Source: Marsupella aquatica
Lineage: Eukaryota; Plantae; Marchantiophyta
Direction: 5' to 3'
DNA length: 64,000 bases
Assembly: GCA_973895155.1 (NCBI GenBank)
Contig: OZ316896.1
Coordinates: 22,587,722-22,651,721, forward strand
In this document: piece by piece, positions 1 through 64,000 of the stretch
How the letters are laid out: the number at the start of each line of letters is the position of its first letter
Position numbering within the stretch: the first letter of the stretch is position 1
Translations under genes and position numbers: made by a program
Notes under the pieces: model-generated
Seen by the model: only the letters and a program-made list of their open reading frames with translations
What the model was told of the DNA's origin: nothing
Databases searched by the model: none

Positions 1-2587
1 ACCTGTCATCCCCATACGCCGCGGCCAGAACCTTTGGCCACTCGGATTCGAGCATCGTGATCCCATTGACACGATGTTGGTCCTTACGCGATAACGCGTC
101 CGCTGCCGTATTCGTCTTCCTTGGAACGTGGCGGACTTTGAAATCAAAATCCGCCAAGGACATCTGCCAGCGCATTTCTTTGGGGTTCAATCGTGGCTTA
201 GAACTGAAATACTCGGCCGGCAAGCTATCTGTGTGGATTACCACTTTGAGACCGTTCTTAAGGTAAATCTCCTACTTCTTTAACGCATAGATCACAACAT
301 ACATTTCCCTTTCCGCGCGTGATCCAATGATTTTCCAACTTACATGACTTGAAGGCCACAGGACGCCCATCTTGGTGAAGACAGGCGCCAATGGCATAAT
401 CACTTGCGTCTGTCCAAATCTCTAACGGCTTCCCCATCTCAGGTAATTTTAGAACCGGCGGCATTATCATTAACCGCTTAAGCTCTAGGAATGCTAACTC
501 GCAATCCTGTGTCCACACAAACACTTTATTTTTCAATGTTAGTGCATTTAGGGGCCTCACGATCCTCGCATAGTCTTTCATGTATCTCCGATAGAACCCC
601 GTAAACCCTAAGAAGGCTCTAACTTGCCTTACATTGGACGGTCGCTCCCATTCTTTGATCTCTTTAAGCTTGTCCTGACTAGGCGTAATCCCTTCTGGGG
701 TAAAGGTATGGCCGAGGAACTAAATCTCGTTCATCGCAAACTCGCACTTGCTAGGTTTAGCAAAGAGACGAGCCTTACAAAGGCGAGAGAACACTTCTCT
801 GAGCAACTGCTCATGTTCCTCCAACGTTTTCGAGTAGATTAGGATGTCGTCAATAAAGACGACCACTCCTTGGTCCGACAAGTCATGGAAGATGGTATTC
901 ATCATCTTCATGAAGGTTGCAATTGCGTTACACAACCCGAACGGCATAACCAAAAACTCATAGGATCCGAATCTTGTGCACATTGCGGTCTTATACTCGT
1001 CTCCCTTAGCCATGCGGATCTGGTAATACCCGGACCGCAAGTCCACCTTTGAAAACTTCCTAGCCCCGGAGAGGCAATCGAAGAGGTCATCCATATGAGG
1101 CAACGGGTACTTGTTCTTTATTGTTTGCTTATTGAGCGCCCGGTAATCTGCGCACAATCTCAAAGTACCATCCTTTTTGGACACAAACAGTGCGGGCGCC
1201 CCGTAAGGACTCTTACTGGGGCGAATGAACCCTTGGTCAATCAACTACTCCAAGGCGTTCTTTAACATCATTCGCTCGTTCAGGTTCAGACGATAAGGAG
1301 CTTTATCAATCTATTCATTAAAAGTGAATTATTATTCAATTTATGAACATTTGGGCAATAGAAAATGTACATTTGGCCTTCAAAAAGTGTACAATTAGGC
1401 AAGAAATAAATATGATGGCCATCAGATGTACCACCATGTTCATCATTTGTAAATGAACTAGGATGAGACTCCTTCTAGTCAAGATCATTTTTGTCACCTC
1501 AAGTTTTCAATTGATCATTTAGGTGTAGAGTATTATACCATAGTGTACCTTTTTGGTTTAAAAAGTGTACATTTAGAGACCAAAAAGTGAACATTTAGAG
1601 GCCTAAAAGTGAACAAAATAAAATACACTTTTAATGACTAGGGTGATCTTTAGCCTGAGGAGCCGATCCCGGCTCCAACTCAACTTGGTGATCCACTTCT
1701 CTCCGCGGGGGTAAACCTCTAGGTAGCTTCTGCGAGAGCACGTCGTTGAATTCCTCTAAAATTTCAGGAATTCAACCGCAGTCGGGCCCGACCTTAGCTG
1801 ACTTGAACTTTGGCTGCGACGGAGCCTCCTTAGTTGGGTGGAGATGAAAGAAGAAACATTCATGTCCACCCTTGAAGTCTTTCCACCATTGCTTCGCCGA
1901 TACACACGGAGACATCCACGACACTTTACTTACTTTAAGAAATCTTTCTTTATTTTCGGTAATTTCGTGTACAACGATGGGCTCACCGCCCTTATTGGGA
2001 AAATGGAGCTCCTCACCCCCCGGTTTCAAGGTAACATTGTGCTTTCTGAGATAACCTACCGACAAAATGAAGTCTACGGCTAGACCGTCTAGAACGTAGA
2101 ACATCTCCTGACTAACAAAATTTTGTTGTTTGCCTATGACCTTTACCCAAAGTCTATGCACTACTCTCGACACTATCCCCTTCGTGTCGTTGGCGAACTT
2201 GCACACTAACGGTTGTAACAACTCTTGCACGTCCACCCCAAGACGAGCTGCCGCCTGCCCACTTATGAAGCAGGCGGTCGCGCCTGTATCCACCAAGGCA
2301 ACACCCAGATTACCATTAGAAGTGACATTCACAAAAATCAGTTTTTCAGGATCCATTGTCTTAACTTTAGGTATCCTCTCTTGCAACAACACCCTCTCAC
2401 CGTCAAGGACATCCCCTACAGGGACCTTGTCAGCTACTAAGGGTTCGGTTAGAGCAATACTTACCTTAATGCTCTTTTGCCCTCCACCATCTCCGTTTGG
2501 CTTGCCACCTTTCATGGAACAATCCTTACTTTGATGGCCCATGGCGCCACATGTGAAGCACGAACCTTCAGCCCGCCTCTGCTCCAT
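1..2587 (-). pseudogene. gypsy zinc knuckle-protease-RT-RNase H (pol), disrupted
   Basis: ORFs 1772-2587, 720-1244 and 258-581 plus the intervening frames. Interrupted by the MITE at 1305-1647 and by in-frame stops. Confidence 0.92.
1305..1647. mobile_element. 343-bp AT-rich MITE inserted in gypsy pol
   Basis: Imperfect TIR ATCAATCTATTCATTAAAAGTG versus ATCACCCTAGTCATTAAAAGTG (reverse complement of right end). TSD CTTT at 1301-1304 and 1648-1651. Removal restores pol peptide PQAKAPYRLN. Confidence 0.85.
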
Positions 2588-2630
2588 GGTCGCCTGCTTC
2601 TTTGCTTTCTGTGCCGATGAGGCTCCTTTC

Positions 2631-4070
2631 TTAAAGTTGTCGGCTTCCGGTTTCGCTTGGCTTCTCCATTCCGGGGCTAGGGATCCGAACCACCGGCCCC
2701 CGCCCCCTCAAGTTGCTTCCTTTTGCTTTCCCAGCTTCCCCCTCGGATCCCTTGCCACCCACCTTTGCTAAGTCCGGTCGGTTATTCACCAACGTAGTGG
2801 CCTTGTCGAAGGCGTCGGAAATCGTTTTGAACTCATGACGCTTTTCCTGCAACTTTTCCCTGAGCAACGGCGGGAGTTTCACGATAAAGTTGTGAAGTTG
2901 TGTATGTAGGGTCTCTTGTCCCGCCGGGAGACACACCAACTGATTTTGGTAATAAGTGATGAACTTTTGGATATCACCCCTAAAGCTCATCTCCGTTACA
3001 CATTTCTGAGCGTGCCGCTCTGGGTACTTAGTGGTGACATGAGCACGGAGTCCCTCAACCAGGTTTTCCCAAGTTAACGACAAGGAGGAGTCTTCCCTCG
3101 ACTTCTTCCATGACTTGTACCAAGTCAAGGCATAGTCCTTCAGGTAAGGAGCGGCTGCGGTAGCCCAAGTGGAACGCTCAACACACGCTTGGAGATGAAT
3201 CTCCATCATGGAGAGCCAACTCAGGAACTTTTGTCCACTTTGCTCGTAGGCTCCATCGTAAGTTGGAGGAGTCGGTAGCTGGTTCACTTGGAACATACTC
3301 CGTCCAACTACCATTCCCCCCTCGGGACGCGACGCACTCTGACTACCCAGACTAAGTAAGTACTTAATCTGGGCCCCCTTGTTGTGTTCCAACTGCTCAT
3401 AGATGAGTCGTTGGTCTTGAGTCAACGGACCCAGACCGTTGTCAGTGGTCGGGCCCTTGCGGGTTGTATGAGGACGGTCCTCCAACCGTCTTTCCTTTGC
3501 GGGCCGCCTATCCTTAGGTTCTCTTGTGGATTTTGGTGAAACACCCCGCGTTTTGCGAATACCATGACCTCCCGGGATTGAGGTATCACCCGCATCATCC
3601 TGGTTCTGCTTGGTCAAATTATCCATGATGATGTCCGGCTCGGCATCATCCTCTGGTTCCGCGTTCAACCCTCTCAAGGCTGGGATCAGTTCCTCCTCCG
3701 GGTCCTGACCCTCTTCCTCTATCTCAGCTTCAGCGTTGTCGTCGCTTGCGGTTGCGTCGGAGTCATCGTCATCCGACCCATCCTTTGAAGGATCAGCCGC
3801 CTCCTTCCCTTTAAGCTGACGGTGCTCTGCACTTGCCTTGTTTGCCGCAGCGGTCGACGGTTCAGCCGTTGCATCTTCTTCATCCTGCTTGTAACGTTCG
3901 TCTAGGGAAGTCGACCCGTCCTCCTTCTGTTCATCTTGAACTTGGGCTCTCCCCTTGGTGGGAGGAGCCTGCTTGCCACTCTTTGCACGAGTGTTTTCAG
4001 CAATGTTCCCAGCGACCAAATCTGCCCGCAGTCGACCCGCCGGGCACGTTGAAGCACTAAGTCCCCGCAA
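2631..4070 (-). pseudogene. gypsy gag, frameshifted relative to the zinc-knuckle/protease frame
   Basis: Retrotransposon gag-like core (PPTYDG..WLSMMEIHL..YLKDYALTWY..LTWENL) with a long acidic N-terminal region. Confidence 0.85.
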
Positions 4071-4136
4071 AAATCCGTAAAGATTTTTGGATTCCGACTT
4101 AGCACAACTCCGGCCCGGTGTCTATACCAGCAATTA

Positions 4137-4147
4137 CTCTGATACCA
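4137..4147 (-). other. primer binding site, tRNA-iMet
   Basis: TGGTATCAGAG on the minus strand directly upstream of gag. Confidence 0.9.
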
Positions 4148-4742
4148 CAAGTGGTGGACCTAGCCACCCAGCACCCTCACCAATCCCAACACTCACGCCT
4201 AAGTGCCCCTGGTGCCCGAATGCCTCCATGGAATACCTCGAGCAAGCACTCTAGTGCCCTGTAATGCTCTACATTAGTTAGAAATGATGAAAATTTTATA
4301 AATTTTGAACTTTTTCTAACTCAAGGTGCAATCTAGTTACCTTTTGTAGCAATTTAGATCAACTGAACACTTTACCTAATGTTATGCTTCATCAGAGGCT
4401 ATTGTATTGGACAAGGATCGACAATATAAATCTTTGCTCTTTACATGCTACCAAGAAAGAAGACTGGACATCATTGGAGAAGCAATGCAGACTAAAAGAT
4501 TCAAGAACCAGACTCCAAAACACTTCTTCAACAAGAATGAGCTCTGTATACAATTATCACAATCACCCAATCTCTGTTATTTTAGTTAAATAGTTCTCAC
4601 GGTCATAAAAGTCTCATACTTTTTTAGGAGGTAGTAGTTGCGTAGTAGAATCATCCCTGCAAGTTTCATCTCAAACCGACATGTGGTTTGAAAGTTAGAA
4701 TTAATTTAGTTTTGCTGGTTTTTGCATAGCCACGACTTCGCC

Positions 4743-5349
4743 GACGCTTTGTGAAGCGTCCCTTGTATTTTTGGACGCTTTGAAAAGCGTCCACCCAAGA
4801 CCACGACGCTTTGAGAAGCATCCACATGAGAAGCGACGCTTTCGGAAGCGCCCACCAAGTTTTGACGCTTTCAGAAGTGTCCGCCACCCCATAGGCGACA
4901 TCGACACTGCGACGCCCATTGAAGCGTCCCGCCCGAAGACCAGAAGACGGATGCTGCGACCAAAACCTCGAAATTCAGCCGACGCTTTCTGAAGCGTCCA
5001 CAAAAGTCCTTTGTAGTTTTGGACGCTTTCTGAAGCGTCCACTATGTTCCCAACACTTAGAAAACTTTTCAGTTTTCGCACTTTTATAACACCATGCCGC
5101 TTTTACCGATTTATTTGAGACACTTAGAGATCTCAAAAAAGTCTGAAATTTTGTCAGCATAGAGATTATATGTAGTAGAGTACCTTAGAAAAGTTTCAAC
5201 TCATTCCGACTCTTAGTTTAGAAGTTAAAATTAGATTAAGATCACTGTTTATTAGTTTTACCGCAAACACCGACGCTTTGCAAAGCGACCGCTCAAACCT
5301 CGACGCTTTGAGAAGCGTCCCCTGCATTTTTGACACTTTCAGCAGTGTC
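4743..5349. repeat. array of 11 short palindromes GACGCTT-N4-AAGCGTC
   Basis: Copies at 4743, 4774, 4805, 4835, 4864, 4910, 4981, 5022, 5272, 5302 and 5332, with variable spacers. Confidence 0.9.
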
Positions 5350-6258
5350 CATTCACTTTTCAAGGATGAACGTCATTAAGTTTATTCAAGACCCTTTAGA
5401 TATGAAAGGGCATGAACACAGTGACGGACCAAACGAGAAGTATGACCACCAAACGAGAAGTGTGTTTTCAATTTCGTGAAAAACGGCGAAAAATCACTAA
5501 AATTAAGATCAAAAACGCTATTTTGAGGATGAATCCAAAATCGCATCCAACATCGGATTTCAAATCGATATACTGTCGACGCAAAAACACAGAATTGTCA
5601 CAATCCAGAATTCCACTACACTTTATCTAAAAAAAGTGCAAATTCCAAAACCTGGAAAAACAATACTTTTCACGTGATCCTTCTAAAAGCTAAATCCGAG
5701 CGTCAAACAAAACGAGTAAAACACAAGATTTCATTTTTGCCATCAAAATGGCAAACTGAAAATGGGATACGGCGTATCCCATTTCGGATTCAACTATTGA
5801 ACATGGACGAAAACCACACCAAATCATTCTCTTGACGCTTCCATTTAACCTCGGGTTAAAAATGTTTGAATTTTTAACTGCGGTAAAATTGAAAACTGTG
5901 AAAAACTGACCGCGGACTATAGTCGAACCACACAGTTAGTTAAGTTAACCCGACGACATGTCCGGAAACTTTTTAGCCCATAACGCATGATGAATACGAG
6001 ATGGGATCCAAGTATCCACTATCGTATTCAACCTCAATGTTTTCCACTTGCAACTTTGCATCAGGAGATCTTTCGACATGAATACCAATATCCCATCTAG
6101 TATTCAACCTCTACATTTTGAAGTTTTTGCATCGCATACCTTGATATTCCAGTTTGAAGACCAACTGGGATCCACGGCGACTTCCTCAAAAATCTACAAT
6201 TTAAATTTCAGCATTCTTTGAAAAGACAGACTCTCACATGAAAAAACCCTCGTATGGA

Positions 6259-6304
6259 CCAATCAGGGAATGCCACGTGTCCAATGCCCCCAAAAACTAT
6301 AAAA
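6259..6304 (+). promoter_or_regulatory. putative Pol II promoter of the transposase
   Basis: CCAAT 6259, G-box CACGTG 6274, CCAAT 6281 and TATAAAA 6298, about 150 bp upstream of ATG 6457. Confidence 0.55.
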
Positions 6305-6456
6305 GGAAGAGCTCGCATCTGTTTTTCATCTTCATTTCTCGTGATTACTTTGAGGTTCGTTCAGTATTGAGTAGTTGTTTTCATAGAATACTGTAATCTG
6401 AATTTTCTCTGTTGGATACGAATACGTACTCCTATACAACCCTTGTTTGATTCTCT

Positions 6457-9400
6457 ATGGCGTCTTCAAGTGATGAGTCAATTTACAGTTCAGATGCATC
6501 TTTGCCAGATGTTGTTTGAAAATTTATTCCATCTCGTTTGATGAATGAATTACCAGCCTCACAGAGAGTAGTGCCAGAGATTTCATTTTCCTCAGAATCT
6601 GAGAAATCAGAGTCTGATTCAGAGTCTTGTAGGAGTGTTGTGGGTGCTCCGATTTCATACTATGTCTCTCCAAGTAAACCTCTTAAACGACGTCTACTTG
6701 TAAAGAAGCCTAATGTAGTTCCTACGAAGAGACACTTGGTTCACCGCGAACCCCGACAGATCTTCAAAGGCGAAGGCCCCGGTTTTTAATGCCAAGAACA
6801 ACGTTACCATGTAGGCCCGCCCGAAGATCTCCATTGGTTTTTCCAATGTCTCATTCTCCGGGAGTGAAGATAGTTGTGTCCAGTGTTCAATCACAGTTTG
6901 AGCGAATGAGGAGTCCAAATGTGCTGGAATTGCAGGGAGGGGCAGCCTCAGAGCCAAATTTGGTGGGTCAAATACCAAGTGGGATCCGTGGATCCCACTT
7001 GGTATTCTCTACTTGAATGTTGAGAAACTGTGAACGCGAATTACCTATTTCGTCTCCTTCAGTACCAAATTCCTTGGGTCAAATACGAATTCCCTCGTGT
7101 TATTTTGCAGAATCCTGTGGGATAAGTACACGATACACGATACACGAGGGAATTCCCACTTAGTATCCCACTTAGTATTCCCTCGTGTTATTTTGCAGAA
7201 TCCTGTGCCCGAGTCATCGGTCTTGCGGACTTCCAACCCGAGTTTTGATGGTGGAATGCGAAATGGGATACGCGGATCCCAGTTCATATTGCGCAACGGA
7301 AAGTTACCAAGTCATGACGCAGAACAACAAGTGGGAAATTTTTCACTTCGAAGTCCCGAAGGACGAATACGAGTTGGGATCCATGGATCCCAATCGATAT
7401 TCCCATCAATTATTTCACAGAGTGATAAAACTAACAACATGGGACTTTGAAGCCCTTTGGCGAGGATGCAGTGTGAGGTTTTTGGATCTTCCATTGGACG
7501 GCAAGTGCAGAACGAAAGAGGGAAGAGATCTAGTGTCCAAAAAATTCCTCGGAGATTATTGCGAAGTGAGCTGCCGGAGAGAGGGCCCGAAAATTCAAGG
7601 GTACATGCTAAGTTGAAACTTGTCCAAAGATTATTCAATGGTCAAGATGAGCCCTCAAGTCGAGAAGAATCACCTAGGTTGGGATTACAGTCTCAGAGAC
7701 AAGTGGGCGGTACTCCGACTGAAGATGTGAATATCATTAAAAGATTTCAAACTAGAAATCTCCGAACCCCTGGGCCCCCAGCCTTTGTAAACTAAAGAGG
7801 TATACGTGCGTACACCCCCCTCCCTAGTACCCCTTATTATTTTTGGAAGCCTATAAAAATTTCTCTTGTTATTCTTAAAAACTTAATTTTGAAGAATAAA
7901 TCTGCCCCTTTGAGATATTATAATTTCACATTTTACACCATTTATGAAAGCCTTGAAAAGTTATAAATTTATCATGTGCAAACGGTTCTAAAACTGATGG
8001 GAGTGTTTTAGAAGGGTTTTGGGTACATACATTTTTGTGTTCGTGACCCTTTAACCCCAAACTTCAACTTTGGGGCATTTTTGAACCACATGGCAGGGTA
8101 GTCAGGGTTCAAAAGCTCCAAAGTCCTAAACTACTCTGAATCATAGATGTTGCAAGCATAATTATATGTCATATACACATGTTCCAATAAAGGGTGACCA
8201 CAAGGACCAATCCTATTGTGACGCGTGTCACATCCATATTACATCACCTCTTGAAGCATATTAACTTGGGTGACATTTATATAAGCCTATATTAGTTAGA
8301 AAAGGTTCTTTGAATAAAACCATCCCTTGATATTTCTAAGCCAATTATAAAAATTAATCTCAAATCAGATTTTTTGCACCCTTCATCCGTTCGCACGTCC
8401 AGCCCATTATTAATAATGCTGGGGGCCCAGGGCTCCGAACACCTATTACATTTTCAGAAGACTCTGAAGAGAGATCAAAGGAGGCTGCAAATGACAGAGA
8501 GACTGCTATAATCTCAAATGTTGTTGAAGAGATCCTGGGATGTGAGATTGTTCATGAAATAGTTACAGAAAATGTGGAGAGTGGAAACAACTCTACAGAA
8601 GATCTTTTTGTTTTAAATTCTAATTCACTAGAAAATAGATGGGGGGTAAGTTCTCCCGACACTATTCAGGATAGAGTAGAGGTGACAAGACCCAGTAAGA
8701 AAATCAGAGATCAGATGATTAGAAAAGATAGACTTACCATTGCAAATCTAAAAAAATGCAAAATTAAAGATATTTTTAAGTATCCCTGTTGTGACAAGTT
8801 TTGCTTGAGGTCTCTGGGTCTAGAGGAATGCTCAAAACAACGAAAGTATTATTTTGGTCTTAAACACTTGCAAAAAAATATTTTGCTACGAGGTTGTATC
8901 ATGAACAACTGTAGTACTTCTCGTGGATATAGTGTAAATGGACAACCTATATGTAGAGGAGGATTCAAGAAACTATATTCTTTAGGTAATAATAGATTGG
9001 CAACAATCCATGCAAACATGTTTACAAGGATTGAACGAGATACCTTTTGTAAGGAAGACTCACCTTCATTTCTAAACTTGGTGGAATGGTTGAAAGATTT
9101 TTTCCAAAAAAATATGGATAGTCTTCCCCATAAAGAGATTCATCACTTGCTAGACAATTGGACAAAGCAAGAGATACATGGAATCTTTGAAGCTGAAACA
9201 ATGTTGCGAGAAGAACAACAAGTTACATATTCTTATTTTTTGCGTGTTTGGAAAAAAAAGTTTCCAAATGTACGAATTCCTAAAAGGAGCTGATTTTCTA
9301 CTTGTGGTCCTTATACTGAATTTAAGGCTCTTCGGGACAAAGCAACAACTAAAGAGGATAAAAGTAAGTTCCACTAACTATAACCTTCAACTTTAATTTG

Positions 9401-11071
9401 ATGACATGTAATTCAATATTTGTCAAAGTTTATCCTTAGTTATTGATTTTTAATTCATTGCTATTGTATCATTTCAGGAAATTATATCAATGCCCTTATG
9501 GAGCATCGAAAAGTACAATCATTGGAAAGGATGAAGTTAGCCAAGCATCGTAAAAAATGTTATGATGAGCCCAACAAGTATTTGAGTATTTGTATAGATG
9601 GTATGGATGAAAAGAAAACAGAGCTACCACATTTTCTTCGTTGTCCAAAGAACATGGATGAAAAGTATTTCATTCCAATACATGTTGTAGGTTGTCTCAT
9701 CTTCAACAGGAACCTTGTAGCAAAAGTATTTTTGACATATCCCAATATCCATAATGATGCAAACTTGACCATACATGTTATTCAAAATGTATTAAATACA
9801 TGGGATGGGACATTACCAAGAGTGTTATATCTTCAATTAGATAATACCACTCGGGAAAACAAGAATAAATTCTTGATGGCTTATCTTCACATGTTAGTAG
9901 ATTTGAAGATTTTTGACAAGATTAAAGTGGGTTTCTTGTTGGTCGGTCATACACATGACCAGATAGATCAGATGTTTAGTAAATTTTTGTCTAGGTTAAA
10001 CAAGCACAAAGCATTTCGCTTGGAGACTCTTGAGGATATTATTCGACGAGCATATTCACCTGAAGCTTTGATCATATTTGTGGATGAAGTAGCCGATTTT
10101 CAAAAATTTGTCAATGAAAACGACCAGCCAAATGAGAAGGGAGTCTTAGGTAGAGTCTTGAGAGATCTCAATCTCATAACTTTTCAAAGGCAATTCAAAT
10201 TCAAACGAGTCATGGAGGATGGAAACGAAGAGACAACATTTCACGGAAAACATCTTTCCACGACCCAGGATTGGGGAGATGCAGTGACGTTCGTCAATTA
10301 CATTCCAACTTCAAGAATGTGGGTTGTTGCATAAATGTCACTGAAGTCAGCAAAAGGTGTTGAGAGGGATGATGTCCATGATTCTTCCAATACAGATGGT
10401 GCATTAACTACTCTGGTGAAATATGAAAAAGCTATCCAGGAAGGTTTCAATTACTTTGACAATGAAGATAAACTTTGGTGGATGAGTTTTTTTGAGAAAC
10501 AAAAAGATATTATCAAAAACCACCTAGAGGAAGGTGAGTGGTTATTTGAGTGGGTTTGGCCGCAACAAAATCAAGGTGCACAACTACTTCCAAGGGTGAG
10601 AAATGTACTTGTTGAAGAAGGTGTTGATCCAACTTTGGTTGAGAAAGTTGCTGGACCACAGAGAATTATGTACTCCGGACCTCGACGAAAGCAAGCTGAA
10701 TTTGGAGATTTCAGAGATATGGAAGTTAACAATAAGTGGTCCATGATATGTGTAGCGGCACACAAGGAGGCAAGTTGTTTTGGATGGCAAAGGTGTCAAA
10801 GATTTTGACAAGAACTGCAGACATTCCTGAGAGAATCAAAATCACATGGTACACAACTGAGGCAAGTGCTGAGTCTGCTATTGATGGGAAATATTTTCCA
10901 GAGAAAGATAATATATCTAATCGACTTCTCCAAGATGAACTAGTTCTATCATCAACAGCGGTGTATGCATACAACTTTGCGCTTTTAAGTACTAATCAAA
11001 TAGCAGCAAAAACTACAAAAATTATAGAGTCTGCTATATTAGAGAGAGGTTCTGCACACTCAGAGGATTGA
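6457..11071 (+). pseudogene. Sola/DUF7869-like DDE transposase, spliced and disrupted
   Basis: Core motifs SICIDGMD..K..LP, LYLQLDNTTRENKN and FLLVGHTHDQIDQMFS. Cys-rich N-region (CCDKFC, ICRGGF). Intron at ~9364-9477. Contains in-frame stops, frameshifts and a MITE insertion. The N-terminal exon structure is uncertain. Confidence 0.85.
7768..8432. mobile_element. 665-bp non-autonomous TIR element with 8-bp TSD (hAT-like TSD length)
   Basis: Perfect 15-bp TIR CCCTGGGCCCCCAGC. TSD CTCCGAAC at 7760-7767 and 8433-8440. Excision joins ORF 7457 in frame with ORF 8574. Confidence 0.93.
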
Positions 11072-11082
11072 GGTTGATGTCC

Positions 11083-12027
11083 TTAAACAGGTACATGCAT
11101 CAATTTTAGAATTTGATCTCGAATGAATTTTCTAAGGTTACATGCTCTTTTACAATTGTACCATTTTTCAGTAAATAAAGACTGTGCATGAAGGCATTGT
11201 GTAATATGCCATTGAATTCTGATTTCGTCCATATTTTGAAGAACAAATAGACCACAATCTGAATTGTTTGGTTGTTGAGGTACCTGAGAAAGAATCTTAA
11301 AGTTAGTCCAAAGTGTTTAATAATTGAACTAAATAAAAGTTAAAATTACTTTTCAAATCCTTACCATTGGATTGTATATCTCCACAACTCCCATTGGAAC
11401 TTTTCCAAAAAATAATTCTCATTCCATTGTAAAATATCTGTAAATTATCATTCAAAGTTCTTAGTCCAAAGTGTTTATATTTATGTACCACATAAATAAA
11501 TTCAAATTGAAAAAATGTAATAGAACATATACATACCTGCTCAGTATTGATCCAATTACATGGTTTGAGTGTAGACCGGCGAGAGAGTCTAGATGATACA
11601 TTTTGATCGAAGATTCAATCCGATCCAAACATATTACAATCAGACTCCAGTGCATGCTCATGTGAATTGGCATGAGAATGACCTCAATTTGGGAAAATGG
11701 TGGCTTGTAATAATTCCGCATCTTTTGAATTGATTCCAACAAGGTCTCAGCTGGTTCTGTTTCAATCCTTGAAACAAGCCAAGGGTAAAAAAAAGAGGAT
11801 AATATGTTTACTGAGGGAGCCAGATCTCCAAGTTCCTCGGTTATTAATTGTGGGTAAAATTCCATTATTTCATCACCCAAATATTGACCGGGTTCAAGTT
11901 GGCTCAATGTTTTATTGTCCAAAAGAAATCCACTAGAAGAATTGTGTGAGAATCTATGCAGAACATGTTTCAATACAAAATCCTCCTTTGGTTCCTGCAA
12001 AGACATTACTTTGTGAAATAAGAACAT
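11083..12027 (-). pseudogene. Ulp1/SENP-like C48 cysteine protease (3 exons, in-frame stop in exon 2)
   Basis: Motifs LEPGQYLGDEIMEFY, ILSSFFY, MPIHMSMHWSL (His) and YHLDSL (Asp). Last exon 11083-11283 reads VPQQPNNSDCGLFVL (Gln/Cys). GT-AG introns are in phase. Confidence 0.88.
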
Positions 12028-12106
12028 AGTCCAATCATAATCTTCCTCAATATTTCACAAGTTTGGATCAATAGATACAACATGAGAGAACTAATCAAAC
12101 TTAAGT

Positions 12107-15100
12107 CTACACCTCAAGGAATGAGCCAAGATCAAGTGTCGGAGCTTCATATTCCACTTCATCCTCTTCATCCTCATCATTGTCGTTCTCCTCCGCGGTT
12201 GTAATAATGCAAGTTCCAGTGGTGAGGGTGCTCGTAGTACCACCAATAGGTGGTTGAACCTCAAAGCTCATGGGTCTTGTACCCTCCTCAGTTGCTTCAT
12301 CATTCAAGTCCCACGATTCATCAAGCGTGACAAGTCGGGTCCGGATACAATCCACCTGGCTTGCACTGAGCTCCACGGCTGTCATCGGACGTTTCCCTAA
12401 CAAGGCAACGCATGAGGTTGAACCACTCCCCGCATATAAATCAGCAACCCAATCCCCTGCTTCACTAAAATGTTGAACGAACCAATCTGCTAGAGCTATC
12501 GGTTTCTGGTAAGGGTTCACTATTTCTCCCAATGGTGTTACACATTTCTTTGTAACACAAGGGACTTTTATGATGTTTACCCTTTTCTCATCATGTTCAA
12601 AATTGTACATGTCTCTAGTCCTAATACCACTCTCGTGATAATATCCGATTGACCAGTTTTCAAAAGCCCAAGCCAATCGATTCCTGGAAGGATGAGCATG
12701 TACATTTGGCTTCTCCCAAATTCCAGCCTCTACACCTGCGTTACAAGTTTTTCCAAGAGCATTCATCACAGACCAACTTTGCTGCAAAGAGTGAATCACA
12801 ACAAACCTCCACATCTTTGAACTTGTCACCTTGGCAAAACAATTCACCATATCCACATATCACTCTCTGAAAATGGGACCTCATCATTTTCAGAGCCAGG
12901 CACATTGAATCCATAAGGAATGTCTGCAATTGCAAGTGTGTAATTCCTTTTCTCTACAAACTTATCCAGCGCCCTGACATCTCCACAATGCAATATATAT
13001 CTGATAAAATTTCCGTCAACGTTTTTCCATCGATGGTCACTAGACTCTGCTTCAACCGTTTCAATCCCACGACGATGGTTGTAGTTCTCAATCGCTTCTT
13101 GAACGTAATTCTTAAACCCTGGGGGAATAACACTCAAAGTCAGCTCCTCCGTAGGCTTCTCAACCGCATCGGCACCAATTGCATCCTTGTTCTTCTTCTT
13201 CAAAAAAGCTTTCAACTGCAAACGCAAACTTGTTAAAAGAATCTGGAGGAAAGACAACGGGGAGATAACCATTTAGGAATTCAAACAATCAAATCTGGAC
13301 GATGAATGCGATATGGGATACTCCGTATCCTCGTTCGTATTCAACCAAGCAAAAACCACAGTCAAACATCACCACCGTCAAATAACCATAAGTGAATCCA
13401 AGATGGGATACCCCGTATCCCACTTCACATTCGACCAAGCAAAAACCACATTAAAACATCACAAACGTCAAATAACCACATTGAATACGAGATGGGATAC
13501 CGCGTATCCCACTTCGAATTCAACCAAGCAAAAACCACATTGAAACATCACAAACGTCAAATAACCACAAGTGAATACGAGATGGGATACCGCATATCCC
13601 ACTTGGCATTCAACCAAGAAAAAACCGCATTGAAACATCACCAACATCAAATAAGCACAAGTGAATCCGAGATGGGATACCCCGTATCCCACTTCGCATT
13701 CCAACAAGAAATCCACGAAGAAAACCTCCGAACATGGCGAAACAAATAGAAAAGTCCAATCAGTGGAACGGGAGAACATACCACATCGGACAATTTCCCA
13801 CTCCATCTTTCAAGCTTGGCAGATTCTGTTTCTTTCGGAAAAATTCGTTTGCAAGTCGCCCAGTCTTTCTGCCCTGACAAATAAACAAAAAGCTTGCTGA
13901 TTTTCACAAGTTTCTTGTAACTCTCGGCTTCTTTTGCCATCTGCTCCAAAGAGATCATCCGGTCCTTCACTCGGAGAAGAAGGGACTCCAAAAATTGGTC
14001 GTGTTCAATTCCCTGGATTGCTCTCCAAGGTGTCAAGGTAAGGCCCCCTGCAAGCTTATTCAAAGCTTTTGGAATCGACTGCGCTTTTCCCTTTCCTTTC
14101 TTGAGTTTCTTGATCGGTGACTTCTACTATTCTGCCCTTTGATCTCCAACTTGTTCCACATCTCAAAGATGTGGTCTTGGAGTTCCCAGACCTTACCCGA
14201 CCTAAACGCAATTCGGAAGAGAGGCTCATGCTTCTTCAGGCTTGTGGCGTCCCCCGGAAAAAACCCGTCGAGGCAAACCTCCATCGCACACACTTCTCTA
14301 GTCTCCTTGGTTTTTGCCATTCCTTTGGCAAGGAAAATCTTATGCATTGTTCGGATTTGATCAATGTTGTTCATTTTTTTCCTGTACTCTTGATCAATAT
14401 TATGTTGGATGCTAAGTTTTTGAATGTCCTCCCTTGTGAGACCATCATACACCCAAGCTTGGAGTTCATTGAAGATCTCTCTCCCATAAGCCTGATACAA
14501 TTCTCTCTTAGCCCGAGCACCGTGATTACCTCCAATCACTCGAACCACAAGTGTCTTTTCCCGCTGCAAAGCTGTGGTGATATCTGTTGAATCGTTTTTC
14601 TTTTCTTTAACAGCTCCCCTAGATGATAAAGAAAGCCCACCTGACGAAGTTGAAGGAATCTGAGAAGGTGTCTGTGAAATTGGTGGGACCAAAGATGAGA
14701 CAACACTTCCTGGTGCAGAAGGCGCGCGCTTCTGGATGTCACGTCGATCCAATTTCTTCTTGACAATAGCTTCTTCTGACACCGCTACTTTAGAACCTTC
14801 CCCAGAGAGTTGATCTGCAAGCTTCCTCTTTGCCGGTTCTTTAAAAGAAACTGTGGCAGATTTCTCCTTTGTCGAGGGTGTTCCAGACATCTCCCCTGAT
14901 TTCGAAGCCGGATCGGTAGGCTTCATTATTTTCAACTTCAAAGACCGCTTTTTGACGCCAAAGTCGGCTCCAACAACAGACCTATACGCTACCTTCGTAA
15001 AATCCTCAACAACCCTCCAAGACTTCAAGACAAATTTCAAACACCAATAAGAAAAGTCCTCAATCTCCGGCACTTCCGAAATCAGCTGGCAGATCGTGTC

Positions 15101-15472
15101 ATCAGGAAATGTGTTCATCGAGACCCGATCAAGTTTCTCGTAGTTGAGGACAACTACAGTGAAGGCATTGTTCGGAAGAATGCAAAGGTACATTGGAATC
15201 TTCTTCAGCTGTTTTGTTTTTGAGTTGGTGATATCCGCCTCCCCGGTGTCCACGACTAATCCATAATGGCAATGGTCTTTACCCTTAACTATAACCAACC
15301 ACACCGCTGGACCTTCATAGGCTCTGTGAATATCCATCGCCCGAGCATCCCTGAAGTACCACCTATTCCTCACGAGTTTCTCCTCCGTGTAAAGGTCTTT
15401 CTTCCAAATCTCATCGACGATGGATGTCCGTGAAGACTGGGTCAAACCAGACGACTTTGATTTGTTCGACAT
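12107..15472 (-). pseudogene. ParB/Srx-like domain fused to a beta-class N4-cytosine/N6-adenine DNA methyltransferase
   Basis: ParB-like motifs VRVIGGNHGARA, AWVY.GL and IQHNIDQ. Phase-0 GT-AG intron 13243-13781. MTase motifs ILHCGD, ADIPYG (motif IV), NPYQKP and GDWVADLYAGSGST..AVELS (motif I). Frameshifts near 14130 and 12855. The MTase call is firmer than the ParB call. Confidence 0.85.
13300..13710. repeat. 5 x ~90-bp tandem units, each with a ~43-bp palindrome; intronic
   Basis: Cores TGGGATAC-N3-GTATCC at 13314, 13404, 13493, 13583 and 13673. Confidence 0.95.
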
Positions 15473-15514
15473 GATCCTGAAAAAGATTGACACACTTAGA
15501 ACCAGACCAAAAGT

Positions 15515-15990
15515 AGTTAAATGCGAGATGGGATACGCGGTATCCCACTTCGCATCCAACATCAACAATTGCCAAGTCTGATGCAATTAACGAAAAAGAG
15601 GGAGTTGAATGCGAAATGGGATACGCGGTATCCCACTTCGCATCCAACAACAACAAATGTCCAGAGTCTGATGCAATTAACGAAAAAGAGGGACTTGAAT
15701 GTGAAATGGGATACGCGGTATCCCACTTCGCATCCAACCTCAACAATTGCCTCGAGTCTGATGCAAAGCACGAAAAAGAGGGAGTTGAATGCGAAATGGG
15801 ATATGCGGTATCCCAGTTCGTATTCAAGGTCAAGAAAGAGTGAGGAGGTTCGGATGGAAGTCTAAAAAGAGGGTGTTCAATGCGAGATGGGATACGCGGT
15901 ATCCCATCTCATATTCAATATTGAAAAGAAGGCCAAATAATAGAGTTGAATACAAATGGGGATACGGCGTATCCCTCTCAGGATTCAACA
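15515..15990. repeat. 6 palindrome units at ~90-bp spacing upstream of the ParB-MTase ATG
   Basis: Cores at 15529, 15617, 15707, 15797, 15888 and 15957. Confidence 0.95.
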
Positions 15991-16456
15991 ATTAACCAAA
16001 CGAGGAGGGGAGAGTTTCTTCAGTTTTTACCTATTTTTTGGTTTCGATTCGAGCAAATACGAAAAGCTATAGAGATGTTGCGGCCCAAGAAAAACGCGGA
16101 GGTAAACAAAGTTGAGAAGAAAAAGAAATGAGAGTAATTTTTCTGACCAGGCACTCCTATTTATACTTTATCACCTTCGTATCCACAGGCGATAAGGTTT
16201 CCACAGGCGATAATGTGTATCCAAAAGCGTAGGGTTGGAGTCTGGATGTCTATGTATATTTTTTTTCTCTTGATGGGACTAGAGATAAGGCATATCCCCA
16301 AGTCCTTGTATTCAACCAAATAGATTTTACGCGTAGCGAATCGGGTTGATGCAAGGGTAATCACAAAACTCTTTATTCATTCGGAATTGTGCCATAAAAT
16401 AAACTAAGTTGATATTCTTAAAAAGAGTCTTTACAAAGAGCCCATTCAAGATGGCT

Positions 16457-17008
16457 CTAAACCAGACTAGAAGCTTCCCCATACATTTCCAAGAGCCTCG
16501 TTTGCTCATCTTTCTCAAGATTGTGCCAGTCTTCTTGAAATCGATTTAGGTCAGACCTTGAAAATAAACCTAAGAAATCGATTGGAGGAAGATTCGGTGT
16601 TTCCATCCTAACAAAAGCTTCAATATGAACATTCTGAAGGGGTTTTCCATCGGGAATGCTTGTCAGCATTTCATTTACTTCCTCAAGCTGGCTTTTTGCT
16701 AGTCTAAGAATACCCCAGACTCATGTACAAGTTACGAGCTGGTTCCATTTCTTGGAGGTGCATCCAAGCCACACCATGGTTTTTAATCGCATCAATCTTT
16801 CATCAGCTTGGTTCTTGGAGGAATCAAACTCATCCTCTATACAACAAACTTTCAAAATGGGCCAAATGAACGTTTCAACAATCTCATCAGGAAGTCCATC
16901 CAAAAGCAATCCGGATTCCCTTTGGCCACTTTTTTGTTGAATTTGTTTCTTCTCTTTGTCGAATGACATCGCTAACCTTGTAAAGACAGGGTTCTCAGTG
17001 ACTGCCAT
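16457..17008 (-). pseudogene. F-box-like protein, TE cargo (one in-frame stop)
   Basis: LLDGLPDEIVETFIWPIL...LGCTSKKWNQLV resembles an F-box. ORFs 16721-17008 and 16457-16669 are in the same frame across a TGA. Confidence 0.55.
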
Positions 17009-17183
17009 TCCAAAATAAGAGTGGATACCTGGAGTAATAAATGAGATGGTGAGCTCTTTCTCAGCAACCTACAAAAAAGTGATGGAAAACTGATTTTATT
17101 TCTTTGATCAAAAGAAAAATATATTCACAAAATGTTTGACCCAAGAACGTTCACCTAAACACTTACACACTACTCAAGAAAAT

Positions 17184-17468
17184 TCAACGCGATAAGTTAA
17201 CCCAAGGATCTTCGTTCCAAATCCGACAATAAAAATATGCCAATCGATGATATTTGTTTTGGGCATCACGACAATAGTTACAAGAAGAATTAACAGAGTG
17301 CAGACAACCACTCAAACATATCCTCGACCGAATTGGAACTCCGTCCTTATTTTTTTCACAAAACTCTATTCGGAGTGGATTCAAACTATCATGTGGATCC
17401 ACGCCTCCCATCCATAGCATGCCTAATGCAAGACGAAGAACTTTGAGTGCAACTAATCGCTTATACAA
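17184..17468 (-). pseudogene. Cys-rich ORF remnant of unknown function, TE cargo
   Basis: CLSGCLHSVNSSCNYC pattern; no clean start codon. Confidence 0.3.
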
Positions 17469-17689
17469 TCAACGAGCACGTTTCTCAAGGTTTTGATTCT
17501 GGACCACCATTAGACTCACAAGAGAAAACTTCGTTTTTCAAGGAAAGCTTAAGCTTGAGTGGGTGTCGGTCACTGAAAGGCAGCAAGAGCTTCAGTGCGT
17601 ACAGTTCAGTTGACCTTCGCCTGCGAAACACTCAGTAATCCATAAGGTTTTTCCCATCATTCAAATAAACTCTAGGTAAATACCACATG

Positions 17690-18445
17690 GGCAATCAAAA
17701 CTGGATATTTGAAGAGTGAATCCCAAACGGGATACGTCGTATCCCATTTCACATTCAACGTTGAGGTTTTGACATTTGGAGTCTAAGATGCTTCATTTTC
17801 GCAGGTTGGATGCGACATGGGATACCCCGTATCCCACTTCGCATCCAACCTCCTTTTTTAGCTAAAGAGAAATCAAACTGGATATTTGAAGAGTGAATCC
17901 CAAACGGGATACGCCGTATCCCATTTCGCATTCAACATTGAGGTTTTGACATCTGGAGTCTACGATACTTCATATTCGGAGGTTGGATGCGACATGGGTT
18001 ACCCTGTATCCCACTTTTTTAGCTAATGTGAAACAAAAACTTGAAATTTGAGGGTTGAATCCCAAACGGGATACGCCGTATCCCATTTGGGATTCGTCCT
18101 CGCCATTTCAGGAAGATTCTCACCTGTTCGTCAAAACTGATTTTCGGGGAATACGAGTTTGTATAGACGATATGCATTCGTCGAGAGTAAGAGTATACAG
18201 AACGAGAAAAAATGAGCGTAAAATTCTCAAGCGATGATCTCCTATTCATAGTTTTCTCACTAACCGTGGTTAGTATTTGACTGCAATTGCATCGCAGTCA
18301 GTTAAATATTACCATTGAGAAGAATCATTTTGGAATATTCTTGTTGGGTAAACCAATATCCGCACTTTTACTGCATTTTTTTGGTTTTTTTGGAATTCCG
18401 CGGTTGGATCCGAAATGTGATACGCCGTATCCCATCTTTGTATTC
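17690..18445. repeat. palindrome array organised as a ~177-bp dimer, plus subterminal copies
   Basis: Cores at 17728, 17818, 17905, 17995, 18067 and 18416. Confidence 0.9.
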
Positions 18446-19485
18446 GTGTCAATTTTTCCCATTTTTTCAATTCGAAAAACTAGTTTTTAGTGGGAATACT
18501 AATTCCGTATCCAAGACTTTTTTGCCTTAGAAACTTTTTTCGCCGCGGGCAAAACGAGAAGTGTGGTCACACTTCTCGTTTGGTCCGTCACTATGTTCAT
18601 GTTCTTTCAGTCTCTCAGTCTCCTTGCGTTCCTGCTAGCCTATATGAAGTAGAATTTGTGTCATTTTCAAGTGTGAAGAAATAAAGTAGTGCCTGTGGCA
18701 TGTGCTGCAACACTGGAATCACCTTTGCAAAGCTTTCGTGTGTTTTCGGATGGTATGGAGCTTGCAAACGCAAAGGAATTCTTCTCCCTTCCTTGGTCTG
18801 AATGATTGAGAGTTTAGATCATTGAAGTAAAATTATTTGTATGGAGTTGAATCTCAGAAGTATGAGGGAATAGATTCCTTAAGTGGTGACAACCCATCTT
18901 CTTGAGTTCTTGATGCATAGTTTTTGGCATGACATTGCTTGTGCACGGATGCAAAGATTGTTACTCACCAATTACCCGTGACTTCAATTTGATCATGATG
19001 GTGTTTATTATTCGTGACTCAGAGTACCGACTGAATATTAAAGTGATTGATTACTAGTTTCTTTTGAGTACCTTTGGAAGGAAAAGTTGAGACGTGTTGA
19101 CGACATTTTAGTAATCATCCTAGTACAGTAATCCATTCCAGAAATGTTCTTACGGATTTACCACCCAAATCACCTCAAATGAAGTATTGATGAGAAGTTA
19201 CCTTGGTGATTTCTAGACTCCCTCATCATACCTCAAGATTTCATTGTGTTTTGTTATTTGTTTCCATTTTATTAATTGCATTTACAATGTTAAGCAAACA
19301 TTCAAATCTATGCCTTGATGAGCAACCATAGTAAAAGGCTCAAACCATGTTTTTGTGACCTTAGTCATTCATAAGTGTTAAATGATAGAAAATCATTCCT
19401 TTCTTGTTCTTCCATGGGATCGAATACCGAGTTTTGGAAATTAAATGTTGATTTATGTCCTTAGTGCAATACTACATACTATTTT

Positions 19486-19503
19486 TGGCACCGCTGTCGG
19501 GGA
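19486..19503 (+). other. primer binding site, tRNA-Asp type (Athila-like)
   Basis: TGGCACCGCTGTCGGGGA, close to the Athila consensus TGGCGCCGTTGCCGGGGA. Confidence 0.75.
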
Positions 19504-19859
19504 ACAGATTCAGGAATGGTTTGACATTAGGCAGTGAATGACCAAATTAGAAGCCTTGGATTTTAAGAAAGATTTTCAGGCCAGGGAGAAAAAGAGGAAC
19601 CATTGTAAGTGGAGTTAGGCCAATTCCATTTATTAGGAAGTTATCTCTACTCTTATTTCAACTCTATTATAACCAAGGGAGAAAGATGAATGGATATAGG
19701 AGGGAAGGTCATTCCTCTTATAGAAAGGACATCTTTATCAAGACTTTATTGTTTATCTCTTGGAGAAGGGGTAATATGATATGCAGGCAGTGGATGCCAA
19801 ATTTCAGAATTGAATTGATTGAGAAATATTCCTTATGGATACATGTGAAGAATGGTCAA

Positions 19860-22605
19860 TTCAAGTTTTGGAAGCTCGACCTTACACTTTGGCAGATGCA
19901 CCAGCTGCATTTGCAGAGGTAATTCGAGAAGTAGTTCTCCTTGTTATGAGAGGAAGGAGAACTCTATCCTAGCAAGTGTAAGTTCTTCCAAGACCAGATT
20001 GAGTATTTGGGCCACACTATATACCCAGGGGGATTGGGTGTACAGCAGACTAAAGTGGAGGCCATTACACAGATTCCTTGTCCTACTGATGTGAGCAGAG
20101 TTCGTGCATTCTTAGGATTGGCGAGCTACTACAGGAGATATGTTAAAGAATTTAGCTAGCTTGCTAAACCTTTAACCATACTCACTAAGTTGGATCAGGA
20201 ATGGACTTGGGGTGATGACCAGGAGCATGACTTTCAGGAGTTGAAGCAAAGGTTGGCATCATCCCCTATTTTGAGAAGACCCATTTCAGGCAGACCATTT
20301 TAGCTACACACTGATTGGAGTGGAGTAGGACTTGGAGCAGTGCTGACTCAGAAGGATGATGAGGGGAATGAGTTTGTTATGGCTTATGCCAGTAGATCAA
20401 ACAATTCAGCAGAGGCTAAGTATAGCTCTTATGAGGGAGAGTGTTTGGCAGTAGTGTGGGCTGTTGCACACTTTTGTTGCTACTTGTTTGGTAACCCCTT
20501 TACCTTGATCACTAATCATCAGCCTCTTAAGTGGTTAATGGAGTCTAACAAGCTTACAGGGAAGCTTGCACGATGGGCATTGTTGTTACAAGAGTATGAT
20601 TTCCAGGTGGTGCATAGGCCTGGAAAAGTGAACTTGGATGCAGATGGATTAAGTCGCAATCCATGTACCAATCAGCAAGATGAGACTGGAGCCAGATGGC
20701 ATGATGAGTCAGATAAGGAGATGGTGTCAGGATGGCATGCATCTGCCTTTCTTTGTTGGGTGCCAGCATACAGTGGATCTATGGACTCTACCTCATTGGA
20801 TGGAGTGGATGATGAGTCTTCAGATGTGGATGTTGGTGAGGTAACTTCTGGACAACAAGATATTCACAATGATGTGAGAGTGTTGGAATATCTGCTTAGT
20901 GGTTCTATTGTTGGCAGTGTTGATGCCAAAGAACGTGACAGGGTTCTACAGAGAGCCAAGAGGTTTCAATGGGAGGGAAACCATCTTTTGAGAGTACTGC
21001 ATGATGGTAGGGTGTTGGTGGTACCAAAACCATCACAATGAGTATATTTGGTGCAACATGCACACGAGGAGTTGGGTCACTTTGGTGTGAAGCGCACTTA
21101 CAGCTTGCTGTAGACACAGTATTGGTGGCGTGGTATGCACACTCATGTCCAGCAGTTGATAGCGAAGTGTGTGGTATGTGATAGAGTGAGAGCATCATTT
21201 AATGCTCCCACTCCCAAGTTGCACCCATTGCCGATCATGGGTTTGGGATATCGTTGGATTTTGGATTTTGCTGGTCCATTACCTCTTACCCAACGTCATA
21301 ATCGGTATGTTTTGGTCATGGTGGAGCACTTCTCCAAGTGGATTGAGCTAGTGGCGTTGCCCAATAAAGCTAGTGGAGGAGTTGCTGCTATATTTTTGGA
21401 TCGTGTACTCAGTCGTTTTGGAGCACCAGCTGAGGTGTTGACTGATCAGGGAACTGAGTTCCGTGGAGAGTTTGAGAGTTTGTGTGAACAAGCTCTGATT
21501 GATCATCGTACTACCTCTCGTGATCATCCTGAGGCAGATGGATTAGCTGAGAGAGTTATGCAAACTATGAAGAGAGGATTGCATAAGTATGGCTTGCAGG
21601 TTGGTCATCTGGGAGATTGGGATCTCTAGCTACCTTGGTTAGCTATGGGCTACCGTTCAATCGGCAAGCATCACTTGCATCCTTCTCACCTTACTTTTTG
21701 CTCTATGGTAGAGAGCCAGATTTGCCAACAGCTATTTGTCGTGATGCTGCACCAGTTATGAACTTGGATGATCCTGATGTTTGGGTCAAGGTGTGTTTAG
21801 AGAAAGCACGGGTATTTCAGAGAGTGATGCCCATGGCTTTTAACAACCTTACCATTGCCCAACATCGTGATACTTTGAGGTATGCCACTATTCATGGAGG
21901 AGGTTATCGTGCAAGCATCCGACGATTTCATCTTGGTGATTATGTTTATTTGCAGCAGACAGCACCCACAACGCTTGATGTGACCGCAGGCCGGACAATC
22001 TTACGTGTGCGTGAAGTGTTGTCTTCTGGTGTTCTGATGTTGGAGGGACGCGATGGTATGGTTTGGAAGGATCATGTGCGCAACTGTGCACCATATCACC
22101 TTCCCAATATTGATGGTACAGTAGATCCAAGCTTGGCACATGTTCGTGCTGGCTTGAAATATATGTTGTGTGGATCTGCTCAGGGAGCAGCTACTATGCT
22201 GATTTGTGATAAGTGTTCTAGAGGATGGCACATGTCATGTTTGACACCACCATTGCAGGTGATTCCTAGTGGATCATGGTTGTGTCCTCAGTGTCGGTGA
22301 AGCCGACTAGTTATCATTTGTGTTATCTTGGCAGATATGGATTGTAGGTAGGTGATTGATGGGGCTCACTTGCACTCGACCTCCTGATCTTCACACCTAA
22401 AAATGTGTATATCAACCTTGTAGAACTCATGGCTAGCTAGAGTTAGGCTAGGGGACCTTACTCCCAGCTAGGGGGGCGATTGTGGGTTTTGGACATGTGT
22501 GGACATGAGTTCCACTTGTATTCCATTCTCTTGTGTTTGTGATGTGGCAGTCAGACTATGTCTGGATGTATGTGATAAGCAATGTATGTTGTGTAGCGAT
22601 GTGTA
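19860..22605 (+). mobile_element. Ty3/gypsy fragment: RT end, RNase H, integrase with PHD finger, PPT and start of 3' LTR
   Basis: RNase H AYASRS..EGECLAVVWAV..DADGLSR. Integrase HH..CVVC, LDFAGP, LTDQGTEF and DGLAER. C-terminal PHD. PPT AGGGGGG at 22470-22476, then TG at 22481. Confidence 0.9.
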
Positions 22606-23328
22606 TGCGCACGATAAATTCTCGCTTCCGATCTCATGTCTTTGTTCTGATCGCGGAGGTGAGTATCTCTCCACCAACTTTCTTGCCTTCTATCAACAAC
22701 ATGGCATCCATTGTCAGTTGACCATGGCTCGCACACCTCATCAGAATGGAGTGGCCAAGCGAAAAAATTGTACCCTCCTTGAGGGCACCAGGAGCATTCT
22801 CCTCAACTCTAATATTCCCATCTCATTATGGACTGAAGCTGTTTGCACTGCTAACTATACATAAAATCGTTGCGGCACTCGGGCACTTCACCTGCAATTA
22901 AACCCCATTCAAAGCTCTACACGGTAAGAAACTAGATCTTTCACATCTTCGTGTCATTGGCCTGATAGCCTTGCTTATGTTCTTTTTCCTCCTCACTTAT
23001 GCACTAAACTCAGCGCCAAGACCCTCCAGACTGTCCTGCTAGGATACGACGAACAATCTAAAGCATATCGTTGCTATGACCCCTCTCGAAGACGTATTAT
23101 CATTGCCTCCAATGTTAGCATTCATGAGTCTATCCGTGGGGACTTCCCCTCTAATCATGCTGTTGTCACCAATATCTTTCAACACTTGCTTGGTGAACCT
23201 ATCGTTGGTCCTCCTGACCAAGAGGGGGTAGCTACCATCGACAACTCTGCTACTGCCCCAACTGACGACAACCTTGCTGCTGCCCCTAACGGTGTTGAGC
23301 TCGTTCCGCCTGTGCCTCCAGAACTCGA

Positions 23329-23605
23329 GGGGTTAACTAAGTGTATATTTTGGGGTACCACGTGCGATCCTAGCCTAATATAAATAGACCTATTTTATAA
23401 AGAAAATATTCCAAGAATATTCTCTATTTTCAATATTAATAACCTATTTTACTTTATAAAGGGTATATATTAAAGAATATTCTATAAACATGAGTTTATA
23501 ATACCTTCTTTTGCATCCTACGCTTTTTAAAAATTTAGTTAGAATCTGCCAAAAATACCTATTTTGGATTGCACGTGGTTCCTAAGATTTTTGATAGTCA
23601 ACCCC
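23329..23605. mobile_element. 277-bp MITE with 3-bp TSD (Harbinger/Tourist-like)
   Basis: TIR GGGGTTAACTA/GGGGTTGACTA plus inner inverted ACCACGTGCRATCC. TSD CGA at 23326-23328 and 23606-23608. AT-rich core. Confidence 0.8.
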
Positions 23606-25477
23606 CGAGCTCCGAAAGCTGACATCGAGGTTCCTGACTACACCGAGCTCCCTGACTCTCATGCTCCTGCTCCCGCTCAAGCTCCTGCTCATGCTCCTGC
23701 CACTCGTCATTCTCTCCGTGTGAGACATCCTCCATCTTAGCATAACGACTATGACATGACCAATCGGGCCGATCAGCTTGACACATTCCTTGTGGAATCT
23801 TCTCAACCTGAGTCTGATGATATCAGTGTTACCGAAGCTCTTGCCCATCCCCTATGGCGAGCAACTATGAAGGAAGGATTTGATGCGCTCATCAAGATGG
23901 GTACATGGGATCTGGTTCCACTTCCACTAGGTAAACGTGCTCTATTTGCTAAGTGGGTCCTTCGCTCCAAGCCATGTCTGCATCCAACTCACTTTAGGCT
24001 AAAGGCACGACTTGTTGCTCGTGGTCTCGAACAACGTTATGGCGTTGATTATTCAGAAACTTTTGCTCCCGTTGTAAAATGGTCCACCCTACGGACCATT
24101 ATTGCTCTGGCTGTGGCAAACGGCTGGGACCTACACCATATGGACGTGATCACTGCCTTTCTCAACGGCACCATCACCGAAGAGCTGTATATGCAACAAC
24201 CACATGGTTTTGAGGTTCCTGGGCAAGAACATCTGGTCTGTCGTCTTTGCCACTCCCTTTACGGCCTCAAGCAATCACCCCGTGCCTGGTACGAAGAAAT
24301 AAATTCCTAGATGTGATCGCTTCCGGATGGACTAGGAGCATGGTTGACAGCAACTTATACTTCCTTCATGAAGGCTCATCTATCGTGATTCTCATGCTCT
24401 ACGTGGACAACCTCCTAGTCACTGGTAGCGATTCGGAGAAAATTGCTGAGATCAAATCTCAACTTCACAATCGATACGACATGAAGGACCTAGGTCTTGT
24501 CCAAAAATATCTGGGCATTGAATTCCAACGTACGTCTGTTGGGCTCTTTCTACACCAAACTTCCTACTGCCAACAACTAGTTGCTGAATACGGCATGACT
24601 GGATGCACACCTGAATTTATTCCTCTACTTGAAGGCCATGTTCTCACGTCAGACACAAATACACCTCCTGTGGATGTCTCTGATTACTGTCATACAGTTG
24701 GGAAACTTATATTTCTCACTCACACTCGTCCCGACATTGCCTATGCTGTCGGCATCGTTAGTCGCTACATGACTCGGCCTCAACAAAGTCACTAGGAATC
24801 TGTCAAACACATTCTTTGCTATCTTAGTCACACGACTGACTATGGTATTCATTATCAGATATCTCCCTGCCCTCTTCTTACTGGCTTTACCGATGCTGAT
24901 TTCTTGGGTTGCCCTGAAACTCGTCGTTCCATTGGCGCTTATCTCTTTCAACTCGCTTTGGGCCCAATTTCCTGGTCTAGCAAGCAACAATCTACTGTTT
25001 CAGATAGTACCATTGAAGCAGAGTACAAAGCGCTCTCTGAGGGAGCAAAGGAAGGAGTCTACATTCGTCGTCTACTCTCTGAGCTCAGCTCCGACTCCTC
25101 TCTCCAGGTTCCTCTTACTTTTTCCAACCCGTCTATTCAGCAAGATCTTTCACAAGCAGCTATTCCCTCTCCTCTTGACCTTTACCTACACTGTGATAAT
25201 CAGGGCTCTATAAAACTTGCTCGTAATCCAGTTTGTCACGCCAGGACCAAGCACGTAGAGGGGAAACACCATTTCATTCATGAACGTGTGCTTGAAAGGG
25301 AAATTTCACTTTCTTACATTAATTCTGCTGATAATCCTGCTGACTTGCTCACCAAGCCACTAAGTTGCCTCAAATTTGAGAAACACAGAACCTTTATTGG
25401 AGTCAAATCAATTACATCCGCTCTCGTGAACTGCCAACTAGCCTACTTAAAAATCTATCACTTTCTTATCCCTTCCG

Positions 25478-26143
25478 CTAATGCTCATCTATCTCATACT
25501 CTACTGCTCTACGATGATACCTCATAAACTGCTCCGCCTCTACCAATGTTCTAAATGCCTCGTGACAATTCCCTGAATAACCCGTCACCTACATGCTTGC
25601 ATCTGCCCACGATCCATATATTCCAGGTACTTGACCCACTGCTATTGCATAGTACTTCTTTGGCGCCACTCCTCCAGCAACCCGGCTCCACTCTCGCTCC
25701 TCCTCTCTCTGCTGAACCCTCATCTTACTCGGCCATCTCCTCAGAATCGACGCTGCCGCATGCTGTTGCTCCTTACTATATGGTTTCCATTGCTGGTTGA
25801 CTTCCATCTCCTCCTGTGTGTGCTTCTTCGTTGGAGTCTGCTCGGACTCAGAGGGGGCTACGGTCAGCGCACTCTTCGGCACTTTTGTTGGAGAAATCTG
25901 TGCTTCAGAGGGGGCTTTATCTCCTGCTTCGCTCTTGCCACCTGCCACTTGTTCGACCTCTTCATGACCACAATCGTCTTTCGGCTCCAGTTCTCTCACC
26001 AAGTGCGCCAATAGCTTCACTGTCTTGTGGGCAAATTGGAGCAGCAACCCCACTGCCTCTAACACTGTCCATAACGTTCTTAACACTGCACGACACATCG
26101 CCCGTCCTGTCTCGGTCTTCATTTCTCCTGTCTGGGTCGACAT
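25478..26143 (-). pseudogene. antisense ORF in copia 3' region with an RNase H1 N-terminal hybrid-binding (caulimovirus viroplasmin-like) domain
   Basis: KYYAIAVGQVPGIYGSWADASM*VTGYSGNCHEAFRTLVEAEQFM. One TAG lies where Gln is expected. Confidence 0.8.
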
Positions 26144-26175
26144 CCCTCTCAGACTAAATCTTCCTCGAGAGGGGG

Positions 26176-26634
26176 TGTTGGAACTTTGTAGAAAGTTCCT
26201 ACCATTACGAGGAAGATCGTTCTACCTGCGCCAATCTGATCTTGTCGTGTAGCGCGTATTTACCGGGCTCTCTCTCTGCTGTCGGATTTAGGGTCTCTCT
26301 CTTGGACGTTGATTCCCTTCCTTCCCGGCCGCACCTGCCGCTACTTATTGGTTCATCGTCACAGCACCTTCAGTTCATATCACGGCATGTTCACGTTTTC
26401 AGCACTGTCCTACTGGTTGCTCCTTATTGCTTCCTATTTGCATTTGGTGAATCGTAGTTAGAGCTCCTCTGGGCTCCTCCCACCCATTCTGCACCGCCTT
26501 CTCCCAATATGCGTTCTGAGGGGTGCTCCTCCTTTTTATCTGGGTGTGCTCCTTCCTTCAGCCCCCTTTTGTTAGGTTTATATTTTACTGTCTCCTCCTT
26601 CCAGATGGGTTGTTGTATTTTGGGTTTTCCAATA
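26176..26634 (+). repeat. copia 3' LTR
   Basis: Begins TGTTGGAA immediately after the PPT and ends TTCCAATA (7/8 inverted match). Confidence 0.7.
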
Positions 26635-28324
26635 AAGTTATTTTGGGCATGGCCCATTTATTAAAAAAAAGAAGAAAAAAAAAGATACCATATCATAGCA
26701 GTTAGATAGATTTAGTTCTTGCCTTGGCCCAAATGACACTACGGTCATACAAAATTTTCGATCCCACTTTATCAGTTAGATTATTAGTTTTTGCCTTGGC
26801 CCAAATGACACTGCGGGACTTCACAATTACGTGAGTAGTCTGTAACCGACGTTGCTGGTACTCTAGTGGCCGTCGATCCGGAGCCACGGTGCCCGTCGAT
26901 TGACGCAATCGGGTCCGTCCGAGGCAGAGCGCGGCAGTGAGTGAGTGCGGGAGCAAAAGGAGGATAGGGAAAGATTTTTTTTTTTTGAAGCTGCTGCGCG
27001 TTCGAAAAACTGCGCTTCTCCAGACTCGAGTACAGTACTGCAGAGGTCGTCGATGGCGCGAACGAAGGTTGACGATGGCGGGAAGGGACCGTCGTGGGAG
27101 GCAACGTGCTGCTCGTCATGGAGGCAAATTGAATTCGAAAATTGCTCAAGTAGAGGAGGCAAAGGGAGAAGAGGACGTTCAGAGCGAAGTCGGAAGCTCA
27201 GCTTGTTTGTGACGCGAGCGGGAGAGCTGAGGAGGCGGGTGGCGGAGGGAATGTGGAGCTCAGCTGCTGCAGCTCTTGTTGGAGATACAATCGGTCTCGA
27301 TTGCGGCCGTGCGTGTGAGCTTTGACTGACGGAGCTCTCTATGCGAAGGTACGATGAGGCAGATGTAGCGGATTGAGTGTGTGGATTGATTTGGACACTG
27401 GGGTCTTCGTTTTCTAGGGGTTGTAGATTGTAGCTGGCTTGGAGCTGCTTTTGGAGATGCTAGCAGACACCGTTGTGTCTGTGCATATCAATTTTAACAG
27501 AACGTTTTCGTCAAGGTACGAGGATGCAGAGGTCGTGGATTGAGTGTTTTGATAGATTGTACACGGGTCAGGATTCTGGTCTTCGTTTTCTAGGGGTTTT
27601 GGATCCAAGGACGGCAGCTGAGATGTTGAGAAGAAAGTGGCGGCAATTAGTAACTGAGTCCATTTCGATGAGTGCGCAAAGGCTGAATACGCCCGTTTTT
27701 TCATGTCTCACTGCTCAGCTTTGCCAGCTCTGCTCATTAGCCTGTCCCTCATAGGCCCTTCCCCAAAGCTCTTGTCAACTACGAGTATTTCCCCTCCGCC
27801 CACACTGGCTGATCTAGGCCATTTAAATGACTGCTTTTTGGTGTTTTCCTTTTTCTATGTTAGTTTCCTCTCGAATCGCGCTGTTACTCGATGGATTGTA
27901 GTCTAAAGAAACCAATTCTTCGCCCTGTTGCTGGAAGTATGGTAGTACGAACCGACTCCCTTGGCTCGAAGGACTTAGTTACCTCAAACCTCACTTCTAG
28001 GAGCCTGTCACACTCCGCGGGGTTTCCTACGCTACTTTCCTGGTAAAACATGTTGGAAGTATGTCTGGAACGAAATGTACCCGCTAGGAAACTTCAGGTG
28101 GCTGTCAAAGTTTTCGGTTTTGGGTTTAAGCACAAAGCACATCTAAGTTTCAGCACACTCGTAATACAACTGGTGACAATGTAGAAGGCGTACTTTGCAG
28201 CGAGCTTGAAATAGCTGTCCGAACTTGCCTAACAGTTTGCTGTGCTCTTCAACAGCTTCTCTAAAGTTCAACAATTGCTTCCGTTTGAACTTTTGGAATC
28301 TATACACTTGGGAGTCTGACCACG

Positions 28325-31300
28325 ATGTCGACAATGTACGTCATCAAGAGAGATGGCAGAAAGGAGGCTGTGCACTTCGATAAAATAACAGCCAGGCTGA
28401 GGAAGCTGAGCTATGGATTGAACCCAGAGCACTGTGATGTTGTGGTCGTGGCCCAAAAAGTCTGCGTTGGAGTGTACAAAGGTGTCACAACGAGCCAGCT
28501 CGATGAGTTGGCTGCTGAGACTGCAGCAGCTATGACCGCAAGCCACCCTGACTATGCCCTGGTTCGTCCTCTGCCTCCGTCAAGCTTCAAGATAGAGTTG
28601 TAAACACTCAATTATGTAATTGAAATGCTGATGATGAACTGCCGGTACTTGCTTGCTTCTCTTGTAGTGGACTAGTCCTCGTGCACTAATTCTATTATCT
28701 ATTTGGTATGTCTCAGCTGGCAGCTCGAATCGCAGTCTCTAACCTTCACAAAAATACCAAGAAGTCGTTCTCCGAAACGTGAGTTTATTTCCGTGGCTTG
28801 CTGTAGCACAACTCCTGTGCAACGTACCTCCTCGAAAGTGACCTTTCCTAGTTTGAAGCCTAGATGGTCTCAGCAACAATTGATTAGTAGAGCATGAGCT
28901 TGACAGGCGTTACCGAAATTGTCTGACGTTACTTCCTTTGTTCACTATGTTGGTCAATAATTCTTCCGTGTCTAAATCTATGAATCAGCGTGAAGGACAT
29001 GTACGCTCATGTCAATGAGAGGTCAGGTCTAAAGGCACCCCTCATCGCTGACGACGTCTACGAAATCATCATGAAGGTCAGCTACTTACAACTTCACATG
29101 TTAGCAAATTTCTTTCTCGGTTCGCACCGTTCTCGCTTTAACTTCTAACGGAGATAGAGCGCACTTGTGTGTCCCACATGCATGGCCCGTAATTCAGTAT
29201 CTTCCCTTCTTGAGAGGGTGTTGGACACCTCCCGCCCTCCCCTGTGTCCCGGGCTGCATCTGGGACTGGTGGACTTCGCATTCTTTCTTTACTTCGATCC
29301 AATTACTTTTGCATGCCTCTGTTTCTTTCTAAGATTGGACTGGATTTATATTTCTTGTTCGTAGTCGGTGGATTGGTGATGTCTCATGCTCTTCTGGTTT
29401 CTCATTTGGGGGCTTGTTTTGCTCTTCCAGAACGCTGAGAGGCTCGACAGTGAGATCATTTACGATCGAGATTTTGAGTACGACTACTTCGGCTTTAAAA
29501 CACTGGAGAGGTCGTACTTGTTGAAAGTGAATGGAATGGTCGTGGAAAGACCTCAACAAATGCTGATGAGGGTGTCTGTTGGCATTCATAAGACGGACAT
29601 CGACGCGGCTCTCAAAACGTACCACATGATGTCTCAGCGCTGGTTTACCCATGCATCTCCCACTTTGTTCAACGGAGGGACTCCTCGGCCTCAGGTATTG
29701 TGAATTTAACATCCGTGCGCTGAATTTGATGTGCTGAAATTCAATGCGGAATTAGTGATGCCATATGAGACCTTCCCAGCGACTTCTTCATTGTCATGTA
29801 TTCGTTTTCGTATATGCCTTCTGTGAACAGTCCGCGAGGTGGGATTGCTTCTTTACTGACGTAGTTTATATTGTCTTTCGTTCCTCTCCAGCTGAGCAGC
29901 TGCTTTTTACTATGCATGAAAGATGACAGCATCGAAGGAATTTACGACACACTCAAGGAGTGTGCAGTTGTGAGCAAGTCGGCTGGAGGTATTGGATTGT
30001 CGATTCATAACATCCGTGCAACGGGAAGCTATATCAGAGGGACGAATGGAACTTCAAATGGAATTGTTCCAATGCTTCGGGTTTTTAATGATACGGCCCG
30101 CTATGTTGACCAGGGCGGCGGTAAAAGGAAAGGTAATATTCTCTACGTCGAGTTTCCGGATTCTCCTGGTCAGTCTCCTTTAGACGGGTTTCCTTGGAGA
30201 TTTTGAAGACTCTGTTTGAATAAACCTCCTTCACAGTAGAAATGACCATTCTTGCTCCTTATTGTTTACGGTCTTGTCTCTCCTCTACTAGACGCGATGG
30301 CGTTCTTTTGCCCATGACATTCTCTTCGGGAAGAGAGTTTCAAATGAAAATGTATCGTATTAAGATTGTTTTAAGGCCGAAACAATGGAATGTACAAAGG
30401 TCAATTCCATTTAGCTGTGATTGTCATTATGATCGTGATTATACCGAACAGCTTTGTTCTCAATATCAATACCTTGATGACTGTCTATTCCTCCATAATG
30501 GGCCCGCAGGTGCTTTTGCCATATATCTCGAGCCATGGCACGCTGACGTCTTCGACTGGCTGGATCTCCGAAAGAACCAAGGAAAGGTAATACCAACGTC
30601 GAAGCGGGCTCCTGTTTCAATTTTCGCTACGTGCTAGAATTTGATGATTTTGATCTTCTGTGTGAATTGCCTTCTCACTTGTTGTACCTACTGTGCTCGT
30701 TGCCAGGAAGATTCGCGTTGCCGAGACTTATTCTACGGATTGTGGGTACCTGACCTCTTCATGAAAAGGGTTCAAGAGGACGGAATGTGGTCCTTGTTTT
30801 GTCCCAATGAGGCACCTGGTCTCGCAGACTGCTGGGGAGAGGAATTCGAGACTCTCTACGCCAAGTACGAGGCTCAGGTGAGAATCAACCTCCGTAATTG
30901 GATTTATATCTCGATATTGTTTACAAAACTGTACTCATGGAGAGGCCCGTGGTATGATTCTCAGCTTGTTGCTTTTGGTGACAGGGCAAAGCAAGAAAGA
31001 TAATTCAGGCTCAGAAGCTTTGGTTCGCGATCTTGGAAGCTCAAGTGGAGACCGGCAATCCGTACATGTTATTCAAGGTATGTGGTCAAATTTAAGTGAA
31101 CATAGACAATTCTGTTCTATGTCGAGCCTTCAGCGACTGAAATTCAAGAGGCTAAAATTCTGTTCCTGCAATGGTGTAGGATGCTTGCAATCGGAAGAGT
31201 AACCAGCAAAACCTTGGGACCATCAAGTCTTCGAATCTCTGCACAGAGATCATTGAGTACACTGCTCCTGATGAGATGGCAGTGTGCAACCTTGCATCCA

Positions 31301-33550
31301 TCGCTCTCCCCCGTTTTGTCCGAGAGAAGGTAGGAAGACGGAATCTCGCAGAATCCTAGACGCCGTTTTGATTATTATTGGTTGCCGTTTGAGCCGGAGT
31401 CGGGGTATAGAACGGTCACGTCTACTTCTTAGCTAGTTGTCTGCCATGTGAGATTCATCGAGGCCGTTTGCACTGACACGTTGGTTGGAATTAAATCTAC
31501 TCAGAATGTTCCCATCGAGAGCCATCCTTCCAAGCTTGTCGGAAGCCGGGGGGCAAGTAATCGCTACTTTGATTTTGAGAAGCTTGGAGAGGTAATAAAT
31601 CTCACGTCCCTGAGCACTGCAATCCAAAGTTTTTTGTGGTCAGAATATTTCGCTTTTCAGGAAGTTGATTGAATTCACGAGTGCCTTCCGCTGTTCTGAT
31701 GTCAGCTTCGTGTTGAATGTGTAATTCAGATCACGGCATTAGTGACGAAGAACTTGAACAAAATCATAGACATGAACTACTACCCAGTTGAGTCGGCTAA
31801 GAGATCGAACATGCGGCACCGGCCCATTGGCATTGGCGTCCAAGGTTTGGCGGATGTATTCATTCTGCTCGGCATGCCTTTCGAATCCGAAGAGGTGTGT
31901 AAGCTCAAGCTCGAGCATCCAGTCGTTCGTATCAAGACAACTTATTGTGCAAATGGATTAATGAGGATTAGAAAAATCCCATTTTGTTTATTAATGGTGT
32001 AATACATGTGTGCACAGGGTCGAGCTCTGAACAGGGACCTTTTTGAAACCATCTACTTCCATTCCCTGAAGACTTCATGCGAGCTGGCTGCGAAGGAGGG
32101 CACATACGAGACCTATTCTGGCAGTCCTGTCAGCCAGGTAAGTCACAACTCAAGCGAGCAAGCTGAGTAGGCCTTCCCTTCGAAGTCTCACAACCCGAGC
32201 TAGAACCGCTTTAAATACTTATCGTCACTTGAATCTTCCTGACCTAGATGCTTCAATCTTTCAGGGTATCTTGCAGCCAGACATGTGGGGTGTGACGCCC
32301 TCGGATAAGTGGGATTGGTCCGGCCTTCGTTCTGCAATAAGAGAGAAGGGGGTTAGGAACTCTCTGCTAGTTGCACCCATGCCGACAGCTTCAACCAGCC
32401 AGATTCTAGGAAACAACGAGTGCTTCGAACCATATACATCAAATATCTACAACCGACGAGTCCTGAGGTATGATGTGCTAATGTTGGTTCGCGGAAGGGA
32501 CGATCTATTTGTCCAGCTAAAGGAACTTTAATGAGAGATCTCCAGTGTTATTATTTTCATTTCCATTTCGCTCACCTCAGAATTCCCATGGCAGAAAGCC
32601 TTGCACTTCTGTTTTGGGATTATATTCTGTTTAGCAGGATAGATTTTGCCCCATACTAGTCCGGGAATTGAAATTCTTCACTTTCGTTGTCTGTTGGCAG
32701 CGGAGAGTTCATGGTAGTCAACAAACACTTGCTGAACGATTTGACGGACATGGGTCTCTGGAATCCAGAGCTCAAAAATAAGCTCATCCACTACAGTGGT
32801 TCAGTTCAAAAGATGAACGAGCTTCCCTCCAATCTCAAGGCCATTTACAAGTAAGTTTCGATGTGGTACACTGTTTTCAACATTGCGTTTGCAGTGTTAG
32901 TAAACTGACAGTGAGATATTCTGCTGACTCTGGTCAATATTATTTTGCAGAACTGTTTGGGAAATAAAGCAAAGGTCGCTGGTGGACATGGCAGCAGACA
33001 GAGGAGCTTACATAGATCAAAGTCAAAGCTTGAACATTCATATGGATTCTCCGAACTTTGCCAAGCTAACTTCCCTTCACTTCTATACTTGGACCAAGGC
33101 AAGCATTTTTCCGCAGCCAGATTACAGATGTTTTGGACAAGCTTTGGATGGTGGTCCTGGCCGATTATTGCATCGGATCCTTTTTGATTGCGGTTAAATC
33201 ATTAAAGCACCAACTGACTTGTTCGCTCTGGTTTGTTTCGCCTTGTGTAGGGTTTGAAAACGGGGATGTATTACCTGAGATCAAGAGCTGCAGTAGACGC
33301 AATCAAGTTCACCGTGGATGCTAAAGTATATAAATAACCTCATTTCATAGCTTTGGGCGTCACATTCTTAGACGTATCTGTTGTCTTCTTGCTGCATGCC
33401 AGTCGAGAAGTGCCATGATTTTAACTGTATGTACCCTGTTTACAGGTGGTTCAGGAATCTCCCACCGAAATCAAGGACGCTGATGCAAAGCTTGCGCAGA
33501 TGGTCTGCTCATTAGAGAACAAGGAAGAATGTATGTCATGTGGGAGTTAA
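28325..33550 (+). CDS. RNR1: ribonucleoside-diphosphate reductase large subunit (multi-exon)
   Basis: Motifs [64 protein letters not shown] and [10 protein letters not shown], ending EECMSCGS*. Exons are bounded by GT/GC-AG. Start may be ATG 28334. Confidence 0.97.
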
Positions 33551-33919
33551 GAATTGGGCCACCAACATCTAAGTCGCAATCAAGTGTGGCTGCTTTGCTC
33601 AATAGTTACACAAATCCTCCCATTATTAGACAGACTCGACGGGAATATATGGGAGCGAAGTGAATTAGCTTATAGTAAGCATACCTCATCTCAACTGATA
33701 TGGTATGGTGTAGTGGATCAATTTAGTAAGTAGAGTGTCAGCTGAGCAGTCTGTACTGTGGATGATTAAGGAAAGTATCACGGCTGATTCGTTGTAAAAT
33801 TAGTTGCATCTGATCTACAGTGAGTAGCAAGTGTCACATGAGTGGAAATAGAACTTGCAAAATGTATTAAATTCGCCTTCAAAAAATCAGAAACAATTTC
33901 ATCGATAAATTAATCAATG

Positions 33920-35859
33920 CTATTTACTTTTCAAGCAAAGTTGGTACACGTCGACATCTAGGCATTGGTACAAATCGTCCAGATCGGAATCTGTTACTCT
34001 CTTCATAACAAATTGTGGTGCAGCTTTAGCAACGAACATTTCCTCCGCTTGTCGATTCCTACCGTATGCCAACAGAATTGTAGTACGGGGCCCTGAAAAA
34101 TACTTGATGGTTTGAATTAGAGCGCTGAGAGCTTCTACAATATACATGACATCAGTGGCGATGATAATATCATAAGGAGCTTCCAGATGACCTGGCTGGG
34201 AACCCCAAACCAGAGATTCAACACGCACAATGTGTGCAACATGATTTTCCGCAGCATTTGCACACAGCAAAGGAAGATTATCAGGTAGATCCGTGAGGAC
34301 CACCATTTTCGCAGCAAGTCGAGCAGCTACTATACCTGCAAAATCAGATTGCGTCCCATGAGCCGCTTCATTTTAACAAACGAAGACTGGTAGCTATCGC
34401 TATGTTTTCAGTGAACTCGAAGGCGTCATTGAATTGTGGCCCTAAAATATCTAGCTACAGATTCATTGACACGCAGTAACCTCAATATTAGATTCCAGCA
34501 CCAGGGTCTGATGAGAGACTCAGCTACAACTATCACCTTTCTACGCAACAACCAAACGGTGCACCAGTACATTTAACTACATCGGGAATTGAAGAAAATG
34601 TAGATGGGTATCGTGTGAGACAATTTTTGCCTGAGTGGATTTCACTGGAGAGAACTCACCAGGTAGACCGCAACCCGCTCCAAGTTCCAAGCACCGTTTG
34701 CCAGCCACAAGGGCAGGCCATTTCTCAATATACTTCGACAGGACTATGGAACTATCCCAGACTGCAACATCGAGGAATTTCAATGAGGGCTAAAACTTGT
34801 TTCGAACACCCAAAGACAATGTGAATCTTTGCACGATTATGTATGAAACAGATCAACGGACGTTATTGCGAATCAATGACTTGCTTGGCGTCCACGATAT
34901 TTTCCTTCTCCGAAACAGAACACAGCGAATAGTTCATACCTGTTGATGCGAACCCTGTAGTTTTGAATGGCCGTTGGTTTATGGTCAATATGCTCTCTTT
35001 TCCACCTATGACCAGCTTGTGCTTATATGGAAGCTCAAATCGATCTGTCTGGCCTGCAAAATAGATCGTCATGCGACTCTCTCCATAAAGAGTACAGGAT
35101 GTTTTTTGGAATATCCACTTATAATCATGTGTTCTTCTGTGAAGTGAAGATAACTGGCAAGGAATATAGAGCGTTCCAGAAATGGTAGGCATAAAGATTT
35201 GTAACGCAAGTAATATATGCTTGGACTTATTTCATTACACTCACCTGATGGACCCTAACCCAAAACAATGAAAATTTCCTGTCTGTCTTGTTAATAGCGA
35301 GCAATTTGATAAGAAACCGCTGCCAAGTGTTCTTCAACAACGGTTTCCTTCCGGCAATACTCACGATCAGGTGCAAAGATGGGATTGGGGTTCCACAACA
35401 CTAAAGTTGTGGTCCTCGATTTATCTTTCTCTTTCCCTTTAGGTGCTACTCAAGTCTTGTTCTGCTGGAATGTCAATCAGAGAGTCTGTGTGGTTTTGCC
35501 AATAGCAGCAATAACAGGAGTGAAGTCTTGAATATTTTTAGGGCTACTAAAGCTCCGAAACTTAGGTTCCGCATTTTCATGACTACTCTCTCATTTGCAA
35601 ATCTCGAAACTCTCAGAAAGCGGTATTTTCATACCTGGGACGACAGAAACAGAGAGATAATCAGCAAGAAGAGAAGAGAAGAGAAGAGAAGAGAAGAGAA
35701 GAGAAGAAGAGAAGAGAAGAGAAGCGAAGCCGACCGATGCTCACGTTTCCAAGCCCAGGATTTCAAGAATGAGTTGCCACTGCCTCTGAGCCGCTGAGCT
35801 GCTGGCACCACCATCTGCTTAGACTCATCTTCAGCTTGTTGGGCTTCATTATGCCCCAT
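33920..35859 (-). CDS. METTL21/Methyltransf_16-family protein-lysine methyltransferase (multi-exon)
   Basis: Motifs VWDSSIVLSKY, CLELGAGCGLPG, VVLTDL, LVWG and YDIIIATDVMY. First exon and start codon are inferred. Confidence 0.85.
35667..35723. repeat. (GAAGA)n microsatellite
   Basis: About 11 AGAAG units. Confidence 0.9.
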
Positions 35860-35987
35860 CCTTCGGATCTCCACTTCATGCGCCAGTCGAGACGTTCCTG
35901 ACCCAAAAAGCTTGTTCCTGCTCTGCATCAATCCAGAATTTGCAACTGCTAAACTTCAGCCCAGCTCCTCATGTTTCTGTACGATAA

Positions 35988-36103
35988 TTGCAAGGAAGAA
36001 CCAAAGGCTCATATGCATACGAATTGAATTTCTGTAGTAGAAACTTGCAAGGAAGAACCAAAGGCTCATAGGCATACGAATTGAATTTCTGTAGTAGAAG
36101 CTT
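35988..36103. repeat. 2 x ~57-bp tandem duplication
   Basis: TTGCAAGGAAGAACCAAAGGCTCATA..GAATTTCTGTAGTAGAA occurs twice. Confidence 0.85.
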
Positions 36104-37284
36104 GAACTGTTCGCATGGTACCTCATTTGCTTTAACTTAGTGTAAAACCCCTAAAATACTTGATAACAAAACAATAAGATTTAAAAAAAATTCATTATAT
36201 TCTTTTTCATACCACTGTGATAAATTCTTAAATACTTTGTTGGATATAAAAAATACTAATTCATAGAATTTTTAAATGCCTTTAGTATAATTCTTTGATT
36301 ATAATTATTAACCAGACAAGATTAAAAAATAACCTTCATAATTTGTTCTCACCCCCTTCTCATAATGTAACAAGTGATTCCCCAAGGAATTTTGAGATGG
36401 AAAGAAATGATCCAAAAAGAAGAACTCAAAGTAGGTGGCATATGCAAGCACTACTACATATATACATAGTTTTACAATCTCCGATTTACTAAATTCTATT
36501 GATGGTTTGGAGCTGACCTAGCCCAATTCAATCCCAGTCAAAGGATCAGTCTCCATATATTCCATTCAGCACGACCTTTTCCTAGATCTTGGTCATTTCT
36601 ACAAATCTTTAATTTCTATAGTCAGATTGCCCAGTCAATTTGAGTCACAAGTGCAATCAATAATTGCTGTATCATGTCACAAGTGCAGTCAATAACATGA
36701 CTACTGTATCTGGTCACAATAAATAAGTTACACGTCCTATCTGTGATCGACAGGCTAGATAGTTTATCAAGGGGTGGTCAAAAGTAATCAAATCAGAGCT
36801 CGCAAAATGTCCATGAAGGGGAAGTCAGAAAAAACAATCAATCTCCAGAGAAAGAACAAACCAAGCCAGGGGAAAACCCTATTAAGCACATCAAATGGAA
36901 AACATAGAGGTGCACAAAACCTTATTTGTATTATGAAGCAACAGGACTTCCCACACAATCTTAGCTGACCAAACATGAATTTAATGTGATTTAATCCGGG
37001 CATGTTGGTTTTGAAGGCCTACAATATACATTAATGGCACTGAGGGCTTCCTCCACTCATTGAATTGCTTCCCACATTGGCTTCCAAAGCTGACACGAAT
37101 ATGATCATTTGGCGATCAGTGACTCAATCTAACTGAGGTGCTCATTCATTTCAGCATAGAACTCTTGCTATTCCGCCTCCAGTTGGACAGTATTGGCTTG
37201 TAGTAGGGCAACACTGGCCTCATACATAGCAGCCAATTGGGGAACACTAGGGCATGTCAAAGCACACCTGTCAATTCAGTTATG

Positions 37285-37558
37285 GCTCAAGACATAAAAC
37301 ACCCTTATGGCCAGGGCAAAATCACTATGGGCTACCAAAATATGTACCCCATAAGAGTGATATGTTCAAAACATAAAGACATAACACCTTGGTTATGGGA
37401 GAACTTTGATAGGGCAAAATCACTATGGGCTACCAAAATATGTACCTCATAAGAGTGATACGTCCAAAAAATAAAGACATAACACCTTGGTTATGGGAGA
37501 ACTTTGACACGCCTACGACATAACACCTTGGTTATGGGAGAACTTTGACACGCCTACT
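37285..37558. repeat. compound tandem duplications
   Basis: AGGGCAAAATCACTATGGGCTACCAAAA occurs twice and GACATAACACCTTGGTTATGGGAGAACTTTGA three times. Confidence 0.8.
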
Positions 37559-38797
37559 GACTGAGTAAGAGGCAAGGGTGGCGTCCAGTTTGGACTATAT
37601 TGGCCACAGGCAAAATGGATGGTCTTGACTTGAGTAAGACGAGCTTCCATGACTCTCATTAATGAAGAAGGAAATGGAGGACAAGCTTTGTAGCCATGGT
37701 TGTAAGGCTGTTGGCAGATCTCACAGATAGTATCTCCTTTCTCAATGCACCAATCCTGTAGACATTTTTGATGGACGTACTTGATCGTACCAGAGCAAGA
37801 GCATGGAGTATCGAGGTTTTTGAGATCGTCCTCTTCGTTTCAAATTTGGCACATGGCAAATGGGAATGAATTATCTGAGAACAGAGGTGGATGAATTATA
37901 ATCGGAGGAAGTAATATCCATCTTCCCCACTTTGTCTATGATTTCTACAGGAGAAATAGTAGGCGCAGAGTGTCTCGGTCCTGAGCAAATACTGTAGGCG
38001 AGGCTGTCAAATCTCGAAGGTTCGGATCTGCAGGATTCTCTGCCATATCTAGCTTATTGTCAGAAATGCAAACCAAGGCGCTCTTAGAAAATTTCTATCA
38101 CCGTACCCAAACTGAGGCTAGGCTTTGCCCCCAGTATCTTCCTCCTCTAAAGCAAGGCGAACGGTGCACTATTCAAAAATTTCCTATCCGTTCAGAGTTG
38201 ATAAGTACTTCTGGTCAGTTGTCCTTCTCTCAAAAACAGGGCCTTGTTGGCCAGGCTTTTGCCACTGGTGGTCATTCCTATCCCAAGGCCATCCACATTA
38301 AGCAGTCATCCGTAAGTGCCATACCCATCTGAACCCTATGCAATTCATTCTTCAGTTCAACCATCGTGCTGGGAGTTCGAGCTCCTGGCAACCTGCCTAG
38401 CAGGTCCATGGTGCTCTTCTACAATCATTGTGCTTTGTAACGACGAGACTGTGTTCCCTTCCTGATTAGCATGCATCCTTGGCAGGACAGCTTCTGCGGT
38501 ATACGAAGAAGAAGAAACACAAATGGTGCTGATGGACTTCGATTGTTATTGAACATTAACACTCAGAGATATATTCTGCATTTAAACTGGCTTCTGACAG
38601 TGAATTGACTCCCTTAGAGGGTGCTGCCAAAAAGTTGAATACCCCTGGTTCCTACCAAAAAGGGGTTGCCCTTGGCTAGTGGTACGCGGATATAAACCTC
38701 ACTCTCCTGCCCTCGTGCAGCTCAAAATGTTGAGAATTTTCTTCAATGTAAAGGATTAACAAACAGTAGAGATACAAATCTAGGTGATAAGCAGATT

Positions 38798-41700
38798 TCA
38801 TACAGTTTCTGCTGCAACTGCAGACCGCTTCTTCAATTTGCACCATAGGCCAGCTTTTGTGTGAATCGTAGCTCCTGTCACAAGCTCTACATCTTCAGGA
38901 CTACCTTTCAATTCCAGATCAAATCTCTGTAAAAGTAGGGTCAATGCAATGGTGCCCTCCATCAGTGCAAACTGGTCACCCACACACTTGCGAGCACCCC
39001 CACCGAAAGGCAGGAAAGCAAAGTCAGATATCACCTGCATCGGGTCATTCCACAGAAGAAGTAATCATCAGTATTTCGTGGAACCCCAAAATCTATGCTT
39101 CTCACTAGATCCCCTGTAGGATCCGCTCCTTCACCAGAAATAATCACTGGAACGACCTCCAAGTTCAGCATAGACGTATTCTTGCATGCCACACTCACCC
39201 AAGTAGTTAACTCACCTCATTAGGATAAAATGCACCTAGGCTGCGGGCGGGATCATATCCTGCCCACCCATCAATCTCACTAGGCTTGGGCTCCAAAAAC
39301 CTCTCTGGGTTGAACTTCTCAGGCTCATTCCAGAAATATGGAGACCGGTGAATGTTGTAAACCTGACCAAAACAAAGACCACCTATGAGTACATAGATAC
39401 AAAGCGAATCCTCGCCTCCGGTTAGGTGTCCTACGAATACTGGAGGTGCAGGGTGTCAACTGACCATCAAGATCGACAAACAATTTATTTGTGAATGGAA
39501 CCTACGGAAATGAATACATCTGCTCCTTTGGGAAGTGGATATCCAGTAGGATCGCCATTGTAACCACCTGTTTCATTCCAAGGGGAGTGGTCAGCATACA
39601 TTCAAACACCAATCATTTTAAGGTAAAGATCATGACAGTATACCACTGGAAACTCTCTCTACCTGCACACCTATTAAACGCAACGAGCTCCACAATATGA
39701 ATAACATGTAGCAAAAAGAGTGTCGTCACCTAGAAGTAAACTAAAGTTCATTGAAGTATTGGAAGTTCCCTACATCGGACTCACCAGGAATAGTGTCCGG
39801 TTCGAGTGCCCTTCTAATGAGCAATGGCGGTTGAGGGTACAAACGCAGCGATTCGGCAACAATGAGCCTTACGTACCTAATTGGCAATCACAACAGAAAA
39901 GAGAACTTAGACGGTCAGCATTGTGTTTTATATTGAAGGAGTCATTTCACATTCGAATAGGATACATATATGTCGATGCTCCTTGTCCTATATATACAAG
40001 AATCTCTTGGATTTAAATAGCAATTGCAAGCTTGGCGAGATTGAAACGAGGGACATGATATAATACAAACTGAACGAATGAGAACGACTCGAACCCCTCA
40101 TTTCCATCCCCAATTCATAAAGTCCAACAATAGTCCAACAAATCTTTTGAGCAGGAGACGATCTGTCTAATATCTGAAAAGACGAGAAAAATGCTCTTAC
40201 TGAAGCTGTTTCAGGTCTTCCAAGGTTGCTTTCCTTCCACCCAATACATTATCAATCTCCAATTGTGCTTTCTTTATCGTCTCTTGATTCTGGATACAGA
40301 GAAGTTGTTAAAAGCTTGTCTTCACTCAGCGGATCATGGCGGACCAGATAATATGGGTCAAAACTGAAAAGGGGGATCCAGTTGAAACTTACCTGAGCCA
40401 GCATATAAGTTGCCCATGTAAGCACAGCAGCAGTTGTCTCGTGGCCAGCAATGAGCATTGTCATTAAGTCATCACGAAGCTGTGGACAATCCAAAACCTC
40501 GTGCATTTAAATTTTCTTGCTTCAAGCTACTGAATAAGCGGCAACTTACTGCTGAGTTTGCTTCCCAAGAACCTTCATAGTCAAGAGAATGACTTTGACA
40601 CAAATGCCTACAGTCCTTGCAAGTTATTGACACAATTCATTCCCATTGCCTGACGTTTATAACACTACAAGAGCGCTTCATTATCATTTTTGCATAACGA
40701 TCGAAGCTGCCTTGCCAGAGCTTTGCTGAGTCATTGGCTTTCTAGTTCAGAGGTTCCAAAAGAGACAAGCGACGGGTGTGGGCGGCAGAGTTCTCCCGTG
40801 TAAGCAATCACCTGCTTGTCGTCTGGCTCTTCTCCCCTCATATCAACCAAAAAGCGCAGCAAACTTTTATCCTGTCCAAAACGTGACAATACACATATGA
40901 GTTCGACAAGCCAAATGACCGCAATAATGTGTCTGTACCATCCACGACACTTGCCAAAATGATTTAAGAGCGCGGATGCAGTACGACAAAGCGATATAGA
41001 AACTGCAGAAGCTTCTTGTCAGGAGAAATGCACCACTTACTTTCACTTTTGAGTAATCTCGTTCCTGCAAAGCTTCAACATCCTCTTCCTGTATCCATAT
41101 TCAAGAAAATGGTGGACCGTCAAATATAGGATGTTTGCAAGGAATCTCAGTACTAAACCATAGTGGATAAAAAGTGGATTTTCAGACGACACGCAAAAAC
41201 GGTTCCAATCAGGTTCATCTTCAATCAAACCTCTGACCTGACGAGTATCTCGAGCGTTTTTGATCAGGCTGTCAAGACAATCGTTGATCACTTTCAAGTC
41301 TGCATGAAATTTACGTTGACGTGGAACAAGCCATCTTGACGGAGGGAATTTCCAGTACGGGATGTAAAACGTTGATCTATGTTCTGCTTCATAGAGAGTA
41401 CCATAAACTGCCTGTTACAAACACAAATAGTACAGACATCAAGTTTAAAATATAATTTGAAAAGCAACTGTCGAGGATATATCCAATACAGTTGGTTAAC
41501 ATACCTCAAAACCAAAGGTCCCCCAAAAACATTTCTGATAGGCAGACTTGTTTTGAGTTTGTACTAGACGAGAACCGATGAATTGTGAATTATTTGAAAA
41601 CTTTGCCCTATCGCAAGGGAGACAAATTTCCAGTCTGCTCATAGGTCAGAACAAAGAGGAAATGACTTTTGTTCAGTTTTCGGAAAATGACAGTTATGCC

Positions 41701-44171
41701 GTCACTCCACACCAAGAGTTGGGATTGTACTCTTGTAAAAGAGTACAATCCCAAAACGCTTCAGTCCAAGCACGAGACTACTCGATTCACAGGGAAAGAA
41801 ATTCATCATCACTTTTCAATGTTAGAGAAGATATCATCCAGAACTTTATAGAGAAGGTGCAAGAACAGGCTCCTTCTAATGACGCACCTGAATCACAGGG
41901 GACTCATTTGTCACAGATCCAAAATCGTAGTTGAAAACACTCAGTCCAATGATATCTAGAGCAAGATTTGAATACTCAGCCTCCATCTCTACTTCCACAT
42001 AGTCAACATTCTTGGCCTCTGCAGCTTGACTCAAATTCTCCAGCTTCTGAATGGTTCGCTCCCCACAATTATTGAATACGTCAACCATAGAGTTCAAATA
42101 GGCCGCATGGAAACCTGGGACAATAGCTGATCTTGCACAGAAAAACCAATTCTTCAGGCCATGTGGCTCACAAAGCTTTAAGCGATATTAACTGAACAGG
42201 CGCAATATGAACGTTGAACCACAGACTAGGTAGGCCGGAGAGCAATTATTCAAAAACAGGCATGGAACGTCAAAAGAAAAATTGTGCCAACTTACCTCGT
42301 CTTCGTACTTTCCACGTGGCTATATCTGCTGGGATCAGTCCCTTCCCCATGATTGGCTCCAATATATCTGCAAGAACACCCTTCACATGCAGACCTGAGA
42401 TTACCAACCAGGATATGGAAAGGATAACAATATCTATAATCCCTGTGTCCTTGAGAAACAGGACGCCTCTCTCTGAAGGAATTCCGAATGGCCTGAGATT
42501 TCCACTTCAACAAAAAGGCCCAGGAGCCAAGAATGCGACTTCAGTGCTCAACAACTTGAAAGTAATGTCCCTGCAATGGTGATTTGGTTCTTTTAATTGA
42601 GAACAAAGAACCAAATCACTTATGGCTGCAAAAGTGAACCTCGTAATAATAATCGTACGATACGAATGGCCAACATGTTCGGTGAATAGGGTTTTGGGTC
42701 CAAGCAAGGAAATTATATTTCGACTCAAGAATTCATGGACCCCACATCACATTGTTGTGCGACACAATGATACATCCTAATCACTTCTTATGCAAATTCT
42801 TCATGCTTTGGCCAACAATTTCTTAACCAAAGAGGCAACCATTCAGGACCATTCTCTCAACCTCTACATAAGCTTGATGGGCAGCAAGATATATGTTAGT
42901 CGGCTGGGCCATTTACGTAACTCTTCTTTAGTGTCTTATCTTGAAAGAGGTGTACTAGCAAAATGCTCTGGGGATTAAAAAGCCAATAATACATCAACTC
43001 TAACAAATCAGCGGTTCGAACAGTTGATGAACATGCTGAAACTGTTGTCAAGTACTTCTTGAAAGAGTTAACCTTACGTGGAGTACTCGTTCAGGACTAC
43101 GAGTTCGAGGGTAGCAAGGGACAAACCTTATCATAGCCAAAGGCGTTCTCTCGAAGGATGTGCCTTGCAACGATAGGATCAGATACGACCACAAAAGCCT
43201 TGGGCCCAAAAGCCAGCTTGTAAACTGCACCATGCTGCAGTACAGTCTAGTCAGAAATCTAAAACATCTCCAAGTTGACAATCTGGTCAGAAGTGGTCTA
43301 AACATCTCTCTGAACGAAGAGCGCAAAACTGTAGTCAATACGGTCACAGAAAGGTGCAAGAAAGTAAGAGACCTCCTGACGAGAGAAGTAATAGGATTTT
43401 AGAAAAGGCATGACTGAAGACTTTCAGCTGATGTTAAGAGACAAATTTGAGTCGGCACCTTGTGTGGCGCATACGTACTTCAATAAACCAGTCGTAGAGA
43501 GCGAAAAATAGAGGCCGACCAAATAAATCTGAAACAGCTCCTTCTGCGACAGGCATATTCCCAGTGTTTCCTCCACTCAGTAGATTTGTAAACATATTGC
43601 TAGCATTGTCAAGAAATGTCCTTTCCTTCGCAGAGGTAGGCTTGTCCACAGTATTCAAGCTGTACACAAATGACAAACGACAGTGCAATCCGCGGGATTT
43701 AGTTGCATTAACGTTCTAACGACACGAAATGAAAGCCATCCCTGGCGAAGATTTACGTTTCTATTCCATGGAGACTTAGTCTAAAAGCACATACTAGCCA
43801 CACTAGTAGTTCTGCGATTCGAAGTCCTTCGTAAAATTGTGGATCGTATTCAATGTACTGATTAACTTCCCCTTCGATAAAATGTGAAAGAGGAAGAGTT
43901 AGAGTGACACCAAATTTCCGGAACGCACTAGTCAAGATTTTTTCCAGCACGGTAAGAGATGCCAGTGAGACATGCTTATACACGTCGAAGAAATTCCGCT
44001 CTTTCTACTTACGTACCAGGTAATGCGTCCGCGGCCTCGAGACGCTGATGATGAAAACGACCACCGGGAGAGCGCATTTCTGTCGGCAATGGAGGAGCAA
44101 GACGAGAGCCTGGGAGCTACTGCTGCAGCGCAATAGACGGATCCCACAGCTGCAGCTGACGCGAGTGCCAT
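38798..44171 (-). CDS. CYP97B: cytochrome P450 CYP97B (carotenoid hydroxylase family), plastid-targeted, multi-exon
   Basis: Motifs [46 protein letters not shown] and [11 protein letters not shown], heme motif [14 protein letters not shown]. Ala/Ser-rich transit-like N-terminus. Confidence 0.93.
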
Positions 44172-44348
44172 ATCTACACCACCCTGATCACTAAATTGCA
44201 GGAGAAACGTCACACTTCACGCCCTATAGTAGCGCGCCCCACTTCAGAAATGAACCCCACCTTCAAAATGACGAATCCTTCAAATTGCGCGTTTTACAAT
44301 TTCGAAATGCTTCAAACATCCCCCACCGTGTAACCAGAAAAAACTTAT

Positions 44349-44421
44349 GGCGTTCACATCCCATTTCGTGAGTGCCATGTTAAACTTAAGGCGTTCACAT
44401 CCCATTTCGTGAGTGCCATGA
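44349..44421. repeat. 31-bp direct repeat upstream of CYP97B
   Basis: GGCGTTCACATCCCATTTCGTGAGTGCCATG occurs twice. Confidence 0.85.
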
Positions 44422-44512
44422 GGCTATTGAAATTTCCTGAAGTCAAATCATCCACAAGCACTACAGTGGAGACTTCCCACCCAAATTTATGGCTAGAGAA
44501 AAAGATTTATTC

Positions 44513-45075
44513 GAAACTTCTGCTTCAAAAAGCAACCGAGCTCATAGACCAAGAGACACTATCATGTGACCGACACCAAGTTTGCTCACAGAGCAACACG
44601 TCTGAATAGCCGCCGGCAGCTAAGTGGATTGCTGTGTGGGTAGGAGACGAATCTCTCTGAACTAGTACAACAAGGAGTCGAGGCAAACGGCAACAAATCT
44701 GAGCTCTTCCCTCGCCGAGCTCGAGCTATGTAGCAATGCCAAGAAGAAAATTATCAGACCAAATTCAGCTCGCAATTTAAGCAGGCAACACTCCAAAGGG
44801 ATTCACCCGAACGGTCTCTGTGTCATCGGCCCGCCACAATCATACCCTAAAGCTTCCAAGCACGTTGATCGCTTCTCAGCCTCTCTGTATCCCTCCGCCT
44901 GCTCACGAAACTCGAATTCCAGAGCTCCAAGATCCACACCCAACCTCCTTTCTCCGTCTCCGTCTCCGTCTCCCTAAGAGACACCGAATTCCGCCCCCAG
45001 CACCTGATTTCTCAATCTCTACAAACTCCTTCAGCATCCGCCGTTTCCGAGACGGAAAGAGACCAACAATTTGCC
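44513..45075. repeat. dispersed direct repeat, copy 1 (~560 bp)
   Basis: Collinear with 47656-48247 (AAACTTCTGCTTCAAA..TGTGACCGACACCA..GAATTCCAGAGCTCC..TTTGCCA). Confidence 0.8.
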
Positions 45076-45789
45076 ATCTCAAATGCTGAATGGCGCTCGA
45101 GACCACAGAGAACCAGTGGAGAGGAAGGGAGGAGAGACGCCGGAAACATCAATTCCAGAGCTCTCCTTTGCCCATTCATGAATAGATTGAGTGAGAGAGG
45201 CGCAAGACGATCTTTCGAAGGAGGGCCCCGTCAGACGACCGAACAAGTTTCCTCCTCCTGCATGAGAAGAAGTTCTGGAGGTTCTCCATTAATTGGGATT
45301 TGGGACATTTAAGCGAGTGCAATGCGAGAGAGAGCTTCTTTGCAGCGAATCATGATTTGTTTCGTTATCCTCTACTGTACTGTAGTTTGGATCAGGTACA
45401 GTCAGCACCTCTCTAAGTGCACAAATTGGTTTAGTGCAAGGGCATCCGGTTTTTCCTTTTTCGGCTGAACAAGGTACTACAGGAAGGTACTAAAGTAAAA
45501 TCTCCATGGGAGAGAAACGTACCAGCCACTCGTTTTATCTACTCATTAAGCACAGCCCAAAATTTTCAATTGTAAATCTGACGACCTTCGTCCGGAGCAC
45601 AGAGTGGAGGGAGGAGTCACCAGGGAATTCTGTCACAGCAGAACGCCCTGGTCAGCCTGGGCCAGAATTCAAGATAACGCTCTCCATAGCTGGAGATCTC
45701 CAAACGAACGCCTGGGGAGACTCCCTCCTGGGAGGGCTTGACCCAACACAGAAAACAAAGTTAACTGGCTTTATTTGGCCAATTCCTGA

Positions 45790-46855
45790 GCTGGATGAAT
45801 GTGATCATGCTCTGAAGGTTGTGAAAAGTCTTCCGGCATGGACTTCCAATGTAAAGAAGGTACCCAGTCAATGTGATTGGTGATTCGTTCATCAAATCAG
45901 AAAGCAGAACACTGCTCCCACTGGCACTTAGATGCATGCCATCACTGCAAACAAATTACAATGGAGCCATCCAAATATCAGCAAATAGAGAGTAGCCTCA
46001 GGGCTTGCCATTGCTTTAGCATCCAAGATTGCCAAACTCTAAAGCGCCATCCTGCATATTTCTCACCAGCAATGATGGAATTGTGCAAAACCCATAGTGA
46101 GGGAGAAAAGAATGAATTCCACAAATTCTCAATACGTCTGTGCTGCTTCTTACGTCAGTCAGGAACTCCAGTCATCGCTTGATAGCTGAATCGCTGTCCA
46201 TAAGTCTACAACACCAACCCCTGCTTCTGATGCGGCAGCTTTACATGCAGCAGCATACTGGCAAGCACGCTCATTAGTTCGATATGGATATTTTCGTGCG
46301 TTCTCGCCATGTTTGGCACTGCAAATAACATAACGACTGAGCATCTAAGAAATTTCTCTGAGCTCCAACATTGGTAAGAAGAGGAACGAATGAGCACTTG
46401 ATAGGTACAAATCGGTCCCAGAAATTTTTTGAAAATGCGACGTGGACCTCAGATGCTTAATTCTGTTTTCCTCATGGATGGGTGGTGCTGTGATCAGTAC
46501 GACTTGAGTTGTGTCTGAAAGTCCCTGAAATCCAGTTACAAACACAAAAAGCATTTAGTCGACGAATCGGTAAAGCTGTACCAGTTATACCAGTCATAGC
46601 ATGTGAATTGCTCACTAAGATATTTGAGTGGAAATCCAAGACAGAGACAAGAGAGAGACCAACAACAGGAAGTACGGTAAAGCATCACAAAACATCCCAC
46701 GTGAAGCTCAACATTCAAATAGGAAGCTATTTTGATTAGGCTCCCCTTAAACTCGTCGATAGGCACAGCTTGACCCTTGCCACTCGGGACAGGAACTGCA
46801 GCATCATTTGCACCAAAGAAAACCACGACGAGAGCCGGTTGGGTAGGCAGGTCCT
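45790..46855 (-). pseudogene. IAH1-like SGNH/GDSL esterase fragment
   Basis: Motifs VVVFFGANDA, VVLITAPPIHE, RTNERACQYAAAC..VVDLWT and WVPSLHWKSMPEDF. In-frame TGA at 46159. No GDS exon and no DGLH segment found. Confidence 0.75.
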
Positions 46856-47655
46856 GGAAGAAATGGCACAGTGCTATTCTGAATTTATCCTGGAGATTTA
46901 TTCGGTTGGGGATTTTCCAAGCACTTCACAATTATAACGCGCTCCTTTCTTTTCCTGCTTTGTCCATTGAGTCTTTGCTGGAATGGTGAGTTCAACATAT
47001 TAAGCAATCTAACACCTCTCTCAGTACCTCAGACAACTGCTGAACCCCTCCTTCAGGCGCATGACGCAACTGAATGCCACTTGATCCCATCTACGCAACT
47101 GAATGCCACTTGATCTCGTGGTGAAGCTGACCTTTAGCAATGTCAGCATACGCTGTCTTTTGAACTCGCGAAAAGTTATGTCTCCAGCCAACAACTCTTC
47201 CTAATTTCCGTATGTCCTTTTCTTATGATCTGGGGATACCTCAGTACTGACAATCGCTGTCCATGGAGACTCTGGAAACCTACTTTAAGATGCCTTCGTT
47301 GTTTCAATAATTTGTTAACCTTAAACAGTGAACTATGCTTTGGAGAGGTGACTTTCCTGACGGTCCAAGCGTTTGGAATCTATGGCTTACAAAGCTCCTA
47401 TTCTGCACCCGCGTCGAAGGGCTTCACCTCGAGGCTGATGATGCTTCCCATCTGATGCTCGTGAGGTAGCTACAGAGAAGTAGCTTAGATTATTGTCATC
47501 GGGATTACAGCAGAGTATCTTTGAACGTCTTTTATTCTATTATCACAAGCTAATTCAATCCACCGAATGCATGAGTTTATAGGATCCTCGATATCCTAAA
47601 TGAATTTATGCTGAAGACTTATTCAGATCGTTTGATAGCAGATCTTACGTGATGC

Positions 47656-48247
47656 AAACTTCTGCTTCAAATAGCAACCGATATCATAGACCGAGATACA
47701 CTATCGTGTGACCGACACCAGAATTGCTCACAGATGGGCTCACAGAGCAACGCGTCTGAAAAGCAACGGGCAGCTAACTTGATTGCTTTGTGGGGAGGAG
47801 ACGAATCTCACTGAGCTTCTACAGACAAGACGTCGGGGTAGACGGCAACAAATCCAAGACCCGTCCCTCGCCAACCTCGAGATATCTAGCATTCCCCAAA
47901 AAGACCATCATTATGCCATTCAAGTCGCAATCCAAGCAAGCAACACTCGAAGGGGATTCACGCAACCCACAAACCCCTAAATCCCCTGCGGCCCTCGAAT
48001 TTCTCTCTCACCTGGTGGAGCTGCCATTCCCAATTCCGGACAACGATCTCTCTGTCAACTAAACCTTCCCAGCTGAATCGCTCTCCTCCTGCTCACGGAT
48101 CCTCGAATTCCAGAGCTCCCAGATTCACAGCCAGAATTCTCTCTCTCGACGCAGAAGCGAATTCCGGCCCCAACCACCTCAACTCTCCAATCTCTGCAAA
48201 CTGCTTCAGCAGCTGCCGTTTTCGAGACCGGAAGAGACCAATTTGCC
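47656..48247. repeat. dispersed direct repeat, copy 2
   Basis: Diverged collinear copy of 44513-45075. Confidence 0.8.
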
Positions 48248-48561
48248 ACCACAATGATCGCTCCACGAAATGCCTGATCCTCCGCTGCATAGCAATGTCG
48301 GAAAGAAACGAATATGTATACCTCCTGTTTTCTTGGTCAGCCATTGTGAGAAATTTCGTTCCACAACCCTGACCCAAACCCAACTTGACAAACTGTACCA
48401 TGGGGGGTACCAAGGGGGGTAATTTTAAGTGCAAATTTTCGCCAAATTCCATCTCCCCAAAAATGTTCCGCCAGTTTTGGCTAATATTTGCTAAATGTTT
48501 TCAACACCATTAGCCACACTTCCACCAAATCATGGACCCCAATAGCCAGAATCAAATGGTC

Positions 48562-48913
48562 CTCCTTAAAATCTAGGGGTATCTGACAGTCATGATTTAA
48601 TTCAGTAAAATCTGATAGTGCTCCTTAAAATCTAGGGGTATCTGACAGTCATGATTTAATTCAGTAAAATCTGATAGTGCTCCTTAAAATCTAGGGGTAT
48701 CTGACAGTCATGATTTAATTCAGTAAAATCTGATAGTGCTCCTTAAAATCTAGGGGTATTTGACAGTCATGATTTAATTCAGTAAAATCTGATAGTGCTC
48801 CTTAAAATCTAGGGGTATCTGACAGTCATGATTTAATTCAGTAAAATCTGATAGTGCTCCTTAAAATCTAGGGGTATCTGACACTCATGATTTAATTCAG
48901 TAAAATCTGATAG
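48562..48913. repeat. minisatellite, 6 x 59 bp
   Basis: CTCCTTAAAATCTAGGGGTATCTGACAGTCATGATTTAATTCAGTAAAATCTGATAGTG, near-perfect, no spacers. Confidence 0.97.
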
Positions 48914-50783
48914 AGAACATTCCTAGCATCTCCTCCCTTAGAGAAGCAAACATTGGCCACATTGGCTAAAAACAAAAAACCTCAAAAAAATATCCTGGTA
49001 CCAAGGGGGGTGCAAAATTTTCGGGTGTACAGTGAAGTTGTGGCCACTGCCAAAAACCTTGGCTTTATGGAACCTGACCCAATAGATGATCCATATGACT
49101 TTCACATCTGACGCTATCACAAGGGTTTTAATTTGCCTTACAAACAGTAGAAAAGATGTCTATAGCAAGCGGAGGGAGAAGTGGTACACATTGTTCGGGA
49201 GGACTCGATGGTTTTTATGAAAATACCACAATTCTCAAGCTAGGAAAGTCAGAAACTGGAATGTAACGATCCAATGTAAGTCTCGATCACATCAGTATGT
49301 TATTCATTCAAAACAAGCCAAACGCAATAATGGAGTGATTGGAGCCAGCTGTGACTATTGTTACCATACCCAAATCCCACAAAACAGACTCTCATGTAGA
49401 ACCTCAGCGTCTCACCGGCACCATCTTCCTTGTTCTTCACCCAGAAGTGTAGTACATCGCTACGTTCCCACCAAGACTAGCTAAAGAGCCACAATAAAGG
49501 TTCTTGTTTAGAATTGCAAATTGTCTTTCACTACCATCTCTGGCCTTCCCCTCTAGATTTGCACGGCATGGATAGTTTCCCACCAAAACCTCAGTACAAT
49601 ACGATTTGGGAGCAGATTCAGTACAAACCAAGATCCTCTGAAACAAGCTTGGATTCTACTTCAATTCCCTTTCAAGCAAAGTCATAGTCCCTATCAATGA
49701 ATTAGATATTAAGTTTCACCCCACCCTTGCCTCTCTATTCCCAAGTGCCCTCATTGCCCTCTGATAGTGCCCCCTCCCCGTGCCCCAACTTACACCAGAA
49801 AAAATAAGGTGGTAGTCTAAGAAAACTTATGTAGAAAATAGCAGGCCAGTTTTAACACATCACTGTTTGAATTTATAGGTGACATAAATTTGTTTGGGGA
49901 CATCTCATTACTGAAATAGTGTTAGTGTCTCTCAAGTTTTAAAGACACACCCATCCACATTATAAGTCGACTCATCAGAACCATCAACGAGACTGACCAC
50001 AAAGATTGTTCAAGCTGTGCTTCACTGATCATGCACTCTGTACTAGATGGCTCTTGATTGGTAAAAATTCATGAGAACACAAGTGCTCGACAATATATTT
50101 ATTGGCTTACTTACCACGTATATGAGTCTGAGCAGAAACTTCCATGAGACTGAATTCGACAGTAAAAATCTATGATAACACAAGTATCTGATAGATTATT
50201 TATTTATTGGTCTGTTTACAAAGAAATGAAACTGAACAGAAACATCGATGAGACTGAAGTCGAAAACTGCTCAATCTGAGTTTCACAGTATTATGGACAG
50301 AATTGATAAAAAGCTCCATGGATATATAGAGAACACAAGTAATCGATGGATCAAAAAACATTTCATTGGTTTGCTTACAATTACCACACAAAATGATCAG
50401 AAGTTAACATCCATGAGACTGAACTCGAAAGACTGGTCAATCTAAGTTCACGGTATGCACTCACTTGATCAAAATCTCCAAACATCCACCAGACTAAATT
50501 CGAAAGACTGGTCAATCTGAGTTTGAAGTTATGCATTCACTTGAATGTTAAAAATCTCTATTAGCACACAAATGATAAAAAATATCTCACGCATTTATTC
50601 TTTTGTTTACAAAGAAACAAACCTCATGCTGATCTACGTAAATCTCATCAGCCAGGAACTCTAATTTGTTCCAGCAACTATAGAACTAGCTGTCTTGACA
50701 AAGCAGGAGGATAAGTTCCCAGTGGCCTATTTAAAGAACAATGTACTGTCTTGAATATTGGCCCTAACTTGTGTAACAGCTAC

Positions 50784-52130
50784 TCAAACTCGAAGAATAT
50801 GCAAGAAATTAGACTTCAGACCACCAAAGGAAAGAGAATATAGAACTCTCTCCCACACAATATCTTGGTCGTTGACACCGAACCCTGAGCCTCTAAGAAG
50901 AGCAACTACCAGGTCTCCATCTTGGTCACTTTCAACGCGCCTTCCAATATACTGATACTCATACCAATAATCGACTGCTACAAGCTGGTCATCCACCGCT
51001 AAAACTGCAAGTGGCTTACTTTCTGTAGTGTATGGGGTCCAATAATTTCTCTTTCGCTGTTTAATATGATGCAAACGCGTGCTGACATCTTGTTGAAGGT
51101 CAAGTTGAAAAACAGCAGACCCTGTGATGGCATGTAATTTCCCCTCTACAGCGAACATTGTCTTACGAATCCAGCCATCAAGATCCATTCCTGCAGGATT
51201 GTTGGGTACCTGGTTGGGCAGTCTTCTCCACTTGCCCGTTGTAGGGTTGTAAATCTCGAGAACATCTGCAGGGAATCCAAATACATGCAAATTCTGAAGT
51301 TGTAGGTTGAAGTTCCAGAACCCATTACGGAAAAACACTCCCCCATACACCAGAAGCTCCTTTTCGACAATGGCAACTTCGTGACCTTTCCGCTGAGTTA
51401 GCATTGGCATAAGCTCAGTCCAAGCATCTACTTTGGGGTCATACATCTCTGTGCCAGGAACGGTTGTAAGACCAGAAGATTTAGAACCACCGCATACATA
51501 AATTTTCCCGTCTATAGTGCCACACCCAAAACTACACCTAGCTGTGTACATACTAGCGCATTTTTCCCAAGTCTGCGCCAATCCAGCCACATCAAACATA
51601 TATACGTCGGCTTGGCTCAGAGGATAGTTAGTAGAATTCGGGGTAGAATTGTTCTCTCCCGTGTTCTTCAACCCTCCCAAAATATATATTCTGCCATCCA
51701 AGGTTGTGCATTGGCAGAAATCTGGAATTCCGCTCTTGACATCTGGAATGGGAGGAAGCTGACGACAAGCGCCTGTTTGCAGGCTATACAGAGCGATCCC
51801 AGTCTTGTTCTCAGAAACAGACAGAGCGTAGTTGACGACAACAAACGCTTCTGTCGAGTGGAACCGAGTTCTCTCGTCATGAATTTCATGACTTCGAACT
51901 GCTCGTTGCCAAGCACGGCTCACTGATGAGAGAACCCCCACTGAGCTCCATGACAACTTCGGGGTTATCATCCGTACTGTGAGGTCGTGCGGAATGCCAG
52001 GAAGCAGTCTCTTGCTGCCATTTTCGTCCGTGATTGCTGGTGTGGATGAGCTCCCTTCAAGTGCAGCACGCTGTTGTTTGTCTCTCTCTCTCTTCAGTTT
52101 CTCCGCTTTCAGCCTGCCCAGGTGAAACAT
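50784..52130 (-). CDS. F-box/kelch-repeat protein, intronless CDS (copy 1)
   Basis: F-box-like LLPGIPHDLT..VSRAW. Kelch motifs DGRIYILGG, WEKCASMYTAR, DGKIYVCGG and YDPKVDAW. ATG 52130 matches the paralog start. Confidence 0.92.
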   Translation of the reverse strand: MFHLGRLKAEKLKRERDKQQRAALEGSSSTPAITDENGSKRLLPGIPHDLTVRMITPKLSWSSVGVLSSVSRAWQRAVRSHEIHDERTRFHSTEAFVVVNYALSVSENKTGIALYSLQTGACRQLPPIPDVKSGIPDFCQCTTLDGRIYILGGLKNTGENNSTPNSTNYPLSQADVYMFDVAGLAQTWEKCASMYTARCSFGCGTIDGKIYVCGGSKSSGLTTVPGTEMYDPKVDAWTELMPMLTQRKGHEVAIVEKELLVYGGVFFRNGFWNFNLQLQNLHVFGFPADVLEIYNPTTGKWRRLPNQVPNNPAGMDLDGWIRKTMFAVEGKLHAITGSAVFQLDLQQDVSTRLHHIKQRKRNYWTPYTTESKPLAVLAVDDQLVAVDYWYEYQYIGRRVESDQDGDLVVALLRGSGFGVNDQDIVWERVLYSLSFGGLKSNFLHILRV

Positions 52131-53280
52131 CTTCGATACTGATGTAAACTTAGCGTTCTGCAGATTTCTCCGCCCGCAATTGCTGCCTGGAGACTGAAGA
52201 CGATCGATGCCCGCTTGCTTGCTGCGCACTTGGGGAAGTCTCGACAGTGTCTATTCCCCCGCGAGTGCGCACCTACAACCCAGTACGAATCGGGGTAATC
52301 ACCCGTTGGTACAACTACTGCCCTCGCCGATTGCAGAAAAGTACCGACGTTACAGGTTCAGAAGAGCGACGACGTTCTTCGATAAATCTCCTGCTTGTTG
52401 GATATCTCAACTCAGGATGATATCTGCTACATGAACAACAGGTCAGTCAGATGTATTGACGAACGGGAGGTATGACTTGAACGAGCGAAGCCTGAACAAG
52501 GTGTTAGAGTATCAACGAATCCATATATATCCTGAACTTACGTGTGAGAATCGATCGATCTGCCATGCTGCCCAGAACATTCTAGAGCAAAGCTGCGATG
52601 GTATCAACCAATCCATCTCCTGAACGTATGATAATTTCGCCATGCCGCCGACATGATTCTACTTGGGAATGTTAGAATCAGGTTCCTAGCGATTGAACGC
52701 AGACCTCAGATCGATATGCGGAATACGTAAGTGGTCTGCAACCTTTCGGAGTGGCAGCAACGGATGGAGAGAGGAGAATTCTGAGCGCACGTCTTGATGG
52801 CACTAAACGAGGAGAATGGAAAATATATGGCATCGATCTGTATTCTTAGTGCTCGGCAAATTAACCACCTGGACAGTCAATTTGGTATCGAATAAACGGG
52901 TTACTACCAAATTGATTGCCAGCGTCAGGCGTTAGAATCGAAGGTTGTGTCGAATTCCTTGGTTGACGGTAATTCTTTGCATCATTTCGATTAGCAGCAT
53001 TCAAACTAGCTCGAAGACTCTGAGCAATAGACATCATACCGTAGCTGACAAGACAAAAGGAAAACAAGCGAGCCAGTAATGTGAATGTGATTTGGTCATC
53101 CGTCGGCTCATCTCTGCAACACTAAACCAACAAAGGTGGTAGCATAACTCGGTTACCGACGGACAAAACACAGAGATACTCACAAATAAATTTATTTGAA
53201 GCAGTGAAGATCACACAGACTGACTTTTCGGCAGTGAGAACTGAGTCCATAAAGCGATAGTGGCAAGAATGCGGAAGTAG

Positions 53281-53400
53281 CTTATATAGGGTTGTCGCAT
53301 GAACATCAGGGCTGAAGTGAAGTGTCACGGAGCAAAGTGTCACGGGTCTCGATCAAACATGAACTCCCTTCCACACGGTACAGTACCTATTTGATTGGTT
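53281..53400 (-). promoter_or_regulatory. putative TATA and CCAAT boxes of F-box/kelch copy 1
   Basis: Minus-strand CCTATATAAG at 53281-53290 and CCAATC at ~53393. Both are retained in copy 2 (~59680, ~59806). Confidence 0.4.
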
Positions 53401-56400
53401 TGCGCGACAGGGCCCTCACTCCTGTCATATCATTTCCGGCGAGTTTTTCCCCAAAACCACCGTTCACAGTAAATCGCGAAACTGCTGTCCGTGTGATCCC
53501 AATGCCAGTTTTCCTTAGGGCTCTCTTGACGGTGGCAGATGGCTGGATCGGGGGTCACCGATCTCCTCATGCAGAAGGGGCCCAATCAACGGTATTCCCG
53601 GTATATCCGGATTTCGATGGAGGGTCCCTAGTTTTCTTTGTGTTTTTCCAGTTTCCTTGCTGTTTCGTTTCCTTTGCCTGCCGCAACCAAGGACAATCCC
53701 CAATTTACTACGGGGTGGGACAGATGGGTTTCTTGTATAGATGATTTGCTGCAACCAAGGACAATCCACAATTTACTACCGGGTGGGACAGATGGGTTTC
53801 TTGTATGGATGATTTACCTTCACTTCGTGTGGGCCCTCACACTAGCCAGGAAAGTCTCTGGTGGAAGGATTTAGTTGGGCGGGGCCGGGCTGTCACACCA
53901 AAGCGAAACTCTGGATGAGACGTGAAGGTTGGTTACAGGTTGGCATGGTGGTGACTGCGCGCCTTGGGCAGGATCTCCTTAATTAATTAAGTGCTCCCGG
54001 GAATGTCATAATTTGCGGTAGTCAACTTCGAGTCCAGGTTGGGCTCTCTCATGAGTACAACAACGTCTTCTGCCCTAAGGCCATGGTCCACGATTAAAGC
54101 TTTTCCAATCCTAGTTATTACAGTAATGTGTTTGCCCGCCTGAGGGAGTACCTGGGTCGGACGGACCCTTTCAAATGTTTACTGATACTCAAAAAAGAAG
54201 ACGCACTTGAGAATGTTACTTTTGGAGATCGAGCGGAGCCAAACAATGACCCGGCTGACAATCAATATGGTCGATATCAAGCACTTGCGAACATCTGAGA
54301 CTGCCACATCTTTGATTTAGGTTACCTTGCTTCATGGCAACATTGGCTTGATATTCAAGTTCAACACATTATACGTACGATCCTCCAGGTGACTGATTAC
54401 GTATTTGTAGTGCTATTGTTATTGTAGTTTGCCATGTGGGTAGGTATCAGAACTCCAAAGGGCAATCAAAATTCTTGGAGCACCATAGATCTGCAGGTCA
54501 CTCTCCGGCTGGAATACAATATTAATTTAGCATATAGCTTCAAGATCAGCACGGCGTCTTTCCTTCTCCTATCTTACTTCGACCATGTGAAGCTTAAACT
54601 CTTCTACCAGATCGACGTACGACTGCAAATTTTTCACTCCATGTGGCGGATCTGGTCACCAAGCCCCATGCTCTTCCTCTTGTGCCAATATCAACGCTTC
54701 TAATTAAAAAACTATCATCATGTAATGCATACATGTAGTCTATCTGTAGTAGTAACTGTAAGTTAGAGATGGATTGCCCAACTTTGCCAAGGTTTGGAGG
54801 ACAGGGTGTAGCAGAATTCAAACCTAGAATTATAGTAAGAAAATTGGGAAGAAAATTCTAGTCGAGTACTTGGGGGGAGGGGGGATCACTCAAAATCTTC
54901 CAACCCATTGTGTAAGACAAAGAGTAGGGGTTTTGAAATTAGTTTCAAAGACAACTTAGAAGTTTTTGTGAAAGAATTTGAGTATTTATTTCTTTCTTTT
55001 CCTCCTATAGTATTGGTGCACAGTCCCACTAAGGGGTAAACCCCAAAACTGTGTGTAAAAACATTTATTTTTAATTTTTTTATTTAATATGGACCCTCAT
55101 TAGGGATCTCTTGCAAATTCTCTGGCATGAGAGCGCACCACGTCAGCTCAGACATAGACAAACAAGACAGGATCATTTTGCAAATAAAAATTGATAGCCA
55201 TGTCATGTTTGTGACAATTTTTGTGTAACTTTTGGGTGGCTATGCTGTAAATTCTAAATGTAAATATAAATACATACAAAATAAAATTTGTAATTTTTAT
55301 AATGCTAACTATTTTATTTACTTTTAGGTTTTTGTATAGATTCAATAAATGTGTATAATATTGTGTTTTCATATTAATTTTTAACAGTAATAATGATATA
55401 AGTAGGTGTTTACAAGTAATAATGGTAATTACCCAGGTAATGAATAAAAACAGTTACTTAGACAGTACTCATCTCAAACAACAGTAGTGTGTACAAGGGG
55501 GAGAATATCACAACAGCATTGTCAGCATCTCAATGTAAAGTGCAACCAACAATGCACTCTTTGTGTAAACTGTTTCAACAACAGTCCTCCATCTCTTCTT
55601 CCACTTGAGCACATTGGAATTTTCAGAAGGTTAAGCGAGAGGTTAATAGCTTTAGTCTGGATGTTTGTACAACCACGATACATATATCAATTTTTGAGAT
55701 CATTGCAAATTTGCGGCAAGCATAGCAGCACCTTTGCAATGTGTCTGTCCGTTTTGTCTTGCTTCATCACATTCCGTTGGTCACGTTGGTTCAGTGAATA
55801 GGGAGATATGCCGTAGTATAGTCTCAAGTATGGGTATTTTGCTATGTAAATTGAGTAGCTTTGTGAAATTTGTAATGTAAAATATCATTAGTGACCTCAT
55901 AGTCAGATTTAAAATTAAAATGGCCTTAATATAAATAAAGATTGGTATGAAATGGATTAAAACATCCTGACTGTTATTAATTTATTAGGACCTTTTTTAA
56001 ATTATATAAAGCATGGCCTTGTGGTGCAGTGTGACTTCTTGTTGGCAAGCTCTCTCTTTTACTTACTCAAACTGCCTTTGAGAGCACTTGTTTGAGTCAA
56101 TCATGGATCTAATTATCATGTACAAATACAAGAATAGGTTGAAGCATTTCATAGACGCTCAGGGCAGCAATTTGAGCTCTGTCTTCACTCTGTCACATTT
56201 AAGTCTTAGTTTGGCAACCAGTAGAAAGAATGTTTTCTCAAGCTCTCACCCAATGAAAGCAACCTTAGCTGGATCTACTCATGCTATGTCTTGGTTTGGT
56301 TCACTTAAGTAACTACAGAATAACATTAATTATTTAAGCAATTTGCCAAAACTTAATACAAAGATCTTAATTTCAGCAACACTGTTGTTGAGCATTACTT

Positions 56401-57116
56401 CCTGAGCTTTTGAATTTAAGACTAAAATTTGTGTACAAAAGTTGCAATCTTACTTATGTTGACATAGGGAAGGGAGTTGTCTTACTGTCTACTAGAGTAA
56501 TTTTAAAATAGTGTCAGTTGGCTGAAAATCAAGGGATACCCCTAATTAGTGTGTGTGACACTAATTGTTTGATGAGACTAAATACTCTGTACGTCCATAA
56601 TATGAGTGAATTCGAAAGACTATTTAATCTGAGTTGCAGAGTACTATGGACACAATTGATACAAATCTCGAGGATTGATCACAACTGATCGACGTTCTAT
56701 TGGTTTGCTTAGAATTATGAAACAAAATGATCAGAAATATCCACACGACTGACTTCAAAATTCTGGTCAATTTGAGTTCACAGCATGCAACGCACTTGAC
56801 AAAAATCTCCAAACATATATTCACGAAACTGAATTCGAAAGACTGGTCAATCTGAGTTTCATAGAATGCATTCACTTGAATGAAAAAACTTAGCACACAA
56901 ATGATGGAAATTAAGTAGCTCACGCATTTATTCTTTTGTTTACAAATTAAGAAACAAAGCTCATGCTGATGTAAGTAAAATCTTATGAGCCAGGAATCGA
57001 TCTCCTGTTCTAAAAACTACAGATCGATCTAACTTTATTGACAAAGGAGGCGGAGTTCCAAAGAAAGAATCGGCCTATGGCCTTGAATGATTTGGCCTAA
57101 TTTGTGCAGCGGCTAC

Positions 57117-58481
57117 TCAAAGTCGAAGAATATGCAAGAACGGACACTTCAAACCTTCAAAGGAAAGAGAATATAGAACTCTCTCCCACACAATATTTTG
57201 GTCCTTGACACCAAACCCTGTGCCTCGAAGAAGAGCAAAGACCAGGTCTCCATATCGGTCTATTTCAACGCGCCTTCCAATATACTGATACTCATACCAA
57301 GAATCTACTGCTAAAAACTGGTCATCCACAGCTAAAACTGCCCGTGGCCCCTTTTCTGGAGTGTATGGGGTCCAATGATTTCTCTTTCGCTGTTTGATGG
57401 ATTGCACACGGGTCGTGACATCTTGTTCAAGGTCCAGTTGAAAAACAGCAGACCCTGTAATGGCATGTAGTTTCCCCTCTACAGAGAACATTTTAAACGT
57501 GTCATCAATATGCATTCCTGGAATGTTGGGTATCTGGGGGGGCACACCAAGATTGGGTATCTGGGGGGGCACAACAAGATTGGGTAGCACATTAAGATTA
57601 ATTTCCGGATCGTTGGGTGCCTGGTTGGGCAGTCCTCTCCACTTGCCCGTTGTAGGGTTATATATCTGGAAATAATAATTCCGAACATGCCCTCCAGAGA
57701 GTAACCTTCCCCCATACACCAGAAGCTCATTATCCACAATTGTAACTGTGTGACCCTTGCGCCCACTTATCATTGGCATAAGCTCAGTCCAAGCATCTGC
57801 TTTGGGGTCATACACCTCTGTGTCAGAAACGTTTGCAACACTATACGACTTACAACCACCGCATACATAAATCTTCCCGTCTATAATGCCACACCCAAAT
57901 CTATACCTAGCTCTGTGCATACTAGCGCATTTTTTCCAAGTCTGCGCGTGCCCACCCACATTAAACATATATACGTCCTCTTGACACAGATGATTGTCGT
58001 TCCTAGAATTGTTCTTCAATCCTCCCATTATATAGATTTTCCCATCCAAGGTAGTGCATTGGCAACAATCTGGGATTCCGTTCTTGACATATGAGATGGG
58101 AGGAAGCTCACGACAAGCGCCTGTTCTCAGGCTATAGAGAACGATCCCAAACTTGTTTTCAGAAACAGATACAGTATGGTTTAGGACAACAAACGTTTCC
58201 GTCGTCGAGTGGAAGCGAGCTCTTTCGTCATAAACTTCTTGACTTCGAACTGCTAGGTGCCAGGCATGGCTCACTGTTGAGAGCGCCCCAACTGAGCGCA
58301 ACGGCAACCTTGGGCAGATCATCCGTACGGTGAGGTCGTGCGGAATGCCAGGAAGCAGTCTCCTGCTGCCGTTTTTGTCCGTGATTGCTGTTGTGGATGA
58401 GCTCCCCTCAAGTGTATCATGCTGTTGTTTCTCCCTCTTCCTCTTCAGATTCTCCGCTTTCAACCTGTCCAGGTGAAACAT
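57117..58481 (-). CDS. F-box/kelch-repeat protein, intronless CDS (copy 2)
   Basis: 454-aa ORF, collinear paralog of 50784-52130. Confidence 0.92.
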   Translation of the reverse strand: MFHLDRLKAENLKRKREKQQHDTLEGSSSTTAITDKNGSRRLLPGIPHDLTVRMICPRLPLRSVGALSTVSHAWHLAVRSQEVYDERARFHSTTETFVVLNHTVSVSENKFGIVLYSLRTGACRELPPISYVKNGIPDCCQCTTLDGKIYIMGGLKNNSRNDNHLCQEDVYMFNVGGHAQTWKKCASMHRARYRFGCGIIDGKIYVCGGCKSYSVANVSDTEVYDPKADAWTELMPMISGRKGHTVTIVDNELLVYGGRLLSGGHVRNYYFQIYNPTTGKWRGLPNQAPNDPEINLNVLPNLVVPPQIPNLGVPPQIPNIPGMHIDDTFKMFSVEGKLHAITGSAVFQLDLEQDVTTRVQSIKQRKRNHWTPYTPEKGPRAVLAVDDQFLAVDSWYEYQYIGRRVEIDRYGDLVFALLRGTGFGVKDQNIVWERVLYSLSFEGLKCPFLHILRL

Positions 58482-61400
58482 ATTCGATATCGATGTGAAC
58501 TAAGCGTGCCGGAGGTTTCTCGGCAGCAACTGCTGCCGGAAAACGGAGGACGGAAGATGCTCGCTTGCTTGCTGGAATGCGCACTTGCAAGAAGTCTCAA
58601 CAGTGTCTATTCCTCCGCCAGTCCTCTACAACCCCAGTACGAATAGGAGTAATCACCCGGGTAATCACCCATTGGTACAAATATTGCCCTCGCCTATTGC
58701 AAAAAACTAGTGACACTACAGGTTTTGAAGAGTGACGAAGCTCTTCTCCCACTTGTTGGATACCTCAACCTCAGAATGATATCTGCTGCATGAACAACAG
58801 GTCAGTCAGGCATGTTGACGAACGTGAGGTATCAATTGAACGAGGGAAGCCTGAACAAGGTGTGAATATCAACTAATCCAAATCCTGAACTTAAGGTGTG
58901 ATAATCGATCGATCTGCTATGCTGCCCAGAACATTCTAGAGCAAAGCGTTCAATCGCTAGGAACCTGATTCTAACATTCCCAATCGATATGCTGAATACG
59001 TAAGTGGTCTGCAGTATTTCGGAATAGCAGCAACGAGGAGTGGAGAGTTACGATCGCACGTGTGAGATTACGGTAGAGCTCGAAGCAGATATTTCAAGCA
59101 AAGTTCTCCGGTCTTGATAGCACTAAACAAGGAGAATCGAAAATGGCATCTATCTGTATTCTGCAAATTGAGCACCTGGACAGTCAATTTGATATCGAGT
59201 CAAGGGGTTACTACCAAATTGATTGCCAGTCGTCAGGCGTGACAATCGAAGGTTGTGTCGAATTCCTTCGTTGACGGTGATTCTTTGCATGCATCATTTC
59301 GATAGCAGCATTCAAACTCGAAGACTCTGAGCACTGGACATCATACCGTAGCTGACAAGACAAAAGGAAAAAAAGCGAGTCATTAATATGAATGTGATGA
59401 ATGTACGTGATTTGGTCATCTGTCGGCTCATCTCTGCAACACTAAACCAACAAATGAGGTAGCATAACTCATCTCTGCAACTCTAAACCCATCAAAGGAG
59501 AGCTCGGTTACCACTAAACCAACAAAGGAAGTAGCATAACTCGGTTACCAACAGACAAAACAGACAGAGATACTCACAAATAAATTTGTGTAAAGTAGTG
59601 AAGATCACCCAGACTGACTTTCGGCCCGGAGAACTGATCGAGTCAAAAAGCGATAGTGGCAAGAATGCGGAAGTAGCTTTTTATAGGGTAAGGTTGTGAC
59701 ATCAACATGAGGACTGAAGTGTCACGGAGCGAAGCTGGTGTCGCCTCTATCTCAATCAATCAATCATGAAGACCCCATCCCTTCCAAACCTTACAGTACC
59801 TATTTGATTGGTTTGCGCGTTAGGGCACTCACACCTGTTATCTCATTTTAGGCCAGTTACGCTCAAAAACCACAAGTCACTTTGGTGTTGTATACATAGG
59901 AAAAACCAGTGGAAAATTAAGCGGTTAATCCAGAAATTGCTGTCCGTTGGATCCCCAATGCCAGTTTTCCTTAGGGCTTTCTTAATAGTGGCAGACAGCT
60001 GGATAGGGGTCACCGATATTCTCATGCAGATTAGGCCCAAATCAACCGTATCTTGGTATATCTGGATTTCAATGGAGGGTCCCTAGTTTTTTTGTTTGTG
60101 TTTTTCCAGTTTTCTTGTTGTTTGGCTTGCTTGGCCTGCCGAAACCAAGGACATCCCCAATTTACTATGGGGTGGAACAGATGGGAGTCTTGTATGGATG
60201 ATTTACCTTCATTTCGTGAGGGCCCTCACACTAGCCAGGAAAGTCTCTGGTGGGATTATTTAGTTGGGGGCCCGGGATGTCACACCAAAGAGAAAACTCT
60301 GGATGAGACGTGAAGGTTGGTTACAGGTTGGCATGGTCGCTGCTAGTCTTGGGCAGGATCTCCGTGGAATGCCATAATTTGCGGTAGTCAACTTCGAGTC
60401 CAGGTCAGGCTGACAGGCTCTCTCACATACGTACAACACCGTCCATTTTCTGCCCTAAGGCCATGGTCCACGATTACAGCTTTTCCAATCATAATTATTA
60501 CTGCAATGTGTTTGCCCGTGTGTTTGCCTGCCTGAGGGAGTAGCTGGGTCGGACGTACTGAAGAGAAGGCGCACTTGTTACTTGTTGGGATCAAGCTGAG
60601 CCAAGCAATGACCGGCTGACAATCAATATGGTCATATCAAGCATTCTTGCCAACATCTAAGACTGCGACATCTGAGGCTGCGGGATCTTTGATCCTTGAT
60701 TGGCTTGATATTTAAGTTCTACACATTATACGATGCTCCAGATTGAAAAACTACGTATTAGTAGTGCTAATATTATTGTAGTTGTCCAAGTGGGTAGACA
60801 TCAGAACTCCAAGGGCAATCGAAACTTGGAGTACCATCGATCTGATTTTTAGGTTCTACACATTATACGATCCTGCAGATTGACTAACTACGTAATCGTA
60901 GTGCTATTGTTGTTGTACTTGTCCGTGGGTAGATATTAGAACTCCAAGGGCAATCGAAATTCTTGGAGCACTATCGATCTGCAGGTCAGACTCTCCAGGG
61001 CTGGAATATAATATTTCGCATAGAGCTTGAAGATTAGCCGGCGTCTTTCCTTCTCCTGTCTTACTTCGACCATGTGAAGCTTAATCTCTTTCACCAGAGC
61101 TTAATCTCTTTCACCAGATAGACGAGTGACAACTTTTCACTTTCCAGGTGGCGGATCTGGTCACCAAGCCCCACGCTCTTCCTTTAATTTGTTCCAATAA
61201 CAACGCTTCTAATTCTCATTCTGCCTAGAAAGCTATCATCATGTAGTGCATAGTTACATGTACTGTATTTTCAGTCGTAGCCGTCGTAGCTGTAGTTTAG
61301 AGACGGATTGCCCAACGTTCTAAGGATTTGGAGGTCAGGGAATACATCGGTTCATATGCATAGTTGTGAAGATCCGCTAAGCAACTATGTCACATTAATT

Positions 61401-64000
61401 GTAGCCATTGTGGCATGCTTTATGGAAAATTGGCAGGGTACCTAGCAATTGATTGACACATCAATTGTGGCATTCTTTATGGAAAAGTGATATGATATAG
61501 GCAGCATTTTGAGTAAATAAGTACGTAATGCCATTCGTGAATTTTCACTGGTAATTTGGGGGGTAATTCTAGAAGATGAAGCCCAGATTGGACCTTTAGG
61601 TTTGTCAGAATGCTCCCCATAAATTTAAGCAACCCGGTTGGACCTCGATGTTTAATCACATTTAACTCAGGTAATACTGTTTACTCTTCTCACTAAAATA
61701 TGGTATGTAAGTGGGTGTAAACCTGCTACAGGGTGTATTATAATTCTTCTATCTATTCCAGCCGGTAAGCTGCATCTACGTACAGTAGCCATGTGCACTT
61801 CATGATCAGACTTCAATTTTTTTATATCACTAATTCATTCATAGTGGCTTCTGACAGGACTGATGTAGTGATCGAAAGTACATCAAATTTTTTTTATATC
61901 ACTAATTCATTCATAGTGGATTCTAAAAGGACTGTATGATGTAATGAAAGTATATAAAAAATGACACTAAAGACTACAGTAGTTAGACTTCAGTACATCC
62001 AAAATGACATTAAAGACCCGCTTAGACTTCATGCCTCCCTATGACTGTCAGGCAGGGCACAATCCACCAGGGACTCCCTGTTTAATCGCTTGGTTTGAGC
62101 TTCGTTTTCATAATTCTAGACATAAATCAGCCAATTATAAAAATTATCCTTTAGTCTGTTACTAAACTTGGTAAAACATTACAATTATTTAGGCCTATAA
62201 ATATTTTAAGGGACTGTTAGCACTGTATTATGGGCAATAATAGCCAGAAAATAGCTTCTCAAATCTAGAACCTAAGGTCTTGTTTTTCAAAGCATTCTAT
62301 TATATACCTGAAACTTTAATGTTTGAGAAATACTTGAATGAGCCGAGCACAATGCTTGGTGTTGCGCTTGTCCAGGAGGTAAAGAAACTTGTTTCGCAAC
62401 AAGAATGGTGTGCTGTCAACATTTGTAGTGGGTCTTAGCCTGGAAAATGGTCAAGATGACATCCACTGGTGCAAACCAAAAACCCCTCCCCCCTACATAC
62501 ACGGCTCTAATTCAATAACGGAACCTGATAGGGAGTACCAGTGAGTGTGAAAGTGTCCTGCAACTTACTCTATGCTGGTGGTTATCCATTTTGGTTGGCA
62601 TATGTTGTAGAAAGTGCATGTCAACTTCAATATGGAATTTTTGGAATTAATTAATGGTTAGATACTCTGCATGTAAACAAAAAGAACTGACAAATTAAAA
62701 TAAAAGCTTGTGGCCCCGCTTGTGGCATTTCCCAGATATATAATTCTTATTGAAGACTTTTAGGTACGGGGTTGTTACTTAAATTGTTTTGGCCATAATT
62801 ATATTTGAGAGATTTTGAGACTGAATATGAAAAAATCTGGAGAAGGAAGGCTATAATTTTAAATGTTTTTTTGATTTGACAAGATTGTCTAGAGATGAGA
62901 TTTATGTGGTCGCGGGGGAAATGTTGAGGAAACCAATTCAAGACCACAAGATAATTCTGGAAATAATGGTACTGAGGGGTAACCATGGGTTATTAACTTG
63001 GGAATAACTTAGGAATCACAGGTACCACCTGTCCATGCCTATATATTGTATGGATGATCAAGGAGCTTTGTGACGCACATGGGGCATCATATTGCCAGAC
63101 ATGGACTAGAAGTGGGAAGGCTGCTGGACACTAGAAAGCTCACGCGGCAGTTTCAAATCAAAGTGGGGCTTGGTCACTGTGCCTATACCCTGGGCATTGT
63201 TCATGTTTTCAACTCGGGGGTCTCACTATATGGATGCCTCCCCATCACTGACAATGTTTTCAGGCCTCAAACCCCCTAAAATGTAAGATTTTTTTTAATT
63301 TTTCAACCTTTATAAAGTTGGAATATTCCAAAATTTTGGTTATAAGGACCCTAAATAATGTTATTATAAGTCTCAAAATTTGATTTAAAAGACCTTGTTG
63401 TTCTTCTCAAAAAATTATTAAGTCTTCCCTTTGAACCAATAAAATGACCCTATATTTCGTCGCACGTGATGTGCCATTTTTGTGGAAATGATACCCCCGA
63501 GGTTATCAACATATTTTTTAATATTTTCTACCTTGTATTAAATTAGTTAAATATAGTGGCTTCTTCTCTACTTCTACTTGTCTTTTTGGGTCTACATGGA
63601 ACATTGATTGATGTCATCACATTGTTGACTATGTTACAAAAATCTGGACAAAATGGAGAAACCTTGAAAGTTCTCCAGAAACTTTTAATGAACATAACTA
63701 GCACTAAGGCACACAAAGAATTCAAAGTTTGCGGCTAAGTCCAACTTCAAATTAATATACTGAAGAGTAATTGATTTCTTATATATTACCCCCTTGAATT
63801 TCAGAACTGATGATGATTGATAAATAATTGATAAAGTTGATTTGCTCAAAAACAAGTGATAATGCCTGAAGCTAGATCCATAAATCTTAAGCTTCAAAGC
63901 CAACAAAGCCAACAAAGGCTTTAGGCTGAAAATCCATTGTGAGTGAGCCACACTAGATCGAAGACCAAGATAATTATACTATAACAATATTGGGTGAATA

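What the first reader, a model, noticed from the sequence alone, without database searches (positions are those of the whole stretch)
12107..15472. Spliced ParB-like + beta-class N4C/N6A DNA methyltransferase fusion with a DIPY catalytic motif
Seen: four ORF-track fragments join into one protein of about 940 aa through a phase-0 intron (GATGTG|GTATGT at 13781 to CTCCAG|ATT at 13243) and two single frameshifts. Motif IV (ADIPYG) precedes motif I (DLYAGSGST), which is the beta permutation. NPYQKP matches the HP.QKP motif. GGNH and HN..Q resemble the ParB/Srx GxxR and EN..R motifs. Known: eukaryotic 4mC writers of bacterial origin are reported in bdelloid rotifers (N4CMT) and Marchantia (MpDN4MT1). 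Inference: transposons like this could be a vehicle or reservoir for such enzymes in early land plants. Whether it writes 4mC or 6mA cannot be read from the motif. The ParB N-terminal half looks short and may be partly deleted.
Basis: partly seen in the sequence, partly recalled or inferred. Interest (0 to 1): 0.88.

Follow-up and report, generated by a model that had tools for sequence, protein, structure and literature searches.

The report
Plant transposon carrying ParB–DNA methyltransferase gene
A 13-kb jumping gene in what is likely a seed-free land plant carries a broken copy of a bacterial-type DNA methyltransferase fused to a ParB-like domain, which intact copies likely use to recognise the element's own palindromic repeats and mark its DNA (probably on adenine), an arrangement already reported, untested, in seaweed transposons.

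Summary
The gene is real. It is the accessory gene of a 13,183-bp TIR transposon (5415-18597; 33/35-nt TIRs AAC..GTT, CATG duplication, decayed DUF7869/Sola1-like DDD transposase, Ulp1 protease). Both frameshifts and a previously suspected ParB deletion are lesions of this copy: related copies in public runs carry the missing bases and the missing N-terminal half. Single-chain homologues (Chara, Ginkgo, unnamed) hold all parts in the same order; relatives also occur in Riccia and Adiantum. Predicted folds of intact relatives match ParB/Noc/KorB (N-terminal plus DNA-binding domain) and beta-class amino-methyltransferases (CcrM best). Motif IV starts with D in 47 of 50 aligned relatives and N6A enzymes score far above N4C ones, so 6mA is likelier than 4mC; no link to MpDN4MT1 or N4CMT was found. 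Eighteen copies of a 19-bp palindrome lie inside the element and none outside, 11 beside or within this gene: candidate parS-like sites. The kind is already in print: Ectocarpus Sola1-1_Ec32 carries an opposite-strand ParB+N4C/N6A methyltransferase gene, and red-algal ParB accessory genes sit beside inverted-repeat arrays. New here: a land-plant member, streptophyte spread and a concrete site to test. No activity or expression shown.

The parts
5415..18597 (.). TIR DNA transposon, 13,183 bp, Sola1-like, multi-copy family; this copy decayed
   Evidence: TIR pair (I2; 33 of 35 nt identical); contigs of X1, X2, X4 join 5410 to 18598, as an empty site would
5411..5414 (+). Left target-site duplication CATG
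   Evidence: the target is the centre of a palindrome, so 0 or 2 bp readings also fit; AAC termini with 4 bp agree with Sola1-1_Ec32
18598..18601 (+). Right target-site duplication CATG
5415..5449 (+). Left TIR (AACAC...), with subterminal AAACGAGAAG repeats at 5431 and 5451
18563..18597 (-). Right TIR (AACAT...), with subterminal repeats at 18552 and 18572
8358..11071 (+). DUF7869 DDD transposase, core and C-terminus, broken by stops and a frameshift; a degenerate 5' part probably starts at ATG 6458 (inferred)
   Evidence: PF25273 E=7e-46; invariant D51, D132, D174 in 12 aligned transposases; the stop at 10332 is a sense codon in other copies
11083..12054 (-). Ulp1/C48 SUMO-type peptidase gene, two exons inferred
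   Evidence: PF02902 E=3.4e-13 and 1.4e-5
13782..15472 (-). Exon 1 of the ParB-methyltransferase gene: unassigned N-terminal ~190 aa, low-complexity linker, C-terminal half of the ParB/Srx domain (GGNHGAR 14522-14533), ParB-like helical domain
   Evidence: fold of relative P0294
14541..14543 (-). Junction of an in-frame internal deletion (about 87 codons, estimated from P0294) that removes the ParB N-terminal half in this copy
   Evidence: loose ends at 14541/14543; alignment with P0291-P0299
14127..14128 (-). Frameshift 1 (one base short in this copy)
   Evidence: all covering contigs of X1-X4 and X5 carry one more base here
13243..13781 (-). Phase-0 GT-AG intron (alternative in-frame acceptor 13216) holding a 90-bp tandem array with 5 palindromes
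   Evidence: six relatives end just after ..KL.DQV at the same place and P0297 reads through
12107..13242 (-). Exon 2: linker, beta-class amino-methyltransferase (DIPY 12913-12924, NPYQKP 12500-12517, DLYAGSGST 12416-12442), acidic tail
   Evidence: PF01555; profile and fold matches
12856..12857 (-). Frameshift 2 (one base short in this copy)
   Evidence: extra base at depth 313 of 313 (X1), 2939 of 4820 (X2), 1193 of 1586 (X3); X4 has no cover
15529..15976 (.). Six TGGGATAC-N3-GTATCCCA palindromes at ~90-bp spacing just upstream of the ATG, inside a putative 5'-UTR intron 15477-16030 (inferred)
17728..18434 (.). Six further palindromes in the right subterminal region
5763..7393 (.). One full palindrome (5763) and four 2-nt-spacer variants (6002, 6980, 7264, 7375) near the left end

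Best explanation
The region is a decayed copy of the accessory gene of a Sola1-like DNA transposon; in intact copies it would encode a ParB-like domain fused to a beta-class amino-methyltransferase that likely dimerises, likely binds the element's own 19-bp palindromes and likely writes N6-methyladenine on the element's DNA. Shown: element anatomy, fusion, lesions, palindromes confined to the element. Predicted: ParB NTD + DNA-binding-domain fold, NTD-mediated dimer, methyltransferase fold. Inferred: that the palindromes are this protein's sites, that the mark is 6mA, and that it serves the element (keeping it expressed against host 5mC silencing, or regulating its own promoter and transposase access), as a parS-addressed self-marking system. 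This copy cannot make the full protein.
For: Element: TIRs, CATG duplication, empty-site joints; transposase + / accessory gene - layout repeated in an independent locus, L001, 1 of 9 short loci. Fusion: 8 of 150 methyltransferase hits also match the ParB piece and 3 (P0142, P0147, P0215) match all four pieces in order. Selection: window vs L001 pS 0.81 (saturated), pN 0.33 over 104 codons. Fold: P0294 model (pLDDT 79.8) hits Noc/ParB at Foldseek E 1.8e-6; PadC Z 10.6, rmsd 3.1, 99 aligned; KorB-operator complex Z 10.0, rmsd 4.3, 201 aligned over model 8-302. Homodimer of P0294 1-310 scored 0.44 against best control 0.01 (mark reached by 21 of 30 solved microbial dimers and 0 of 23 monomers; 17 of 29 eukaryotic; runs agree in at least 64% of contacts; pLDDT at least 73), interface at residues 8-56 and 126-135; may be recalled from solved ParB dimers. 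P0136 model (pLDDT 88.9): CcrM Z 23.5, M.BceJIV 22.0, MboIIA 20.9. D first in 47 of 50 motif-IV columns. 18 palindromes inside, 0 outside, 0.01 expected; L006 and L007 carry their own repeated GAT-containing palindromes. Same model proposed for algal elements (passages).
Against: No binding, methylation or expression data. The ParB arginine patch is divergent (GGNH[G/T/S/C/Y], no GxxR), so CTP-gated clamping may be lost. The DNA-binding domain alone matches weakly (KorB DBD Z 4.8, ParB-parS Z 4.3; Pfam HTH_ParB E 0.04-0.05). N4C enzymes are close behind in fold (N4CMT Z 20.1, PvuII 19.3). The flanking host repeat has its own five repeated palindromes (ACGCTT-N4-AAGCGT), so repeated palindromes are not peculiar to ParB-bearing elements; L001, which has the methyltransferase tail, shows no repeated palindrome in its 3 kb, and no methyltransferase was seen in L006 or L007 (short contigs). 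Motif IV is degraded in some relatives (DLPR, DIPH, DIPS, DFPC). No listed contig spans a whole gene, so a fully intact copy is not shown.
Confidence: 0.5

Rival explanations
1. Same self-marking system, but the mark is N4-methylcytosine (or both A and C), making these transposons a source of 4mC in plants.
For: Best profile hit is M1.HpyAVI (E 1.6e-22), recalled as a dual A/C enzyme (recalled, no call); N4CMT and PvuII are within 3-4 Z of CcrM; top viral fold hits are auto-annotated N4C; the Ectocarpus paper leaves both open.
Against: S-first motif in 1 of 50 aligned relatives, none SPPY; N4C enzymes score 6 to 18 orders of magnitude below N6A enzymes in the profile search; known plant and rotifer 4mC writers have (T)SPPY.
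Confidence: 0.17
2. The protein is made and binds DNA, but the palindromes are transposase-binding or structural repeats; the methyltransferase acts without site addressing or on other targets.
For: Seven of the 18 palindromes are subterminal; host repeat has similar palindrome sets; weak DBD match and divergent ParB motif.
Against: 11 of 18 flank the start codon or fill the intron of this very gene, far from the ends; the TIRs have a different subterminal repeat; inverted-repeat arrays lie beside ParB accessory genes in red algae too.
Confidence: 0.2
3. The methyltransferase domain is catalytically dead and the protein acts only as a DNA-binding scaffold or anti-silencing factor, with Ulp1 as a partner.
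For: Non-canonical second position of motif IV (I, F, L, A, T, V) and degraded variants in several relatives; precedent of inactive methyltransferase domains in DIRS elements (passage).
Against: D..PY, QKP and the glycine loop are kept across very distant relatives (K216, P217, G243 in at least 90% of 90 rows); DPPY itself occurs in 7 of 50.
Confidence: 0.1
4. Passive cargo: a captured host or microbial gene with no role for the element.
For: This copy is a pseudogene; several DUF7869 loci show no methyltransferase in the short stretch held (8 of 9).
Against: Saturated synonymous but restrained non-synonymous divergence between two element-borne copies; same cargo in a brown-algal Sola1; no close phage or viral relative.
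Confidence: 0.03

Closest known systems
Sola1-1_Ec32 accessory gene of Ectocarpus (PMC12477816; passages and one supplementary table row seen)
   Same: Giant Sola1 element, AAC..GTT termini, 4-bp TSD, accessory gene opposite to the transposase, ParB-like domain plus N4C/N6A methyltransferase, about 1,000-1,100 aa; proposed to bind and modify its own element.
   Different: Brown alga versus (likely) land plant; 21.5 kb and 282-bp TIR versus 13.2 kb and 35-bp TIR; Ulp1 gene and palindrome arrays are not mentioned for it in the passages seen. Sequence homology could not be tested: the FASTA supplements are unreadable.
Red-algal Plavaka accessory genes PAG2/PAG3 (bioRxiv 10.1101/2025.02.11.637652; passages)
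   Same: ParB-like accessory protein beside tandem arrays of inverted repeats; a PF01555 methyltransferase on the same element; self-binding hypothesis.
   Different: EnSpm/Plavaka transposase; ParB fused to a 2OG oxygenase and the methyltransferase to SET, in separate genes.
Bacterial ParB/Noc/KorB CTPase clamps
   Same: Predicted NTD plus central helical domain fold and NTD dimer; palindromic candidate sites of similar length.
   Different: GxxR arginine patch absent, no ParB C-terminal dimer domain seen, fused to a methyltransferase, nuclear eukaryotic context.
Beta-class amino-methyltransferases (CcrM, M.BceJIV, M.MboIIA, M.RsrI) and phage ParB-methyltransferase fusions
   Same: Motif order, fold (Z 19-23.5); Atlas feature neighbours include phage ParB_N+PF01555 clusters at 0.86-0.87, leads only.
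   Different: Only 20-31% identity to phage enzymes; D-x-P-Y motif; longer ParB module; spliced.
MpDN4MT1 (Marchantia) and N4CMT (bdelloid rotifers)
   Same: Eukaryotic beta-class amino-methyltransferases of bacterial type.
   Different: They have (T)SPPY, are host genes, lack ParB (no extra domain; chromodomain); N4CMT is a weak profile hit.
VANDAL/VANC anti-silencing proteins (named)
   Same: Transposon-encoded protein acting on its own element through internal sequence motifs (motif detail recalled).
   Different: VANC removes 5mC marks and is unrelated in sequence; here a mark would be written.

Membership tests
Beta-class N4C/N6A DNA methyltransferase (PF01555) | Motif IV before motif I (circular permutation) | tested here: met
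   DIPY 12924 upstream of DLYAGSG 12442 on the coding strand
Beta-class N4C/N6A DNA methyltransferase (PF01555) | Profile and fold match | tested here: met
   PF01555 35.9 bits vs cut-off 26.7; relative P0136 model vs CcrM Z 23.5, rmsd 2.6, 221 aligned
Beta-class N4C/N6A DNA methyltransferase (PF01555) | Methyl transfer to DNA and base modified | not testable with these tools
   needs biochemistry or native long reads
MpDN4MT1/N4CMT-type 4mC writers | (T)SPPY catalytic motif | tested here: not met
   DIPY in the window; 0 SPPY among 50 aligned relatives
MpDN4MT1/N4CMT-type 4mC writers | Shared clade in a phylogeny | not tested
   their sequences could not be fetched; the tree lacks them
ParB/Srx superfamily | ParB/Srx N-terminal fold | tested here: met
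   in intact relative P0294 (53% identical over the shared 137 aa): PadC Z 10.6, Caulobacter ParB Z 10.6 rmsd 2.4; half deleted in the window copy
ParB CTPase clamp (ParB/Noc/KorB) | GxxR arginine patch | tested here: not met
   GGNHG/GGGHS/GGNHT/GGCNS in 17 of 17 rows with letters; box-I arginine kept in 13 of 13 rows with letters
ParB CTPase clamp (ParB/Noc/KorB) | Central HTH DNA-binding domain | tested here: inconclusive
   two-domain alignment to KorB (Z 10.0, 201 aligned) but DBD alone Z 4-5; Pfam HTH_ParB E 0.04-0.05 in 2 of 9 relatives
ParB CTPase clamp (ParB/Noc/KorB) | Binds a palindromic site, CTP-dependent sliding | not testable with these tools
   candidate sites found; binding untested
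Sola1 DNA transposons | 4-bp TSD and TIRs | tested here: met
   CATG duplication, 33/35 TIR; 4-bp TSD for Sola stated in PMC10741241 (passage); TSD length is formally ambiguous at a palindromic target
Sola1 DNA transposons | DDD transposase | tested here: met
   three invariant aspartates D51, D132, D174
Sola1 DNA transposons | Sequence homology to reference Sola1 transposases | tested here: inconclusive
   no Sola1 reference available (not held); motifs differ by eye from the published Sola2 alignment while sharing spacing; AAC termini match Sola1-1_Ec32; Sola1 motif likeness is recalled
Transposon-borne ParB+methyltransferase accessory proteins (Sola1-1_Ec32 kind) | ParB-like + amino-methyltransferase in one chain, opposite strand to the transposase | tested here: met
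   against the description
Transposon-borne ParB+methyltransferase accessory proteins (Sola1-1_Ec32 kind) | Orthology to the Ectocarpus protein | not testable with these tools
   sequence in unreadable supplement

The most novel reading that the evidence does not exclude
Streptophyte Sola1-like transposons run a miniature parABS-derived epigenetic system in the plant nucleus: a ParB-type dimer loads on the element's own parS-like 19-bp palindromes, spreads as a nucleotide-gated clamp and writes bacterial-type 6mA (or 4mC) across the element to escape host 5mC silencing; the family, kept from charophytes to Ginkgo, would be an unrecognised source of adenine methylation in land-plant DNA.
Probability: 0.22. 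Interest if true: 0.88.

Novelty: new member of a known kind. Interest (0 to 1): 0.52.

Why it matters
Transposons that bind and chemically mark their own DNA are almost unknown experimentally; the ParB-methyltransferase class has been noted in algae only from domain predictions. This family extends it to land plants (named relatives in Chara, Riccia, Adiantum, Ginkgo) and supplies a concrete 19-bp candidate site in many copies, so binding, mark type and anti-silencing role become directly testable. If active it would be a source of 6mA or 4mC in plant nuclei independent of host enzymes, and a eukaryotic use of the bacterial ParB module.

Tried and rejected
No whole genome is held, so copy number and intact copies could not be counted. 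Word-based search for longer methyltransferase relatives found none among 1770 candidates; the HMMER library search then found 281. No RNA holder listed among 6 runs: no evidence on expression either way. Pfam, PDB and PHROGs give nothing useful for the N-terminal 190 aa; a Tudor/PWWP-like look by eye was not tested. No ParB hit by sequence profile against PDB. No viral-contig relatives of P0136 or P0294; phage records match only at 23-31% among the 25 of 228 listed: a recent phage or giant-virus origin is not indicated. The tree is a quick tree of 82 of 152 rows (70 short rows dropped), with unverified prokaryote-like labels and no 4mC reference: it shows the window in a supported 7-row clade with L001 and P0136, apart from the Chara clade, and says nothing on the donor. 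Atlas gave no usable hit for the transposase. Iyer 2016 (PMC4738411; section 8, passages and supplement searches): none of the clades described matches, and DIPY, DFPY, GGNH, YQKP, CQKP occur 0 times in its supplement. Three look-ups of earlier scan findings returned nothing. Sequencing error as the cause of the frameshifts cannot be told from mutation, but either way they are private to this copy or a subset.
Full report
Observation. With X at the two frameshifts the product is 941 aa without a stop. The last track hits PF01555 at E=1e-8, above the curated cut-off; the first has no Pfam hit.

The breaks are lesions of this copy. Contigs from four public runs of two studies cover the whole element with 85-99% identical variants (1842 to 6157 records laid per run). 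At 14127 every covering contig of X1-X4 carries one more base, as does X5 from a third study. At 12856 the extra base is at depth 313 of 313, 2939 of 4820 and 1193 of 1586 in X1-X3, with no cover in X4. Contigs that match 14391-14543 stop there and continue with sequence that translates (by hand) as DPEKASSWRY directly into RVIGGNH; a contig matching from 14541 upward continues as EEVSRLMETK. Both peptides match the N-terminal half of relatives P0293/P0294, so about 87 codons were deleted in frame at a 3-nt microhomology. No listed contig spans a whole gene, so an entirely intact copy is inferred, not shown. No RNA run was listed.

The fusion and the intron are real features of a family. A HMMER search with the methyltransferase piece found 281 proteins at E up to 0.001, 150 listed; 8 of the 150 also match the ParB piece, and P0142, P0147 and P0215 match all four pieces in order. 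Of 20 representatives looked up, 7 carry species names: Chara braunii (4), Ginkgo biloba, Adiantum nelumboides, Riccia sorocarpa; whether those sit in transposons was not tested. Nine closer relatives of exon 1 (47-56% identity) mostly stop just after ..KL.DQV, i.e. at the same donor, while P0297 reads through. P0297 fits an acceptor at 13216 (2 gap positions) better than 13243 (11), both in frame.

Surroundings. The gene lies in a 13,183-bp element, 5415-18597, with TIRs identical at 33 of 35 positions and CATG on both sides; contigs of X1, X2 and X4 join the two flanks as an empty site would. It sits in a repeat upstream of a Gypsy primer-binding site and gag, probably an LTR (inferred). On the plus strand is a decayed DUF7869 protein (E=7e-46) with three invariant aspartates; its named relatives are in Adiantum (52%), Riccia (47-48%) and marine animals. 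A Ulp1 peptidase lies between it and the methyltransferase gene. One of nine short metagenome loci with this transposase, L001, also has the methyltransferase tail converging on it; between window and L001 synonymous sites are saturated (pS 0.81) while pN is 0.33 over 104 codons, similar in kind to the transposase (pS 0.85, pN 0.21).

Folds. The model of intact relative P0294 (pLDDT 79.8) hits Noc and ParB at Foldseek E 1.8e-6 to 5e-5. VIA gives PadC Z 10.6 (rmsd 3.1, 99 aligned), and aligns 201 residues (model 8-302) to KorB on its operator at Z 10.0, rmsd 4.3, so the module resembles NTD plus DNA-binding domain rather than a lone Srx domain; the DNA-binding part alone is weak (Z 4-5). A homodimer prediction passed (0.44 against best control 0.01; 21 of 30 solved microbial dimers and 0 of 23 monomers reach the mark, 17 of 29 eukaryotic ones; runs share at least 64% of contacts, pLDDT at least 73), with an NTD interface largely in the half deleted from the window copy; likeness to solved ParB dimers may explain the pass. 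The box-I arginine is kept in 13 of 13 rows with letters, but the GxxR patch is replaced by GGNH-x-x, so it works like ParB by fold without meeting the CTPase motif test. The model of exon-2 relative P0136 (pLDDT 88.9) matches CcrM Z 23.5, M.BceJIV 22.0, MboIIA 20.9, N4CMT 20.1, PvuII 19.3.

Which mark. In the 90-row alignment 50 rows have letters at motif IV; 47 begin with D, one each with N, E, S, none SPPY. Four multi-domain hits with SPPY (P0189, P0227, P0253, P0275) score as conventional PF01555 enzymes and were not in that alignment. The family profile ranks M1.HpyAVI, M.BceJIV, RsrI, CcrM and MboIIA (E 1.6e-22 to 4e-14) above N4CMT (8e-8) and PvuII (5.5e-4). MpDN4MT1 and N4CMT have TSPPY/SPPY (passages of 10.1101/2021.02.12.428880 and PMC8885841). 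I put 6mA at about 65%, 4mC or both at 20%, inactive or other at 15%.

Palindromes. TGGGATAC-N3-GTATCCCA occurs 18 times with up to 2 mismatches, all inside the element, 0.01 expected: six just upstream of the ATG in a putative 5'-UTR intron, five in the intron, seven near the ends; four spacer variants lie at 6002-7393. L006 and L007 have their own repeated palindromes (CATGATATCATG five times; CCGATACCGGTATCGG twice), L009 a short AT-rich one, and six loci none; the flanking host repeat has five ACGCTT-N4-AAGCGT, a warning that such repeats need not involve ParB.

Mechanism. Shown: anatomy, fusion, lesions, site distribution. Predicted: folds and dimer. Inferred: an intact protein dimerises, binds the element's palindromes, and methylates adenine in or around them, favouring expression or transposition of the element in a 5mC-silencing host and perhaps repressing its own promoter; Ulp1 would be a second chromatin-directed accessory. 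Confidence 0.5; rivals are listed separately.

Comparison with what is known. PMC12477816 (passages and a supplementary row) describes Sola1-1_Ec32 of Ectocarpus: 21.5 kb, AACCG-CGGTT termini, 4-bp TSD, best hit a Physcomitrella Sola1 transposase, with an opposite-strand 1104-aa ParB-like + N4C/N6A methyltransferase gene, proposed to bind and modify its own element. The Bostrychia preprint (passages) reports inverted-repeat arrays beside ParB-domain accessory genes and a PF01555 gene on the same elements. PMC3627910 (passages, one supplement) notes methyltransferases on viral Mariner elements. PMC4738411 (section 8, passages, supplement searches) lists ParB-linked eukaryotic clades that differ in group or architecture. 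PMC12695648, PMC12344493, PMC5751038, PMC4455052, PMC10741241 and 10.1101/2021.09.26.461848 were seen as passages only. Iyer 2011 and Bao 2009 were not seen. In ten searches I found no report of this family in land plants and no experimental test, but subscription papers, Repbase entries and the unreadable Ectocarpus FASTA supplements may bear on this.

Verdict. A real, decayed member of a known but untested kind of transposon accessory gene. New are the land-plant occurrence, the streptophyte spread and a concrete candidate binding site. Interest 0.52.

Noticed in passing
window 4743-5319: The repeat into which the element inserted (probably a Gypsy LTR) carries five repeated palindromes GACGCTT-N4-AAGCGTC, and the insertion hit the centre of another palindrome (TGAAAGG.CATG.CCTTTCA).
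   Followed up: partly
window 16457-17068 (-): A third small gene-like ORF pair inside the element, with only a weak F-box hint (E=0.14).
   Followed up: partly
window 14900-15472 (-): Unassigned ~190-aa globular-looking N-terminal region of the fusion; no Pfam or PDB hit; resembles a Tudor/PWWP-type barrel by eye only.
   Followed up: partly
window 20304-22297 (+): Gypsy RNase H-integrase ending in a PHD finger (E=5e-11); PHD-bearing Gypsy lineages of seed-free plants are recalled, not tested.
   Followed up: no
window 22928-25527 (+): Decayed Copia pol (SH3, RVT_2) next to the Gypsy element.
   Followed up: no
window 50784-52250 and 57117-58499 (-): Tandem ~6.35-kb duplication with two Kelch-repeat genes, 80-91% identical blocks; a perfect 38-nt inverted repeat at 52663/58983.
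   Followed up: no
window 29865-31003 (+) and 33920-34372 (-): Ribonucleotide reductase large-subunit exons and a Methyltransf_16 exon, apparently host genes.
   Followed up: no
P0142: Chara braunii gene model with two tandem ParB-methyltransferase units, possibly two merged element copies.
   Followed up: no
P0049: Branchiostoma protein with DUF7869 and Ulp1 (PF02902) in one chain, echoing the transposase-Ulp1 pairing in this element.
   Followed up: no
L006 665-3424; L007 1337-1510: Related DUF7869 elements carry their own repeated palindromes with a GAT core.
   Followed up: partly
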